From NCBI GenBank assembly GCA_002784505.1, contig PFLF01000043.1, forward strand, positions 1 through 40,853: 40,853 bases of DNA. The letters are read 5' to 3'. This document shows positions 1-40,853 of the stretch, piece by piece; within the stretch, counting starts at the first letter, position 1, and the number at the start of each line of letters is the position of its first letter. The notes below the pieces were generated by a model, which was given only the letters and a program-made list of their open reading frames with translations, did not search any database and had not been told where the DNA came from. The DNA comes from Candidatus Roizmanbacteria bacterium CG_4_10_14_0_8_um_filter_39_9. Its GTDB lineage: Bacteria; Patescibacteriota; Microgenomatia; UBA1406; GWC2-37-13. A program made the position numbers and the translations under genes.

Positions 1-592
1 AATATTTTCTATACAGTCGAAACCATTTGAAGTGCCCGCGTCCCTTCCGGTAATTTATATTACCGGCGGATCACTGGGTTCACACAGCATCAATGATAAA
101 ATCTTTGATCTCATTCCCGATCTGACGACTCGCTTTGTGGTAATTCATCAGGTGGGAGACGTCAAAGAATATGGCGATTATCAAAAGGCATATCGTATCA
201 AAAAAAAGATATCATCCGATCTTATGCATCGGTATATTCCAGTGAAGCATTTCTTTGATGCGGAGATAGGATATGTATATTCGGTTGCGGATTTTGTTAT
301 AGGACGCGCTGGGGCAAATACCTTTTTTGAGTTACTTTACCTTCGCAAACCAGCCATTCTCATTCCTCTTCCTTGGTCAGCGAACAAAGAGCAACAAAGG
401 CATGCTGCATTATTTGAATCGTTGCAGTTAGGGCGGACATTTGAACAAAAACAGGCAAATTCAGAGCTTCTTTCTCTTATCTATGAAATGGCAAAATCCC
501 TATCCTATTATAAAAAGAATTTTTCAAAAATTCCGTTTCAATTAAAACAAAATGCCGCACAGGTCATCGTTAAAACAATCGTTGATGCATAA
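1..592 (+). CDS. murG: MurG (lipid I GlcNAc transferase, GT28), C-terminal part; the 5' end lies outside the window
   Basis: The frame is open from nt 2, and the 'M' at 32 is an internal GTG. 'ITGGSLGSHSIN' and 'GRAGANTFFELLYLRKPAILIPLP' match the MurG C-terminal nucleotide-sugar domain. ftsQ-ftsA-ftsZ follow, as in dcw clusters. Confidence 0.8.
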   Translation, partial: IFSIQSKPFEVPASLPVIYITGGSLGSHSINDKIFDLIPDLTTRFVVIHQVGDVKEYGDYQKAYRIKKKISSDLMHRYIPVKHFFDAEIGYVYSVADFVIGRAGANTFFELLYLRKPAILIPLPWSANKEQQRHAALFESLQLGRTFEQKQANSELLSLIYEMAKSLSYYKKNFSKIPFQLKQNAAQVIVKTIVDA

Positions 593-1277
593 TATCAAGT
601 ACCTGCTGACATTTGTTTTTGTCATCGGCTTACTAATTCTTTGTATGCGGGCGGTTGATGATGCAACACGAATAACATCAATCGAAATAATCGGGAATAC
701 CCAGAAGGATTTATACGGCCTTCAGGCTTACAATGGACGCTCAATACTTTTTACTTCTGAAAATGAGATCGCTTCGCATCTACTTCGACAAAATGTATGG
801 TGGAGTGCAGTTACAGTACAAAAAAAGTATCCAAATCGTCTTGCTGTTTTTGTCATCATGACTATACCGACAGCATATCTCTTTCAGGACAAGCGATATT
901 TTTTGCTTTCTGAATCAGGGAGAGTTCTTCAAAAGGAAGCTTCCAAAAGCTATTCCCTTCCTACAATAAAATATTATGAAACCATTTCCTCACTTCTTCA
1001 AGGAGTCGGGGAGATCATTGATCTAAAAGACATAACAAAATCCTTGATGTTGATTAGAGGAGTAAGAAATATTGGATTGTCTCCTGATTCAGTTGATATT
1101 AACAGTCGCGATATGGTAGCATTACAAATAGGATCAAAACAAATAGAATTTTCGATTGAAAAAGCGGGAGAAATCCAGTTGTACCAACTGGAACGTATTG
1201 TGAGACAGTTTAAAATCGAAGGAAAAACATATAAGCGCATAGATTTACGTTTTGATAGACCGATAGTTGAGTTTTAA
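585..1277 (+). CDS. ftsQ: FtsQ/DivIB-like cell division protein (N-terminal TM plus POTRA)
   Basis: TM 'YLLTFVFVIGLLILCM' is followed by a POTRA-like 'ITSIEIIGNTQ...YPNRLAVFV'. The gene sits between murG and ftsA. The ATG at 585 overlaps the murG stop (ATGCATAA); the track's alternative start is 552. Confidence 0.6.
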   Translation: MHNIKYLLTFVFVIGLLILCMRAVDDATRITSIEIIGNTQKDLYGLQAYNGRSILFTSENEIASHLLRQNVWWSAVTVQKKYPNRLAVFVIMTIPTAYLFQDKRYFLLSESGRVLQKEASKSYSLPTIKYYETISSLLQGVGEIIDLKDITKSLMLIRGVRNIGLSPDSVDINSRDMVALQIGSKQIEFSIEKAGEIQLYQLERIVRQFKIEGKTYKRIDLRFDRPIVEF

Positions 1278-1289
1278 ACTTAAGATCAT

Positions 1290-2561
1290 ATGGCTGATTC
1301 AATTATTTCTGCAATCGATATAGGAAGCTCGAAAATTGCGACTATCATCGGAATCGAGTCAAAAGACACAGATGAACTTCGCATAATTGGGTTCAATTCT
1401 ACATCATCTCGTGGGGTTAAAAAAGGGTTGGTGGTAGATATTGACAAGGTAACCTCTGCCCTTGAGGAAAGTATTGAAAAAGCCGAGCGCATGGCAGGAC
1501 AAAAAGTTCATAGCGCTATTGTTTCCGTTGGTGGACCGCACATATCATCTCTTAACTCAAGAGGAGTTGTGGCAGTTGCGGATAGTCAAGGAGAAATTAG
1601 CGATACAGATATTAACCGTGTAGTTGAAGCGGCCCGTGCAATCTCACTTTCAACAACCCGTCAAATAATTGAAGTTTCACCAAGAGATTTTATTGTTGAT
1701 GGACAGGAGGGAATAAAAAATCCAATCGGCATGAGCGGAGTTCGTCTTGAAGTTGATACTCACCTTATTACCGCCTCCCACACTAACTTAAAAAATATTG
1801 ACCGTTGCATGGAAAATGTCGGGGTACAAAATGATGGATTTATTTTTTCAGGATTGGCATCTGCCGAGGCGGTGTTGACTGACACGGAAAAAGAACTGGG
1901 AGTTGTAGTGGTTGATATTGGAGGCGGAAAAACGGATATTGCTCTGTATGTGGATGGATCACTTTCCTATTCGTCCTCAATCCCAATCGGCGCAAAACAC
2001 ATTACAAATGATATTGCGGTCGGACTTCGCGTATCACTTGACTCAGCTGAGAAAATCAAACTCTATTTGAGTAAAAAACTTGATCATCGTCAGGATAAAA
2101 CAAAACGGAAGATAGAAGAGCTAAACATACTTGACCTTCAACTTCCTGAGGTAGTTGATCAATTTGATGTAAAGCTTCTCATTGATGGAATCATTGGGCC
2201 CCGACTTGAAGAACTTTTTAAATTTGTTAGCGATGAAATAGTGAAAAGCAACTATATGGAGCATATCCCTTCCGGGTTGGTAATTACCGGAGGGGGGGCG
2301 CTGACTGTCGGAGTTGTTGAGATGGGGCGAAAAATAGTGGGGCTTCCCATACGAGTGGGAGTGCCCAGCCGCGTTACCGGACTGGTTGATGAAGTATTGG
2401 ACCCGCAGTATGCATCTACAGTGGGATTGATTTTATATGGAAGAAAAAATATAATGAGCAAGGAGGAAGGATTTAAGAACTTTAACAAGATACTCAAAGA
2501 TTTTTCAGTAGGACAGTCGGTCGACAAAGTAAAAGATTTTTTCAAACAATTTATTCCCTAA
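1290..2561 (+). CDS. ftsA: Cell division protein FtsA (actin-like ATPase)
   Basis: '[15 protein letters not shown]', '[15 protein letters not shown]' and '[13 protein letters not shown]' are the actin-fold phosphate and adenosine motifs. The gene is immediately upstream of ftsZ. Confidence 0.9.
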
Positions 2562-2568
2562 CACACCT

Positions 2569-3711
2569 ATGTTTATCAAACCAAGCGCTGGGCAAGCTGC
2601 AAAAATAAAAGTAATCGGTGTTGGAGGTGGAGGGGGAAACGCATTGTCTTCAATGATTGCCGAGGGAGGAATAGCAGGGGTCGAGTTTATTGCAGTAAAT
2701 ACTGATGCGCAGGCGCTTCTAAATAACAAAGCGGCAGTAAAAATTCAGATAGGTGAAAATTTAACTAAAGGGTTGGGGTCGGGAGGGGATCCCGAGGTGG
2801 GTAGACAAGCTGCTGAGGAATCACGAGAGCAGTTGAAAGAAGAGTTGGCAGGTGCCGATATGGTGTTTATCACGGCGGGAGAAGGCGGTGGGACGGGGAC
2901 AGGAGCGGCTCCTCTTATTGCTGAAATTGCCAAAGAATCAGGGGCTCTCACGGTTGCGGTCATCACAAAGCCTTTTGATTTCGAAGGTACAAAACGGAAA
3001 ATTACTGCTGATGACGGAGCAATGAAACTCCGTGACAAAGTCGACACTCTTATTATTGTTCCCAATCAACGGATTTTGCAGGTAGTTGACCGCAAGACTC
3101 CCATTCTTGATGCTTTTAAGAAGATTGACTCCGTTCTTCATCAGGGAGTAAAAGGAATTGCAGAGCTTATTACGGTTCCCGGACTTATTAACGTGGACTT
3201 TGCTGACGTTCGGACGATCATGAGTAATGCGGGGACCGCCATTATGGGAATTGGAACGGGAAGCGGAGATAAACGGGCACTTGCTGCAATAAAGATGGCA
3301 ATTTCATCGCCACTTCTTGACTCTTCAATTGAGGGTGCACGAGGCGTACTGTTCAATATTGTGGGAGGCGCCGACATGACAATGAATGAAATCGATGAGG
3401 CCGCCTCAATCATTACAAAAACAGTAGACCCTGACGCAGACATCATATTCGGTGCCGTAATTGATGACAAAATGGTTGACACCGTAAAAATTACCCTTAT
3501 TGCGACTAAATTTGATGATCAACGGGTAAAACTTTTCAGGTATAAGAAAGAAAACTCACTTTCTGAATTGACAAAAAAAGAGGAGGACACCAAGGCTGAA
3601 GATGACCTAGAGCTACGTGAACCAACCGAAAAAACAGCAATTCCGGAAGATGAAGATCTTCTTGAGGAAAACGATGCATTCGATGTTCCTGCATTTTTAA
3701 GGAAAAAATAA
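2569..3711 (+). CDS. ftsZ: Cell division GTPase FtsZ
   Basis: The tubulin signature '[10 protein letters not shown]', '[13 protein letters not shown]' and 'NTDAQAL' are present, along with an acidic linker and the C-terminal peptide 'DVPAFLRKK'. Confidence 0.97.
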
Positions 3712-3724
3712 TATAATATTCCTC

Positions 3725-6706
3725 ATGTTTAAGCCAACACCGGTCGATCCAAATTTTCCAGAACTAGAAAAGCAACTACTGGATCATTGGTATAAGGATG
3801 GGGTAGTTGATCAATATCTTCACAAAAATGATGGCGAAAAGAAAACCTTTTCATTTCTTGATGGTCCCATTACGGCGAACAACCCAATGGGAGCACACCA
3901 TGCCTGGGGACGGACATACAAGGATTTATGGCCGCGATTTTATAATCTTTTAGGATATCGACAACGGTTTCAGAATGGGTTTGACTGCCAGGGTCTTTGG
4001 GTTGAGGTTGAAGTGGAAAAAGAATTAAAGCTCCATACGAAAAAAGATATTGAAAATCTTATTCCCGGGGATACGAAAGCGTCAATTGCAAAATTTGTTC
4101 AACTGTGCAAAGAGCGCGTGAAAAAATTTTCAGATATTCAGACCGAACAGTCAAAACGTTTAGGGTATTTTGCCGACTGGGAGCACTCTTACTTTACCAT
4201 GAGTGAACAGAATAATTTTATGATCTGGTATTTCTTAAAGACCTGTCATGAAAACGGTTGGATATATAAGGGCCACGAGTCGGTTCCCTGGTGTCCCCGT
4301 TGTCAGACCGCTATTTCCCAGCATGAAATGCTCACCGAAGATTATAAAGAAGTGGTTCACGAATCGGTATACGTGGAGTTTCCGATTGTGGGGAGAAAAG
4401 ATGAGTATTTATTGGTCTGGACTACAACTCCTTGGACTATTGTTGCGAATATTGCTGTTGCTGTTGACAACAATATAGAGTATTCGCTCGTGCAAGGGTT
4501 AACCGGATTATTTTTTTGGATTGCAAAAGACCTGATAGAGACCGTATTTAAAACTGAATACAAAAAAATTGTTAAAACCGTTTTAGGAAAAGAACTGGTT
4601 GGGCTTATGTATGAAGGGCCGTTTGATCATCTTCCCGCTGTGGCTGACGTAAAAAAAGCTTGTCCCAAAACATTTCATACCGTTGTTGCAACGGATCCCC
4701 TCATCATGCCCATCTCAACCACTGAAGGAACCGGCATGGTTCATACCGCAGTCTCTGCAGGTACGGAGGATTTTATGTTAGGTAAAAAATTAGGGCTTCC
4801 TATGATCCCGGTCATCGCAGATGATGCAAGCTACCTTCCCGGTTTTGCAGAGTTTAGCGGGAAAAATGCCAAGAAACATCCTGAGCTGATAATTGATTTT
4901 CTCAAAGGTCACAAGGGTGGGAAATTTCTATTCGAAACTCTGCAGTATAAACATCGTTATCCTGCCTGTTGGCGTTGTAAGGCAGAATTAGTGTGGAAAG
5001 TGGCAGACGAGTGGTACATAGCGATGGATTTGAAACCGAAGATGGATGGTGGAAGATCGAAGATGGAAAGTCAAACCCTGAGAGAGAGAATGATTGGGGT
5101 TGCAAAAAAAATAAAATGGATGCCGGAGTTTGGCTTGGACCGTGAACTTGACTGGCTGAAAAACATGCACGATTGGCTCATCTCAAAAAAGAATCGGTAT
5201 TGGGGGCTTGCACTTCCCATTTATGAGTGTAAAAAATGCAACACTTTTGAAGTAATAGGTTCGAAGGAAGAACTGAAATCGAAGGCGGTTGCCGGTTGGA
5301 ATTCTTTTGAAGGGCATACTCCCCACAAACCGTTTATTGATAGCGTAACAATACGGTGTAGCAGATGTGAAAATGAGATTTTACGCATTGATGATGTGGG
5401 TAATCCATGGCTCGATGCAGGCATCGTTCCATATTCGACTATCATGAAGGGCAATCAGGGGCAGCCACTATATCTTACCGATAAAGCAAAATGGAAAGAA
5501 TGGTTTTCCGCAGATTTTATTACGGAGTCTTTCCCCGGTCAGTTTAAAAACTGGTTCTACGCAATGATTGCAATGTCTGCAGCGCTTGAAAACACTCCTC
5601 CCTATAAGCGGGTACTGGGATATGCAACAATGTTAGGGGAAGATGGCAGGCCGATGCATAAAAGCTGGGGGAATTCGATTGAATTTAATGAGGGGGCCGA
5701 CAAAATCGGTGCCGATGTCATGAGATGGATGTTTGCCAGACAAAACACAGCCGATAACATGCTTTTTGGATATAAAAAAGCCGATGAAGTTCGTCGTCAA
5801 TTTTATCTTATGTTGTGGAATATCTATAAATTTTTTGTTGACTACGCAAATCTCGAAAAAATTGATATTAATAAAATTAAGACTCATAAAACAGGATCAA
5901 AAAACATTCTTGATATGTGGATTTTGGCTCGACTTACCCAGCTTGCACATACTTGTGAGAAACATCTTCGTGCATATGATGCAAAATTAGCAGCAGCCGA
6001 AATTGAAAAGTTTGTTTCCGATGTTTCCACCTGGTATATTAGACGAAGTCGCGATAGAATCTGGGTAAATAGTGACGACACCAATGACAAGGAATATTTT
6101 TATGTTACGCTTCACACTGTTTTGACAAATCTATCTATTCTTATTTCTCCGTTTATGCCGTTTATTAGTGAAATAATATATACAAATTTAACAGATGAAA
6201 AGTCAGTGCACCTGAGTTCTTGGCCAAAATTTGAAGCTGTCTCTCCCATTCAAGAAAAGATAATTACGGATATGGACCTCATAAGATTGATTGTTGAGTC
6301 CGGCCAAAGAGCGCGGAAAGAAGCCAAGTTGAAGATCAGGCAGCCCCTTCTTTCAGTTGACATCTCTTTACCAAAAACAAAAAGTTTCCAGGTAAAAGAA
6401 TTTGAAATGGAGTATACCCGACTCCTTCGGGAAGAACTCAATGTCAAGAGTGTTATGTATAAGGAAACGAAAGATGAAATAGTCGGTTGCGTATATGATA
6501 CAACGCTAACGCGCGAACTTGAGCATGAAGGAAAATTAAGAGATCTTATTCGACAGATCCAAGGACTCCGTAAGGAAAAGGGGACCCGTCCAGATGAGCA
6601 TATATCTTTACAGGTACCGATTGAATTTTCACCGCACGAAGAGTATCTTAAAAAAAGAGTATTGGCTCGAGAAATCGAGTTTGCGGGGGAACTCAGTATT
6701 AAGTAA
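3725..6706 (+). CDS. ileS: Isoleucyl-tRNA synthetase (type-2-like class Ia aaRS)
   Basis: 'FSFLDGPITANNPMGAHHAWGRTYKDLWPRF...GFDCQGLWVEVEVEKEL' resembles the type-2 IleRS HIGH region. 'WCPRCQTAIS' marks the editing/CP1 entry. There is a KMSKS-like 'GRPMHKSWGNSI' and a Zn-ribbon-like 'CKKC...CSRC'. Confidence 0.85.
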   Translation: MFKPTPVDPNFPELEKQLLDHWYKDGVVDQYLHKNDGEKKTFSFLDGPITANNPMGAHHAWGRTYKDLWPRFYNLLGYRQRFQNGFDCQGLWVEVEVEKELKLHTKKDIENLIPGDTKASIAKFVQLCKERVKKFSDIQTEQSKRLGYFADWEHSYFTMSEQNNFMIWYFLKTCHENGWIYKGHESVPWCPRCQTAISQHEMLTEDYKEVVHESVYVEFPIVGRKDEYLLVWTTTPWTIVANIAVAVDNNIEYSLVQGLTGLFFWIAKDLIETVFKTEYKKIVKTVLGKELVGLMYEGPFDHLPAVADVKKACPKTFHTVVATDPLIMPISTTEGTGMVHTAVSAGTEDFMLGKKLGLPMIPVIADDASYLPGFAEFSGKNAKKHPELIIDFLKGHKGGKFLFETLQYKHRYPACWRCKAELVWKVADEWYIAMDLKPKMDGGRSKMESQTLRERMIGVAKKIKWMPEFGLDRELDWLKNMHDWLISKKNRYWGLALPIYECKKCNTFEVIGSKEELKSKAVAGWNSFEGHTPHKPFIDSVTIRCSRCENEILRIDDVGNPWLDAGIVPYSTIMKGNQGQPLYLTDKAKWKEWFSADFITESFPGQFKNWFYAMIAMSAALENTPPYKRVLGYATMLGEDGRPMHKSWGNSIEFNEGADKIGADVMRWMFARQNTADNMLFGYKKADEVRRQFYLMLWNIYKFFVDYANLEKIDINKIKTHKTGSKNILDMWILARLTQLAHTCEKHLRAYDAKLAAAEIEKFVSDVSTWYIRRSRDRIWVNSDDTNDKEYFYVTLHTVLTNLSILISPFMPFISEIIYTNLTDEKSVHLSSWPKFEAVSPIQEKIITDMDLIRLIVESGQRARKEAKLKIRQPLLSVDISLPKTKSFQVKEFEMEYTRLLREELNVKSVMYKETKDEIVGCVYDTTLTRELEHEGKLRDLIRQIQGLRKEKGTRPDEHISLQVPIEFSPHEEYLKKRVLAREIEFAGELSIK

Positions 6707-6711
6707 CGCTT

Positions 6712-7746
6712 ATGTTTTACACCCTACTTCTTTCCTTATTCATTTTTTTATTTGGTTTTTTTAATCTTTTTGGCATAAAACAGTCACTCGGAATAACAAT
6801 GCTTTTAAACTTCATTGTTGCGATTGTCGCCTACTTTGTCGTAAAGAAAATCGGGTGGAAGTTTTTTCGGACTAATGCTCATTTTTTTTATTGGCTGTTT
6901 GTTTTTCTCCTGATTTTGACCTATATCATCGGACTTGAAGTGAAAGGATCAAGGCGATGGATCGACCTATTATTTTTTAGATTTCAGGCATCAGAGTTCT
7001 TCAAAGTATTTTTTATTCTATTCATGGCCGATTTTTTTGCTCGTGTTTCACGGACCAGATGGAACGTAATTTCATTTATTCAGTCCTTATTGTATTTCTT
7101 TATTCCGGCAGCAATCGTCTTCAAACAACCTGATTTAGGAAATGCGATGGTCTATTTTTTCTTATTTATTGTTATGTTATTTTTTTCACATATTCCCAAA
7201 AAATTCCTCGGATACATGATTGGCGCCGGAGCACTATTTACCCCATTAGCATGTTTTTTTCTTAAGGAATATCAGAAAAACCGGATCTTAAGTTTTATCA
7301 TGCCGCATGTTGAAACACAGACAAATGCTTATAACATGATCCAGGCAATCATCACTATAGGATCCGGTAATATGTTTGGAAGAGGGTTAGGCCTTGGCAC
7401 ACAGTCGCGTTTCTATTTTTTGCCCGAAAATAGCACTGATTTTGCCTTTTCTTCGCTTGTTGAGCAGTTTGGATTTTTAGGAGGGGCTGCCGTATTGATT
7501 TTTTACGGAATTTTGCTTATTATTTTGATTAAACGAACTTACAAATTTGTATATACCGACAATGAAGATGGACACTTTGCGTTTCTCTATCTCATTGGGC
7601 TCATCGCTTTTATCTTTTTTCAGTCGTTTGTAAACATTGGTATGAATATGGGAGTTCTCCCCATTGCCGGTATCGCACTCCCCTTCATTTCGTACGGTGG
7701 ATCGATGCTTGTATCGCTTCTTATAGGCTTTGCACTGATTCCGTAA
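6712..7746 (+). CDS. ftsW: SEDS-family peptidoglycan polymerase (FtsW/RodA/SpoVE)
   Basis: The protein is multi-TM. 'GSRRWIDL..FRFQASEFFK', 'LPENSTDFAFS' and 'GVLPIAGIALPFISYGGS' are SEDS hallmarks. FtsW and RodA cannot be told apart from sequence alone. Confidence 0.85.
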   Translation: MFYTLLLSLFIFLFGFFNLFGIKQSLGITMLLNFIVAIVAYFVVKKIGWKFFRTNAHFFYWLFVFLLILTYIIGLEVKGSRRWIDLLFFRFQASEFFKVFFILFMADFFARVSRTRWNVISFIQSLLYFFIPAAIVFKQPDLGNAMVYFFLFIVMLFFSHIPKKFLGYMIGAGALFTPLACFFLKEYQKNRILSFIMPHVETQTNAYNMIQAIITIGSGNMFGRGLGLGTQSRFYFLPENSTDFAFSSLVEQFGFLGGAAVLIFYGILLIILIKRTYKFVYTDNEDGHFAFLYLIGLIAFIFFQSFVNIGMNMGVLPIAGIALPFISYGGSMLVSLLIGFALIP

Positions 7747-7803
7747 TCTTCAGCATAGGTTGACAAATTACTATCAATGCGGCACAATAGTTAAAGTACG
7801 TAT

Positions 7804-8346
7804 ATGAACAACACTTATTGTATTGATAAACGGATCTTTATGTTGCTTGCATTTGCCGTCCCCATTGTAATCGTTTTATTCGGCTCACTTATTTTTAATG
7901 CACAGAAAATATCTTCTGATAGTAGGGCATCGAGCGAAATAGATTCCCAGATAACCCCCCTCGTTAAACAGTCTCCATGTGATGTAGCCGCCTGTCCGGA
8001 TAATGGATGGTGTACTAATGTGCTGGGGAAGCCTATTTGCGGTGATAAACCTGTCGCAAAAGTGCTGATATTTAATGCGAGTGGAGGAAGTATTAATGGC
8101 TCTTTCCAATCAAATACACTTTATAAAGTGGGTTTAGAATTTAACGCATATGGTGGTGAAAAAACGATTATTGTGCATTGTGGGGTAAATGATATTCAAA
8201 TTGATCCGATGGATCCGTCAAGAACGGTTATGTGCCAAACGGGCAATACCCCAAACATAAGCGTAACATATAAATGGATCGAGCCGAGTTATCCAACCGC
8301 GGGAGAACCCCGAGTGCTAAACGAGACAATCACCTATGAACAATAA
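7804..8346 (+). CDS. Hypothetical membrane-anchored or secreted protein
   Basis: The ORF is 180 aa with an N-terminal TM 'IFMLLAFAVPIVIVLFGSLIF' and a Cys-containing ectodomain 'CDVAACPDNGWCTNVLGKPICG'. I recognise no family. Confidence 0.5.
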   Translation: MNNTYCIDKRIFMLLAFAVPIVIVLFGSLIFNAQKISSDSRASSEIDSQITPLVKQSPCDVAACPDNGWCTNVLGKPICGDKPVAKVLIFNASGGSINGSFQSNTLYKVGLEFNAYGGEKTIIVHCGVNDIQIDPMDPSRTVMCQTGNTPNISVTYKWIEPSYPTAGEPRVLNETITYEQ

Positions 8347-8941
8347 TATTATTTCCAGCTCTAAACTCTGTATTTCCAAAAGAAACCTTGTCATAGGAGT
8401 AATGGTTTTTATCGGAGCGGTGGTGATTTTTTTCACCAACTATATAAATTCCAAAAAAGTAAATACTAATAGTCGGGCCAAAGGCGTTGCTCCAACATCG
8501 ATATTGACAACTGTCACGCCAAACCCTTTTCTTGAGCCAACCATTGCATTTGGAGAGGCGCGTGATATAAAATGCCTGAACGAAAGATTGGTCCAAAACA
8601 ATACCAAAGTTGGGCTATATTTCAATGATTCAAAAAATGTGAACAATATTCAAGATTTGATGCCGACCCCGAGCATTATGATCTATGTGTACGAATATGA
8701 TGTGCAATCTGGAAAACACACCGCATTGAGCAAGCGACATCCGGAAGAGATTGACACAAACACGAAGCAAGTCCTCACGATTGATAAATCTAAATATGTT
8801 CCCGGGAACAGGTATTATTTTAGTCAAATTATAAAGTCACCCATTACATCTCAACCAACATCTAATAATGAACAAACCTTAAATCAAGTGCTTCCGACAT
8901 CAAAACGAGAATTGCTTAATAGGTGCCAAAAAGTAGATTAA
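8336..8941 (+). CDS. Hypothetical membrane-anchored protein
   Basis: The ORF is 201 aa. Its start overlaps the upstream stop (ATGAACAATAA). The N-terminal TM is 'LVIGVMVFIGAVVIFF'. I recognise no family. Confidence 0.5.
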   Translation: MNNNIISSSKLCISKRNLVIGVMVFIGAVVIFFTNYINSKKVNTNSRAKGVAPTSILTTVTPNPFLEPTIAFGEARDIKCLNERLVQNNTKVGLYFNDSKNVNNIQDLMPTPSIMIYVYEYDVQSGKHTALSKRHPEEIDTNTKQVLTIDKSKYVPGNRYYFSQIIKSPITSQPTSNNEQTLNQVLPTSKRELLNRCQKVD

Positions 8942-8966
8942 TTACTCACAAGCTCGATATTAAGTC

Positions 8967-8995
8967 TTGAATTTGAGGGGTTTATCGTATATACT
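8967..8995 (+). promoter_or_regulatory. Candidate sigma70-type promoter for rplU-rpmA
   Basis: TTGAAT (8967-8972), a 17-nt spacer and TATACT (8990-8995). The predicted TSS falls within a few nt of the ATG at 9004, which suggests little or no leader. Confidence 0.4.
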
Positions 8996-9003
8996 TGAAG
9001 CTT

Positions 9004-9312
9004 ATGACAAAATTTTCGGTTGTTAAAACAGGAGGGAAGCAGTATATTGTAAAGCCAGAAGATATACTTGTGGTCGACCGTATGCCCCAAAAAGAGAATG
9101 AAGTTATTGAACTTGAGACCTTGGCAACATTTGATGAAGAGGGGAAAGATGTTGAGCTTGGTGCACCCTTTCTTGCAGTAAAGACAAAGGCAACGGTGCT
9201 TGAGCACATGAAAGGTGAAAAGCTCAGAATCTCAAAATTCAAGGCTAAAGTACGTTACAGAAGGGTTACTGGATTTCGACCTTATTTGACTAAAATTCAG
9301 ATCGTAAAATAA
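9004..9312 (+). CDS. rplU: 50S ribosomal protein L21
   Basis: 'FSVVKTGGKQYIVKPEDILVVD' is a typical L21 N-terminus, and rpmA follows. The track starts at a TTG (8995); the ATG at 9004 is more likely. Confidence 0.9.
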   Translation: MTKFSVVKTGGKQYIVKPEDILVVDRMPQKENEVIELETLATFDEEGKDVELGAPFLAVKTKATVLEHMKGEKLRISKFKAKVRYRRVTGFRPYLTKIQIVK

Positions 9313-9313
9313 T

Positions 9314-9559
9314 ATGGCACATACAAAAGCCCAAAAGGCAGTAAGTGGCAACCGTGATTCAGCCGCGAAAAAACGGGGCGTTAAGCTTTTTGGAGGGGAA
9401 TCCGTAAATCCCGGAAATATTATCATCAGACAAAAAGGAACAAAGTTTAAGCCCGGTGTAGGGACCATGTTAGGAAATGATTTTACCATCATGGCTACTA
9501 AAAAAGGTACGGTCACCTTCAAAAAAAGGTTGGGTCAGCGTTATGTCTTCGTCAAATAA
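9314..9559 (+). CDS. rpmA: 50S ribosomal protein L27
   Basis: 'MAHTKAQKAVSGNRDSAAKKRGVKLFGGE...GNIIIRQKGTKFKPG' is the L27 signature. There is no N-terminal propeptide. Confidence 0.95.
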   Translation: MAHTKAQKAVSGNRDSAAKKRGVKLFGGESVNPGNIIIRQKGTKFKPGVGTMLGNDFTIMATKKGTVTFKKRLGQRYVFVK

Positions 9560-9573
9560 TTTGACTTTTCGTG

Positions 9574-9582
9574 TGCTACAAT
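9574..9582 (+). promoter_or_regulatory. Extended -10 promoter element (TGcTACAAT)
   Basis: TGCTACAAT ends 8 nt before the A of the ATG at 9590, so the transcript could be leaderless. The same 11-mer, TGTGCTACAAT, recurs at 23028-23038. Confidence 0.4.
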
Positions 9583-9589
9583 AAGATTC

Positions 9590-10168
9590 ATGCAGACAGA
9601 TATTGTTTCGGTTGTTGGGCAAATTAAAAATGAAACAAACTTCATTACAAAGGCAAAATTACTCCGTTTTTTGGTTGTTGACAAGGGGATTCGTATAAAA
9701 GATATTAGTAGAACGTTGGGAATGAAGGAGTCCTATGTTTGTCATATTCTTCGGTTGAATAAATTGAACGATCTGGTAGTCGATGGGTATTATTCAAAGC
9801 TTATTTCAATAAGTCACCTCTTTATCATTGCCCGCCTTCATACGACAGAGCAGATTGAAAAAGCCTATGAAATGGTGTTAGGAAACTCATTTACCGTTTC
9901 GCAGACTGAAGAACTTATCCGTGAGATGTTGTATCAAACAAAAACGGTTGGCGAACACATGGAAAAAAAAGAGATAGACCTGCTCACTCACGAAATTGAA
10001 ATCGCACACGATGTAAAGGTAAAAGTTGTGCAGACACGGATCAAGACAAAATGTCTTATTGAGATTTCGGGGAGTCTTCAGGATGCAACTCCTAGGCTCA
10101 GATCAATCTTAAAAATACTAGGAGAAACTCAAAAAGTACCCTCGAAGGATGAGGATGTCACTGCGTAG
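9590..10168 (+). CDS. ParB/Spo0J-like DNA-binding protein lacking the N-terminal ParB/Srx (CTPase) domain
   Basis: HTH 'ISRTLGMKESYVCHILRLNKL' compares with ParB 'GKSRSHVANLLRLLxL'. 'SISHLFIIARL' compares with 'GHARALL'. 'FTVSQTEELI' compares with 'SVRxTEXLV'. The C-terminal segment 'VKVKVVQTRIKTKCLIEISGS...LRSILKIL' looks like the dimerisation region. Confidence 0.6.
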   Translation: MQTDIVSVVGQIKNETNFITKAKLLRFLVVDKGIRIKDISRTLGMKESYVCHILRLNKLNDLVVDGYYSKLISISHLFIIARLHTTEQIEKAYEMVLGNSFTVSQTEELIREMLYQTKTVGEHMEKKEIDLLTHEIEIAHDVKVKVVQTRIKTKCLIEISGSLQDATPRLRSILKILGETQKVPSKDEDVTA

Positions 10169-10738
10169 CTTTACGGGAAATGGATTGTTAATGGTTCCCA
10201 CTTTATTTGCGGGAAAATAGCGGTAAAATACATGGCCTATTACACTTGATTCCGGCACCGGCCCAAATTCACGTGAATCAGAGGACCGAGGGCGGTTATC
10301 TCCCATTACAAATATTTCACCCGGAGGCACCTTGGTTGGTTCTCCATTTTTTGAAAACCCGCCTTCCCAAAGGTTTGTTTTGTCGGAAATATATCCTTCA
10401 TCGAGGACAATTCCATTAACTGAAACTACTGAGTCTTTTACCATTACCTCATCACCGGGAAGTCCGATGATTCGTTTAATATACTCAATATCAGGATTTT
10501 TTGGCGACTTAAACACAACCACATCTCCGCGCTCAAATCCACGCATTTTGTAGGTAATTTTACTGGTGAAAATATAATCACCCGAATTAAAAGTTGGATC
10601 CATCGAAGCCCCTTTAACCTGATTTGGCTGCATAATAAAAAGATAGACGACAATAAAAAGGGAACCGATAAAAACGACCGTTTCCAATATATCCATCACA
10701 AACTCAAACATACCCTTCAAAATCCTCATCATATCCAT
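10118..10738 (-). CDS. lepB: Signal peptidase I (bacterial type, LepB)
   Basis: 'VKGASMDPTF' holds the catalytic Ser, 'YIKRIIGLPGD' the Lys box, and 'GDNRPRSSDSREFGPV' is present. The ATG at 10738 is preferred over the track's TTG at 10774, which would overlap a good promoter for tRNA-Val. Confidence 0.85.
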   Translation of the reverse strand: MDMMRILKGMFEFVMDILETVVFIGSLFIVVYLFIMQPNQVKGASMDPTFNSGDYIFTSKITYKMRGFERGDVVVFKSPKNPDIEYIKRIIGLPGDEVMVKDSVVSVNGIVLDEGYISDKTNLWEGGFSKNGEPTKVPPGEIFVMGDNRPRSSDSREFGPVPESSVIGHVFYRYFPANKVGTINNPFPVKLRSDILILRGYFLSFS

Positions 10739-10756
10739 TGATTGTAATGAACAAGG

Positions 10757-10785
10757 TTGCAAAAAACAAGCCAAATCATTACAAT
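10757..10785 (+). promoter_or_regulatory. Candidate promoter for tRNA-Val and the downstream gene
   Basis: TTGCAA (10757-10762), a 17-nt spacer and TACAAT (10780-10785), about 16 nt upstream of the tRNA 5' end. Confidence 0.5.
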
Positions 10786-10801
10786 TGAGTCATAGGTATT
10801 T

Positions 10802-10874
10802 GGACCCGTGGCTCAGTTGGTAGAGCGCTTCATTCACATTGAAGAGGTCACAGGTTCGAGTCCTGTCGGGTCCA
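10802..10874 (+). tRNA. tRNA-Val (anticodon CAC)
   Basis: The cloverleaf folds by hand. Acceptor GGACCCG/CGGGTCC, D stem GCTC/GAGC, anticodon stem CTTCA/TGAAG with loop TTCACAT, and T arm ACAGG-TTCGAGT-CCTGT. The discriminator is A, and CCA is not encoded. Confidence 0.9.
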
Positions 10875-10898
10875 CAAAGGTTTATTAATTTTCGTCTT

Positions 10899-12899
10899 AT
10901 GAAAAAAGGCTTTAGTTGGTTAGTTGTCTTTTTTGCGGTTCTTGCCGTCACCGGCATTGCGGGTGGAGCATATTATCTTGGAACACGAACAAATGCTCCC
11001 AAGGCGGCATCAACCTCCCACAGTCAATCATCTTTGCAATTCACCTCGTTGTCTTCATCGTCACTTCAACAGACGAAAGAACCTCTTTTCACCGGCTCCG
11101 TGAAAAAGATAACTAAGGATTTAGAGCTTTTTAAAATATCAGAAATTGATAAGGAAAACGGAGTACCCGATTCGATCGTATATTATGAAGCAGGAACGTT
11201 TGTACGAGGAGAGTTTAAAGATTATACAAGGATCCTGGCGATTCGCCCGTCTGAAGGACCAGGTCCCAGTATGCAATTTTTGCTTGCAACGAAAGATTAC
11301 CGTACGTATTTACTCGATGATCCGGGAAGTAAAACTGTCAACTACCCCGAGAGTGATTGGGATAATCCCTTCACCTACCTTGATAGAAGCAAAATTTCAA
11401 AAACGGTATCGCTTGATACCGATCACCCAAAAATAATTGAGGTTGAAAAACCATTTGTGCTGATCAGACAGGATTCGATCCTTCTTGAAAACAAAAAATC
11501 CGGGAATAAAGACAAAAATGGGTATGATGTCTATCTTGAGTCCCCGATAACTGCTTTTGCTAAGTCTGATATTGTTCCCTCAAACCAGACACAGCTAACT
11601 CTTTACATCGGAGGAACTGACTGGGGGAGCGGTGAAGGCTATGGCGATAAAGAAAAAAAAGATCTTGCCATCCGAAAAACATATTTAAGTAAAACTACGT
11701 ACTTGCACGGAGCCGATTCGACGGGGCTTTCATATTCCTATGTCCTTTCAACAAAAAGTGATGTTGACGCTTACTTGGCAAAAGCTGCGACTGCAGAACA
11801 GGAAGTGATTGCGTATAAAAAACAGATCGCTCTGTACAATGAAAAAAAATTATCCGAATATCCGAAGTCTCCCGATTATATAACATTCCCCGGCATGCGT
11901 CTTGACAACTCAACAACAGCAATCCCGGCAGATTTTTACGCAACCTATGACTCGGCATTTCCCGGAGCATGTGGTGGGGGTCAAAGCACTTTTCTTGTTG
12001 ATCTCATCAAAGACTCAGATCTTCAGGCAGTGTCTTCTTCCTCAGATTACCCGCTTTTTATTTTGAAAGACACAAAACATCCTCTGTATGAATTGGCATA
12101 TCGTGTGAAAACGGAACAAGGCGAAGAATCGTTTAAGGGAGTAAATGACGGGAAATCCATTCCGACATTTGAGGCCTACGTTGCAGATCACCCGCTGGTC
12201 TTTTTCAAGGATGCATGGGGGAGGTGGGGTGTAATGGGTGAATATGATTTCAAACTTATGGGTGGATGCGGGAAACCTGTAATTTATCTTTATCCTGAAA
12301 AGGAAACGAATGTTCACCTGTCATTTGCAGCGCCCTTTTCTTTAAACACTCAAATCCCCAGTTACCATGATGGGTGGTTTGTAAATGCAAAACCGAACGG
12401 AACTTTAACCGACCTTCAGTCGAAATATACGGACTGTTCGAAGATTGATGAAACAATATTTGGTTCTGAATATGCAGGAGCCGCATGTAAATCAAACTCC
12501 TATCCATACATCTACTGGTCAGGAAAAAGTGTTGAGAATCAATATCCGAAGGTGGGCGGAGGATGGATGGTTGAAAAAGAAAATCTTGGAGTGTTTATGA
12601 AAGCTAAGTTGAATGAAATGGGGCTGAATGAAAAAGAATCAAACGATATGACTTCCTATTGGGTTCCAAAGATGAGTGAAAAAAACGCCCCCTATTATCG
12701 AATAAGCTTTTTGCAAACTCAGGCAATGAATAAATTTATCCCGATGGATGTTAATCCAAAGCCGGACTCAGTAATCCGTGTATTTCTTGACTTTAAAGCG
12801 CTTGAGGTCAAGCCTTCAGTGATTCCCGTACCTCAGACGTTGCAAAGGTTTGTCCGCAATGGATTTACGTTGGTTGAATGGGGCGGGTTGATTGAGTAA
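10899..12899 (+). CDS. Hypothetical large exported or membrane-anchored protein
   Basis: The ATG at 10899 lies downstream of the tRNA; the track's start at 10839 lies inside the tRNA. There is an N-terminal TM 'FSWLVVFFAVLAVTGIAGGAYYL' and a Ser-rich linker. The C-terminal region 'GGCGKPVIYLYPEKETNVHLSF...' belongs to no family I can name. Confidence 0.6.
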   Translation: MKKGFSWLVVFFAVLAVTGIAGGAYYLGTRTNAPKAASTSHSQSSLQFTSLSSSSLQQTKEPLFTGSVKKITKDLELFKISEIDKENGVPDSIVYYEAGTFVRGEFKDYTRILAIRPSEGPGPSMQFLLATKDYRTYLLDDPGSKTVNYPESDWDNPFTYLDRSKISKTVSLDTDHPKIIEVEKPFVLIRQDSILLENKKSGNKDKNGYDVYLESPITAFAKSDIVPSNQTQLTLYIGGTDWGSGEGYGDKEKKDLAIRKTYLSKTTYLHGADSTGLSYSYVLSTKSDVDAYLAKAATAEQEVIAYKKQIALYNEKKLSEYPKSPDYITFPGMRLDNSTTAIPADFYATYDSAFPGACGGGQSTFLVDLIKDSDLQAVSSSSDYPLFILKDTKHPLYELAYRVKTEQGEESFKGVNDGKSIPTFEAYVADHPLVFFKDAWGRWGVMGEYDFKLMGGCGKPVIYLYPEKETNVHLSFAAPFSLNTQIPSYHDGWFVNAKPNGTLTDLQSKYTDCSKIDETIFGSEYAGAACKSNSYPYIYWSGKSVENQYPKVGGGWMVEKENLGVFMKAKLNEMGLNEKESNDMTSYWVPKMSEKNAPYYRISFLQTQAMNKFIPMDVNPKPDSVIRVFLDFKALEVKPSVIPVPQTLQRFVRNGFTLVEWGGLIE

Positions 12900-12903
12900 G
12901 AGT

Positions 12904-12942
12904 TTAACACTTCCGAAATGATTAACAGTTCGGAAGTGTTAA
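12904..12942. repeat. 39-nt REP-like palindromic element (copy L), 3' flank of the RAYT gene
   Basis: TTAACACTTCCGAA-ATGATTAACAG-TTCGGAAGTGTTAA forms a perfect 14-bp stem. It lies 4 nt after the stop of the 10899-12899 gene and encodes the last residues and stop of the transposase. Confidence 0.8.
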
Positions 12943-13572
12943 AGATTCAAGATAATTTTTGTACAATTCATTTTTTCCCTTGCAAAATTTACTGTTTATT
13001 ATAGTTTCTGTTTCTATTTTATATGGATTATTTTTACCCATATACGCATTAATGGATGAAAAGCGATATGAATATATTCCATTAATCTTTTTGATGAGGC
13101 CGGAGGTATATGGATTTACATGAATATAGCGTGATACAAAGAGTAATTGTTCTTCTGATCGTATTCTTTTTGCTTTAAATTGGGTTAGAAAAACGGGGCC
13201 CTTTCGATCATGAATAGTATTGTACAGTCGAGTAATAGATATGAGCGTTTTGATCATTGTATCTTCAATGCCGTTTGGATGTAGTTGTCGAACTAATAAA
13301 TGATAATGATTTGGCATAAGACAGTACGCAAGAATTTGAATGCGGAATGACCCTTCATCAACAACTTTTTTCATGATTTGGTCGGCTATTCCATACCTGC
13401 AACTTTTCAGATACGAATACCTCATCGTGCTCTTTAGCGATCGGTAATATGTTAGAGTATTAATGAATCTGGTTGAGATAGTGTCGTTTGAAAATATTCG
13501 TATAGATTCAACGGTTTTGTCATAAACATGATATATGTTTCCATCACTGAATGGAATAAATCTCTTTGGCAT
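12922..13572 (-). CDS. IS200-like / REP-associated HUH tyrosine transposase (RAYT-like, Y1 family)
   Basis: The HUH motif is 'CLMPNHYHLLV' and the catalytic Tyr motif is 'SRYIHVNPYTSGL' (YIHxNP). The gene is bracketed by two copies of the same 39-nt palindromic element. Confidence 0.8.
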   Translation of the reverse strand: MPKRFIPFSDGNIYHVYDKTVESIRIFSNDTISTRFINTLTYYRSLKSTMRYSYLKSCRYGIADQIMKKVVDEGSFRIQILAYCLMPNHYHLLVRQLHPNGIEDTMIKTLISITRLYNTIHDRKGPVFLTQFKAKRIRSEEQLLFVSRYIHVNPYTSGLIKKINGIYSYRFSSINAYMGKNNPYKIETETIINSKFCKGKNELYKNYLESLTLPNC

Positions 13573-13680
13573 ATTTACATCCTATTTGTAGCACTAAGAA
13601 TATTAAACGGCTTATAGACAACAAATCATTAACTTTGAAGCGTCATAAAACAATAAAAAACTCGAACCTAGTCTTTGTAT

Positions 13681-13719
13681 TTATCAGTTCGGAAATGATT
13701 AACAGTTCGGAAGTGATAA
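13681..13719. repeat. 39-nt REP-like element (copy R), 5' flank of the RAYT gene
   Basis: TTATCAGTTCGGAA-ATGATTAACAG-TTCGGAAGTGATAA has a central 25 nt identical to copy L. The outer stem is kept by a compensatory pair change (TTAAC/GTTAA versus TTATC/GATAA). Confidence 0.8.
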
Positions 13720-13756
13720 CTTGGGGGTGCTGCTGCTACGGATTTTGTTATTGAGG

Positions 13757-14968
13757 TTATTGTTGAGATTGTTGTTGAAGAGACCTTATCCGAAGTAACA
13801 TGATGGTGACTATTATCAGAGCGTCGGTAAGAATAAAATACCTGCCGAATACAGACATTGTATTTGGAAATAGCAGATATGAATAGGTAAGGCATTTGTT
13901 CATCAGTCTAAAGATGAGAAACGATAAAGCAGCAATCAAAGCTCCTCCTAATTTTGGAGCCTTTTTACTCATATCTTTTACAAAGCGGAAATAGTACAAA
14001 GCTGCAAAAAGTCCCTCACCCAGAAGTATCTGCCACCAGATAAGATTACATGTGATTGATGCGCCTTCTACTTGACCGGTAGATGATGAGGATGAGGAAG
14101 AACCGCCTGATAGAGTAGGCGTGGTTTCTGTTGAAACTCCCTCAACCTGTCCTCCTGTGAAAGGAGCAAAAAATCGGGAGGTGGCTCCTAAAACACTTCC
14201 AGAGCTTGATGAGGATGATGATGAAGAAGTACTACAGCTTGAGGCATTGATAGTCACACTCTTTGACGGATACCCATTCTCAGGCTCCGCCTTTACCGTA
14301 TCGTCTCCGGTATGGGTATACCCGACCTGCGCTTTTCCATTTGAACCGGTTACCGCTTCCTTAACTTCTCCTTTATAAGTAAATTTGACATTGATGCCGG
14401 ACTGAACGACCCCATCATATTTTAACTCCATAATGGCATCAAAGTCCGAGTTAGTACAAGAAGTGGAAAGAGACGACGTCTTGCCGGTCAACGGAGATAT
14501 AAAGCTCATTGTTAGATCAAATTGGGTAGAAGTATTTTGATACTCATTTCCAGCGTCAGTGTCCATGGTTAATGCAAATGCAAATGTCTCACTTGACCCA
14601 TTACCCAAACTGGATAATAACTCAGTTTCTCCATTGGTATAAAATGCGCTCAATAAGCCGGTCCATGCTGTTGTACTGTCAGATCTGGTAATGACAAGAT
14701 TCATCACTTGATCCAGACCACCTGTTGTTGTTTCGCCAGATGTATCTGCGCCGATTTTTTGGCTTGAACCACTCGTATTGGTAATTTGAATTGTCTTTGT
14801 TAACGTTTTACCCGGATACCATACTTCGGATGAGGAGAAAAAATGGGTGATTGTTGAAGGAGTACAACCTGAGTCGGTACAGCTTATATTATCATCTGCG
14901 GCAAAGGCAGTTTGAGTTAGAAACAGTACCCCTAGTCCGATAAGCACTGTTAAAAAAATCCTTTTCAT
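13757..14968 (-). CDS. Secreted TasA/camelysin-fold domain protein with an Ig-like/CarboxypepD_reg-like domain, Ser-rich linker and C-terminal multi-TM anchor
   Basis: The signal peptide is '...LTQTAFA/ADD'. 'VWYPGKTLTKTIQITNTSG', 'LDQVMNLVI' and 'DAGNEYQNTSTQFDLTMSF' resemble the TasA/Peptidase_M73 pattern. There are poly-Ser tracts, and hydrophobic helices follow 'ITCNLIWWQILLG'. The start lies 1 nt after the upstream stop. Confidence 0.6.
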   Translation of the reverse strand: MKRIFLTVLIGLGVLFLTQTAFAADDNISCTDSGCTPSTITHFFSSSEVWYPGKTLTKTIQITNTSGSSQKIGADTSGETTTGGLDQVMNLVITRSDSTTAWTGLLSAFYTNGETELLSSLGNGSSETFAFALTMDTDAGNEYQNTSTQFDLTMSFISPLTGKTSSLSTSCTNSDFDAIMELKYDGVVQSGINVKFTYKGEVKEAVTGSNGKAQVGYTHTGDDTVKAEPENGYPSKSVTINASSCSTSSSSSSSSSGSVLGATSRFFAPFTGGQVEGVSTETTPTLSGGSSSSSSSTGQVEGASITCNLIWWQILLGEGLFAALYYFRFVKDMSKKAPKLGGALIAALSFLIFRLMNKCLTYSYLLFPNTMSVFGRYFILTDALIIVTIMLLRIRSLQQQSQQ

Positions 14969-14969
14969 A

Positions 14970-17900
14970 TTATAAGTTTTCCTCCAAAGTTATTTTCACT
15001 CCATCTTTGTCCGTCAAAATAATAATCAATTTAACATTTTTTACATCAGTATCGTAGGTGCAGACTTCACCCGAACAGGTGGCTAGGTCAAGATCAGTCT
15101 TTTCATACTTATCAAGCGAAGAAATATCAACATCCGATCCTACCAGTCCTTTTGCGATGCTGAATGCGTCATAACTTAATTCATATGAGAGTTTGTCATA
15201 GTCGGCGATATTTTGTACGGAGAATGATACCGTTTTTCTATCATCTGCCAAGGTAAGAGTTGCCTCAGGCGTTGCACTAACGGTGGGAGTTGGCCTTACA
15301 GAAGTTGTCAGGTGGGCCAATGGTTCGTTTTCCGAACGGTTTTCAGTCCGGGGAGTTCCCCTTACGTCAGATCCAACGGTGCCCGTGGTAAAAAACTCTG
15401 TGCGCGATGCACTGTCAATACATGAGTACCAGTTTAAAGGATCCATTCCGATTCCCGGCACCGATGTCCGCTCCATCGAATAATATTTAAGATCGATTGC
15501 ATCATATAAACCTTCACCCTCTCCAGTTGAAAGGTCGTAAGTGTAGTCCCATGCCGTATCAAGCACATTGCTTAATGGATCAGTCAGCTGTAGTTGTAAA
15601 TGTCCGGCTGCAAGAGCAACCGACGTGGTCACCAGATCTGCGGTTACGGATGATTTTAATTGACTGCCCGCAGTTCCAGGAGCATAATTTGTGATAAGGA
15701 AATAGCTGTGAGGAGCTACGGAGGAAGAAGGAAGGGTAACCATATCTGCATAGGTTGTACCATTATATTTCTGGATTTTAAAGCCGGATAAATCTATAGT
15801 CCTATCAGTCATATTGCGAAGTTCGATCCATTCGTCGGCAGTTGAAACACTTGTTCCCATCCACATGAGTTCGTTGATAACAATATCGCCAGCTGTCACG
15901 CTTGTTAAAGGTGCAAGCGCGGTTGTCGTCCCTGTAGTTGTATCAATTCCTGACCAGTTCGGCGCTTCATCTGCCGCACGGATTGCAAAGTAATAGGCGG
16001 TTGAAGGATTAAGTCCTAGGATTTCTACTGACTCATTCAAGCCCGCTTCTTGCGGAACCGGTATCTTGCCTGCAGATGTTGCGGAATTAAAATTGTCTTC
16101 GGTTATGATAGGGGAGGTAGAATACCGGATATCGTACTTCGCCGCTCGTCCTGAAGAACCGTTGTTACCAGGGGAGGTCCAAGTAAGGGTTGCCGTGTTT
16201 ATGCGAATCTCAGCAACTCCAAGATCATTTATTGTCGCAGGAGCTTGATTATCAGTGATGACCTGGACACGGTAGATGGAGCTATTGTTTCCCGCATTAT
16301 CAACTGCGTAGTATTCGACCCAATGATCCCCATGTTCTGTAACTTGGAATGTCGAGGAAGTTTGCTGCCACGATTCCCCCCCAATGCGATATTCATAATG
16401 GTTTATACCGGAAAGCGCATCACTTCCGACGAGAGTATATGTTGCATGTCCTGGGGCAGATACAAAATATGTGGTTATCGCATCTACGTATGCCCAAGAT
16501 TGAAGGGTATTATCAGTAGTATTACCCGCATAAATTGCAAGATTAAGTTTGTCACTATTTGCATAATCACTCAGGTCATAAGAAAACTGCTGCCAACCGG
16601 TATTTCGCGCAACTCCAAAATCTGCCGTACTGAGAACCGATGGATCCGTCTTGAATATTTCCTGGCCGTTTAGCCGGATAAAAAACCCGGGATCGTCAAA
16701 TGCATTATCATAGGAGGCATAGTTATAATGAAGCGACAGACCCTTAGCTCCTCCTGATACTGATTGCATGAGTCTATTTTCCCAAACTTTATTTCCTTCA
16801 TCTGAAGGATAGGCATAATTACCGATACGCGCCATAGACGATGAACCATCATATGGATTAATCACTAAGTCTGTCTCTGGAAATGGTTGGGTAATGATAT
16901 CCCCCGTTGTAATTGCCACATCTCCAGCTGTTGTCCACCCGGTTAATCCGCTTTCCAAACCTCCGTTTGTAAATTTCTCTTCAACGGCTTTTGTATATGA
17001 GCCCTCAATTGAAAGGGAGAGGGATGATGGGGCTACTTGATCAAGAGTGAGTCCGCAGCTATTAGATATAACGCTCTCATTGCCAGCTTTATCAACCGCT
17101 ATGATTGTATATGAATATGGATTATTACCAGGCGTCATGTTTCCAAAATATTGAGTAGTTGGATGATAAACCTTGGCATGTTTGGTATTGGATTTAGTAC
17201 CAAACCAATAATAGTCTATATTTGGATCTGTACTCGGATACCACTCGATTGTTATATGGGTATCATTGGTAAAACCGCCGCAGCCGACCTCAGTCCATGT
17301 AGATGAATTATGGCCTTTATAAATTGTTTTTACTTGCGGTTTTAAAGGCTTGGTGCTGTCAAGGGTCAGTTTCCAGACTTCACTCCACGCACTTCTGTTG
17401 CCGACTGTGTCTATTGCCTGTACCCGCCACCAAAATATGCCATCAGGTGCGCCGCTTGCATTTTTAACTATCCGCTCTTCACCACCTATTGTTTGTTTAT
17501 TTGCGATGGTATAGGTTGCGGTATAACGCACTTGGCCGGCAGGGCAGATTTGACCTGCATACAATTGTGGATCAACTCCGCAACTTTCATAATAATACGT
17601 AACAGGATTTGACCCGTGTTCATCTACTACATATTGCCAAGTTTGTTGTAACCCAGCGCTATTCATGATGGTATTATTTGCCGGGGAGCGAAGTAAAGGT
17701 ACAGGAGGCGGGACAAAGTCTTTAGCTGAAATGCTTATACCGGATGCATCAATGTTTTTTAACCATAAAGCATTAATTGTCTTGTATGAAAAAATACTCA
17801 GAGGTAAGAAAAGAAAAATAAGAATCCCAACAACAGTGTGCGGCGTTTTTATTGGTTTATTTTCTTCACTGCGTTTTTTGCGCATCTCTTCGAGTATGCC

Positions 17901-18416
17901 TACGACTAGTTGAAAAGCAAATATAAAAATAAGGACAATGGAGGGAATGCCGATAATCAATAAAAATCCAAGAGGTTTTTTTACCTCAGTCAGAGCATAA
18001 CCTAAATAGGGGATAGACGTTATATACTTTCCTTTTATCGCACCCGGCACTACTTCCCACACATCCTTTGATGAATTTGCATCTCCCTTAGTAATGAAAA
18101 AAGGCACAGCCCTATTACCCAATACAGTTGGCTTAATATTGACCATACGGTGGATGATCACCTGACTTTTATTACCTGGGTTTTCAAAAGCAATAATATC
18201 ACCTTTTTTTAAATCAGAGTAAGGTGCATTCTGAACAAATGCAACTGATCCAATTTGGATGTTAGGCTTCATTGATCCGGTTATGACGACAAACGGTTGG
18301 ATCTTATATCTGGTTGGAAGTATGGGGGCTGCAACAAGAAGACACAGTGCTAGGATAACTATGCACACGATCCATTCGGCTATATTAATTATTTTCTTAA
18401 ATATTGTCATACACAA
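14970..18416 (-). CDS. SipW/archaeal-type signal peptidase I fused to a large FN3- and lamin-tail-domain ectodomain
   Basis: The N-terminal ~180 aa contain a TM, 'VITGSMKPNIQIGS' (Ser), 'VIIHRMV' (His), 'FITKGDANSSKD' and 'IPYLGY', then a second TM. A basic loop, a third TM and about 930 aa follow. That region includes an FN3 ('LTWTSPGNNG...YDIRYS...YYFAIRA') and an LTD ('IVINELMWMG...DEWIELRN..IDLSGFKI'). Confidence 0.8.
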   Translation of the reverse strand: MCMTIFKKIINIAEWIVCIVILALCLLVAAPILPTRYKIQPFVVITGSMKPNIQIGSVAFVQNAPYSDLKKGDIIAFENPGNKSQVIIHRMVNIKPTVLGNRAVPFFITKGDANSSKDVWEVVPGAIKGKYITSIPYLGYALTEVKKPLGFLLIIGIPSIVLIFIFAFQLVVGILEEMRKKRSEENKPIKTPHTVVGILIFLFLPLSIFSYKTINALWLKNIDASGISISAKDFVPPPVPLLRSPANNTIMNSAGLQQTWQYVVDEHGSNPVTYYYESCGVDPQLYAGQICPAGQVRYTATYTIANKQTIGGEERIVKNASGAPDGIFWWRVQAIDTVGNRSAWSEVWKLTLDSTKPLKPQVKTIYKGHNSSTWTEVGCGGFTNDTHITIEWYPSTDPNIDYYWFGTKSNTKHAKVYHPTTQYFGNMTPGNNPYSYTIIAVDKAGNESVISNSCGLTLDQVAPSSLSLSIEGSYTKAVEEKFTNGGLESGLTGWTTAGDVAITTGDIITQPFPETDLVINPYDGSSSMARIGNYAYPSDEGNKVWENRLMQSVSGGAKGLSLHYNYASYDNAFDDPGFFIRLNGQEIFKTDPSVLSTADFGVARNTGWQQFSYDLSDYANSDKLNLAIYAGNTTDNTLQSWAYVDAITTYFVSAPGHATYTLVGSDALSGINHYEYRIGGESWQQTSSTFQVTEHGDHWVEYYAVDNAGNNSSIYRVQVITDNQAPATINDLGVAEIRINTATLTWTSPGNNGSSGRAAKYDIRYSTSPIITEDNFNSATSAGKIPVPQEAGLNESVEILGLNPSTAYYFAIRAADEAPNWSGIDTTTGTTTALAPLTSVTAGDIVINELMWMGTSVSTADEWIELRNMTDRTIDLSGFKIQKYNGTTYADMVTLPSSSVAPHSYFLITNYAPGTAGSQLKSSVTADLVTTSVALAAGHLQLQLTDPLSNVLDTAWDYTYDLSTGEGEGLYDAIDLKYYSMERTSVPGIGMDPLNWYSCIDSASRTEFFTTGTVGSDVRGTPRTENRSENEPLAHLTTSVRPTPTVSATPEATLTLADDRKTVSFSVQNIADYDKLSYELSYDAFSIAKGLVGSDVDISSLDKYEKTDLDLATCSGEVCTYDTDVKNVKLIIILTDKDGVKITLEENL

Positions 18417-18467
18417 GTAAATACGAAACCATTTATCAGTTAACTTTCTTTTCTATTAAACGCTCAT

Positions 18468-18496
18468 CTAACATCATGGTTAACTCATGATGTTAG
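18468..18496 (-). terminator. Intercistronic hairpin between the TasA-like gene and the peptidase gene (candidate attenuator or partial terminator)
   Basis: CTAACATCATG-GTTAACT-CATGATGTTAG has a perfect 11-bp stem and a 7-nt loop, 24 nt downstream of the TasA-like stop. No clean U-tract follows. Confidence 0.4.
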
Positions 18497-18519
18497 TGAA
18501 TGCTTAATCAAGTCAAAAA

Positions 18520-19086
18520 TTACATTTGTGTTCCAGTGAGCAACCAAGTTGAGTACGTGCTTGTGCCAGCCAAAGCTTGTGGAAAGCTTGCGTCTGTGTT
18601 CAAACACATGTACATCGTCTTATCTGCTCCTTTTGCGATTGTTACATTAGTTGGGGTAGATACGGCTATCCAAGTGCCAATCTTCTCATTTGCACTGCTA
18701 GGTGCCCATCCTGATTCGCCAAACTTAACATACGTGGTATTAGCCATTTCAGTTGAATTCCACCATGTTGTATTACTCATACTTGTGAGCTGTGCATCAA
18801 TAGCCAAAGTAATATCTGCAGAACTTGAGTTACGCAGATAGACCGGGATATAAGAAGTACAGGTAGTATTGTAATTTGGCATTATGTTTGAAAACGTTGT
18901 TATGGCGCTAAAATTTGCCGTTGACCCATATGATGTGCCGTCAGTTGATACTAATAGTCCGATAGTACCCGCATCTATTCTAATGTTTTGAGCCGTGGCA
19001 GTCGTTGTCCAAAGAGCATATGCTCCTGATCCTAATGCCGCCAATACCACTACTAATGCGATTGTTGATACGATTATCTTTTTCAT
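18520..19086 (-). CDS. TasA/camelysin-like small secreted protein with a SipW-cognate-type signal peptide (candidate fibre major subunit)
   Basis: 'MKKIIVSTIALVVVLAALGSGAYALWTTTATAQNIRIDAGTIGL' parallels TasA 'GGGTWAAFND..FASGTLDL'. The C-terminus 'AGTSTYSTWLLTGTQ' resembles the family's terminal motif. The SD GAGGGGAGGTGAAAA is very strong. Confidence 0.7.
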   Translation of the reverse strand: MKKIIVSTIALVVVLAALGSGAYALWTTTATAQNIRIDAGTIGLLVSTDGTSYGSTANFSAITTFSNIMPNYNTTCTSYIPVYLRNSSSADITLAIDAQLTSMSNTTWWNSTEMANTTYVKFGESGWAPSSANEKIGTWIAVSTPTNVTIAKGADKTMYMCLNTDASFPQALAGTSTYSTWLLTGTQM

Positions 19087-19151
19087 TTATTTTTTCACCT
19101 CCCCTCAAAATTGTTTGCATAAATTTTTAACGAGTTGAAAGCCATACTAAA

Positions 19152-19189
19152 ATCCAGCCCTTACCTCTTGCGAGATTTATTGGCTGGAT
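19152..19189 (-). terminator. Stem / internal loop / GNRA-capped stem followed by U4 (terminator of the upstream gene or a structured leader of the TasA-like gene)
   Basis: The minus strand reads ATCCAGCC-AATAAAT-CTC-GCAA-GAG-GTAAG-GGCTGGAT-TTTT. The element lies 133 nt after the 882-aa gene's stop and 66 nt before the TasA-like start. Confidence 0.35.
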
Positions 19190-19321
19190 GGTTGCACACA
19201 GAGCTCTATGTACATAAATTATGCAAATGCTACAGACTTTCGTAGTAGTTTTTACAGACATATATAACCTTGTTATGATACCCCAAACAACTAGTATATT
19301 TTTACTAAATATATTCATTAT

Positions 19322-21970
19322 TTACATATTTCTCACATCTTTTTGAATCTTTTGAATTGATTTTATATATATTTCAGCTTGTGTATATTTTTTTTGAGTC
19401 ATCGCATCTTCTGCAAGTTGTGTCCGCTTTTCAATTTCAATGAGTTGAAGAGCATTTTTTTGTACTGCTTTTCCGCGGCCTTTCATTTGTAACAAATAAT
19501 TTTGTAGAGGAGAAATGAGTTTCTTTGAGACGGCGATACTTTTGCTTAGCCTTGATGGGACAATCCCAAAATTATAGTTTTCTAATACTTTTCCATATAC
19601 TTCTTCCAGTTTTTCTATTGCATAAAATATTTTTGCCTTCTCGTTTATATTTGATTTTTGATATGCGAGAAACAGTTGCTGATGGGTAAGTAGGAGTGAG
19701 GATTTAAGTCTGCCCTTATTTTGGACTGAGTAAAATTGTTTTGCAAATTTGATATTGCTTATTGATTTTGCTATATCGGTTTTTTTTAGTGTTTTATTTA
19801 TATCCGTCAAATATAGAGCAAGCTCATCAAATAGAGCAGGCGTTGCAGATAGGGGAAAGGAAGGCATTTGAGAGTTGGATTCGATTTGGTATGTGTCAAT
19901 TTGATTAGTCGGAGGATCCTGGGTGATCTCTCCTTCAATCCGATTCCACATATCTTTATTTGACCCTAACTGCCCAATAAAAATGGTATATCTCCCTTTT
20001 TCCTGTCCGATTACTCTCAGTAGGTAATTACCGGACTGAGCATTTTCGATAAATAATTGTCCCTCATTTTCATCATATGTTTTGTTGTCATGAACGACCT
20101 GAAGTTTTGCAGGAGACAACATAAGAAAAATAAGGGATGGACTGATTTGAGTTTTATTACTCTCAGCGACGTCAGGTTCTGCGAAAGATATATTTGCAGC
20201 TTGCAAAATTGCTTTAATTCCCCGAACGGTGTACATTAGTTCACCATGATTGAGATTCGTAAAGATTGGGTTGTTGCCGATCGCTGCAGAACTATTTATG
20301 ACTAAATTATCACCATTCGTTGTTAATCTTTCGGTCGGTCTTCCATCAACATATATATCCAACAGTCGATCCATTACAGATCTATTTGACAATTTGTAAC
20401 CACTCAGCGTGTCAATTGAGTCACCCGCTATGGTTTGCAATGAAGCAAGTGTTTGAGAATTGGGAATTTGATACAAAAGGGGTAATGAATTTTGCATGAA
20501 AAGTGAGGAGTTGGCAATAATGGTGCCATCTCTCATTAAGTAATTTTGAAGCGGCAAAAGATTTTGAGCAATTGGGAAGTAACTATTTATTATTTGTTTA
20601 TCTGAATCAATTCCGTTTCGGTAAAGTTGCAGTATCATTTTCTGGCCCAACCATTCAAATGTGTCGCCTGTTTCGATTTCCCCTGCCTCTACCGGCTTAT
20701 AGGCAAAAGCCGTTCCTCCATGCGGAGCACCGACGGTTAAAACTTTATTAATTTGTGAGGGTCCGTATTTTTGAAGATATATGCGGCTGATAAACCCTCC
20801 CAGAGAGTGGCCGATGAGAATCGGTTTCTGAGTATATTGCTTGTTTTGGATATAAGAATATAATTCATCTGCCGTTTTTTCAGCCGACTGTCTCCAGTCA
20901 TAGTTAAAGAAACGATAGTCAGTATTTTTCACATATCCAAGATTATTTAATGTCTGTTCAATTCCCTTATACTCGTTTACCATCGGATTCATGCTCCATT
21001 GAGATTGGGCGACTTGAGCATTATGAAAGAGCGCCTCCTTATTCCAAGAGGCAAACATACCGGGGATAAGAATAAGGGGATGCTTTGGAAGTGGCGTAGG
21101 AGTTGGAGTGGGGAGAGGATTTAAGGATATTGCAAGATTCAATTTCCAGTCGCCAGAGGGAGTTCCGTAATAAAGCATTAGCTCATTATCTTTTTGAAAG
21201 ACAAAAGGAAAGTATGAAGAGGACATAATCGTGGTACGGTTTATCCACTGGGAAGTACAGGAAAGGGGAGCATGAGTTTCAACATATTCAATTCCCCGCG
21301 GCGAGTGGAAAAATAAATAGTATGAAACCCCATCTTTTATGAAGGACTTCGGAACCGAATCTTGATCGAGAAAATAATTGCCACATTTACTAAAATTGAC
21401 TCCATCAGAAGAAGTGGCTAAACCCGTTTTCCAGTTACCGTTTAATGCGGTATAAAACAGAAAATACGTTTTATTTTCAAAATATATGGTGGGTGATGAA
21501 ACCCCATCTCTCTCCCAACTTAGCTCCGGAAGCAAAATCGTCCGCAATGTTGAAGCATCAAAATCAACGCCGTTTGATGACTCGATTTTCATTATTCTTG
21601 TGTGCTCACCCGAGGGAGTTGTTGCGAAGTACAACAGATATGTTTCACCTACTCTATACATTGAAGGATCATGAATATCCTGACCATTTAGGAAATCAAA
21701 TAATTTAGCTCCTTGCCAATGGATGCCATCACTCGATGTTGCATAGGCGATTCGAAGTCCCGCCCCTACCGAGGTGTACCACATTTTATATTCTCCATTT
21801 TCAAAAATGATTGATGATTGCATTACTCCTGTTTCATTCCAACCTGAGTAGTTTGATACAACGCTCAAAGGGTTGGAAGAATCGGGAACAAACGATTCAA
21901 ATGCATGAATAAACTGCGTATTTAAATGAAAAATAGTAAGAAGGATTAAAATACTGAATATTTTTTTCAT
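19322..21970 (-). CDS. Secreted fusion protein: beta-propeller (GH43/GH130-like fold) + LCAT/PGAP1-like alpha/beta hydrolase (lipase/acyltransferase) + helical C-terminal region
   Basis: There is a signal peptide. Repeated 'W..tg......F.....Y.m.Y' and 'ATSSDG..W/F' blades are followed by a 'PTPTPTPLP' linker. Then come 'LILIPGMFASWN', 'FNYDWRQS' (the LCAT-family YDWR motif) and 'ILIGHSLGGFISR' (GxSxG). Confidence 0.65.
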   Translation of the reverse strand: MKKIFSILILLTIFHLNTQFIHAFESFVPDSSNPLSVVSNYSGWNETGVMQSSIIFENGEYKMWYTSVGAGLRIAYATSSDGIHWQGAKLFDFLNGQDIHDPSMYRVGETYLLYFATTPSGEHTRIMKIESSNGVDFDASTLRTILLPELSWERDGVSSPTIYFENKTYFLFYTALNGNWKTGLATSSDGVNFSKCGNYFLDQDSVPKSFIKDGVSYYLFFHSPRGIEYVETHAPLSCTSQWINRTTIMSSSYFPFVFQKDNELMLYYGTPSGDWKLNLAISLNPLPTPTPTPLPKHPLILIPGMFASWNKEALFHNAQVAQSQWSMNPMVNEYKGIEQTLNNLGYVKNTDYRFFNYDWRQSAEKTADELYSYIQNKQYTQKPILIGHSLGGFISRIYLQKYGPSQINKVLTVGAPHGGTAFAYKPVEAGEIETGDTFEWLGQKMILQLYRNGIDSDKQIINSYFPIAQNLLPLQNYLMRDGTIIANSSLFMQNSLPLLYQIPNSQTLASLQTIAGDSIDTLSGYKLSNRSVMDRLLDIYVDGRPTERLTTNGDNLVINSSAAIGNNPIFTNLNHGELMYTVRGIKAILQAANISFAEPDVAESNKTQISPSLIFLMLSPAKLQVVHDNKTYDENEGQLFIENAQSGNYLLRVIGQEKGRYTIFIGQLGSNKDMWNRIEGEITQDPPTNQIDTYQIESNSQMPSFPLSATPALFDELALYLTDINKTLKKTDIAKSISNIKFAKQFYSVQNKGRLKSSLLLTHQQLFLAYQKSNINEKAKIFYAIEKLEEVYGKVLENYNFGIVPSRLSKSIAVSKKLISPLQNYLLQMKGRGKAVQKNALQLIEIEKRTQLAEDAMTQKKYTQAEIYIKSIQKIQKDVRNM

Positions 21971-22028
21971 TAACTTCTTTCTAATTAATGAATTAAAATA
22001 CTACAATGGACTCTATGCTACATTTACC

Positions 22029-22985
22029 CTATTTTTTCTTGATATAAAGCTCCAGGATAGACCCATGGTAGTGTAGGTTTAGCAGGCGATAAAAAAGCGG
22101 GGCAATACATCTGTCAAATAGTAGATATTTTATTAGGCGCAAGGAAGAATAACTGACTTTTTTAGCCTCATCGGGCCTACCCGAATGCCCCAATTCTAAC
22201 CGCGTAGGTTGGAATTGGACTGGTACAACGGTTCGATAGGCATGTGAGTTTCCTGATTTAAATATGGCTTTAATTATCCCCATAAGATGTTCCGGGTAGC
22301 TATATGTTGACACTTTGTCTATTTGACATCTCGGCGGAGTAATAGTCTTAATTGTTTTTTTAGAAAAAATCCACAAATGATCAGGTGGAGTGAGGAAGGT
22401 ATAATTGTTTTGCTCAGCCTTATATAAATGACTGTCCAAATTGGGTGTCTCAATATATAAAATACCATCTGGGGACAATAATTTACATGCGTCCTTCATC
22501 AATTTTTTTGGATTTGAAACATGTTCGATCACATGAATGAATGTAATAAAATCGTATTTTATATTTTGATGACTCTTTGCATATATTTCAAAACTTGTTT
22601 TATACAATTTTTTGATTGATTTATAAATGGGAACATTATAAAAAGAGCCTGAAGGTTCAACTGCAGAAACGTTAAGGCCAATATCAAGGGCTTCATTGGC
22701 AAAATATCCGTATCCCGACCCAACATCCAACAAGCTAGTCCCTGATGGATTGATACTTTTTAGATTTAGGAGAATTTTTTTTGCACGCGCCCTGATAGGA
22801 GTTTCATTCGTTTTTCCTGCAAAATAATCAAAACTACTTTTATAATACTTATCAATCTGCGTTTTTGATGGTTGAGGATATAAAAAAAGAAGATTACATG
22901 GAACACATCGGTAATATTTATATTGATCAACTTGATTTGCAATTACCGAACTGCAACGACACAGTGGACAAGATGTTTTGGGCAT
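22029..22985 (-). CDS. Class I SAM-dependent methyltransferase with an N-terminal Zn-ribbon
   Basis: The ribbon is 'CPLCRCS...YYRCVPCNLLF'. SAM motif I is 'LLDVGSGYGYFA', and 'FDFITFIHVIEHV' is present. Confidence 0.8.
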   Translation of the reverse strand: MPKTSCPLCRCSSVIANQVDQYKYYRCVPCNLLFLYPQPSKTQIDKYYKSSFDYFAGKTNETPIRARAKKILLNLKSINPSGTSLLDVGSGYGYFANEALDIGLNVSAVEPSGSFYNVPIYKSIKKLYKTSFEIYAKSHQNIKYDFITFIHVIEHVSNPKKLMKDACKLLSPDGILYIETPNLDSHLYKAEQNNYTFLTPPDHLWIFSKKTIKTITPPRCQIDKVSTYSYPEHLMGIIKAIFKSGNSHAYRTVVPVQFQPTRLELGHSGRPDEAKKVSYSSLRLIKYLLFDRCIAPLFYRLLNLHYHGSILELYIKKK

Positions 22986-23029
22986 GTGAAATTATGAGGC
23001 GCATAGTTGATGATAGGCAACCGCTTCTG

Positions 23030-23038
23030 TGCTACAAT
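23030..23038 (+). promoter_or_regulatory. Extended -10 promoter element (TGcTACAAT)
   Basis: TGTGCTACAAT is identical to the 11-mer upstream of the ParB-like gene. It lies in the divergent intergenic region upstream of the + strand methyltransferase genes. Confidence 0.35.
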
Positions 23039-23142
23039 TAGGAGAGTTCGGAGGTTTGGAATAATGTAATTATTGCGAATAACCTTTTCTATGAAATGCG
23101 TTCTCTATTGAGAATCATAAGTGGTTCTTTACCCCCCCATCA

Positions 23143-23388
23143 ATGAAAACTTTGCTTCTAAAAACAGGATATACCATTGAAATACTATCAACTCATGAAG
23201 ATTTTATTGACTTCAAAAAAAATCTTGATGGGAACTGGGGGAGAATTGGAAGCAGTGTTATCCGCAAGATGCTGAAGAGCATATATTTGGTTTGTTTTAC
23301 TCCGTTATACTTCTTCTTTAGAGGTATACTGTGGAATCAGGGCAAGGAAGACTTATTATTTGTTATTGCGCGCAAAATGAATGAATAA
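23143..23388 (+). pseudogene. Stand-alone C-terminal fragment of a class I methyltransferase (remnant of a tandem paralogue; may still be translated)
   Basis: The 81-aa ORF is colinear with the C-terminus of the next gene. 'LLLKTGYTIEILST' matches 'LFALLTSNGFRILNIS', and 'GKEDLLFVIARKM' matches 'GSGEAVLVIAIKL'. No SAM-binding part lies upstream, where an in-frame stop sits at 23092. The ORF overlaps the next start (ATGAATGAATAA). Confidence 0.4.
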
Positions 23389-24211
23389 ATTATTCTCTTC
23401 AAACTGTGTTTGCTCAGTTGTAAAACAACAATTTATTCCGACTATAATATATAGAAACGAAACAGTTTTTAAAAACTATAATGGTCTTGTAATCGCAAAG
23501 TGTCAACATTGCGGGATGCTTAAAACATTCTCAAGTAACAATAAGATAAAAGTTACGCCCGAAATAAGTGAAGTTGAGCACTATGAGGAAAACCGTCAGG
23601 ACTTTCAAAATAGTTTTGAAGAGCTAGTAAACAGGGTCAAGGTGTATATAAAATCTGGATCAGTTCTTGAAGTTGGGGCATCATCGGGGAATTTGATGCG
23701 CGTGTTTCAAGTTCAAGGATTTGACGTCTCTGGCATTGAGCCAAACAGACCGGCATTTAATGTATTGACAAAACAATTTGGCCAACGCGCTTATTACGGA
23801 TATCTAAAAGATTTCATTATCAAAAACAAAGTACAATTTGACCTAGTTATTTACAATCATGTGTTGGAGCATGTTGAAAATCCAAATAATGAGCTTAATC
23901 TTATAAAACAGGTGTTGAAAAAAGGCGGCCTGTTAATTGTGGGAGTACCGAACTGTGACAACATTGTTTTTAAAGTTCGAAGAAAATTCTGGGAATCACT
24001 ATTACCCAATCAACACATCTGGCACTTTTCAACAAAACATCTTTTTGCCTTGCTTACATCGAATGGTTTCAGAATTCTTAACATCAGCTACAACAATCAT
24101 AAACGCAAAGACTATCCCTTAATCAAGAAAATATATTTTTGGTTTCTTGTGGGATTTAATCGTCTGAAAGGCTCAGGAGAGGCGGTACTTGTTATAGCTA
24201 TAAAACTATAG
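23381..24211 (+). CDS. Class I SAM-dependent methyltransferase with an N-terminal Cys4 ribbon
   Basis: The ribbon is 'CVCS...CQHCGMLKT'. Motif I is 'VLEVGASSGNLM', and 'FDLVIYNHVLEHV' is present. Confidence 0.8.
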   Translation: MNKLFSSNCVCSVVKQQFIPTIIYRNETVFKNYNGLVIAKCQHCGMLKTFSSNNKIKVTPEISEVEHYEENRQDFQNSFEELVNRVKVYIKSGSVLEVGASSGNLMRVFQVQGFDVSGIEPNRPAFNVLTKQFGQRAYYGYLKDFIIKNKVQFDLVIYNHVLEHVENPNNELNLIKQVLKKGGLLIVGVPNCDNIVFKVRRKFWESLLPNQHIWHFSTKHLFALLTSNGFRILNISYNNHKRKDYPLIKKIYFWFLVGFNRLKGSGEAVLVIAIKL

Positions 24212-24217
24212 ATTTAT

Positions 24218-24256
24218 TTATCAGTTCGGAACTGATAAACATCTCGGAGGTGATAA
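24218..24256. repeat. 39-nt REP-like element (copy 3) between convergent genes
   Basis: TTATCAGTTCGGAA-CTGATAAACAT-CTCGGAGGTGATAA has the same 39-nt architecture as 12904 and 13681. Its first 23 nt with one flanking T form a perfect palindrome (TTTATCAG TTCGGAA CTGATAAA), so it can act as a bidirectional terminator. Confidence 0.75.
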
Positions 24257-24262
24257 GAAAAT

Positions 24263-25579
24263 TCAATAGTAGCGTGTGATGATAGTCCAAATTAATGATG
24301 TCAGTGCGAAAAAGCCTAGGGTAATCACCGCTGCACGTTTGATATGTTTATTACACTTTGCTTGTACGCAGAAGTACAAAGTATAAGGAATCAATATGAG
24401 GTAATATCTTCCTTGAGTGCCATCAATTACCGACGATCCAACTGTTTTCCAGCCAAGATAGAAGATCGTTTGAATAAGCATATACGTTAAAATCGGAGTA
24501 GAAAAAAGAACAATGAGTTTGGTTGTTGGGAGCAAATCACTTTTCTTAAGTTTAATTGTATAAATCAAATAACACGCAGCTCCGATCCATATAAAATACA
24601 TAAATGGATTCATCGAGTAATCCAGCCAGCCAAAAATGCCTATAGCTCCCTGAACATGGAAATTTATGTTACTCAGAAATGAGGTGACAAATATTGCTGC
24701 AAAGTGTAAAGGATCACGAATGATATATGCAATTTGTTTTAAAGGATTAACGCCAATCGGATTGTCACGGTAGTAATATGAGGATATAAAAAAGGGGAGT
24801 TTGATAACGAAGTAGGGGATAAGGACTGACATGAAAAGCCGCAGTTTATTTTTTGAAGGAATAAGAAAAAGTAATAAGAAGAAAGCCTCATATGAAAGCT
24901 TGGTGAGAAGAAATAATAAAAGGCTTCCTCCAAACAACAGTACATGTTTCGCTTTATTTGAACTAGAATGCGATAGATTTATAAAGGTGCAAAAGAGCGC
25001 GGCTCCTGCCACATAGTGCATTCCGTCATATCCATAACCTGAGATCTGGTGAATCAACATGGGGAGGGAAAAGGTAAAAAGGAGAATGTCGTCATAGGGT
25101 TTTCTGGTTTTGCGGTAGATAAAAATCATCATGAAAAATGAAAATAGAAACATAAAAAATCTACCCGCGAAAAAGCCAACCGTACCATTCAAGCTTAATA
25201 TTCGTGCAATGAGCAAGCCCAAGGCATGAGGAATGTATGGAATTGCGGGAAGAATGAACATTCCCTTCGGGTCAAGATATAATATTTTATGGTCGCCCGA
25301 GGAAGCAAATAAGGGCTTTTGATAAAACGATGCGTCAAATTTTATGTTTGCATGGTAGGGAATTGCGTTTAGCTTTTTGTCAAAAATGATATCGGTGTAC
25401 ATTTTTTCAATTGGGAGCTTTTTTCCGTCATTTAGTAAAAAAACATACCCTTTACTGAGAAGAATTGCCCGTTTGAAGTGTCCGTGTTCATCGGGCTTTT
25501 GAAGGGGAGGGACCAAAAAAGTAAATGCGAGACCCAGAATGAAAATATAGGTAAAAACGAGTTTGGCGTAAAATTTCAT
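24263..25579 (-). CDS. Polytopic membrane protein, DUF2142-like (putative extracytoplasmic glycosyltransferase)
   Basis: The protein has more than 10 TM helices. The first-loop motif 'PPLQKPDEHGHFKRA' matches the PDExxH signature of DUF2142-type proteins. Confidence 0.6.
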   Translation of the reverse strand: MKFYAKLVFTYIFILGLAFTFLVPPLQKPDEHGHFKRAILLSKGYVFLLNDGKKLPIEKMYTDIIFDKKLNAIPYHANIKFDASFYQKPLFASSGDHKILYLDPKGMFILPAIPYIPHALGLLIARILSLNGTVGFFAGRFFMFLFSFFMMIFIYRKTRKPYDDILLFTFSLPMLIHQISGYGYDGMHYVAGAALFCTFINLSHSSSNKAKHVLLFGGSLLLFLLTKLSYEAFFLLLFLIPSKNKLRLFMSVLIPYFVIKLPFFISSYYYRDNPIGVNPLKQIAYIIRDPLHFAAIFVTSFLSNINFHVQGAIGIFGWLDYSMNPFMYFIWIGAACYLIYTIKLKKSDLLPTTKLIVLFSTPILTYMLIQTIFYLGWKTVGSSVIDGTQGRYYLILIPYTLYFCVQAKCNKHIKRAAVITLGFFALTSLIWTIITRYY

Positions 25580-25619
25580 TTTGGCCCATTATAGCAGATA
25601 TAATTATTATAATGATTAT

Positions 25620-26393
25620 ATGAAATCACTCTCCCTTCTCATGATTACAAAAAATTCAGGCGAACTAATAGACAGCTCCTTAAAGTCTGTTTTGGGACTG
25701 ATTGACGAGATTGTAATCGTTGATGACTATTCATCTGACAATACGCGAGCAATTGCAAAAAAATATAAGGCAATGATTTATAAAAGAAGTAGTGAGAATT
25801 TGGGAAAACAGCGCGCCTACGGATTATCTAAATGTAAAGGTGAATGGATATTGATGCTGGATGCTGATGAAATAATTTCTCAAGAATTAAAGAATGAAAT
25901 TATTTCTGTCGTCTGTCGTCAGTTATCAGTCGTCGGAAACATAAGCGGTTACTACATTCCCTATCAAAATCATTTTTTGGGTAAACCGATTAATTATGGG
26001 GGCGAAAATTATCGGATACTTCGTCTATTTAAAAGAGCCAGCACACACATAACTGAGAATGTAGTACACGAACATGTTATTGTGAACGGAAAAGTAGGGT
26101 TTTTAACCCATAAAATATTCCATTATTCATACCGCAATCTGTCTCAGACTTATAAAAAATTTGCAGATTATGCGCGTCGTGAAGCATATCGAAAATTGTC
26201 TCAAGGAGAAAGGACCTCATTCAAAAAATTAATCCTCTATCCTATTCACATGTTCTGGGCAAGATATGTCAAAGATCGCGGATTCAAGGATTATGGACTG
26301 CGGATTTTACTCGATATTGGATTTGCGTATATGGAGTTTTTAATCTACTTTTTGATGCTGTTTGACCTGAAGAAATATAAAAAATCCGATTAA
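25620..26393 (+). CDS. Family 2 glycosyltransferase
   Basis: 'LSLLMITKNSGELI', 'IVIVDDYSSDNT', 'MLDADE' and 'VHEHV...HYSY' resemble the KdtX/WaaE-like GT2 layout. The protein is a paralogue of 32841-33635. The ATG at 25620 is preferred over the track's TTG at 25581. Confidence 0.85.
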   Translation: MKSLSLLMITKNSGELIDSSLKSVLGLIDEIVIVDDYSSDNTRAIAKKYKAMIYKRSSENLGKQRAYGLSKCKGEWILMLDADEIISQELKNEIISVVCRQLSVVGNISGYYIPYQNHFLGKPINYGGENYRILRLFKRASTHITENVVHEHVIVNGKVGFLTHKIFHYSYRNLSQTYKKFADYARREAYRKLSQGERTSFKKLILYPIHMFWARYVKDRGFKDYGLRILLDIGFAYMEFLIYFLMLFDLKKYKKSD

Positions 26394-28634
26394 GTATATC
26401 CAGTTTATTATGGATATAACCGCCCCAATAATAAACTTTTTTGGGAAATAGGTAAAGCTGACTACGTGTTTTCCCTCTGACAAGTCTACGCTTCTAAATA
26501 TGCCCGACTGGTATATTGTGCCGGGTTTTTTATCTATGGTTACCGACCAACCGGGATAATATACATCAGAGAGTATAAGCTTGGCAGCGGATGATGCCGT
26601 GGTTGAGATTTCAACCGAATTTTCAGTACTGCTTGTAATGGTTGATGAACCGGTAGCAATATCTGCATCGTTAAGTAAATACGATCGAGGTTTTACATTT
26701 TTGTTCTCATACACGCTAAACGTTTTACCGAGCAGCTTATTTTGTATTTGTAACAACTTTTTGAATGTTGGATCTGAGGAAAGTTCCTTCTCATATCTTC
26801 CTCCCGTAATCACGTATTTGACGGCCAGCGTGTCAAGCTCAAATGCTCCTGGAGCTATAACATCAATATGCGTCGGATCAACACTGCCTGACCTAACATA
26901 GGCGGCATAGTTTTTATTTACGATAGAACCGTATCCATCAATAGATTGAATTTTATAGATGCTGGACATATTAGGAGACAACAGATAGGCCGCTTTTTCA
27001 GTTTCACGTTCAAAAAAAGATTTATCCTCAAATATCGGCTTTTTTCCTTCATCTGTCATCGTGTGGATACGCGACTCTGGATCCTGTTTCAAGCGCGATA
27101 TAAGAGTTGACGGAGATTTGTAGATATTTTCAAAAGTGGTAAGAAGGTTATTTCTTGCGTAAAAAAGGATGTCTACGGCAATAAGCAAAATAAGAAGAAC
27201 GCGAAATAATTGAGATCTACACTGTTTAATTGCATAGAGTAAAAAAGTAAATAGGAGTACGAAAAGCATTATTATTGCTACATTTTCCGTCCACATATTA
27301 AATATAGAATGTATTTGAAATTCAGAGTAATGAAGAAAGCGCGTAAGAAAGGATGCTTTTTTTATTGAATTAATAAGATAAACTAAGCTTACGAACTTCT
27401 TATAAAAAAATATTCGAGATAACAAAGTTAGTATAAATATAGGCGAACATATTAAAACAGCCTGCCTTAGCAACCTTTTATTAACGGTATTACCTGAAAA
27501 AATATAATCAAATCCATACCCTGCAAGCATTGACAGAGCAACAGAATAGAGAATAAGAATAGATGGAGGCGACCTAAACCTTGAAAAGAAGGGAAGAACG
27601 TAAAATGCAAGATAATAAAGTGGCGAATACTTGCCGAGTGCAATTAAAAAGGTAACAAGAGCAACTCCTCCATAGAAAGTAATTACCCTGTCTTTTATCT
27701 TTATAAGAGCAACCATTGCAAGTATAAGGGGGACAATACCCACATATCCATTTGTGTCAGCCATTGCGCCCCACGAAGTTCCGTCTTTGAACACTCCAAA
27801 TATATTGACGAAAATCATGTGAAGCAGCGATATTACCGGTGATGAGCTTGAGGCATAGGCAAAATTAAACACAGGTCGAGTTGAAAATGTGGTAAGTTCA
27901 AGAAAAGGTATGAGTTGTATCGCGGTTAAAAAATTGACAGGAATGAATATTGTTGCAAGCAATTTTATTCTAGTAAATAATGATTCATTGCTTCGAAATA
28001 GCAAATATACTGCGACCAGTAGTGATGAGTAATAAAAAAATTGGGCATGTCCTGCAAATATTTGAAGAGATAATACAATCGAAATGCCTAGAACAAACGC
28101 AAGTGACTTTTTTTGAATTGACATTTCCAAAAAAATTAAGATGAGCGGGATAAGCACAACACTATTAAGAATGGGAGTGTTGAGGGTAAAGGTCATTACC
28201 GAACCGGAAAACATAAATATCAAAGAAGAGGCAACTGCCGCAAAGCGTGATAATTTCATTATTCTTCCGTATACATACATAAATGCACCGGCTAGATACA
28301 CATCAATTATGATCATATAGGAAAGAGCGCGAAGCGGTGAAAGAATCAGATAGAGAATATTTAATGGATACAGTAACCCCAGATTAATATCAGCAAGAAA
28401 TGGCGTTCCTGAAAACATATATGGGTTCCATAAGGGAAGCTGGCCCCGGCGAATCATATCAAACATCAGTACTTTTGAGGGGACATTGATCGACGCATTA
28501 TCCCCGGCAAACAGTACTTTCCCAAAAAAAACCACATCGGCAAAGAAAACCAGTACAATACACAAGAGAGCCACAATGATCTTGTAATCCGGTCTTTCCC
28601 ACACAATGCGTTTTGTACTCATCATGACGGGCAT
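26340..28634 (-). CDS. YfhO-family polytopic membrane glycosyltransferase
   Basis: The N-terminus is 'GKVLFAGDNASINVPSKVL...RGQLPLWNPYMFSGTPFLAD'. Many TM helices follow. The C-terminal ectodomain is 'SDVYYPGWSVTIDKKPGTIYQSGIFRSVDLSEGKHVVSFTYFPK', with a terminal TM. Confidence 0.75.
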   Translation of the reverse strand: MPVMMSTKRIVWERPDYKIIVALLCIVLVFFADVVFFGKVLFAGDNASINVPSKVLMFDMIRRGQLPLWNPYMFSGTPFLADINLGLLYPLNILYLILSPLRALSYMIIIDVYLAGAFMYVYGRIMKLSRFAAVASSLIFMFSGSVMTFTLNTPILNSVVLIPLILIFLEMSIQKKSLAFVLGISIVLSLQIFAGHAQFFYYSSLLVAVYLLFRSNESLFTRIKLLATIFIPVNFLTAIQLIPFLELTTFSTRPVFNFAYASSSSPVISLLHMIFVNIFGVFKDGTSWGAMADTNGYVGIVPLILAMVALIKIKDRVITFYGGVALVTFLIALGKYSPLYYLAFYVLPFFSRFRSPPSILILYSVALSMLAGYGFDYIFSGNTVNKRLLRQAVLICSPIFILTLLSRIFFYKKFVSLVYLINSIKKASFLTRFLHYSEFQIHSIFNMWTENVAIIMLFVLLFTFLLYAIKQCRSQLFRVLLILLIAVDILFYARNNLLTTFENIYKSPSTLISRLKQDPESRIHTMTDEGKKPIFEDKSFFERETEKAAYLLSPNMSSIYKIQSIDGYGSIVNKNYAAYVRSGSVDPTHIDVIAPGAFELDTLAVKYVITGGRYEKELSSDPTFKKLLQIQNKLLGKTFSVYENKNVKPRSYLLNDADIATGSSTITSSTENSVEISTTASSAAKLILSDVYYPGWSVTIDKKPGTIYQSGIFRSVDLSEGKHVVSFTYFPKKFIIGAVISIINWIYLIGFFIFLQVKQHQKVD

Positions 28635-28662
28635 ATTTTATATAATTAGAGCACACAAATCA

Positions 28663-29760
28663 ATGTTACTACCCTTTTTGAGAAAAGATACAAAAATTCG
28701 CGTTGGGTTGGACGGAGGCGATTATCCGTTAGGTTTGCCTGTCAAAAATGGGATTCAACGACTGGTGGCTTCGACTTGGGGTCAGGGAGTGAATAACCCG
28801 ACCGATAGTTTAAAAATATTTTATTACTATTTTGGCAGGAATCATTCAGCCAAACAAGTTATTACAGATATACAGCAGATATTGCTTCCAAAAAAATTAT
28901 TTTCATCCTTTTTTTTACCTTTTCGAATGTATTGGGACAAAATACGAATTTATGTAGGGTTTTCAGGGGTACTCCCTCCTTTTGTACGTTTGTTTAGGAT
29001 AAAGAGCATTATCTGTATTCATGATTTTGCCTTTATGAAATATCCCGCTTACTTTCAGAATGCAATCAAAATGAAATGGCAGACAGAATATGCATTGTAT
29101 GGGGCCGATAAAATAGTGGTATTTAGCGACTATATCAAAAATGATATTTATTCAAAGTATCCCACAATTCCGAAGGATAAGATTGTCAGGATTTATCCGG
29201 GTTCAGACCACCTCAAATTAAAGCGAATAAGTAAATCAATTAAGTCCCCCTTTTTTATTTATGTAGGAGTTATTAAACCGATGAAAAATATTGAAAAACT
29301 CCTAGAGCTTTTTGATTCATACATAAAACTATCACATGACAGTCTGTCAAAACTTGTCCTCTTAGGAAGCCATGAGCCGATCTTTTTCGAACAGCTTACG
29401 AAAACGGAGTTGTTTAGTAAATTAAAGCATCGATTATTATTTAAATCGAATCTTGAGGACACCCAGTTAGTTGAATACTACCGATCAGCACGAGCAGTTC
29501 TTAATACTTCCCATGATGAGGGATTCTGCTATCCGGTTGCCGAGGCTCTTCGGATAGGCGCCCGGGTAATAGTAAATGATCTCCCCCTTTACAATGAATT
29601 TCAGAAATATTATCCGGCAATAACAATTGCTAAAGATGAAGATCAGTTTCTGGCCGCTATGGGTCGTGATGAAAAGCCGTCAAATCCGATTGGTGCTGTT
29701 CCGTTTACATGGAGTACATTTAGAGACAGTATGTTACGGGTTATCTCCGACTGCATATGA
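28663..29760 (+). CDS. GT4-family (GT-B) glycosyltransferase
   Basis: 'FIYVGVIKPMKNIEKL' and 'SHDEGFCYPVAEALRIGARVIVND' carry the EX7E-type motif. The ATG at 28663 avoids the overlap with the yfhO start implied by the track's 28606. Confidence 0.8.
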   Translation: MLLPFLRKDTKIRVGLDGGDYPLGLPVKNGIQRLVASTWGQGVNNPTDSLKIFYYYFGRNHSAKQVITDIQQILLPKKLFSSFFLPFRMYWDKIRIYVGFSGVLPPFVRLFRIKSIICIHDFAFMKYPAYFQNAIKMKWQTEYALYGADKIVVFSDYIKNDIYSKYPTIPKDKIVRIYPGSDHLKLKRISKSIKSPFFIYVGVIKPMKNIEKLLELFDSYIKLSHDSLSKLVLLGSHEPIFFEQLTKTELFSKLKHRLLFKSNLEDTQLVEYYRSARAVLNTSHDEGFCYPVAEALRIGARVIVNDLPLYNEFQKYYPAITIAKDEDQFLAAMGRDEKPSNPIGAVPFTWSTFRDSMLRVISDCI

Positions 29761-31700
29761 AAATTGGATTTGTCATTGTCCTCTATAAAACGCCAGTTCA
29801 TGAAATGGTTCGACTTAAAAAGCAAATAGAAGCTCTTGGCTTTAAAGATTACCAGATATATTTTATTGACAATACTGCAAATGGTCATGGATATGCACAA
29901 GGGGTAAATGAAGGAATCAGACGTGCCCAAAAAAACAAGTGTGAGCTGTTTATTGTTGCCAACGCTGACATTTCATTTGAAAAACTATCTTCGCAAGATC
30001 TTATGGAGGGGTATAAGCATTTTGATATGTGGGGGCTCGCGATGAAACAACAGAACGTCGTATATTATGGAGGAGAAATAGACAAATGGCGCATGAGCGG
30101 CGGACTTATTATCGTTAAACCAACACATAGGTTTCAAAAGGCTGATTTTGTATGTGGTTCACTTATGCTTATCAAAAGTGAGCTTGTTGAAAAAATTGGA
30201 TTTCTGGATGAGTCTTACTTTATGTATTACGAAGATACGGAATACGGATACCGCTGCAACAAAAATGGGATGCGTGCGGGGATTGATACAAAACACACGT
30301 ATTTGCATTTTGAGATCTCAGTTCACAATGCGCTTAAAGATCTGTGGCTTGCAAAAAACAGACTCCGTTTTTTGGCAAGTTACGGAAGCCCCTTTCAAAT
30401 TATTCGAGAGATTATACGTACTCCAAAAACGCTCTGGGAAGAAAAAAAACTCATCTGGAATACATTTCAAAGGTCGTCGTTTCTCGTCAACTTTTTCAGT
30501 ATGAACATTTCAGCGTTTTTGGGAAAAGTATTTAATTTTATTTTGTTTCTCATCCTCATTCGCAACCTTACCGTTGCTGAATATGGAATTTACACACTCG
30601 TTTGGGCTCATGTATCCATATTCGGGCCGCTTGTTGATTTTGGTACCACTTCATATGGTATGGTATATTTGCCGAGCGAAAAAAAAGATAGGATAAACTC
30701 GTTATTCTCACTACGCCTCATTCTCTCACTAACCATATTTATTTTAACGGTGCTGCTGGCAGTCGTTTTTAAATATGAACACAAAATACTTATTTATATA
30801 TTCTTCACATCATTCGTGATATTTTTTAATATGGCATCGGGCACTTACCTTATTCTTACATCCATTGCGCAAAAACTTGCAAGAACTTCAGCACTATCCA
30901 TCCTAACTAACGCGATTATGATTGGAGGTATAATTTTGAGCATTACGGTTTTTCAAAAGGTAAGGTATATGTTTGCAACTATTGCAGGTTTCTACGTGCT
31001 CTATACGCTTATCTACTCCGCATTAGTTTCTCGATTGATCAAGAAGATCCACATATTTTTTGATTATCGAAACTGGATCCAGATCATGAAAAAATCGTAT
31101 ATATTTGTCTTGATAGGTTTTTTTGCCGGCATATATTTTAAAATCGATGTGCTGATGCTTTCATTTTTGAAAGGCAAAGAAGCAGTTGGAGTATATTCTT
31201 CAGGATATAAATTTCTCGAAGCGCTTATACTTATTGCGTCAAGCTATAACACCGTTGCAACTCCCATACTTGCAAAAGGAATTATTGATGGGAAGCAACG
31301 ACTGAGACTTACCGTGCGAAAACATCTTGTATTGTTGGGCATTATTGGTTTTGGAGTAGTACTTGGAACCTATCTTATTGGACCATACTTTTTTCCTATT
31401 ATCTTAAAAGGAAATTTTAAAGAAGCAGCCGGCGTAATACGCATAATTATTTGGGCACTTCCTTTCATACTTTTAAATTCTGTCTTCATGAATCTTTTGT
31501 ATGTTTCTGGACGGCCACAGATGGTAATAGGTCTTTTTATCACCCTATCAGTAATAAACATCGTTTCAAATCTTCTTCTTATTCCTCATTTTTCGTACAT
31601 CGCGTCGTCATATATTACCGTAGGGTGTGAAATCACAAGCCTGTTTATCCTTCTTTACCTGGTCTTTATAAGTAATAGAAAAAAAATCTTATATGATTAA
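29757..31700 (+). CDS. Fusion of a GT2 rhamnosyltransferase-like domain with a Wzx/MOP-type polysaccharide flippase
   Basis: The N-terminal ~230 aa carry 'FVIVLYKTP', 'DNTANGHGYAQGVNEGI', 'VANADI', 'GSLMLIKSELVEKIGFLDESYFMYYEDTEYGYR'. About 12 TM helices with a Polysacc_synt-like pattern follow ('LIRNLTVAEYGIYTL', 'VGVYSSGYKF'). The start overlaps the upstream stop (ATGA). Confidence 0.75.
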   Translation: MKIGFVIVLYKTPVHEMVRLKKQIEALGFKDYQIYFIDNTANGHGYAQGVNEGIRRAQKNKCELFIVANADISFEKLSSQDLMEGYKHFDMWGLAMKQQNVVYYGGEIDKWRMSGGLIIVKPTHRFQKADFVCGSLMLIKSELVEKIGFLDESYFMYYEDTEYGYRCNKNGMRAGIDTKHTYLHFEISVHNALKDLWLAKNRLRFLASYGSPFQIIREIIRTPKTLWEEKKLIWNTFQRSSFLVNFFSMNISAFLGKVFNFILFLILIRNLTVAEYGIYTLVWAHVSIFGPLVDFGTTSYGMVYLPSEKKDRINSLFSLRLILSLTIFILTVLLAVVFKYEHKILIYIFFTSFVIFFNMASGTYLILTSIAQKLARTSALSILTNAIMIGGIILSITVFQKVRYMFATIAGFYVLYTLIYSALVSRLIKKIHIFFDYRNWIQIMKKSYIFVLIGFFAGIYFKIDVLMLSFLKGKEAVGVYSSGYKFLEALILIASSYNTVATPILAKGIIDGKQRLRLTVRKHLVLLGIIGFGVVLGTYLIGPYFFPIILKGNFKEAAGVIRIIIWALPFILLNSVFMNLLYVSGRPQMVIGLFITLSVINIVSNLLLIPHFSYIASSYITVGCEITSLFILLYLVFISNRKKILYD

Positions 31701-32853
31701 TCCTTCGACTTCGCTCAGGATAAAAGTTGCTTTTGTCAGAGGCGCATTTCTCAATAATTTTGAAGGTCAGAATTATGCCATTAAGGGCGTAACTGGTTTT
31801 GGATCGCTGCACTCGATTCATTCACAGTTGCCGTTTCCGGTGATCCGACTTCCCAGTTTGTCAGACTACAATCTGATAGGAAGATGGGGGAGAGCCATTG
31901 CCAACCGCACCCTTGGAGATATCCAAAATCTATTTGGTTTGGAGAAATATGCATCCCAGTTTGACATTTTTCATACCGCTGATCCCCATTATTATTATTC
32001 TTATCAACTTGCAAAACTGAGATCAGAAAACAAAATCAAATATCTTCTTGTTACTTCATGGGAAACGATTCCTTTTAATAACGAAACGGTTGAGGCAAAA
32101 AAAAGAAAAAAATATTTTGTTTTGAAGTATGCGGACCATTTTTTATGCTATACGGAGCGGGCAAAGGAGTGCCTTATTTTGGAGGGTGTAAGTGAAAACA
32201 AAATATCGGTTATAAGGTTGGGGGTGGATTTGCAAAATTTCAAATTTCAAATAACAAATAACAAATCAATAACAAAATCCAAATCACCAATTCAAATATT
32301 GTTTGTCGGGAGGTTGGTTGAGGAGAAGGGGGTAATGGACGCTTATAAAGTATTCCGAAATGTCAAATTGCAAATGACAAATCACAAATCAATCACAAAT
32401 ATCAAATTGCAAATAGTTGGGGAGGGGCCGCTGAAACAAACACTCCTCAGGAAAATTGAACAGGATCATTTTCAGAATTGTGTTTCGATTGAAACAAAAA
32501 AGTACGAAGAAATGCCAAAAATATATCAATATGCAGATATTGTACTTCTTCCCTCCAAAAGGACTAATACCTGGGAGGAACAGTACGGCATGGTATTTGT
32601 TGAGGCAATGGCATCAGGTCTACCAATAGTTACTTATGATACTGGAACTATAACAGAAATTATCAGTTCGGAAGTGATAAAAGAAGAGGGAGATATAGAC
32701 GGATTGGCAAACAGCCTCATTAATTTGATAAAGGATAAAAAAGCGCGCTTAAAACTTGGTACAATGGGAAGAGTACGGGCGGAAAAATTTTTTGACAGCA
32801 AAAAATCAGCCACGGAAATAAAAAATCTTTATATTTCGTTATGCAAAAGATAA
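31693..32853 (+). CDS. GT4-family glycosyltransferase carrying three in-frame repeat-derived insertions
   Basis: 'ILFVGRLVEEKGV', 'LQIVGEGPLKQ', 'LPSKRTNTWEEQYGMVFVEAMASGLPIVTYDTG' are present. See the repeat features at 32231, 32358 and 32660. Confidence 0.85.
   Translation: MINPSTSLRIKVAFVRGAFLNNFEGQNYAIKGVTGFGSLHSIHSQLPFPVIRLPSLSDYNLIGRWGRAIANRTLGDIQNLFGLEKYASQFDIFHTADPHYYYSYQLAKLRSENKIKYLLVTSWETIPFNNETVEAKKRKKYFVLKYADHFLCYTERAKECLILEGVSENKISVIRLGVDLQNFKFQITNNKSITKSKSPIQILFVGRLVEEKGVMDAYKVFRNVKLQMTNHKSITNIKLQIVGEGPLKQTLLRKIEQDHFQNCVSIETKKYEEMPKIYQYADIVLLPSKRTNTWEEQYGMVFVEAMASGLPIVTYDTGTITEIISSEVIKEEGDIDGLANSLINLIKDKKARLKLGTMGRVRAEKFFDSKKSATEIKNLYISLCKR
32231..32300 (+). repeat. A/C-rich NNCAAAT heptamer module A, in frame inside the GT4 gene
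   Basis: The DNA reads TTCAAAT TTCAAAT AACAAAT AACAAAT CAATAACAAAATCCAAATCACCAATTCAAAT. It encodes 'NFKFQITNNKSITKSKSPIQI' in the loop between 'GVDL' and 'ILFVGR'. Confidence 0.7.
32358..32415 (+). repeat. A/C-rich NNCAAAT heptamer module B, in frame inside the GT4 gene
   Basis: The DNA reads GTCAAAT TGCAAAT GACAAAT CACAAAT CAAT CACAAAT ATCAAAT TGCAAAT. A 13-nt direct repeat, TCAAATTGCAAAT, occurs at 32363-32375 and 32402-32414, 39 nt apart. The module encodes 'NVKLQMTNHKSITNIKLQI'. Confidence 0.7.
32660..32680 (+). repeat. 21-nt REP-like unit inside the GT4 coding sequence
   Basis: TTATCAGTTCGGAAGTGATAA equals the first 14 plus the last 7 nt of the 39-nt REP at 13681. Its 7 codons are read as 'IISSEVI'. 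Confidence 0.7.
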
Positions 32854-33635
32854 CCAGCATCATTCTCACGAAGAATGAAGAAACAAATATTGAAAGGGCA
32901 ATCAAGTCCTTGGCATTTTGTGATGAAATTATTGTGGTGGATGATGGATCGACGGACATGACGGTTGAAAAATGTCAAATGACAAATCACCAATCACAAA
33001 TCAATTCTAAAATTCAAATTATTAAACATGAATCAAACGGCGACTTTGCGACGCAGAGAAACTGGGCGATGAAGCAAGCTTCGTACGAATGGATACTGTT
33101 TCTGGATGCAGATGAAGAGGTATCGGATGAGCTTCAAAAAGAGATCATTTCGTCGATTGGCGCCCCTGAGAATGATACTAGTTCCTACTTCTTGAAAAGA
33201 AGGGATTATTTTTGGAGCCAGGAGTTAAAGTACGGCGAAATATTAAAACTGAGAAATCGAGGTCTCATAAGGCTTATTAAAAAAGGAAGCGGAAAATGGG
33301 GGGGGAAAGTACATGAGGAGTTCATCCCTGATCGGCCACTGGTACACCGCGTAGGTGGCCCTTTGGCCTACATAAATCATTATCCGCATCCCACACTTAA
33401 AGAATTTATTTCTGATATAAATGTCTACAGCGGTATCAGAGCGCAGGAACTACATGAAGCACATGTTCAGGCAGGCGCTTTTGAGATGGTTATATATCCT
33501 GTCTTTAAATTTATTTTAAATTATTTTGTCTATCTGGGCTTTTTTGATGGTCCACAAGGATTCGTATATTCATTTCTGATGAGTTTTCATTCTTTTCTTG
33601 TGCGGGCTAAGTTGTATCAGTTAAATACAGATTAA
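32841..33635 (+). CDS. Family 2 glycosyltransferase (paralogue of 25620-26393) with an in-frame heptamer module
   Basis: 'TSIILTKNEETNI', 'IIVVDDGSTDMT', 'FLDADE', 'GKVHEEF...INHYPH' are present. The start overlaps the upstream gene by 13 nt. Confidence 0.85.
   Translation: MQKITSIILTKNEETNIERAIKSLAFCDEIIVVDDGSTDMTVEKCQMTNHQSQINSKIQIIKHESNGDFATQRNWAMKQASYEWILFLDADEEVSDELQKEIISSIGAPENDTSSYFLKRRDYFWSQELKYGEILKLRNRGLIRLIKKGSGKWGGKVHEEFIPDRPLVHRVGGPLAYINHYPHPTLKEFISDINVYSGIRAQELHEAHVQAGAFEMVIYPVFKFILNYFVYLGFFDGPQGFVYSFLMSFHSFLVRAKLYQLNTD
32969..33022 (+). repeat. A/C-rich NNCAAAT heptamer module C, in frame inside the GT2 gene
   Basis: The DNA reads AAATGTCAAAT GACAAAT CACCAAT CACAAAT CAATTCTAAAATTCAAAT. 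It encodes 'KCQMTNHQSQINSKIQI'. The paralogue at 25620 is about 9 aa shorter at exactly this loop ('DNTRAIAKKYKAMIY'). Confidence 0.7.
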
Positions 33636-33648
33636 ACAATCATAATCT

Positions 33649-34818
33649 ATGATAATTTTGTTTCTCTACTACGCAAGCACATTTCTTTTTTTACTCGGTC
33701 AGTTGGGAAGGATGTCGTTTCTCAATCAGCACATCAATATGTATTTTTACGAAATACCCTTTGTATTTCTTTTGGTTGGATTATTTTTTAAATATAAATT
33801 TGAGCCGCTCAGGTACTTTGCAAAGGTCACCATTCCATTAGGAATTTTTTCTTTTTTTATGTTGTTTGGGTTACAACTAAATTCAAACTTGTATCAACCT
33901 CTTGAAAACGCAGTAGCGCTTCTGTATTACTTCAGGCTTTTGACCTACTTGTTTTCAATTCCCTACATAATCTATTATTTTATGACTGAAGTACGCAGTG
34001 TAAGGCATTTACAAAGAGGAATAATGATTATATCGTGCATAACGATTATATCTGCCTTTATACAGTATACTCTTTATCCAAATTTAAGGAATTTACTATA
34101 TCTGGGATGGGACCCACATTTATACAGAGTTTTTGGAGTTTATTTTGAACCGTATTTGGCCGCAGCTGCATTTGGTTTATTTTTTTACTATTTACTTGAG
34201 TTGCACAGTTCTCATAACATATTCAAATATATAAAATATGCGCTGATTGGCCTGAGTTCTGTATTGTTAGGTCTCACATTCTCGAGAATTGCCTATATAG
34301 CTTTTGCGATCGTAACAGTTCTCTATTTAGTATTGAAAAAAAAATGGTTATACATGGGATTATTTCTCATTATGTTTGGTGTGGTTATTGCTCTTATCCC
34401 GAAGCCAGAGGGAGTCGGAATAAATTTGCTTCGTACCTTTTCAATTTTTACCCGGATTGACAATGCAAAACAGGGCGTCGATATCTGGAGGAAAAATCCA
34501 TATTTTGGCGTAGGATATAACCGGGTAGGCTTTGCAAGAGGTGAAAATAGAACAGATATCTATACAGAAGCATCGCATGCCGCATCATCGTTTCATTCCA
34601 GCTTTATTACCATTCTTGCCGCGACTGGGGGAATAGGTTTTTTATTATTCCTGTTTGTTTTATATTCTTTATTCTCTCTTTCATTTCTTTCGGGAATTCT
34701 TCTTGTGTTTATTTCACTGATTTCATTCGGAGATAATGCTCTTCTTCATCCTTTTATTCTATTTTTGTTGATGCAGTTTATAGCAGCTTCGTATGTCAGT
34801 CATCCTTTGCATAAGTGA
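33649..34818 (+). CDS. O-antigen ligase/polymerase-like (Wzy_C) membrane protein
   Basis: The protein has about 10 TM helices. 'LTFSRIAYIAFAIV' and the periplasmic-loop motif 'EASHAASSFHSSFITILAATGGIGF' are typical of the O-antigen ligase family. Confidence 0.7.
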   Translation: MIILFLYYASTFLFLLGQLGRMSFLNQHINMYFYEIPFVFLLVGLFFKYKFEPLRYFAKVTIPLGIFSFFMLFGLQLNSNLYQPLENAVALLYYFRLLTYLFSIPYIIYYFMTEVRSVRHLQRGIMIISCITIISAFIQYTLYPNLRNLLYLGWDPHLYRVFGVYFEPYLAAAAFGLFFYYLLELHSSHNIFKYIKYALIGLSSVLLGLTFSRIAYIAFAIVTVLYLVLKKKWLYMGLFLIMFGVVIALIPKPEGVGINLLRTFSIFTRIDNAKQGVDIWRKNPYFGVGYNRVGFARGENRTDIYTEASHAASSFHSSFITILAATGGIGFLLFLFVLYSLFSLSFLSGILLVFISLISFGDNALLHPFILFLLMQFIAASYVSHPLHK

Positions 34819-35506
34819 CCGTGATTGTTTTTGATTCTGTGTTTCCAACAACATCTTCGGCAACAATTTCAATTTTATTTTCACCTTCTGACAATTTATA
34901 GAGCTGTTGAAAGACTCCCTGAGCATCAACAACCGCGGGTTGGCCGTTGATACGGATAAAGGTTTCCTTATCGGTTTTGCCCGCAATCTTGATTTCCTGT
35001 TTTGAAGATTTTGAATTATCTGAAGGTTCAGTTATTTCAAGATTCGGCTTCTCCGTTTTTAAAACTACGGTAAAGATACGAGATTTTTTAGTTGTCTTTC
35101 CGCTTTTCGACTTCGCGATAACATAAACAGTATTTTCTCCTTTTTCAAGGCCCGAAATCTCCTCAGAAAATACATCTCCCACCACTTGGGCATCCGTCAT
35201 CCTTTCACTATTAACGTAGATTTCAACCTGATCAAAATTTACCGTACTTCCTGAGACAAGTAATCTTGCACTGCTGGTTGCAGGAGGGAGAGGATCAATA
35301 TTGAGGCTTGTCAAGACATTATCACTAATTTCAGTCGTGACTTTTGAAGAGGGAGAGTTTGCAAGTTGGTTTAAAAATAACGATCCATTAACCAACAGTT
35401 TAAAACCAAAAGTAAATAAAAAAACAATAAAGCCAATGGTAAGTGCAACTACCAAAAATAATTGATAGGTGAATTGTTTTTGTCTGTGTTTTTCCAGTCT
35501 TGACAT
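34796..35506 (-). CDS. Membrane-anchored protein with two Ig-like (Big-type) domains
   Basis: The N-terminal TM is 'LFLVVALTIGFIVFLFTFGF'. Two beta-sandwich-like repeats end in 'GENTVYVIAKSKSGKT' and 'GENKIEIVAEDVVGNTESKTITV'. Confidence 0.55.
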   Translation of the reverse strand: MSRLEKHRQKQFTYQLFLVVALTIGFIVFLFTFGFKLLVNGSLFLNQLANSPSSKVTTEISDNVLTSLNIDPLPPATSSARLLVSGSTVNFDQVEIYVNSERMTDAQVVGDVFSEEISGLEKGENTVYVIAKSKSGKTTKKSRIFTVVLKTEKPNLEITEPSDNSKSSKQEIKIAGKTDKETFIRINGQPAVVDAQGVFQQLYKLSEGENKIEIVAEDVVGNTESKTITVTYAKDD

Positions 35507-35509
35507 ATG

Positions 35510-35582
35510 AGCCGACGATCGGAGTCGAACCGACGACCTGCTGTTTACGATACAGCTGCTCTACCAACTGAGCTACATCGGC
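35510..35582 (-). tRNA. tRNA-Thr (anticodon CGT)
   Basis: The minus strand reads GCCGATG TA GCTC AGTTGGTA GAGC A GCTGT ATCGTAA ACAGC AGGTC GTCGG TTCGACT CCGAT CGTCGGC T. All four stems pair, with two G-U pairs. CCA is not encoded. Confidence 0.9.
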
Positions 35583-35602
35583 TTACCGGTCGATTAATTA
35601 TA

Positions 35603-36796
35603 TCAGGCAGAGTGTTCAATTATGAACTTTTTAATGTCAACGTCGGAATTGTTTATCCGAATAGCTTTTTTCAAGATGATATCTTTCCATTTTCGGGCTT
35701 TTTCCAAAGATTCCATTTGACTATTTAAAACAAATTCTTTCATATGCTTTTTAACGAAATCATCATATATTATGGTGCATGTGTAGTCATCGTCCCAAAT
35801 GCCGAAGTCCGGTTCTGTCCCATACTGCTTAATGTCATCAAGCATACACAAATAAACCTGTATTCCTCCCAAGATGTCCAATTTGATCTGTTCAAGAAGG
35901 TTCTTTCTCTTTAAATGAGAAAGTTTTTCTACGAGAACTACTCGAGTAAGGTTTTCCAGTCTTTTTGCAGCCACTCTTCCTTCTTTATAGTATTTTGAGA
36001 GGGGATTCCAATCCTTGGTTCCGCTCATAAAAGTTGCAAATCCGTTTTTTTTCAGGTTTTTAAAATGGAAGTTACCCTCATCATCGATATCCTCCGGCTT
36101 CAGGTGAATGACCGTCGGATATTTACTTCTGATATAGTTTGACGAATGCATATTTGTATAATGCAAAATGTATGTTTGGTATAAGGATAAGTCAAGTCGC
36201 GTAGTGCACAAATCGAAAACAAGAGGAAATTCTCCCAGTTTAACATCTCCGCCCATATGGCCGGCTTTGCGGACAAAAATAATTGAACTGTCCATAGCCT
36301 TTCCGAAAAGGACTGATTGATTCATGTTTACATAAGGGTCACTATCGGAATGAAGCACATATGATACCGGAATGAGTTTTTTTAGTTTTTCAAAATCAAA
36401 TCCAACGGAATAAAACGTCTTGTTGACAAGATCAAATTGCCAAACACCGGGGGGATTCTCAAGAAATGGGCTTACAAAAATTGCACAGTCAAGTTGAATA
36501 TTATATTTTTGTACAACGTGTACGATAAACAATGGTCCGAGTGAATGGCCGACAAAGCAAAGTTTGTCTTTTCCCTCAAGAGTGGATAAAATCTTCTCAA
36601 ATGTTTTAAACCAATTCTGAAGGCTTTGATTTTTAAGAGTCTGGTGAGGACCTTTTTTTGTCATCGCACCCCAGTCTTCTACCGGAAACTTCGGGACGAT
36701 CACTGTTTGACCAAGTTCCTCAAGTTTGCGTTTCAACTGAGGAAACCAATTCTCATCAGGACTTCCAAATGAGCCGTGAAACAGAACGAATTTCAT
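35603..36796 (-). CDS. YdeN/RBBP9-like serine hydrolase fused to a ~200-aa C-terminal domain of unknown function
   Basis: 'MKFVLFHGSFGSPDENWFPQLKRKLEELG' and 'FVGHSLGP' (GxSxG) are present, and the N-terminal half is a paralogue of the next gene. I cannot place the C-terminal half ('...PDFGIWDDDYTCTIIYDD...'). Confidence 0.65.
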   Translation of the reverse strand: MKFVLFHGSFGSPDENWFPQLKRKLEELGQTVIVPKFPVEDWGAMTKKGPHQTLKNQSLQNWFKTFEKILSTLEGKDKLCFVGHSLGPLFIVHVVQKYNIQLDCAIFVSPFLENPPGVWQFDLVNKTFYSVGFDFEKLKKLIPVSYVLHSDSDPYVNMNQSVLFGKAMDSSIIFVRKAGHMGGDVKLGEFPLVFDLCTTRLDLSLYQTYILHYTNMHSSNYIRSKYPTVIHLKPEDIDDEGNFHFKNLKKNGFATFMSGTKDWNPLSKYYKEGRVAAKRLENLTRVVLVEKLSHLKRKNLLEQIKLDILGGIQVYLCMLDDIKQYGTEPDFGIWDDDYTCTIIYDDFVKKHMKEFVLNSQMESLEKARKWKDIILKKAIRINNSDVDIKKFIIEHSA

Positions 36797-36813
36797 AAGG
36801 TAAGTATATCAAA

Positions 36814-37389
36814 TTAGAGCCTTAATTTAACCCGGTCCAATAGCTCAGGAAACTGAGTGAACTTTGGATATGTTGCTACATTAAAATGTCCTGCATTCTT
36901 AAATATATGAATTTCAGCCTTCAACCAATCTGCAATAAATTGTCCTTCGGACACAGGGATCACATCATCGGTTGATTGAAAAACTTCAACATGCCTCACA
37001 AGTTGACGCAGTCTTTTCCATAAGTAGGGCTTTGCTTGAAATGAGTCATATTCAGAGTATATGTCAGGTCTCCACTGATCGTAGTCAACGAATGGACCCA
37101 CCAAAAAAAGACTATCGATTCTAACTCCTAGCTTCGGAAGAAGTTGAAATGTGAAAGAACATCCTCGACTATGAGCGACGAAAATCGTTTTATCATTGAC
37201 TAATGTTTTATATTTATCAAATTCATTCAACCAGTCATCTAAGCTATGTCCCATTTGATCATTTGTTGGAATTTTAAAACGGGGGACAGTAACGCTTTCA
37301 CCCTGTTTTTCTAATTCTGCCTTTAACCACGGAAACCAATTTTCCTGAGGGTTGCCGTAACTGCCATGAATGATAAAAATAGTTCTCAT
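36814..37389 (-). CDS. YdeN/RBBP9-like alpha/beta serine hydrolase
   Basis: 'MRTIFIIHGSYGNPQENWFPWLKAELEKQG', nucleophile elbow 'VAHSRGC', and C-terminal 'DDVIP...NAGHFN' (Asp/His). Confidence 0.7.
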   Translation of the reverse strand: MRTIFIIHGSYGNPQENWFPWLKAELEKQGESVTVPRFKIPTNDQMGHSLDDWLNEFDKYKTLVNDKTIFVAHSRGCSFTFQLLPKLGVRIDSLFLVGPFVDYDQWRPDIYSEYDSFQAKPYLWKRLRQLVRHVEVFQSTDDVIPVSEGQFIADWLKAEIHIFKNAGHFNVATYPKFTQFPELLDRVKLRL

Positions 37390-37390
37390 A

Positions 37391-38284
37391 TTAAAACATC
37401 GTTTCTAACCAGTCAGAAATAGCTTTTATCAATCTACCTTCTGTGCCTATGTAACTGTGATTAGCTTCTTTTATAACTTTAACTGTGAGATCTTTTATTT
37501 TTTTTGATTTTAATACCGCCACAATCGCTTTAACAGATTTTGACTTGCAGGAATGATTGATAAATGTGTCATTTTCGCCAAAGACAACAAGTGATTTTTC
37601 CTTGATATCTTCAAAAGCATTCCAGTTTTTTGAATGAGGATTATGATAGGGATGAAGCGTTCCGGCTCCGTCTTCAACAAGATATCCTGAATACGTTGTT
37701 GCTGACATTGGGCAAATGATGCTCAATTCTGGTGGCAACAGATCCCTACCCTTTCCGTCCTTTATGAGCTTTTTTATTGTTTGATCAATTTCACCGTATT
37801 TTTGATCTCCGTATTTGATCAACATATATCCAGCGTCATTTTGAGGGGATAAATGAATTTGTCCTACGACCTGAGGATTTTTTGCTTTGTATTGATAGTA
37901 CAGAACTTTTTGAGCCCCTAAGCTGTGTCCCTGAAGGATAATTTTTTTTATTCCTTGTTTGGTAAGAAAATCAATCCATGCCTGAATATCTAAAATGCAA
38001 TCTTCAAATGTTTCAAACCCTCCTCCGCATGGGAACCATTCAATCTTTCCTTTTACGTGTTTTCTGATATCCGCGTACACGCCATGGCCTCGGGTATTAA
38101 CCGTTAGAAATGAAATCTTTTTTTTTGAAAGAAGGTGCCCTTCGAGCTCTATAAACTTATGTGTATAAAAGTCACCAGCAGTGCCATGAATATGCAGTAC
38201 AGCAATATCACTTTTGCCTCTTACAAAAAAACCCGCAAGCTCCAGTCCATCTGAAGTAATTGTTCTGACAAGTTGACCCTCCAT
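37391..38284 (-). CDS. Alpha/beta-fold hydrolase (family unresolved)
   Basis: 'VLHIHGTAGDFYTH', 'ILQGHSLGAQKV' (GxSxG), 'FGENDTF' and '...ANHSY' are present. The stop lies 1 nt from the next gene's start. Confidence 0.7.
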   Translation of the reverse strand: MEGQLVRTITSDGLELAGFFVRGKSDIAVLHIHGTAGDFYTHKFIELEGHLLSKKKISFLTVNTRGHGVYADIRKHVKGKIEWFPCGGGFETFEDCILDIQAWIDFLTKQGIKKIILQGHSLGAQKVLYYQYKAKNPQVVGQIHLSPQNDAGYMLIKYGDQKYGEIDQTIKKLIKDGKGRDLLPPELSIICPMSATTYSGYLVEDGAGTLHPYHNPHSKNWNAFEDIKEKSLVVFGENDTFINHSCKSKSVKAIVAVLKSKKIKDLTVKVIKEANHSYIGTEGRLIKAISDWLETMF

Positions 38285-38357
38285 GGGAATATTCTAACAT
38301 CATACATTGTACAAAGCCACACATTTTTTTGTGTTACAGTCAGTAGAGCATAAATAA

Positions 38358-38386
38358 TGTTACAATATCGTATCAATAAGATATTG
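38358..38386 (+). promoter_or_regulatory. Candidate arsR-family promoter (extended -10 TGtTACAAT) overlapped by an inverted repeat (possible autoregulatory operator)
   Basis: TGTTACAAT lies at 38358-38366. CAATATC-N10-GATATTG lies at 38363-38386 and overlaps the -10. Confidence 0.4.
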
Positions 38387-38400
38387 AATAATATAAATAT

Positions 38401-38685
38401 ATGATCGGATGTTGCAGCCCCAAATCACTCAAGTTTTTCAAATCTATAAGCGATAAACATCGTCAATTAATCCTTGCGCTTTTGAAGGTACATAAGAGCC
38501 TTAATGCTTCCGAAATAAGAGAACACATTAAATTGTCTCAGCCAACCACTTCACACCATTTATCATTATTGACTCAAGCTGGGGCAATCGATGCGCAAAA
38601 GAAGGGGAAAGAAGTATTCTACTCACTTAAAACCCAAAATATATCTTCCTGCTGCCTCAGTTTTTTAAAAGATTTACTACATTAA
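38401..38685 (+). CDS. ArsR/SmtB-family metalloregulator with N- and C-terminal vicinal Cys pairs
   Basis: The winged-HTH segments are 'RQLILALL...LNASEIREHIKLSQPTTSHHLSLLTQAGAI...KGKEVFYSL'. Cys4-Cys5 ('GCCSP') and Cys84-Cys85 ('SSCCL') are present. There is no CxC in the alpha3 position. Confidence 0.8.
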   Translation: MIGCCSPKSLKFFKSISDKHRQLILALLKVHKSLNASEIREHIKLSQPTTSHHLSLLTQAGAIDAQKKGKEVFYSLKTQNISSCCLSFLKDLLH

Positions 38686-38696
38686 ATTCTGTAGTT

Positions 38697-38745
38697 ATCC
38701 CCGTGAAGACGGGGATCCAGTCTATATTCACACCTTCGCGGGAAT
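38697..38745. repeat. Pair of GC-rich 20-nt palindromes (ATCCCCGT-GAAG-ACGGGGAT and a degenerate ATTCACAC-CTTC-GCGGGAAT)
   Basis: An 8-bp G/C-rich stem with a 4-nt loop lies 11 nt after the arsR stop. A second, imperfect unit lies 9 nt downstream. The composition contrasts with the AT-rich surroundings. The first unit may act as a terminator stem but has no U-tract. Confidence 0.5.
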
Positions 38746-38785
38746 GACGAGTATCAACGTATCGTGTTTGACATTGTTTTACCTA

Positions 38786-38815
38786 TTGACATATTGAAAT
38801 GTATCGATGTATAAT
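38786..38815 (+). promoter_or_regulatory. Near-consensus sigma70 promoter for the Cys-rich miniprotein gene
   Basis: TTGACA (38786-38791), an 18-nt spacer and TATAAT (38810-38815). A second TTGACA lies at 38768. The SD AGGAGGTGAAA follows. Confidence 0.55.
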
Positions 38816-38840
38816 CAAAACGTGATAGGAGGTGAAACAT

Positions 38841-39014
38841 ATGCATTTTTTTAAACATCTGAAAGGAATTAAGGTGACGGTTGAGAATAAGGGTGAAGAA
38901 CTTCTTATTCACGCAAAAGGATCAAAAGAAGATGTTGCCAACTTGGAAAAAAAGCTGGGTGCAATCAAAGAACTTTGTGGAGGTTGTTGCGGTGAAGAAG
39001 GAGATTGCTGCTAA
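38841..39014 (+). CDS. Small protein (57 aa) with a Cys-rich C-terminal tail (candidate metal-binding or metallochaperone-like protein)
   Basis: The ATG at 38841 sits 7 nt after GGAGGTG; the track's GTG at 38832 lies inside the SD. The tail is 'CGGCCGEEGDCC', five Cys in the last 12 residues. A promoter and a terminator flank the ORF. Confidence 0.6.
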   Translation: MHFFKHLKGIKVTVENKGEELLIHAKGSKEDVANLEKKLGAIKELCGGCCGEEGDCC

Positions 39015-39023
39015 ATGAAATAA

Positions 39024-39054
39024 GCCTGCTGCTAGCGCAGGCATTATTTTATTT
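39024..39054. terminator. Bidirectional rho-independent terminator between convergent genes
   Basis: GCCTGC-TGCTAGC-GCAGGC is followed by ATTATTTTATTT on the + strand and preceded by AAATGAAATAA, which is T-rich on the minus strand. Confidence 0.6.
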
Positions 39055-39798
39055 CCATGCGTCTTGATATATTTTTTCTAGTTTTCGAGCAATTGTCTTT
39101 CCGTCATCTTTTTGATCTACTAAATCTGTTAGGAGTCTAGGCTCACTAAAATAAATTGAAATTAGTCTTGGTCTGAAAAACAACTTACGAATAAATGGAT
39201 GTAAATATGCAACCAGGTCAGACATCCTTGTTCCTTTGATTTGCACAAAAACAACTCTTGTCAGCGGGTTTGTGATCTGTTTTACAAGAAAACCAACTCC
39301 TGCTTTCCAGTGCGAATCATTTAACGCTTTGCCACCACCTCCTGTTGGGAAAATTGAAACCGCATTGCCGTCATTTATCAGTTTTGCGCCCTGTCTTATA
39401 CTTTCCTTATTTCTCAATCTTATTTCGGCGACAGTAAGATTTACGGGTTTTTTCCCATTAATTTGTAAACATAGCGGGTATTCATAGATTTTATGGTTGA
39501 GCTTTCTCACTCTGTAAATTGGCAATAATCTTTCGGTGACCTTCGGACCAAAAATAGCATAATGGGAAAGCCCAATAAAATGAAAGTCTGCCCGGGAAAT
39601 TTGACTGAAAAGCAAAAGACTGTCAAACACTCCTGTATGGTTTGAGATAATTAACAGCGGTCCATCTTCTGGAACATTTCCAATTTTGGAAATTGAAGTA
39701 ACGCCTAAATTGTCCAGGAGCTCAAGAGTTGCTTTTTGCAGCCCAATCTCTATGGTTCTTTGCACCGTGTGCTGCAGTAGGTGTTTGTTGAATATCAT
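39049..39798 (-). CDS. Lysophospholipid acyltransferase (PlsC/LPLAT family)
   Basis: The HX4D motif is 'SNHTGVFDSLLL', and 'SIFPTGGGGK' sits at the position of the FPEGTR-like motif. The size is typical of 1-acyl-sn-glycerol-3-phosphate acyltransferases. Confidence 0.75.
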   Translation of the reverse strand: MIFNKHLLQHTVQRTIEIGLQKATLELLDNLGVTSISKIGNVPEDGPLLIISNHTGVFDSLLLFSQISRADFHFIGLSHYAIFGPKVTERLLPIYRVRKLNHKIYEYPLCLQINGKKPVNLTVAEIRLRNKESIRQGAKLINDGNAVSIFPTGGGGKALNDSHWKAGVGFLVKQITNPLTRVVFVQIKGTRMSDLVAYLHPFIRKLFFRPRLISIYFSEPRLLTDLVDQKDDGKTIARKLEKIYQDAWK

Positions 39799-40132
39799 AA
39801 TTAGTTAAGAAAGTGAGCTCGTTGGTGAACAGAATTAGAACTTTTTACCAGCTGTCCACCAAGAAGTATTATATACCAAACTTTGATAGATAGATTATTT
39901 TCTTTCAAACCCTATGACTGATAAGTTTATCAGATTTTCTAGCACCCCAAGAATAATTTTTTATGTATAAAAACTAAAATTACAACAAAGATCAAACTTA
40001 TTTGATCAAAACTTCATTAAAATCAGTAACATTGGCGACTACGGTGAAAAAAGTGAATCTAAAAAGAAAATAAATCGCCGTAGCCGCCACAACCCACTCA
40101 TCCTCAAAAATTTTTGAGTCGTGCAAACAACA

Positions 40133-40291
40133 TTACTTATCTTTCAAGCGGAGTAAAACATCCATTTGCCCCTCTAGTCGCCCAACCTTTTCTTTTAAAT
40201 CAAATAGCTCCTTTAAAAGATGAGGTGGTAAGTCGTGTGGTGGTGGTCCTTTTTTTTCTTCCTTCTTTGTTTCTTCTTGATTTGTAGCCAT
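40133..40291 (-). CDS. Unannotated small ORF (52 aa), Lys/Glu-rich N-terminus, PPP, predicted C-terminal helix
   Basis: The product is MATNQEETKKEEKKGPPPHDLPPHLLKELFDLKEKVGRLEGQMDVLLRLKDK. It is below the 60-aa cutoff of the track. The ATG is preceded by GAGGGGAGGTGAAAA, the same 15-mer SD as the TasA-like gene. Confidence 0.4.
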   Translation of the reverse strand: MATNQEETKKEEKKGPPPHDLPPHLLKELFDLKEKVGRLEGQMDVLLRLKDK

Positions 40292-40332
40292 AATTTTCAC
40301 CTCCCCTCATTGTATTAAATTTTTTAAATACA

Positions 40333-40815
40333 TCAGTAAAAAAATAAAGACAAGACTAATATATAGTAACCTAGTATAAATATACTAAAAAGCAACCCAA
40401 AAATCACATAAGAACCAAAAGTAATTCTCGAACCCTCGGGATAATTTTTAGTTTCTTGACTAAGAATAATTCCCGCTGAGGCAGCAGTTACCAGACTGGA
40501 ACTCCCTGCAAAAATGCCGGAACCAAGAGCCCAAGCGGCAAGATGAGTAGGTGCTTGAGAATGTACAATTGGTGTTGCGGCAGAAGCCCATGAAGCAGCC
40601 TCAGTTAAAAGTGTTCCAACATAAGAGGCTACGGCAATAGTCCACACACTCATGCCAGATTGTGAAAGCCAATGTTGAATAGAACTGCCTATTCCAATGC
40701 TTGAATGTGCAAGAACTTGGGCAAGAACAAAAATTGAGGCGAGAGTTGCATAAGTTTCAATACCAAGTGCTAAAAGGGTTTCTGATCTGTGCTCACTATA
40801 ATCAATTATATCCAC
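40333..40815 (-). CDS. Hydrophobic membrane protein resembling the C-terminal part of an ArsB/NhaD/CitMHS-type permease; possibly a truncated gene
   Basis: There are 4-5 TM segments, and 'GSGIFAGSSSLVTAASAGIILSQ' looks like a permease hairpin. The only start candidate is a GTG, and an in-frame TAG at 40846-40848 closes the frame upstream. Confidence 0.4.
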   Translation of the reverse strand: MDIIDYSEHRSETLLALGIETYATLASIFVLAQVLAHSSIGIGSSIQHWLSQSGMSVWTIAVASYVGTLLTEAASWASAATPIVHSQAPTHLAAWALGSGIFAGSSSLVTAASAGIILSQETKNYPEGSRITFGSYVIFGLLFSIFILGYYILVLSLFFY

Positions 40816-40853
40816 CGCCTCTGGCGGTGAGCGCTCAAAAAGGTTCTACCAGT

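Follow-up and report, generated by a model that had tools for sequence, protein, structure and literature searches.

A candidate TasA/SipW-type fibre locus with divergent features in an uncultivated CPR bacterium

Introduction

Could three adjacent genes of a very small, uncultivated, Roizmanbacteria-like (Microgenomatia) bacterium build a TasA-type surface fibre and, if so, which part would each of them play? An earlier note on this DNA, a stretch of 40,853 nt that we call the window, had read the genes as the subunit, dedicated peptidase and anchor of an extracellular filament, a candidate for host attachment if the organism is an episymbiont. Our analysis gives indirect support to a divergent TasA/SipW biofilm-fibre system: in this CPR genome, sequence comparisons and structure models point to a TasA/camelysin-class subunit, to a dedicated signal peptidase of the SipW (ER/archaeal) type and to another protein with a TasA fold. 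The TasA/SipW-class core of the earlier gene set therefore stands, and its three modules become four in three genes. The claim that TasA-type proteins were without precedent in such organisms was overstated: Wang et al. 2022 (PMC9245690) count Patescibacteria among the phyla with readily identifiable PF12389 homologues. The structure of Pam, another kind of donor-strand pilus from CPR bacteria, has become available since then (bioRxiv 10.64898/2026.03.03.709456).

Locus organization and conservation

The three open reading frames lie on the minus strand of the window, as do all operon features described below, at 18520–19086 (188 aa), 14970–18416 (1148 aa) and 13757–14968 (403 aa). The last two are 1 nt apart, and our check of the frames agrees with the layout first described. 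The 1148-aa frame starts at a TTG, with an ATG two codons further downstream. Homologues occur in Candidatus Roizmanbacteria, Collierbacteria and 'Patescibacteria group' MAGs, bearing out the initial guess of a CPR genome.

The gene order is kept in around ten independent CPR loci, well past close relatives, and is identical whether the loci are retrieved through the 403-aa anchor candidate or through the 188-aa subunit. The gene of the 403-aa family always comes last and is coupled to the large-protein gene by a 1-nt gap or an overlap. Elsewhere in the window, a LepB-type peptidase is separately encoded at 10118–10774 (167 bits), which argues that the SipW-type peptidase of the operon is dedicated.

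The subunit gene is preceded by the Shine-Dalgarno sequence GGAGGTGA (19095–19102), an 8-nt match located 8 nt before the ATG. This is indeed the strongest such signal in the window, as had been proposed: among the 32 open reading frames of at least 120 aa, the runner-up matches the anti-Shine-Dalgarno over 5 nt and most have no Shine-Dalgarno at all. It is kept in all seven loci compared. Just 3′ of the subunit stop codon, a stem-loop (18455–18508; −28.5 kcal/mol, z = −6.8) probably acts as an attenuator or mRNA stabiliser; stem-loops occupy the equivalent position in loci L001, L002, L009, L005 and L007, the last three of which have stem-loops of unrelated sequence. Judged from sequence, these two signals would fit a subunit made in excess.

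A TasA-fold subunit

The Peptidase_M73 (PF12389) and SipW-cognate signal models matched neither of the two small proteins, of 188 and 403 aa, even at E ≤ 10, and the 188-aa protein has no direct match in Pfam or NCBIfam. The link of the small proteins to TasA is transitive and structural; the direct profile matches expected from the earlier interpretation failed to appear, whereas its homology, fold, peptidase and synteny held up.

Several lines of evidence identify the 188-aa product (18520–19086) as the TasA-fold major subunit. First, a Roizmanbacteria protein matches it over its full length (E = 6e-21), and 91 relatives of 170–230 aa were found. PF12389 is matched by 33 of 89 members of this family, and in one locus (L005) the syntenic subunit slot is filled by a protein that matches PF12389 with 64 bits. 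Second, the top four matches of the family profile in the PDB are AbpX and TasA, at modest E values of 4e-4 to 0.026, with AbpX the best. Third, a Foldseek search with the AF2 model (pLDDT 91.4) returned the TasA fibre 8aur as best match and as the sole match at E < 0.001 (TM-score 0.47), followed by other donor-strand pilins.

These matches bear on the idea that the locus belongs to another pilus class, either sortase-assembled or of the Pam kind. A sortase and an LPXTG protein are encoded directly upstream in some relatives (L003, L007), and Pam pilins have been reported from Microgenomatia, including Roizmanbacteria (bioRxiv 10.64898/2026.03.03.709456). However, neither a sortase gene nor an LPXTG motif occurs in the operon or anywhere in the window. 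Each Pam pilin has two Ig-fold domains and a mass of 38–55 kDa, whereas the subunit here has just one domain, of TasA fold, and its closest structural match is TasA. We regard this assignment as highly improbable.

The subunit begins with a hydrophobic signal peptide (residues 1–24, 19015–19086) that is colinear with the signal/strand motif of the family and has a predicted cleavage site at AYA|LW, where A24 is nearly invariant in an 89-sequence alignment. Residues 25–43 (LWTTTATAQNIRIDAGTIG; 18958–19014) form a predicted N-terminal donor strand and linker: the family profile aligns the motif region to TasA chain residues KSKDATFASGTLDL, and the monomer model lacks regular secondary structure there. 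[quoted passage not shown]

A fusion of signal peptidase and large surface protein

The 1148-aa gene opens with a SipW-type peptidase, as the earlier note had proposed, but it is not merely a peptidase with a long tail: the same reading frame continues from the enzyme into another secreted substrate, a surface protein of ~930 aa. Residues 1–185 (17862–18416) comprise TM1, the catalytic domain and TM2 and match the archaeal-type signal peptidase I model TIGR02228 (92.7 bits, cut-off 51.85) and Peptidase_S26 (33 bits). The active-site motifs picked out by eye are real, falling on invariant columns (Ser48, His89 and Asp112) of a 10-sequence alignment. In six other loci (L005, L007, L010, L015, L016 and L017), the peptidase is a separate gene of 181–231 aa and the large protein, encoded by another, brings a signal and motif of its own. 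In the fusion, the counterpart of the signal peptide at the N-terminus of these stand-alone large proteins is residues 186–216 (17769–17861), a basic cytoplasmic linker followed by TM3 (191–214), which would serve as an internal signal peptide with predicted cleavage at INA|LW.

Directly behind it lies a second, TapA-like copy of the strand motif (residues 217–234, LWLKNIDASGISISAKDF; 17715–17768). The large-protein and subunit motifs co-vary, with a within-locus identity sum of 49 versus 25.7 ± 5.4, a value reached by 1 of 5,040 pairings; the window's own two motifs are identical at 5 of 14 positions. There is precedent for an accessory protein that mimics the strand, as TapA provides the first strand (PMC9674648, PMC10151520). 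The ectodomain (residues 235–1148, 14970–17714), delineated by Pfam and NCBIfam matches, consists of Ig-like repeats, an OmpL47-type barrel (657–719), an fn3 domain (731–817), a lamin-tail domain (841–951) and a C-terminal domain, and the subunit family HMM detected no TasA-like acceptor domain in it. A strand motif without an acceptor domain points to a protein that is both TapA-like nucleator and tip, and the ectodomain is a putative tip or adhesin.

A predicted membrane-anchored TasA-like protein

The 403-aa protein starts with an ordinary Sec signal peptide (TAFA|ADD, 14900–14968; A23 and A24 invariant). Every member of its family has AxA|AD at this site, and the strand motif is absent from all of them. 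Residues 24–158 (14495–14899) form a TasA-fold domain without a donor strand, beta-rich in the AF2 model. The TasA/camelysin-like motifs remarked on earlier belong to a domain that hhalign matches to the 188-aa family with 98% probability (E = 2e-13), leaving a gap in place of the strand motif; the subunit HMM in turn matches the mature domains of the 403-aa family at E values of 1e-6 to 5e-13. Within the domain, Cys30/Cys35, WYPG and GNEYQ are invariant, and WYPG matches the 'proline box' interface of camelysins (PMC10151520). Next come a second beta-sandwich domain (residues 160–245, 14234–14491; AF2 strands at 163–240, supported by the relatives' alignment), in place of which many relatives have an fn3 domain, and a disordered Ser-rich linker (residues 249–306, 14051–14224; pLDDT <50). 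The protein ends in a membrane anchor (residues 312–402, 13757–14050) of three AF2 helices (312–329, 336–356 and 378–402), the last also detected by a hydrophobicity scan. An invariant CxxWW (C307, W311 and W312) marks the anchor. A structure search with the whole 403-aa model gave generic jelly-roll and Ig matches only.

This architecture would suit an acceptor-only terminator that probably keeps the fibre on the cell. If instead the fibres were released as extracellular matrix, the 403-aa protein would act in assembly, as a chaperone, or in export. B. subtilis fibres are matrix, with TapA nucleating rather than stably anchoring them (PMC10151520), and the 403-aa N-domain profile alone found no TasA-class structure. 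Yet in this family a TasA-fold domain is invariably joined to a long spacer and to membrane helices conserved at the C-terminus, its gene is always last and translationally coupled to the large-protein gene, and the donor strand is specifically missing, as a terminal acceptor needs. We consider release distinctly unlikely. The disulfide-linked N-terminal hairpin of the 403-aa protein could also fill its own groove by self-complementation.

A model for assembly

The strand motif in the large protein, and its absence from the 403-aa protein with its membrane helices, suggest a division into donor-only tip, donor-plus-acceptor shaft and acceptor-only anchor. We consider it fairly likely that the three genes encode such a four-module TasA/SipW fibre system of tip, subunit, peptidase and anchor. 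The subunit, presumably highly translated, would be cut at AYA|LW, the peptidase (Ser48/His89/Asp112) freeing the N-terminal donor strand of each copy. Cleavage at INA|LW would release the ~930-aa protein as both TapA-like nucleator and distal tip (or adhesin), whose strand may complement the first subunit. The freed strand of one subunit would then insert into the next, and the 403-aa anchor would capture the final strand, tying the fibre to the membrane with the tip at its far end.

Alternatively, TasA/SipW homologues might not polymerise, the peptidase maturing monomeric surface or secreted proteins (a coat, camelysin-like enzymes, a large adhesin) and the motif being a recognition signal only. 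The shared motif does sit right after the cleavage site, where it could be a recognition determinant; PF12389 was originally described as a protease family, and the small proteins lack direct family matches. Against this, the subunit is devoid of His, which makes a zinc-protease site unlikely; in structure it comes closest to TasA in its fibre form and to further donor-strand pilins; and the strong Shine-Dalgarno and stem-loop are typical of a structural subunit in excess. The split into donor only, both and acceptor only is also hard to explain without strand exchange, and we judge the non-polymerising alternative rather unlikely.

Comparison with known systems

The tapA-sipW-tasA operon of Bacillus subtilis and sipW-calY of B. 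cereus likewise have a TasA/camelysin-fold subunit with SipW-type signal peptide and N-terminal strand, a dedicated Ser/His signal peptidase of ER/archaeal type in the same operon, and a secreted accessory protein (TapA-like) that imitates the subunit donor strand with its mature N-terminus. The CPR locus differs in having the subunit gene first, a subunit sequence too divergent for PF12389, and a peptidase that is not a SipW equivalog (77 bits against a 190-bit cut-off) and continues in frame into its TapA-like substrate, a multidomain protein unrelated to TapA. It also adds a membrane-anchored TasA-fold protein without donor strand, for which we know of no Bacillus counterpart.

Archaeal bundling pili (AbpA/AbpB of Pyrobaculum and AbpX of Pyrodictium), from a different domain of life, also have TasA-superfamily jelly-roll subunits, which polymerise by donor-strand complementation, and a larger accessory protein adjoining the pilin. 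Unlike the CPR locus, their operon lacks a signal peptidase of its own (PMC9245690), and a membrane-anchored acceptor-only paralogue is not described there.

Pam pili of Ca. Mycosynbacter amalyticus are donor-strand surface filaments of CPR bacteria, made without an outer-membrane usher and with a similar proposed logic of tip, shaft and membrane-anchored terminator; the filaments here are predicted from genes. Pam pilins, unlike the CPR subunit, donate an internal linker strand and have no TasA fold, and the Pam system uses PapD/FimC-like membrane chaperones and general Sec processing with no dedicated peptidase. Type V pili of Bacteroidia, with an unrelated fold, lipoprotein precursors, Rgp/Kgp-type arginine proteases and a diderm envelope, offer an analogy only, in that strand exchange becomes possible once proteolysis has removed an N-terminal segment, and the pilus ends at an anchor subunit with a membrane or lipid tether. 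TasA homologues in Patescibacteria were already on record in 2022; the divergent features here are the fusion of the peptidase to a giant protein and the membrane-anchored TasA-like protein.

Three co-directional genes and their peptidase

Three co-directional open reading frames on the minus strand, at 18520–19086 (188 aa), 14970–18416 (1,148 aa) and 13757–14968 (403 aa), lie as the earlier note had read them, including the gap of 1 nt between the second and the third. We consider it very likely that they form a TasA/SipW-class system, in which the 188-aa protein would be the fibre subunit, the second gene would encode a peptidase together with a large surface protein, and the 403-aa protein would be a membrane anchor.

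The proposed archaeal-type/SipW peptidase at the start of the second gene is borne out: residues 1–185 score 92.7 bits against TIGR02228 (archaeal-type signal peptidase I), for which the curated cut-off is 51.85. The catalytic motifs are also real, with Ser48 (GSM), His89 (HR) and Asp112 (TKGD) invariant in all ten peptidase modules aligned from independent loci. The module scores 77.3 bits against the Bacillus SipW equivalog NF046067, whose cut-off is 190, and by its sequence appears to be of the same class as SipW rather than an orthologue. Because an ordinary LepB-type S26 peptidase is also encoded in the window (10118–10774, 167 bits), the SipW-type enzyme is additional and dedicated.

The subunit is linked to TasA through its family

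The direct profile tests failed, with neither the 188-aa nor the 403-aa protein matching Peptidase_M73 (PF12389) or the SipW-cognate signal profile at E ≤ 10; the subunit has no relevant match in Pfam or NCBIfam at all, even at E ≤ 10, and phmmer searches of both proteins against PDB sequences returned chance matches only. Homology of the subunit to TasA is instead solidly supported by intermediates, family members, a family profile and a structure model.

First, the subunit aligns over its full length with its positional orthologue in Roizmanbacteria RIFOXYB2 (E = 6e-21). The subunit orthologue in the related locus L003 reaches only 12 bits against PF12389. In L005, a locus from another Roizmanbacteria metagenome-assembled genome (MAG), the subunit slot is filled by a pair of paralogues, and one of these belongs to PF12389 over its full length (64 bits).

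Second, a word-indexed homologue search with the subunit gave two close relatives only, and a profile of three sequences, searched exhaustively with HMMER, gave 91 family representatives, all of 170–230 aa and mostly aligned at full length. PF12389 is matched individually by 33 of 89 aligned members (E ≤ 0.01).

Third, the four best PDB sequence matches of the family profile are AbpX (9sj2 and 9rhp; E = 4e-4 and 3e-3) and TasA (5of1 and 8aur; E about 0.025, at most 0.026).

Fourth, the alignment of 89 sequences yielded a confident AlphaFold2 model (pLDDT 91.4, pTM 0.77), which has the TasA-type jelly-roll fold by Foldseek comparison, as had been anticipated. Among PDB entries only the TasA fibre 8aur_A falls below E = 0.001 (6.4e-4, with probability 1.0 and TMq 0.47); next come further subunits of donor-strand filaments, namely the Sulfolobus thread, CS20, Fim, Csu and cannulae.

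The claim that the subunit leader is colinear with that of TasA stands in part. The motif A↓(L/Y)(W/F)..(T/S).T..G..(I/F)..G, with the arrow marking signal-peptide cleavage, aligns in the family profile and is colinear with TasA and with canonical CPR camelysins; no NCBIfam signal-peptide model matches it. The most conserved family positions are A24 (the predicted −1 cleavage residue), P70, N86, G185 and Q187, and when the family is aligned to TasA, the PG, NxS/G and TQ motifs contain P70, N86 and the C-terminal G/Q positions. P70 is the apparent counterpart of the 'proline box', the conserved protomer interface (Roske et al., PMC10151520). A metalloprotease function is a poor fit, since the subunit contains no histidine.

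The 403-aa protein is a subunit relative that lacks the strand motif

The second TasA-like domain proposed for the third gene is supported transitively, through the subunit family: profile–profile alignment of the two families (hhalign) gives 98% probability and E = 2e-13 over 153 columns, and the subunit HMM alone matches the mature domains of anchor-family proteins with E down to 5e-13. The 403-aa protein has no direct Pfam or PDB match to the TasA class. Against the PDB, a profile of its N-terminal domain gave no match of the TasA class, the full-length profile gave fn3 domains alone, owing to the middle domain of its relatives, and Foldseek on the whole 403-aa model was uninformative, giving only GH2-type jelly-roll and Ig tandems at TM about 0.2. 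Because hhalign gaps out the post-signal motif of the subunit, the 403-aa family lacks the strand motif.

In a 16-sequence family alignment, the anchor has an ordinary signal peptide (AxA↓AD), an invariant Cys30/Cys35 pair, a first β domain with invariant WYPG and GNxYQ, and a second β-sandwich that is fn3 in many relatives. A Ser-rich segment (residues 249–306), disordered in the AlphaFold model, and three C-terminal helices with a conserved CxxWW follow. Both the subunit family and the anchor family escape Pfam and NCBIfam, an annotation gap that leaves about 90 subunit clusters (50% identity) without usable annotation.

A peptidase fused to a protein that resembles the subunit at its N-terminus

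A point not seen in the earlier note is that the second gene encodes a peptidase fused to a large surface protein. Of the three hydrophobic segments in the 1,148-aa protein, the first two flank the peptidase domain; a basic linker, EEMRKKRSEENKPIK, separates the second from the third (residues 191–214), which is followed by INA↓LWLKNIDASGISISAKDF, resembling AYA↓LWTTTATAQNIRIDAGT of the subunit. Six related loci (L005, L007, L010, L015, L016 and L017) encode the peptidase, of 181–231 aa, on its own, and their separate large-protein genes open with exactly this signal peptide and motif; in L005, for example, the large protein has ITNS↓YLSDNESSSGNTLQA and its subunit TRA↓YFSDTETSTGNTFAA. Searches with the peptidase and junction together (260 aa) mostly retrieved stand-alone peptidases of 160–230 aa from CPR and Firmicutes, so the frequency of the fusion cannot be measured from them.

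The motif follows the internal or N-terminal signal peptide of the large protein in every locus, and it varies together with that of the subunit. Over 14 positions in seven loci, two of them related to each other and with the register chosen by eye, the summed motif identity of subunit and large protein within loci is 49, compared with 25.7 ± 5.4 for shuffled pairings, and the true pairing is the only one of 5,040 to reach this value.

In B. subtilis TasA the donor strand is the mature N-terminus, residues 28–38 (PMC9674648), and TapA provides the first strand from an N-terminus resembling that of TasA (PMC9674648; PMC10151520). Residues 217–1148 are by this comparison putatively TapA-like, with a predicted mature N-terminus that mimics the donor strand of the subunit. 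The Pfam and NCBIfam matches of the large protein comprise Ig-like repeats, an OmpL47-type barrel, fn3 and a lamin-tail domain (LTD), with no TapA/YqxM model among them, and the subunit family HMM finds no TasA-like acceptor domain in the large protein of the window. The large proteins at L016:6977–8542 and L015:688–3621, by contrast, each seem to have a full TasA-like domain after the strand motif; that of L016 matches the subunit HMM, and that of L015 reads ...FSAGSIDFSL...MKPGDSETK. In some lineages, represented by these two loci, the tip protein may be both donor and acceptor.

Gene order is shared among CPR genomes

Using HMMs from alignments built in this analysis, we found the same order in all loci with enough sequence: the subunit in one or two copies, the SipW-type peptidase (fused or separate), the large protein and an anchor-type protein. 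These comprise the window and L001/L002; L003/4/8; L005/6/12; L007; L009; L010; L015; L016, from Collierbacteria; and L017; the earlier note had held that an absence of such synteny would count against the operon reading. Two further loci share this architecture, down to the fusion and the internal motif; they were reached through distant relatives of the subunit rather than of the anchor, which removes a concern about ascertainment.

The guess of a CPR-like genome was right, since the operon homologues come from MAGs of Candidatus Roizmanbacteria, Collierbacteria and the 'Patescibacteria group', and the window's left part, with FtsA, FtsZ, IleRS, FtsW, ParB and LepB, is syntenic with the homologue-bearing genomes; GC content is 36–44%. 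Four MAG contigs from TPA assemblies, titled 'uncultured Gammaproteobacteria bacterium' (L010, L011, L013 and L015) also carry anchor-family genes, and L010 and L015 hold further parts of the CPR-type operon; their Gammaproteobacteria labels are probably wrong.

Expression signals single out the subunit gene

The subunit gene has the strongest Shine–Dalgarno (SD) sequence in the window, as the earlier note held: GGAGGTGA, 8 nt before the ATG on the minus strand, is an 8-nt anti-SD match, the longest among 32 open reading frames of at least 120 aa. The second-best match is 5 nt, most of the 32 have none, and an SD of at least 5 nt is recognizable in only two, the subunit and anchor genes. Translation initiation thus appears to be largely SD-independent across this genome, against which the 8-nt SD of the subunit gene, kept in all seven loci compared, stands out. 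A stable stem-loop lies 3′ of the subunit stop codon (−28.5 kcal/mol, z = −6.8) and five other loci also have a stem-loop at this position, unrelated in sequence in three of the five (z of −4.8 to −6.5). Together, the stem-loop and the exceptional SD fit a structural subunit made in excess over the products of the downstream genes.

The leader at 19087–19321 on the minus strand contains a conserved GTTAAnAATTT box and a stem, CCAGCC/GGCTGG (19154–19187), for which L002 and L005 have an apparently compensatory CCAACC/GGTTGG; comparison of seven loci gave no consensus RNA structure for the 5′ leader. A 63-aa open reading frame at 19127–19318 was discarded as a gene candidate, since it shows no homology to the conserved 73–87-aa coiled-coil frame (MITDADVKKLK...YRDMIEDHE) found there in L001, L002 and L005, which is missing from the window.

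The flanks of the operon vary

The region upstream of the operon is variable. In the window an 882-aa secreted hydrolase (19322–21970, minus strand) combines a GH43/GH130-like β-propeller region with an LCAT/PGAP1-type lipase domain; its gene lies directly upstream of the operon here and in L001, L002 and L005, and is replaced in L003 and L007 by an LPXTG protein of about 1,100 aa and a sortase. A large glycan-assembly cluster lies just upstream of the operon, at 22029–34818, with a pair of methyltransferases, DUF2142, GT2 and GT4 glycosyltransferases, YfhO, a Wzx-type flippase and a Wzy_C/O-antigen-ligase-like protein, of which DUF2142 and the methyltransferases are also found upstream in L005. 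Ser and Thr make up 30% of the mature subunit, which contains 7 N-x-S/T sequons, compared with 3.5 ± 1.5 expected (54 of 2,000 shuffles). A fibre might be glycosylated. Three consecutive α/β-hydrolase genes, two of Ser_hydrolase PF06821 and one of DUF1749/Hydrolase_4, occupy 35603–38284 on the minus strand.

On the other side, an IS200/Y1-type gene (REP-associated tyrosine transposase-like; 12922–13572, minus strand) lies between the operon and a 686-aa open reading frame (10839–12899, plus strand) without a Pfam or NCBIfam family. A tRNA at 10802–10874 on the plus strand (73.6 bits) overlaps the listed TTG start of this frame, whose true start is probably the internal MKKGFSWL. The gene pair is present in L002 and absent from L003, L005 and L007, and in L005 and L007 the LepB–ParB–L27–L21 block comes within one or two genes after the anchor gene; the pair looks like an insertion.

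A model for a polar, anchored fibre

We favour, with some reserve, the reading that the operon builds a donor-strand fibre organized as a donor-only tip, a donor-plus-acceptor shaft and an acceptor-only anchor. Donor elements would be confined to the large protein and the 188-aa subunit, and acceptor elements to the 188-aa subunit and the membrane-anchored 403-aa protein, a division that predicts a polar fibre. The strand of the tip would complement the first subunit and each subunit strand the next, until the last donor strand is captured by the anchor.

More tentatively, the operon could encode a complete cell-anchored pilus that is tip-first, peptidase-gated and membrane-anchored. Each predicted donor strand starts where the signal peptide is cleaved off, and its release at the membrane surface would therefore fall to the dedicated peptidase; with one donor strand freed there per cleavage, the fibre would emerge tip first, growing at its base. 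Fusion of the peptidase to the nucleator would co-localize the enzyme with initiation, and the membrane-embedded, donor-less TasA-fold paralogue would terminate and anchor the fibre. The topology is consistent with this model, with TM2 ending in the cytoplasm, a basic linker and TM3 re-exporting the chain. As part of this tip-first reading, and as speculatively, the peptidase–tip fusion and the donor-less membrane terminator might constitute an assembly logic that has not been described before.

Attachment to host cells is the presumed way of life of CPR bacteria, and only a small number of their surface structures are understood. If true, the model would give these monoderm bacteria a chaperone-free, sortase-free pilus pathway and could reveal the way in which cells tether TasA-type fibres, a matter not settled even for Bacillus. 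The division of roles and the peptidase–substrate fusion lead to testable predictions on nucleation, polarity and anchoring, questions also open for the Bacillus biofilm system.

Comparison with known systems

The earlier note held TasA-type fibres to be uncharacterized in such organisms, which requires qualification: Patescibacteria were already among the phyla with readily identifiable PF12389 homologues (Wang et al. 2022, PMC9245690), so that the mere presence of TasA homologues in CPR was known. Our literature searches found no description of this operon arrangement, of the peptidase–substrate fusion or of a membrane-anchored donor-less TasA-fold paralogue.

Assembly by sortase, which requires a sortase and an LPXTG motif on the pilin, was rejected, as the window contains no sortase gene and the subunit ends in LLTGTQM. 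CPR bacteria also have another donor-strand pilus, Pam, whose structure has been solved (bioRxiv 10.64898/2026.03.03.709456). Unlike the system described here, Pam pili have two-domain Ig-fold pilins, a linker donor strand and PapD-like membrane chaperones, and no peptidase; membership was rejected on this architecture, the subunit model being set against the description of PamA and PamB. A TasA-class fibre would be a second class of donor-strand filament in the lineage, beside Pam pili. The closest known system is the Bacillus tapA–sipW–tasA or sipW–calY operon, followed by the archaeal Abp filaments.

Follow-up and report, generated by a model that had tools for sequence, protein, structure and literature searches.

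A SipW-type signal peptidase fused in frame to a putative substrate ectodomain in Candidatus Roizmanbacteria: a predicted enzyme–substrate polyprotein

[quoted passage not shown] The N-terminal strand of TapA, the accessory protein of the operon, is donated to TasA (PMC10151520, PMC9674648). In Pyrobaculum calidifontis, the TasA-like subunit AbpA is accompanied by AbpB, which has been proposed as the initiator that supplies the first strand and as a FimH-like adhesin (PMC9245690).

The window analysed here (the whole stretch of 40,853 nucleotides of contig PFLF01000043.1 from Candidatus Roizmanbacteria bacterium CG_4_10_14_0_8_um_filter_39_9) contains a locus that can be compared with both systems. 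The genes concerned are the following.

18520..19086, minus strand: 188-aa precursor with a SipW-type signal (GAYA24-L25W26, predicted cut between A24 and L25) and a divergent TasA/camelysin-superfamily domain
14970..18416, minus strand: whole fused ORF, SipW-type peptidase plus internal signal peptide (predicted) plus ectodomain (ORF, domain scans)
13757..14968, minus strand: 403-aa membrane protein gene, 1 nt past the stop codon of the fusion
10118..10774, minus strand: separate canonical P-type (LepB-like) S26 signal peptidase (PF10502, 167 bits, E 4.4e-49)

As in B. subtilis, a dedicated ER-type Ser-His signal peptidase is encoded beside its presumed substrates, which have an aromatic P2' (PMC10269814), and a TasA-superfamily subunit is paired with an accessory whose post-cleavage N-terminus, predicted here, resembles the donor strand of the subunit (PMC9674648, PMC10151520). 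Overlapping stop and start codons of the accessory and sipW genes are likewise found both in B. subtilis (PMC10151520) and in split loci of CPR bacteria. In contrast to B. subtilis, however, the genes belong here to a CPR bacterium and run in the order subunit, sipW, accessory, the last two forming one ORF, and the peptidase scores below the cutoff of the equivalog model for Bacillus SipW. Moreover, the accessory is an Ig/FN3/LTD protein of ~930 aa that is not homologous to the ~250-aa TapA, and the locus encodes a third protein, in which a TasA-like domain is combined with transmembrane segments (TMs) at the C-terminus. The succession of a TasA-like donor-strand-exchange subunit and a larger beta-rich accessory is shared with AbpA/AbpB of P. 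calidifontis, where no dedicated signal peptidase lies nearby (PMC9245690), whereas here it is dedicated and fused to the AbpB-like partner. From the evidence presented below, we interpret the ORF as a natural enzyme–substrate polyprotein, most likely cut between A216 and L217, and we assign this reading a probability of about 0.62.

The fused ORF stays open for 1148 codons from a TTG start; the public gene call (P0001, 1146 aa) uses instead the ATG at 18410, two codons further on. Hydropathy analysis revealed exactly three hydrophobic segments (residues ~13-33, ~149-175 and ~194-211) and, past residue 230, no segment above KD 1.13. The strings EEMRKKRSEENKPIK and VVGILIFLFLPLSIFSY were found at residues 176-190 and 195-211, respectively, and the junction of peptidase and ectodomain falls at nt ~17780-17900. 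A PHROGs scan was negative, giving no sign of phage origin, and a scan of the operon for promoters (counts near chance) and terminators (9 found vs 4.7 expected, mildly above chance) gave no assignable boundary.

It might be argued that a sequencing or assembly indel merged overlapping sipW and ectodomain genes in this contig. In close relatives, the ectodomain is indeed a separate gene that overlaps an upstream sipW of 179-197 aa by 8-20 nt (at one such locus, L001, the overlap reads ATGCATAG), so that a single-base indel would be enough to fuse the two, and the exact protein of the window is known from one contig only. However, at least 13 divergent homologues with the same fused architecture come from independent contigs; one of the fused proteins, P0004, is identical in sequence on at least 24 contigs, some of them longer than 1 Mb; P0005, from another sample, has a junction peptide almost identical to that of the window; and the linker of the fused protein is a well-formed basic loop, not out-of-frame sequence. 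An artefact is therefore extremely improbable, and was rejected on account of the recurrence of the fusion in independent contigs.

Among the closest relatives of this peptidase in public metagenomes, the fused layout predominates. The 150 cluster representatives (50% identity) closest to the peptidase module are the nearest relatives of this peptidase only, and some are shortened by contig ends; 119 of them exceed 250 aa, and the architecture, unfamiliar to the author of the initial annotation, is thus not rare. NCBI names such proteins (P0019, P0020) simply 'signal peptidase I'. The split state is represented by P0003 (61% identity), P0007, P0009 and P0014, which are without the peptidase and each lie directly downstream of a separate S26/S24 gene. 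A check of related genomes for fused versus split genes thus found both layouts, also within the same clades: two clades (98% and 99% bootstrap) each hold both states, and such repeated transitions fit the idea that both layouts yield the same products.

The features of the N-terminal module are as follows.

17892..18416, minus strand: archaeal/ER-type signal peptidase I module, residues 1-175 (TIGR02228, conserved Ser/His/Asp, hydropathy, AF2)
18273-18275, minus strand: catalytic S48 (conserved in alignment)
18150-18152, minus strand: catalytic H89 (conserved in alignment)
18081-18083, minus strand: catalytic D112 (conserved in alignment)

Residues 13-165 match the archaeal-type signal peptidase I model TIGR02228 with 92.7 bits (cutoff 51.85), and PF10502 (Peptidase_S26) also matches the fused ORF (33.2 vs cutoff 22.9). 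S48 (in GSMKP), H89 (IIHR) and D112 (KGDAN) are each at least 90% conserved in an alignment of 61 sequences, a catalytic set of the Ser-His(-Asp) type and not a Ser-Lys dyad. Hydropathy places TM1 at ~13-33 and TM2 at ~149-175, where the AF2 model (pLDDT ~90 over the module) has helices at 2-32 and 148-183. The predicted arrangement is an N-terminal TM, an extracytoplasmic catalytic domain and a C-terminal TM, and proteolytic activity is predicted. The Bacillus SipW equivalog NF046067 was matched below its cutoff (77.3 vs 190 bits); the peptidase is predicted to work like SipW, yet it is no orthologue by the criterion of NCBI. The LepB-type gene at 10118..10774 is likely to be the housekeeping signal peptidase, and the presence of an intact S48/H89/D112 set alongside this separate enzyme supports the polyprotein reading.

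Whether the third hydrophobic segment is an anchor or a signal peptide depends on the region that follows the module.

17838..17891, minus strand: basic cytoplasmic loop EEMRKKRSEENKPIKTPH, residues 176-193, equivalent to an n-region (hydropathy, alignment)
17784..17837, minus strand: 'third TM' TVVGILIFLFLPLSIFSY, residues 194-211, equivalent to an h-region (alignment, profile test, AF2)
17769..17783, minus strand: c-region KTINA, residues 212-216 (site statistics in 110 fused proteins)
between nt 17769 and 17768, minus strand: predicted SipW cut after A216 (site statistics)
17715..17768, minus strand: predicted new N-terminus LWLKNIDASGISISAKDF, residues 217-234, candidate donor strand (conserved pattern)
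17697..17714, minus strand: Pro-rich linker VPPPVP, residues 235-240

In the split orthologues P0003, P0007, P0009 and P0014, the signal peptide at the N-terminus aligns without gaps to the loop, the third hydrophobic segment and the next strand of the window protein, and the N-terminus of P0014 passes TIGR04088, the model for SipW-dependent-type signal peptides (24.6 bits vs cutoff 19). A scan of residues 172-240 of the fused protein with TIGR04088 gave no match. This is a short model, trained mainly on sequences of the AYFSD...GNTF type; it is the top NCBIfam family in the internal segments of the fused relatives (12/114 at E < 0.01). A profile was then seeded only from 11 free-standing N-terminal signal peptides and scored against 684 decoys. 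With the seed profile, 52 of the 114 internal segments outscored all decoys, and the window segment scored only 5.2 bits; one iteration brought the window segment to 29.5 bits (E 2.5e-8), when no decoy exceeded 9 bits, and with the final iterated profile 111/114 segments outscored the decoys. Since TIGR04088 missed it and its seed score was low, the assignment of the window segment rests on alignment continuity and one profile iteration.

The predicted neo-N-terminus at L217 begins LWLKNIDASGISISAK, and the site itself (I214-N-A216-L-W218, with P3 = I, P1 = A and P2' = W218) agrees with the 110 fused proteins, where Ala occupies P1 in 104 cases (Ser in 4 and Gly in 2), P3 is restricted to small or aliphatic residues (A/T/I/V/S/L/G) and 102 have an aromatic residue (F/Y/W) at P2'. 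Past the site, these proteins share the alternating, beta-strand-like pattern ...SG(I/V)(S/T)(I/F)S, and residues 217-234 resemble the mature N-terminus of the 188-aa neighbour. In the AF2 model, a helix spans residues 194-208 at low pLDDT, residues 184-232 are flexible, as fits a linker and a strand needing a partner, and the predicted N-terminal strand 217-234 is unstructured (pLDDT < 50). The internal segment is therefore probably a cleaved SipW-type signal peptide, as judged from these sequence comparisons.

The initial annotation had regarded the third TM as a permanent tether, and segment 194-211 could in fact be an uncleaved signal-anchor, so that peptidase and ectodomain would stay one membrane protein, bringing SipW activity to where the fibre is assembled or anchoring the fibre at its base. 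Consistent with this are the single continuous ORF with its three hydrophobic segments, the TasA-like subunit encoded in the operon, and the standing of cleavage as a prediction from sequence. The full-length AF2 model also leaves the predicted site undocked, outside the active site, although the model is in this respect silent on cleavage in cis or in trans. On the other hand, an anchor needs no P1 Ala (95%), small P3 (all) or aromatic P2' (93%); in the split orthologues the equivalent segment stands at the N-terminus as a genuine signal peptide; the two states, fused and split, interconvert inside tight clades; and a dedicated anchor candidate, the 403-aa protein with its C-terminal TMs, is encoded next door. 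A permanent tether appears unlikely: the signal peptides of the split orthologues, the profile test and the site statistics all favour a cleavable signal peptide, in which case the ectodomain would most likely be the substrate and the tether only transient.

The ectodomain of ~930 aa comprises the following features.

15927..17696, minus strand: array of Ig-like/FN3-like beta-domains, residues 241-830 (domain scans, AF2, Foldseek)
16260-16448, minus strand: OmpL47-type beta-barrel, residues 657-719
15966-16226, minus strand: fn3, residues 731-817 (E 1.8e-7)
15564..15896, minus strand: lamin tail domain, residues 841-951 (PF00932, 47.7 bits vs cutoff 34.3, E 2.3e-12)
14973..15296, minus strand: conserved C-terminal beta-sandwich module of ~108 aa, residues 1041-1148 (pLDDT ~95)

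The C-terminal module is common to 41 of 118 other fused representatives and is C-terminal in the protein for 34 of its 46 domain hits; its candidacy as a strand acceptor was dropped because it had no Pfam match and hhalign against TasA-like families was negative. Foldseek with the full-length AF2 model retrieved only generic Ig/FN3 arrays. The TapA equivalog TIGR04087 gave no match in the window and only weak N-terminal matches in relatives (3/114 fused relatives; P0014, 13.2 bits vs cutoff 80); the ectodomain would thus resemble TapA in function and position, not by family membership. It was also considered that the fusion partners of SipW might be TasA-like subunits, but this was rejected, as only the signal and strand region matches. 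By eye only, P0016 and P0017 have a TasA-like N-terminal domain at the post-site position; against the SipW-dependent matrix-protein model, the N-terminus of P0016 gave a weak match below the cutoff (E 0.01) and that of P0017 none.

Several claims of the initial annotation are upheld by these data. The ORF is uninterrupted and no annotation merge, as shown by the 1148 open codons together with the recurrence of the fusion in many independent contigs; the domain architecture is reproduced by the matches for the TIGR02228 peptidase, the third hydrophobic segment, fn3 and the lamin tail domain; and the topological reasoning agrees with three hydrophobic segments followed by a large region lacking a further strong one. 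The link that it had drawn to the 188-aa precursor and to fibre biology also holds, through the TasA-superfamily assignment of this protein by profile comparison and the conserved gene cassette.

The 188-aa protein is a candidate major fibre subunit. Although it was not itself matched by PF12389 (TasA/camelysin), 6 of its 11 positional equivalents were, and it aligned with the positional-equivalent set that includes the PF12389-positive proteins (hhalign 98.9%, E 2.2e-17, 164 columns); its top PDB profile matches were TasA structures 5of1 and 8aur (E 0.013-0.017). The assignment was based on profile-profile evidence, as the AF2 model, from a 3-sequence alignment, was too poor to bear out a jelly-roll fold (pLDDT 50; no Foldseek match at E <= 0.001). 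The 403-aa protein has an ordinary signal peptide (AFA-ADD) and an N-terminal TasA-like domain (97.9%, E 3.7e-13 in hhalign against the family of TasA-like precursors), together with a Ser-rich linker and, at the C-terminus, three hydrophobic segments; its gene keeps its position across all related loci, and it is the probable cell anchor of the fibre. In all loci examined the cassette is kept: a TasA-like precursor, sipW (fused or split) with the ectodomain, and a membrane protein with a TasA-like domain. By analogy, the flanking TasA-type genes suggest that the ectodomain is, like TapA/AbpB, the tip or the initiator of a fibre anchored to the cell.

Alternatively, the ectodomain could be cleaved but have no part in a fibre, acting on its own as an adhesin, secreted or at the surface, or as a protein that binds nucleic acids or a host. 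Its N-terminal strand would then have no donor role, and it would happen to need SipW owing to the aromatic P2'. The absence of a TasA-like domain from the ectodomain and its generic Ig/FN3/LTD folds would agree with this, and the donor-strand role is drawn from analogy alone. We consider this improbable in view of the cassette of TasA-superfamily precursor and TasA-like membrane protein, strictly kept at every locus examined, of the conserved beta-strand-like pattern directly after the site, followed by a Pro-rich linker, and of the resemblance of this strand to the mature N-terminus of the 188-aa protein; the TasA-like domains seen by eye in P0016 and P0017 point the same way, with model matches weak or none.

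The polyprotein would have arisen by in-frame fusion of a dedicated sipW-like gene with the substrate gene directly downstream. TM1 would insert with its N-terminus inside, leaving the catalytic domain outside, and TM2 would return the chain to the cytoplasm, with residues 176-193 as cytoplasmic loop. Segment 194-211 would then act as an internal signal peptide, exporting the ~930-aa ectodomain, and the SipW module would cut after A216 (KTINA-LW), in cis or from a neighbouring molecule. A three-TM peptidase would be left in the membrane, and the ectodomain would be freed with the N-terminus LWLKNIDASGISISAKDF-VPPPVP. By analogy with TapA/TasA and AbpB/AbpA, the exposed strand, a candidate donor strand by comparison with TasA/TapA (PMC9674648, PMC10151520), may insert into the 188-aa TasA-like subunit, whose gene lies upstream. 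In the resulting fibre, built by donor-strand exchange, the Ig/FN3/LTD protein would serve as initiator or as tip adhesin, and the 403-aa protein would provide the anchor to the cell. This full model of a fibre tip or initiator is tentative, with somewhat less than an even chance of being correct.

A further possibility is that the fusion is a peptidase-coupled assembly device rather than a neutral alternative to translational coupling. The cis cut between A216 and L217 on the SipW module would hand the donor strand to an incoming TasA-like subunit, and in a variant of this idea an uncleaved fraction would stay as a membrane-tethered nucleus. If so, a pilus that needs neither chaperone nor usher would be assembled on SipW as its platform and would have at its tip a giant Ig/FN3/LTD adhesin, used by CPR episymbionts for host attachment, but we regard this as improbable.

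The proposed polyprotein has a parallel in viruses. In the polyproteins that are the glycoprotein precursors of flaviviruses and bunyaviruses, signal peptidase cuts at internal signal peptides. As proposed here, the internal signal starts downstream translocation, and the cut by signal peptidase I gives two proteins per ORF; however, viral polyproteins use the peptidase of the host, whereas here the peptidase is the upstream half, with enzyme and substrate 1:1 and in cis. One case of a polyprotein internal signal peptide is mentioned in PMC6784171. A second function located past the second TM, as proposed here, has a precedent in the bifunctional SipW (Terra et al., 2012, as summarized in PMC9674648), whose functional C-terminal tail is, according to that summary, a cytoplasmic, regulatory stretch of ~20 residues, unlike the predicted signal peptide and exported 930-aa protein of the present ORF. 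Literature searches on SipW fusions, SipW in CPR and internal signal peptides of bacterial polyproteins yielded no relevant work and no paper on the architecture, of which the initial annotation likewise knew no description.

The attachment of CPR bacteria to hosts and surfaces is poorly understood and is at present attributed mainly to type IV pili. If the polyprotein reading is correct, a signal peptidase I is translated together with its own substrate, and the two make up a self-contained polyprotein of a bacterium in which an internal signal peptide is used. This would provide a natural 1:1 enzyme–substrate pair for studies of ER-type (SipW) specificity, including the aromatic P2' rule. 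The label 'signal peptidase I' on proteins of 700-1200 aa would hide a large class of CPR surface proteins, and the locus would suggest that Microgenomates and other CPR lineages have donor-strand fibres of the TasA type that are tipped by large adhesins.

The fused ORF (minus strand, 14970..18416) comprises 1148 open codons; the public gene call (protein P0001), which begins at an ATG two codons further on, has 1146 aa. As the initial annotation had it, peptidase and ectodomain share one uninterrupted reading frame: curated models find the peptidase, the fn3 domain and the lamin tail domain, and hydropathy finds three hydrophobic segments (residues ~13-33, ~149-175 and ~194-211) and none beyond residue 230. 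The features of the fused protein and of the genes discussed with it are the following.

Residues 13-165 of the fused ORF, minus strand: archaeal/ER-type signal peptidase I (TIGR02228, 92.7 bits vs a cutoff of 51.85; also PF10502)
Residues 216/217, minus strand: predicted cleavage site, between KTINA216 and L217W218
Residues 657-719, minus strand: OmpL47-type barrel (curated model)
Residues 731-817, minus strand: fn3 domain (curated model)
Residues 841-951, minus strand: lamin tail domain (curated model)
10118-10774, minus strand: separate canonical P-type S26 signal peptidase (PF10502, 167 bits)
13757-14968, minus strand: 403-aa protein, beginning 1 nt past the stop codon of the fusion
18520-19086: 188-aa precursor, with a site between GAYA24 and L25W26 of the same kind as that of the fusion

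Because the protein is a signal peptidase, its catalytic domain should lie outside; TM2 would therefore return to the cytoplasm, the basic loop (residues 176-193) would be cytoplasmic, and the third segment would take the remaining protein outside. The AF2 model (61-sequence alignment; mean pLDDT 82.9) is confident for the peptidase module and the string of beta-domains, while residues 184-232 have pLDDT < 50; its Foldseek matches are generic Ig/FN3 arrays. The C-terminal beta module of ~108 aa (residues 1041-1148; window 14973-15296, minus strand; pLDDT ~95) has no Pfam match, is not TasA-like, and shows the conserved pattern ...SY.L.YD...G..G...LGTCS.G.C.Y...V.N..L.V.L. Of the other SipW-fused proteins, 41 of 118 share it irrespective of their middle domains, and 34 of its 46 domain matches lie right at the C-terminus; the split orthologues have it as well. 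It could serve in sorting, anchoring or interaction.

In the 61-sequence alignment, conservation of residues S48, H89 and D112 is 90% or higher. A Ser-His(-Asp) arrangement is the signature of ER-type signal peptidases, and a Ser-Lys dyad that of LepB (PMC10269814); judged from these residues, the peptidase module bears the former and not the latter. On the Bacillus SipW equivalog model the fused protein scores 77 bits, below the cutoff of 190, which makes its peptidase SipW-like in kind rather than an orthologue. The P-type S26 peptidase lies 4 kb away, adjoining a ParB-HTH gene, and the Roizmanbacteria locus L004 is arranged in the same way; this implies that one signal peptidase does the housekeeping while the other has a dedicated task.

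An assembly or frameshift artefact is ruled out by the recurrence of the fused architecture, found by full-length search in at least 13 divergent proteins on independent contigs. One fused relative (P0004) is identical on at least 24 contigs, some > 1 Mb, and another from a different sample (P0005) has a junction peptide almost identical to that of the window. An exhaustive HMMER search of 1.84 billion cluster representatives with the peptidase module (residues 1-200) gave 17,484 relatives at E <= 1e-3; among the best 150, a set skewed to near relatives and including some truncated member proteins, 119 exceed 250 aa and 28 exceed 700 aa. The peptidase-ectodomain fusion is not rare. The nearest genome match is a Candidatus Roizmanbacteria protein (54% identity, 1.2-Mb contig), and other relatives belong to Beckwith-, Levy-, Gottesman-, Woese-, Moran- and Saccharibacteria. 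Several MAG records (L011, L012, L013, L016, L017 and others) carry the CPR-type cassette under the titles 'uncultured Gammaproteobacteria' or 'Pseudomonadales', labels that look wrong; L012 and the split locus L001 are one contig.

Four close relatives of the ectodomain have no peptidase, i.e. P0003 (61% identity), P0007, P0009 and P0014. Each of their genes is directly preceded by a separate S26/S24 gene for 179-197 aa, which overlaps it by 8-20 nt (ATGCATAG in L001), so that the window ORF corresponds to sipW and the next gene joined in frame; on sequence grounds, it is of gene-fusion origin. In a neighbour-joining tree (635 shared alignment columns), fused and split members occur together in each of two clades (bootstrap 98% and 99%); this implies that fusion or fission took place independently at least twice among close relatives. 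To switch from one state to the other, an indel of one base in the 8-nt overlap would suffice.

The third segment had been taken for a TM tethering the peptidase to an adhesin-like ectodomain. The hydrophobic segment does exist, but it aligns with SipW-type signal peptides and carries a conserved putative cleavage site. The free-standing ectodomain proteins start with ordinary N-terminal signal peptides, which, anchored on a conserved D[WF]xPP motif, align without gaps to the loop, TM3 and next 20 residues of the window protein. The N-terminus of P0014 exceeds the cutoff of TIGR04088, the SipW-dependent-type signal peptide model (24.6 bits vs 19), and this model is the commonest NCBIfam match in the internal segments of 114 fused representatives (12/114). 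The window's own segment has no TIGR04088 match, and is recovered by a signal-peptide profile only after one iteration (29.5 bits, E 2.5e-8; decoys <= 9 bits). With the seed of that profile, built from only 11 free-standing N-terminal signal peptides, 52 of the 114 internal segments outscored all 684 decoys (shuffled or reversed sequences, a simple control); with the final profile, 111 did.

Of 110 aligned fused proteins, 104 have Ala at P1, 4 have Ser and 2 have Gly; P3 is limited to A/T/I/V/S/L/G, and 102 of the proteins have Phe, Tyr or Trp at P2'. The site is followed by an alternating S/T-hydrophobic pattern, ...SG(I/V)(S/T)(I/F)S. LepB copes poorly with an aromatic P2', which is why TasA needs SipW (PMC10269814). 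A signal-peptidase site this strictly kept would not be expected of a mere membrane anchor. By its alignments, TM3 with its flank is homologous to bona fide SipW-type signal peptides, and we consider it probable, at roughly two chances in three, that the internal segment is such a signal peptide and is cleaved. The interconversion of fused and split layouts is most easily understood if the pair of mature products is the same from either layout.

Every related locus contains the same cassette: a precursor of 186-244 aa; sipW and the ectodomain, either fused or split; and a protein of 333-425 aa. The 188-aa precursor of the window has no direct match to PF12389 (Peptidase_M73, TasA/camelysin), a family matched by 6 of 11 of its positional equivalents; its subfamily matches the remaining equivalents, some PF12389-positive, over the full length (98.9% probability, E 2.2e-17), and the top PDB matches of the precursor-family profile are TasA (5of1, 8aur), with an E-value that is marginal (~0.015). 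The 403-aa protein has an ordinary signal peptide (predicted site between AFA and ADD, lacking an aromatic P2'), a TasA-like N-terminal domain (97.9%, E 3.7e-13), a linker rich in Ser and, towards the C-terminus, three hydrophobic segments. Its N-domain contains an invariant Cys (C30), with a second nearby Cys (CT.SGC) in most homologues, and at residues ~280-330 the protein and its homologues have a G(E/Q)V(K/E)G motif that is repeated immediately ahead of a membrane segment with the conserved pattern C.C(I/L)WWQILL. From these profile matches, the cassette is classed as TasA-type.

The window is chromosomal, with FtsA, FtsZ, FtsW, ParB and a class I aminoacyl-tRNA synthetase (PF00133), probably IleRS. 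Directly upstream of the cassette, an 882-aa secreted protein (19322-21970, minus strand) combines, unusually, a GH43/GH130-like beta-propeller region (~40-220) with an alpha/beta-hydrolase (lipase) domain of LCAT/PGAP1-like type (~300-430), followed by a long C-terminal half without domain assignment; in L004 this position is taken by a sortase gene and a 1117-aa protein (3942-5202), both absent from the window. Just downstream, an IS200-like Y1 transposase ORF (12922-13572, minus strand; 23.2 bits vs a Pfam threshold of 23) might mark a mobile or recombination boundary. A mechanically listed 686-aa ORF (10839-12899, plus strand), with no Pfam match, starts within tRNA-Val (10802-10875, plus strand); its true start is probably the downstream MKKGFSW..., and its product looks secreted. 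A large cell-surface glycan cluster (22029-34818) encodes two methyltransferases, DUF2142, GT2, a YfhO-like protein, GT4s, a Wzx-type flippase and a Wzy-like ligase. In L001 and L006, too, the cassette is flanked by genes for glycosyltransferases, and there may be a connection with glycosylation of the fibre proteins, which are rich in Ser/Thr/Asn.

Viral polyproteins are known to contain internal signal peptides that signal peptidase I cuts; in the polyprotein proposed here, the peptidase itself is a part. Literature searches found no description of a peptidase-ectodomain fusion, in line with the earlier remark that none was known, and the only link found is the occurrence of PF12389 homologues in Patescibacteria (PMC9245690). 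The system resembles tapA-sipW-tasA and AbpA/AbpB in its way of working, and differs in that the peptidase is merged with the accessory substrate, the ectodomain is a non-TapA protein of ~930 aa, an extra TasA-like membrane protein is present, and the hosts are CPR bacteria.

In Bacillus subtilis, SipW creates the N-terminus that serves TasA as donor strand, and N-terminal residues of TapA mimic this strand and nucleate fibres (PMC9674648, PMC10151520); AbpB is the proposed initiator or adhesin of archaeal bundling pili (PMC9245690). The strand after A216 resembles the mature N-terminus of the 188-aa protein and is unstructured in the AF2 model. By eye, two further relatives (P0016, P0017) have a TasA-like-looking domain at this position; a family scan of the N-termini gave a sub-threshold match for P0016 and none for P0017. 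The fused protein would insert with three TMs, its internal signal peptide exporting the ectodomain, and the SipW module would cut after A216, in cis or in trans. The released ectodomain would begin with LWLKNIDASGISISAKDF followed by VPPPVP, the predicted neo-N-terminal peptide in the window being LWLKNIDASGISISAK (N-terminus LWLKNID...). By analogy, the ectodomain may donate its strand to the 188-aa subunit and sit at one fibre end as an Ig/FN3/LTD adhesin, the 403-aa protein being the putative cell anchor; we put forward this full fibre-tip model tentatively, as somewhat short of an even chance.

Follow-up and report, generated by a model that had tools for sequence, protein, structure and literature searches.

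Three A/C-rich modules (A, B and C) lie within two adjacent glycosyltransferase genes of a 40.8-kb window, which is the whole stretch of Candidatus Roizmanbacteria DNA that was analysed. With a probability of roughly 0.55, they are copies of a discrete, dispersed repeat of ∼55–62 nt that has a fixed design phased in sevens: one N-AAATNN, three CAAATNN, an irregular CAAAT-[A/C]-AAT-NN and two or three more CAAAT-like units. The design is found in glycosyltransferase loops, in essential genes of other CPR bacteria (Patescibacteria) and as hairpin repeats in unrelated phyla; a DNA-level repeat therefore reshapes protein loops. The features of the window are as follows:

31693..32853 (+): GT4-family glycosyltransferase gene, 386 aa, ORF with Pfam matches PF00534 (1.1e-30) and PF13439, containing modules A and B
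32230..32291 (+): module A, 62-nt repeat, reference copy of the three-copy family, with CAAAT-like units continuing to ∼32300
32353..32414 (+): module B, 62-nt copy, 79% identical to A
32363-32375 and 32402-32414 (+): 13-nt direct repeat TCAAATTGCAAAT, exact, 39 nt apart, inside module B
32841..33635 (+): GT2-family glycosyltransferase gene, 264 aa, ORF with Pfam match PF00535 (2.7e-22), containing module C
32965..33026 (+): module C, 62-nt copy, 76% identical to A

Design of the three modules

The modules form one gap-free 62-nt family with pairwise identities of 74–79% (74% between B and C), confined to three sites in the window. Allowing up to two mismatches, CAAATNNCAAATNNCAAAT has 12 matches in the whole window where 0.84 are expected, all 12 on the plus strand and within the module sites, and Tandem Repeats Finder reports A/C-rich arrays of period 7 or 14 at these sites only. 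The preliminary description was thus right in the placing of the heptamer modules, as it was in naming the two genes and in pointing out the 13-nt direct repeat; the latter belongs to the heptamer run and sits within module B rather than flanking it. The preferred spelling of the unit is CAAATNN. All three modules follow the design given above, with the irregular unit (CAAATCAAT-NN, here CAAAT-C-AAT-NN) placed after the fourth CAAAT and further CAAAT units behind it. B and C have the variable dinucleotides GT, GA and CA in common, in the same order. Identical adjacent units number two at most (AAATTTC twice, CAAATAA twice), and the modules are strand-asymmetric, with 1–4 G per 54–70 nt.

A profile (R1) made from 13 outside copies only picks out exactly A, B and C from the 40.8 kb, full length and gap-free (A, 32235-32289, E 2.5e-07; B, 32358-32412, E 6.1e-11; C, 32970-33024, E 1.2e-07; next-best match, E 0.2); its first half also gives 22–40 bits to generic perfect CAAAT arrays, so that these E-values are largely a measure of the heptamer run, and what assigns a copy to the family is the common irregular unit. 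This unit reads CAAAT-C-AAT in 3/3 window copies and CAAAT-A-AAT in 13/13 copies from other lineages, which themselves align without any gap: the design recurs gap-free across many genomes. The private variant common to the window copies points to copying or homogenisation within the genome; the ordered dinucleotides common to B and C, and CAAACAAAT, common to the loci L002, L128, L159 and L161, count in favour of copying within genomes too. Imperfect CAAAT arrays from a genome scan continue directly into AAAT-NN-CAAAT in 7 of 25 cases, against 0 of 67 perfect arrays, the scan threshold of four CAAAT units having pre-selected part of the design.

About 45 kb of the source genome is covered, and its three copies all fall inside 800 nt; a walk into short contigs of the same population (L236, L237, L240 and L241; ∼4 kb of new sequence) met no additional module. 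The consensus of three assemblies of the population has identical modules. The suggestion that the modules are MITE-like does not hold for the window copies. Unlike MITEs, they have no terminal inverted repeats and no inverted partner arm nearby in a repeat search of the window, no target duplication (the flanks have only TT-N3 upstream in common) and no RNA structure on either strand (fold −4 to −6 kcal/mol, z −0.7 to +0.9). No linked transposase or RAYT, as REP/REPIN elements would have, was found near them; the only Y1 transposase seen (a Y1_Tnp ORF) is in L237, a strain variant with no module near it. No promoter-like site was found within the modules, and an antisense promoter, prompted by a minus-strand TTGACA in B and C, was dropped on this ground.

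Protein loops, orthologues and reading frame

Module A codes for approximately residues 180-202 of the GT4 protein (QNFKFQITNNKSITKSKSPIQI) and module B for approximately residues 221-241 (FRNVKLQMTNHKSITNIKLQI), whilst module C codes for VEKCQMTNHQSQINSKIQIIK, between the DDGSTD motif of the GT2 protein and its next strand. In the AlphaFold model of the GT4 protein (mean pLDDT 87.8), module A lies between strands E171-173 and E200-205, with pLDDT <50 at residues 189-193, and module B runs from the last part of helix H214-229 through the loop 230-236 into the beginning of strand E237-242. As modelled, the added residues precede β-strands and are partly in low-confidence loops.

Site A measures 22 aa here and 15–16 in most orthologues (a net gain of ∼6–7 residues), and site B 25 aa here and 19 in most orthologues (a net gain of 6). 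At site C, an alignment of 64 GT2 orthologues has a 9-column gap in most sequences, of which the window sequence fills 8, and the comparison with the solved GmaR 22ao has an 8-residue gap at the same place. By manual count, the stretch from DD to QR is shorter by 9 residues in the paralogue at 25581-26393, in agreement with the ∼9 aa reported previously. The modules cover ∼18–20 codons yet the net gain over the commonest orthologue length is only ∼6–8 residues, and they also encode conserved flanking residues, among them Phe183, which is invariant, and the I-Q-I with which the next β-strand opens. Such overlap and gain are as compatible with replacement or growth in situ as with insertion. Of the in-frame loop insertions first proposed, the derived, repeat-built, in-frame and loop-located character stands.

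GT4 orthologues occur in Candidatus Roizmanbacteria with conserved gene order. The orthologue alignment recommended at the outset finds short loops encoded by non-repetitive DNA at the module sites in deep-branching and most other members, and the modules are therefore derived. The close relatives yielded no pair of filled and empty sites in which an insertion event would be directly visible.

In the gap-free alignment, A and B begin at codon position 2 and C at position 3; the three modules are therefore not all in one phase, as had been claimed, and the likeness of the B and C peptides is due to an offset of one unit (7 nt). Across the window and the other lineages, the first base of the module occupies any of the three codon positions. 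Two of the six frames of module B are free of stops, as was stated, while A and C have one each, namely the frame in use. Differing phases at site A were considered as proof of independent insertions and are not conclusive: phase shifts by one for each one-unit shift, so local slippage could yield an identical pattern.

Copies in other genes and other phyla

A search beyond the window, also proposed in the preliminary description, found many further copies, in CPR genes and in other phyla. Those in CPR genes keep the reading frame, have the A/C-rich strand as the sense strand in every case and occupy loops of variable length in conserved proteins: LeuRS-like (L019), SecA (L052), Mur-ligase-like (L117), FemAB-like (L091), TatD-like (L014) and two ArgRS-like genes with a copy at the same site in both (L083 and L109), where the names are motif readings and only SecA was separately confirmed. 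The SecA loop is 18 aa long in 80 of 98 Patescibacteria homologues versus 42 aa in L052, whose closest homologues are just 73–75% identical, so that the exact junctions of this copy are not definable. The module has ∼22% G+C in hosts of 51–65% G+C, which rules out codon bias as its cause.

Two inverted copies form the arms of 107–178-nt palindromes in six or more other named phyla, with genomes of 63–65% G+C among them, and inverted-pair palindromes are present in CPR intergenic DNA too. The palindromic form resembles a MITE or REP/REPIN element (small, non-autonomous, multi-copy) and breaks assemblies; many copies are close to contig ends, as expected for multi-copy repeats. Both palindrome strands fold about equally, ruling out a strand-specific RNA hairpin. 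Rfam at its gathering threshold returns only tRNAs and one tmRNA for the window and 14 loci, and a permissive scan of four hairpin loci gives nothing but plant microRNA-precursor matches below threshold, which amount to generic matches between long hairpins. It is possible, as a tentative wider reading, that the modules and these copies represent one dispersed element, so far undescribed, that spans phyla and has a ∼55-nt heptamer-phased arm, appearing as intergenic palindromic pairs in at least six further named phyla and as single in-frame sense arms in CPR essential and surface-glycan genes. Such an element would have to be copied by some transposase-independent or single-strand-DNA-based mechanism, and would offer CPR proteins a general way of gaining loop insertions.

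For a dispersed repeat to come to lie in these genes, copies would arrive or overwrite existing sequence via copying, whether by gene conversion, template switching or some mobilising enzyme. Selection would then retain only copies (i) in insertion-tolerant α-to-β loops, (ii) in a stop-free orientation and frame, and (iii) with hydrophilic K/Q/N/S/T/I peptide readings. Remodelling by 7-nt slippage steps and point mutation, of which only net multiples of 3 nt would survive in genes, would explain the differing heptamers and lengths at the same orthologue loops; the period-7 excess and the copy-number change between near-identical strains, both described below, speak for such slippage. The enzymes would end up with an extended and partly flexible loop at the surface, on that face of the Rossmann-like sheet which points away from the active site; the loop need have no role in catalysis or regulation.

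The closest parallel may be the Rickettsia palindromic elements, short dispersed repeats found in frame at fold-tolerated positions of unrelated, often essential genes of small-genome, host-dependent bacteria (PMC10969869). As an analogy, the comparison made in the preliminary description is apt: the modules too are repeat DNA dispersed in frame in unrelated genes (GT4, GT2, LeuRS-like, SecA, ArgRS-like, Mur-ligase-like and FemAB-like). Identity with these elements is ruled out, as there is no hairpin palindrome and no single conserved peptide. The Rickettsia elements are ∼150 bp long and palindromic, with one conserved peptide per family in a fixed frame, whereas the window modules are ∼55–62 nt, one-armed, unstructured and heptamer-built, with all three phases in use among copies; the host ranges differ as well.

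If the dispersed-repeat reading is correct, the Rickettsia phenomenon would have a second, independent example, here via a non-triplet repeat unexpected in genes, and part of the loop-length variation and low-complexity K/Q/N/S loops of CPR proteins, essential ones included, would be written by a DNA repeat rather than by protein-level selection. Peptides like QITNxKSQI, and hydrophobic ones of the FGIWDLEF type that result from translating the opposite arm, should then be flagged as repeat-derived in the annotation of metagenome-assembled genomes. Module-bearing loops may also serve as markers of insertion-tolerant sites in GT-A and GT-B enzymes, SecA and aminoacyl-tRNA synthetases, and the long-noted heptanucleotide excess of bacteria would gain a tractable, sequence-defined family traceable across phyla.

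Alternative origins and roles

The alternative that survives best, although unlikely, is a purely in-situ origin by slippage growth from A-rich loop codons; each module would be a degenerate heptanucleotide microsatellite, and convergence would have made the copies alike. Published work already describes heptanucleotide repeats as over-represented in bacteria and ascribes this to polymerase slippage (PMC4692102, PMC4679880), and period 7 is dominant in this lineage: a total of 739 kb of DNA from related Roizmanbacteria has 40 period-7 regions against 0–7 for any other period (at least fivefold commoner), 30 of the 40 being inside long open frames, often at module-bearing loops. The copy number of heptamer arrays varies between near-identical strains, the sole indel in ∼9.5 kb compared between 98.5%-identical strains being four units of (GACACTA). 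Orthologue loops at the module sites carry other units (AAATCTC, AAATGTC, AAAAGTT, GTAACGT and AAACATG), the lengths found at site B (26, 33 and 40 aa) are 7 aa apart, and basal loops already hold TTTAAA/AAAAAT-like seeds. However, one 7-nt step is a frameshift, and within an essential gene growth would have to proceed in events of 21 nt. Convergence fails to account for the irregular unit shared by copies from many phyla, which comes behind exactly four units, and an in-situ origin leaves unexplained both the window-specific C variant in 3/3 copies and a 22% G+C block within genomes of 51–65% G+C.

The modules share with long heptanucleotide repeats (cyanobacterial STRR, TAACTGA, GGGAATC) the 7-nt unit, the period-7 excess, head-to-tail units, strain copy-number change and occasional inverted pairs (PMC4692102, PMC4679880); a related unit, (CAAATGA)n, is found in Nostoc. 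STRR-type arrays are reported to be mostly intergenic runs of a single unit, variable in number, and units that are multiples of three are expected in genes (PMC4692102, PMC4679880), whereas the modules are a fixed composite design with unit-to-unit dinucleotide variation and an irregular unit at the same place, in frame in conserved genes. The remark that no standard feature type explains the modules must be narrowed accordingly: the heptanucleotide excess has been described, but no description of an in-frame, fixed-design heptamer module of this kind was found in the literature.

It is improbable that the K/Q/N/S-rich, 7-residue-periodic peptides are themselves selected for a protein role, for example as a basic membrane-facing or partner-binding loop. 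The basal loops at site A are basic already (FKPAKKNETNRFT), each module supplies the I-Q-I β-strand start from its 3′ end, and the hydrophilic orientation is invariably sense. Against this, all three phases are used, which also leaves the peptide tag proposed earlier, if taken as a fixed one, unsupported, the module is absent from most orthologues, the pLDDT of module A is low, and the DNA design also occurs in unrelated proteins and non-coding palindromes.

Less probable still is a nucleic-acid signal, in which an unstructured, G-poor, 7-nt-phased array would bind a conserved single-strand-binding protein of the cold-shock, S1 or Rho type and tune translation or transcription of the operon. 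The design is conserved across phyla with two variable positions free, the modules lack RNA structure (z about 0), and binding of about one heptamer by each cold-shock protein has been suggested for heptamer repeats of other kinds (PMC4679880). The binding array is putative, and the equal folding of both palindrome strands argues for a repeat at the level of DNA and against a signal in RNA; the lack of promoter-like sites in the modules and of an Rfam family match also counts against it.

The simple-sequence contingency loci in glycosyltransferase genes of Haemophilus, Neisseria and Campylobacter are long perfect tracts of a non-triplet unit with on and off alleles. That unit gain or loss in the window likewise toggles both glycosyltransferase genes, varying the cell surface, is the least probable of the readings: the modules are repeats within surface-polysaccharide genes of an episymbiotic lineage, with a unit length not divisible by three, four or five perfect in-frame units are seen in orthologues L141, L173, L133 and L164, and a (GACACTA) array is polymorphic just upstream of the GT2 start (L145 versus L152), but the window tracts are degenerate (two identical neighbouring units at most) and identical in the consensus of three assemblies, the long perfect non-triplet tract being absent here and present in orthologues L141, L173 and L164, GT4 frames are intact in 84/84 orthologues, and the design is also in LeuRS, SecA and ArgRS, where an off state would be lethal.

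A link to phages was set aside, as a scan of viral contigs with the module core gave mostly unrelated (CAAATAA)n runs following stop codons; the viral matches resembling the module are L206 and L229 only.

Heptamer modules as loop additions in two glycosyltransferase genes

The GT4 has its homologues in Candidatus Roizmanbacteria and the Microgenomates group, the best being 65% identical. Related contigs keep the gene order methyltransferases, DUF2142, GT2, YfhO, GT4, flippase, GT4, GT2, Wzy: the genes form a surface-polysaccharide cluster in a CPR (Patescibacteria) bacterium. Three A/C-rich modules, A, B and C, lie in two of its genes.

Modules and host genes in the window
31693-32853: GT4 glycosyltransferase ORF, hosting modules A and B
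32230-32291, + strand: module A, gap-free 62-nt repeat family, reference copy
32353-32414, + strand: module B, gap-free 62-nt family, 79% identity to A
32841-33635: GT2 glycosyltransferase ORF, hosting module C
32965-33026, + strand: module C, gap-free 62-nt family, 76% identity to A

At two mismatches or fewer, CAAATNNCAAATNNCAAAT has 12 matches in the 40,853-nt window against a mean of 0.84 in shuffles; all are on the + strand and confined to 32234-32291, 32357-32414 and 32969-33001. Tandem Repeats Finder places arrays of period 7 and 14 in the window at the same three sites. Modules B and C are 74% identical. The preliminary description had all three modules read in a single phase, which does not hold: aligned without gaps, modules A and B start on the second codon position and module C on the third, and the B and C peptides look alike because of a one-unit offset. 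The 13-nt direct repeat that it described for module B is borne out, as is its count of two stop-free frames out of six for this module; modules A and C have one of six each. At 32237-32243, module A reads A-AAT-TTC in the zero frame, formally the X-XXY-YYZ slippery pattern of -1 ribosomal frameshifting, read here as a coincidence because no structure is predicted downstream.

The modules are derived additions in loops, as seen on comparison with orthologous loci (n=80). Site A of the GT4 protein (LGVD to ILFVGR) has 22 residues in the window versus 15-16 in most orthologues, and site B (EKG to the G-x-G strand) 25 versus 19. The short versions are coded by ordinary DNA (for example in L154, an orthologous locus), and the short form is present in the deepest-branching GT4 sequences. 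At module C, most of 64 GT2 orthologues have a 9-column gap, of which the window occupies eight columns; GmaR, a solved relative (22ao), has an 8-residue gap there. In the AlphaFold model of the GT4 protein (mean pLDDT 87.8), the residues of module A fall between strand 171-173 and strand 200-205, and pLDDT drops below 50 at 189-193; module B takes in the last part of helix 214-229, loop 230-236 and the first part of strand 237-242. I-Q-I codons close all three modules and open the next strand. Given how Rossmann-like folds are known to be arranged, these alpha-to-beta loops probably lie on the face of the sheet opposite the substrate sites.

A fixed design in coding and palindromic form

When one genome per species was scanned for four CAAAT units at a spacing of 7 nt, at least 120 DNA stretches matched. 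Among the matches listed there are two array classes: perfect single-unit arrays, such as the (CAAATGA)n of Nostoc and the (CAAATCG)n of Acidobacteria, and imperfect arrays with the common layout N-AAATNN, three CAAATNN, CAAATAAAT-NN and further CAAAT units. Continuation with AAAT occurs, again among the matches listed, in 7/25 imperfect and 0/67 perfect arrays. Thirteen module copies from different lineages align wholly without gaps. A sequence model built from these copies, with the window sequence excluded, picks out just the three modules in the window, all of them full length and gap-free (B at E 6.1e-11, C at 1.2e-07, A at 2.5e-07), the following match having E 0.2. Generic perfect arrays also score 22-40 bits against the model's first half, so it is the shared irregular unit, and not the E-value, that decides membership.

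In CPR genomes the design is in frame within long ORFs.

In-frame hosts of the design, by locus (names in -like are motif readings)
L019: LeuRS-like
L052: SecA
L117: Mur-ligase-like
L091: FemAB-like
L014: TatD-like
L083 and L109: ArgRS-like, one common site
L173, L128 and L002: GT4, site A

The sense strand of these copies is always the A/C-rich one, and their codon phase varies, all three phases being used. The SecA loop from GRGxDI to GGLxV has 18 residues in 80 of 98 Patescibacteria homologues and 42 in L052. The design is non-coding in contigs of Clostridia, Myxococcales, Desulfobacterales, Chthoniobacterales, Nitrospirota, Cloacimonadota and Bacteroidota, and the non-coding copies in non-CPR contigs are frequently close to contig ends. 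An inverted partner copy completes a palindrome of 114-178 nt in seven of nine non-CPR loci tested; a CPR Doudnabacteria locus (L056) likewise pairs the design with an inverted copy, and in a Roizmanbacteria-like contig (L161) an inverted pair fills the spacer between htpX-like and asnB-like genes. The palindromes fold to a similar degree on either strand, which makes them DNA-level inverted repeats. Module G+C is near 0.22, while host G+C is 0.32 to 0.65.

All three window copies carry CAAAT-C-AAT; the 13 copies from elsewhere all have A at that position. The variant CAAACAAAT is common to the Roizmanbacteria-like loci L002, L128, L159 and L161, and the variable dinucleotides GT, GA, CA follow each other in the same order in modules B and C, which differ by one unit lost and one gained. 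In the ~45 kb of this genome examined there are only three copies, all within 800 nt. Shared variants and clustering are evidence for copying within genomes, a step that we infer from these sequences.

The best reading is that the modules belong to a dispersed heptamer-phased repeat family (probability roughly 0.55). Coding copies would persist only where a loop tolerates added residues, only in a stop-free strand and frame, and only if the encoded peptide is hydrophilic; slippage and point mutation may afterwards remodel them. An excess of heptamer repeats in bacteria is already known, as are in-frame selfish repeats, the Rickettsia palindromic elements (PMC10969869). In open-access text we came across no paper that connects heptamer repeats with CPR bacteria, nor any account of a non-triplet module of fixed design that occurs in frame within conserved genes and as a palindrome elsewhere. 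That the family marks a new class of dispersed element is a tentative proposal.

Period 7 in the lineage and rival readings

The main rival, purely local slippage with convergence, is rather improbable; the shared irregular unit speaks against it, and the abundance of period 7 in this lineage, where that period is special and mutationally active, speaks for it. Among long simple repeats, those with a heptanucleotide unit are the most strongly over-represented in many bacteria, slippage tied to the polymerase footprint has been proposed for them, and repeat units inside genes are expected to be triplet multiples (PMC4692102, PMC4679880). In 69 non-redundant loci (739 kb; a region having at least 23/28 matches at a given lag), lag 7 gives 40 regions and every other lag in 3-15 gives 0-7, the seven at lag 14 being lag-7 arrays again. 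Thirty of the 40 lie within open frames of at least 150 codons; such frames span 91% of the DNA, and the depletion of non-triplet arrays from genes is thus only mild. Before removal of near-identical loci (869 kb), three exact CAAAT units occur 18 times at 7-nt spacing and 0-1 times at other spacings. A (GACACTA) array (L145 6534-6587) has six copies versus two in L152 and L151, from strains 98.5% identical, and the loss of four units is the sole indel over ~9.5 kb. This polymorphic array is intergenic, just upstream of a GT2 start codon: a candidate expression-tuning repeat.

A contingency locus, a selected peptide and a nucleic-acid signal are all very unlikely. The modules have no promoter-like site and match no Rfam family. 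A working phase switch in the window is not supported, as the units are degenerate, three assemblies of the population are identical over 30027-38821, GT4 frames are intact in 84/84 and related copies occur in essential genes. The MITE or Rickettsia-type palindrome suggested earlier is ruled out in the window, there being no partner arm and no fold.

Repeat hot spots and other inserts

The GT4 and GT2 module loops are hot spots for repeat DNA in relatives.

Arrays at GT4 site B of related loci
L141: (AAATCTC)x4
L173: (AAATGTC)x4
L157: AAAAGTT-type
L128: GTAACGT-type
L178: AAACATG-type

L171 and L130 have a G+C-rich core flanked by A/C arrays, and GT2 has at least three repeat sites: past DDxSxD, past the DADE helix and past GKVHE. 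Each genome seems to have its own favoured heptamer unit, reused at several sites.

At site B, L141 (10644-10700) has its plain array, L132 (5210-5290) a similar array with a 21-nt net gain holding the G+C-rich mini-hairpin CCTGCCTCGCTGGCAGGCAGG, and L137 (666-765) heptamers and CCTGCCTCGCTGGCAGGCAGG hairpin duplicated as one unit; the loops of this series measure 26, 33 and 40 residues. At site A, L133 (~1985-2015) has a perfect 30-nt palindrome, GACAAAATGACGCGATCGCGTCATTTTGTC, in frame and adding eight residues to the basal loop, which resembles a miniature Rickettsia-type palindromic insert; imperfect versions stand at site A of L137 and L144. Further in-frame heptamer families in relatives include (AAAAGTC)n, giving KVKSQKS repeats, and a (GGAAGTT)-type, giving LEVGNWK repeats.

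Other in-frame heptamer families
L164: 11700-11748
L133: 12498-12548
L138: 2144-2186
L165: 4943-4989

Within the AT-rich GT2 gene of the window, a G+C-rich mini-hairpin at 33334-33360 (GGCCAC-15 nt-GTGGCC), coding part of PDRPLVHRVGGP, has the look of another type of short in-frame insert; its place is the GKVHEE site, which in L138, L164 and L165 is occupied by heptamer arrays instead. The GT4 protein starts MI-NPSTSLRI-KVAF, compared with MIKVAL in most orthologues. The extra 24 nt (31699-31722), AATCCTTCGACTTCGCTCAGGATA, have complementary ends (ATCCT...AGGAT) and share a TTCGAC...GCTCAGG core with the G+C-rich site A insert of L171; two homologous proteins (P0010, P0018) have a similar N-terminal extra.

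L237, a contig from a sample in which the window's population is also present, shares 1.2 kb with the window at 99.7% identity (L237 1-4360 compared) and diverges from 39886 on, continuing with a Y1 (IS200-like) transposase ORF and then flavin reductase, acetyltransferase, Fic and HEPN genes: a structural variant adjoining the acyltransferase gene. Another contig, L240, is identical to the window over the 8.8 kb before 38822, and 27 substitutions and seven small indels all fall in the final 200 nt of the match (38822-39021); this sharp edge is either a recombination boundary or an assembly end effect.
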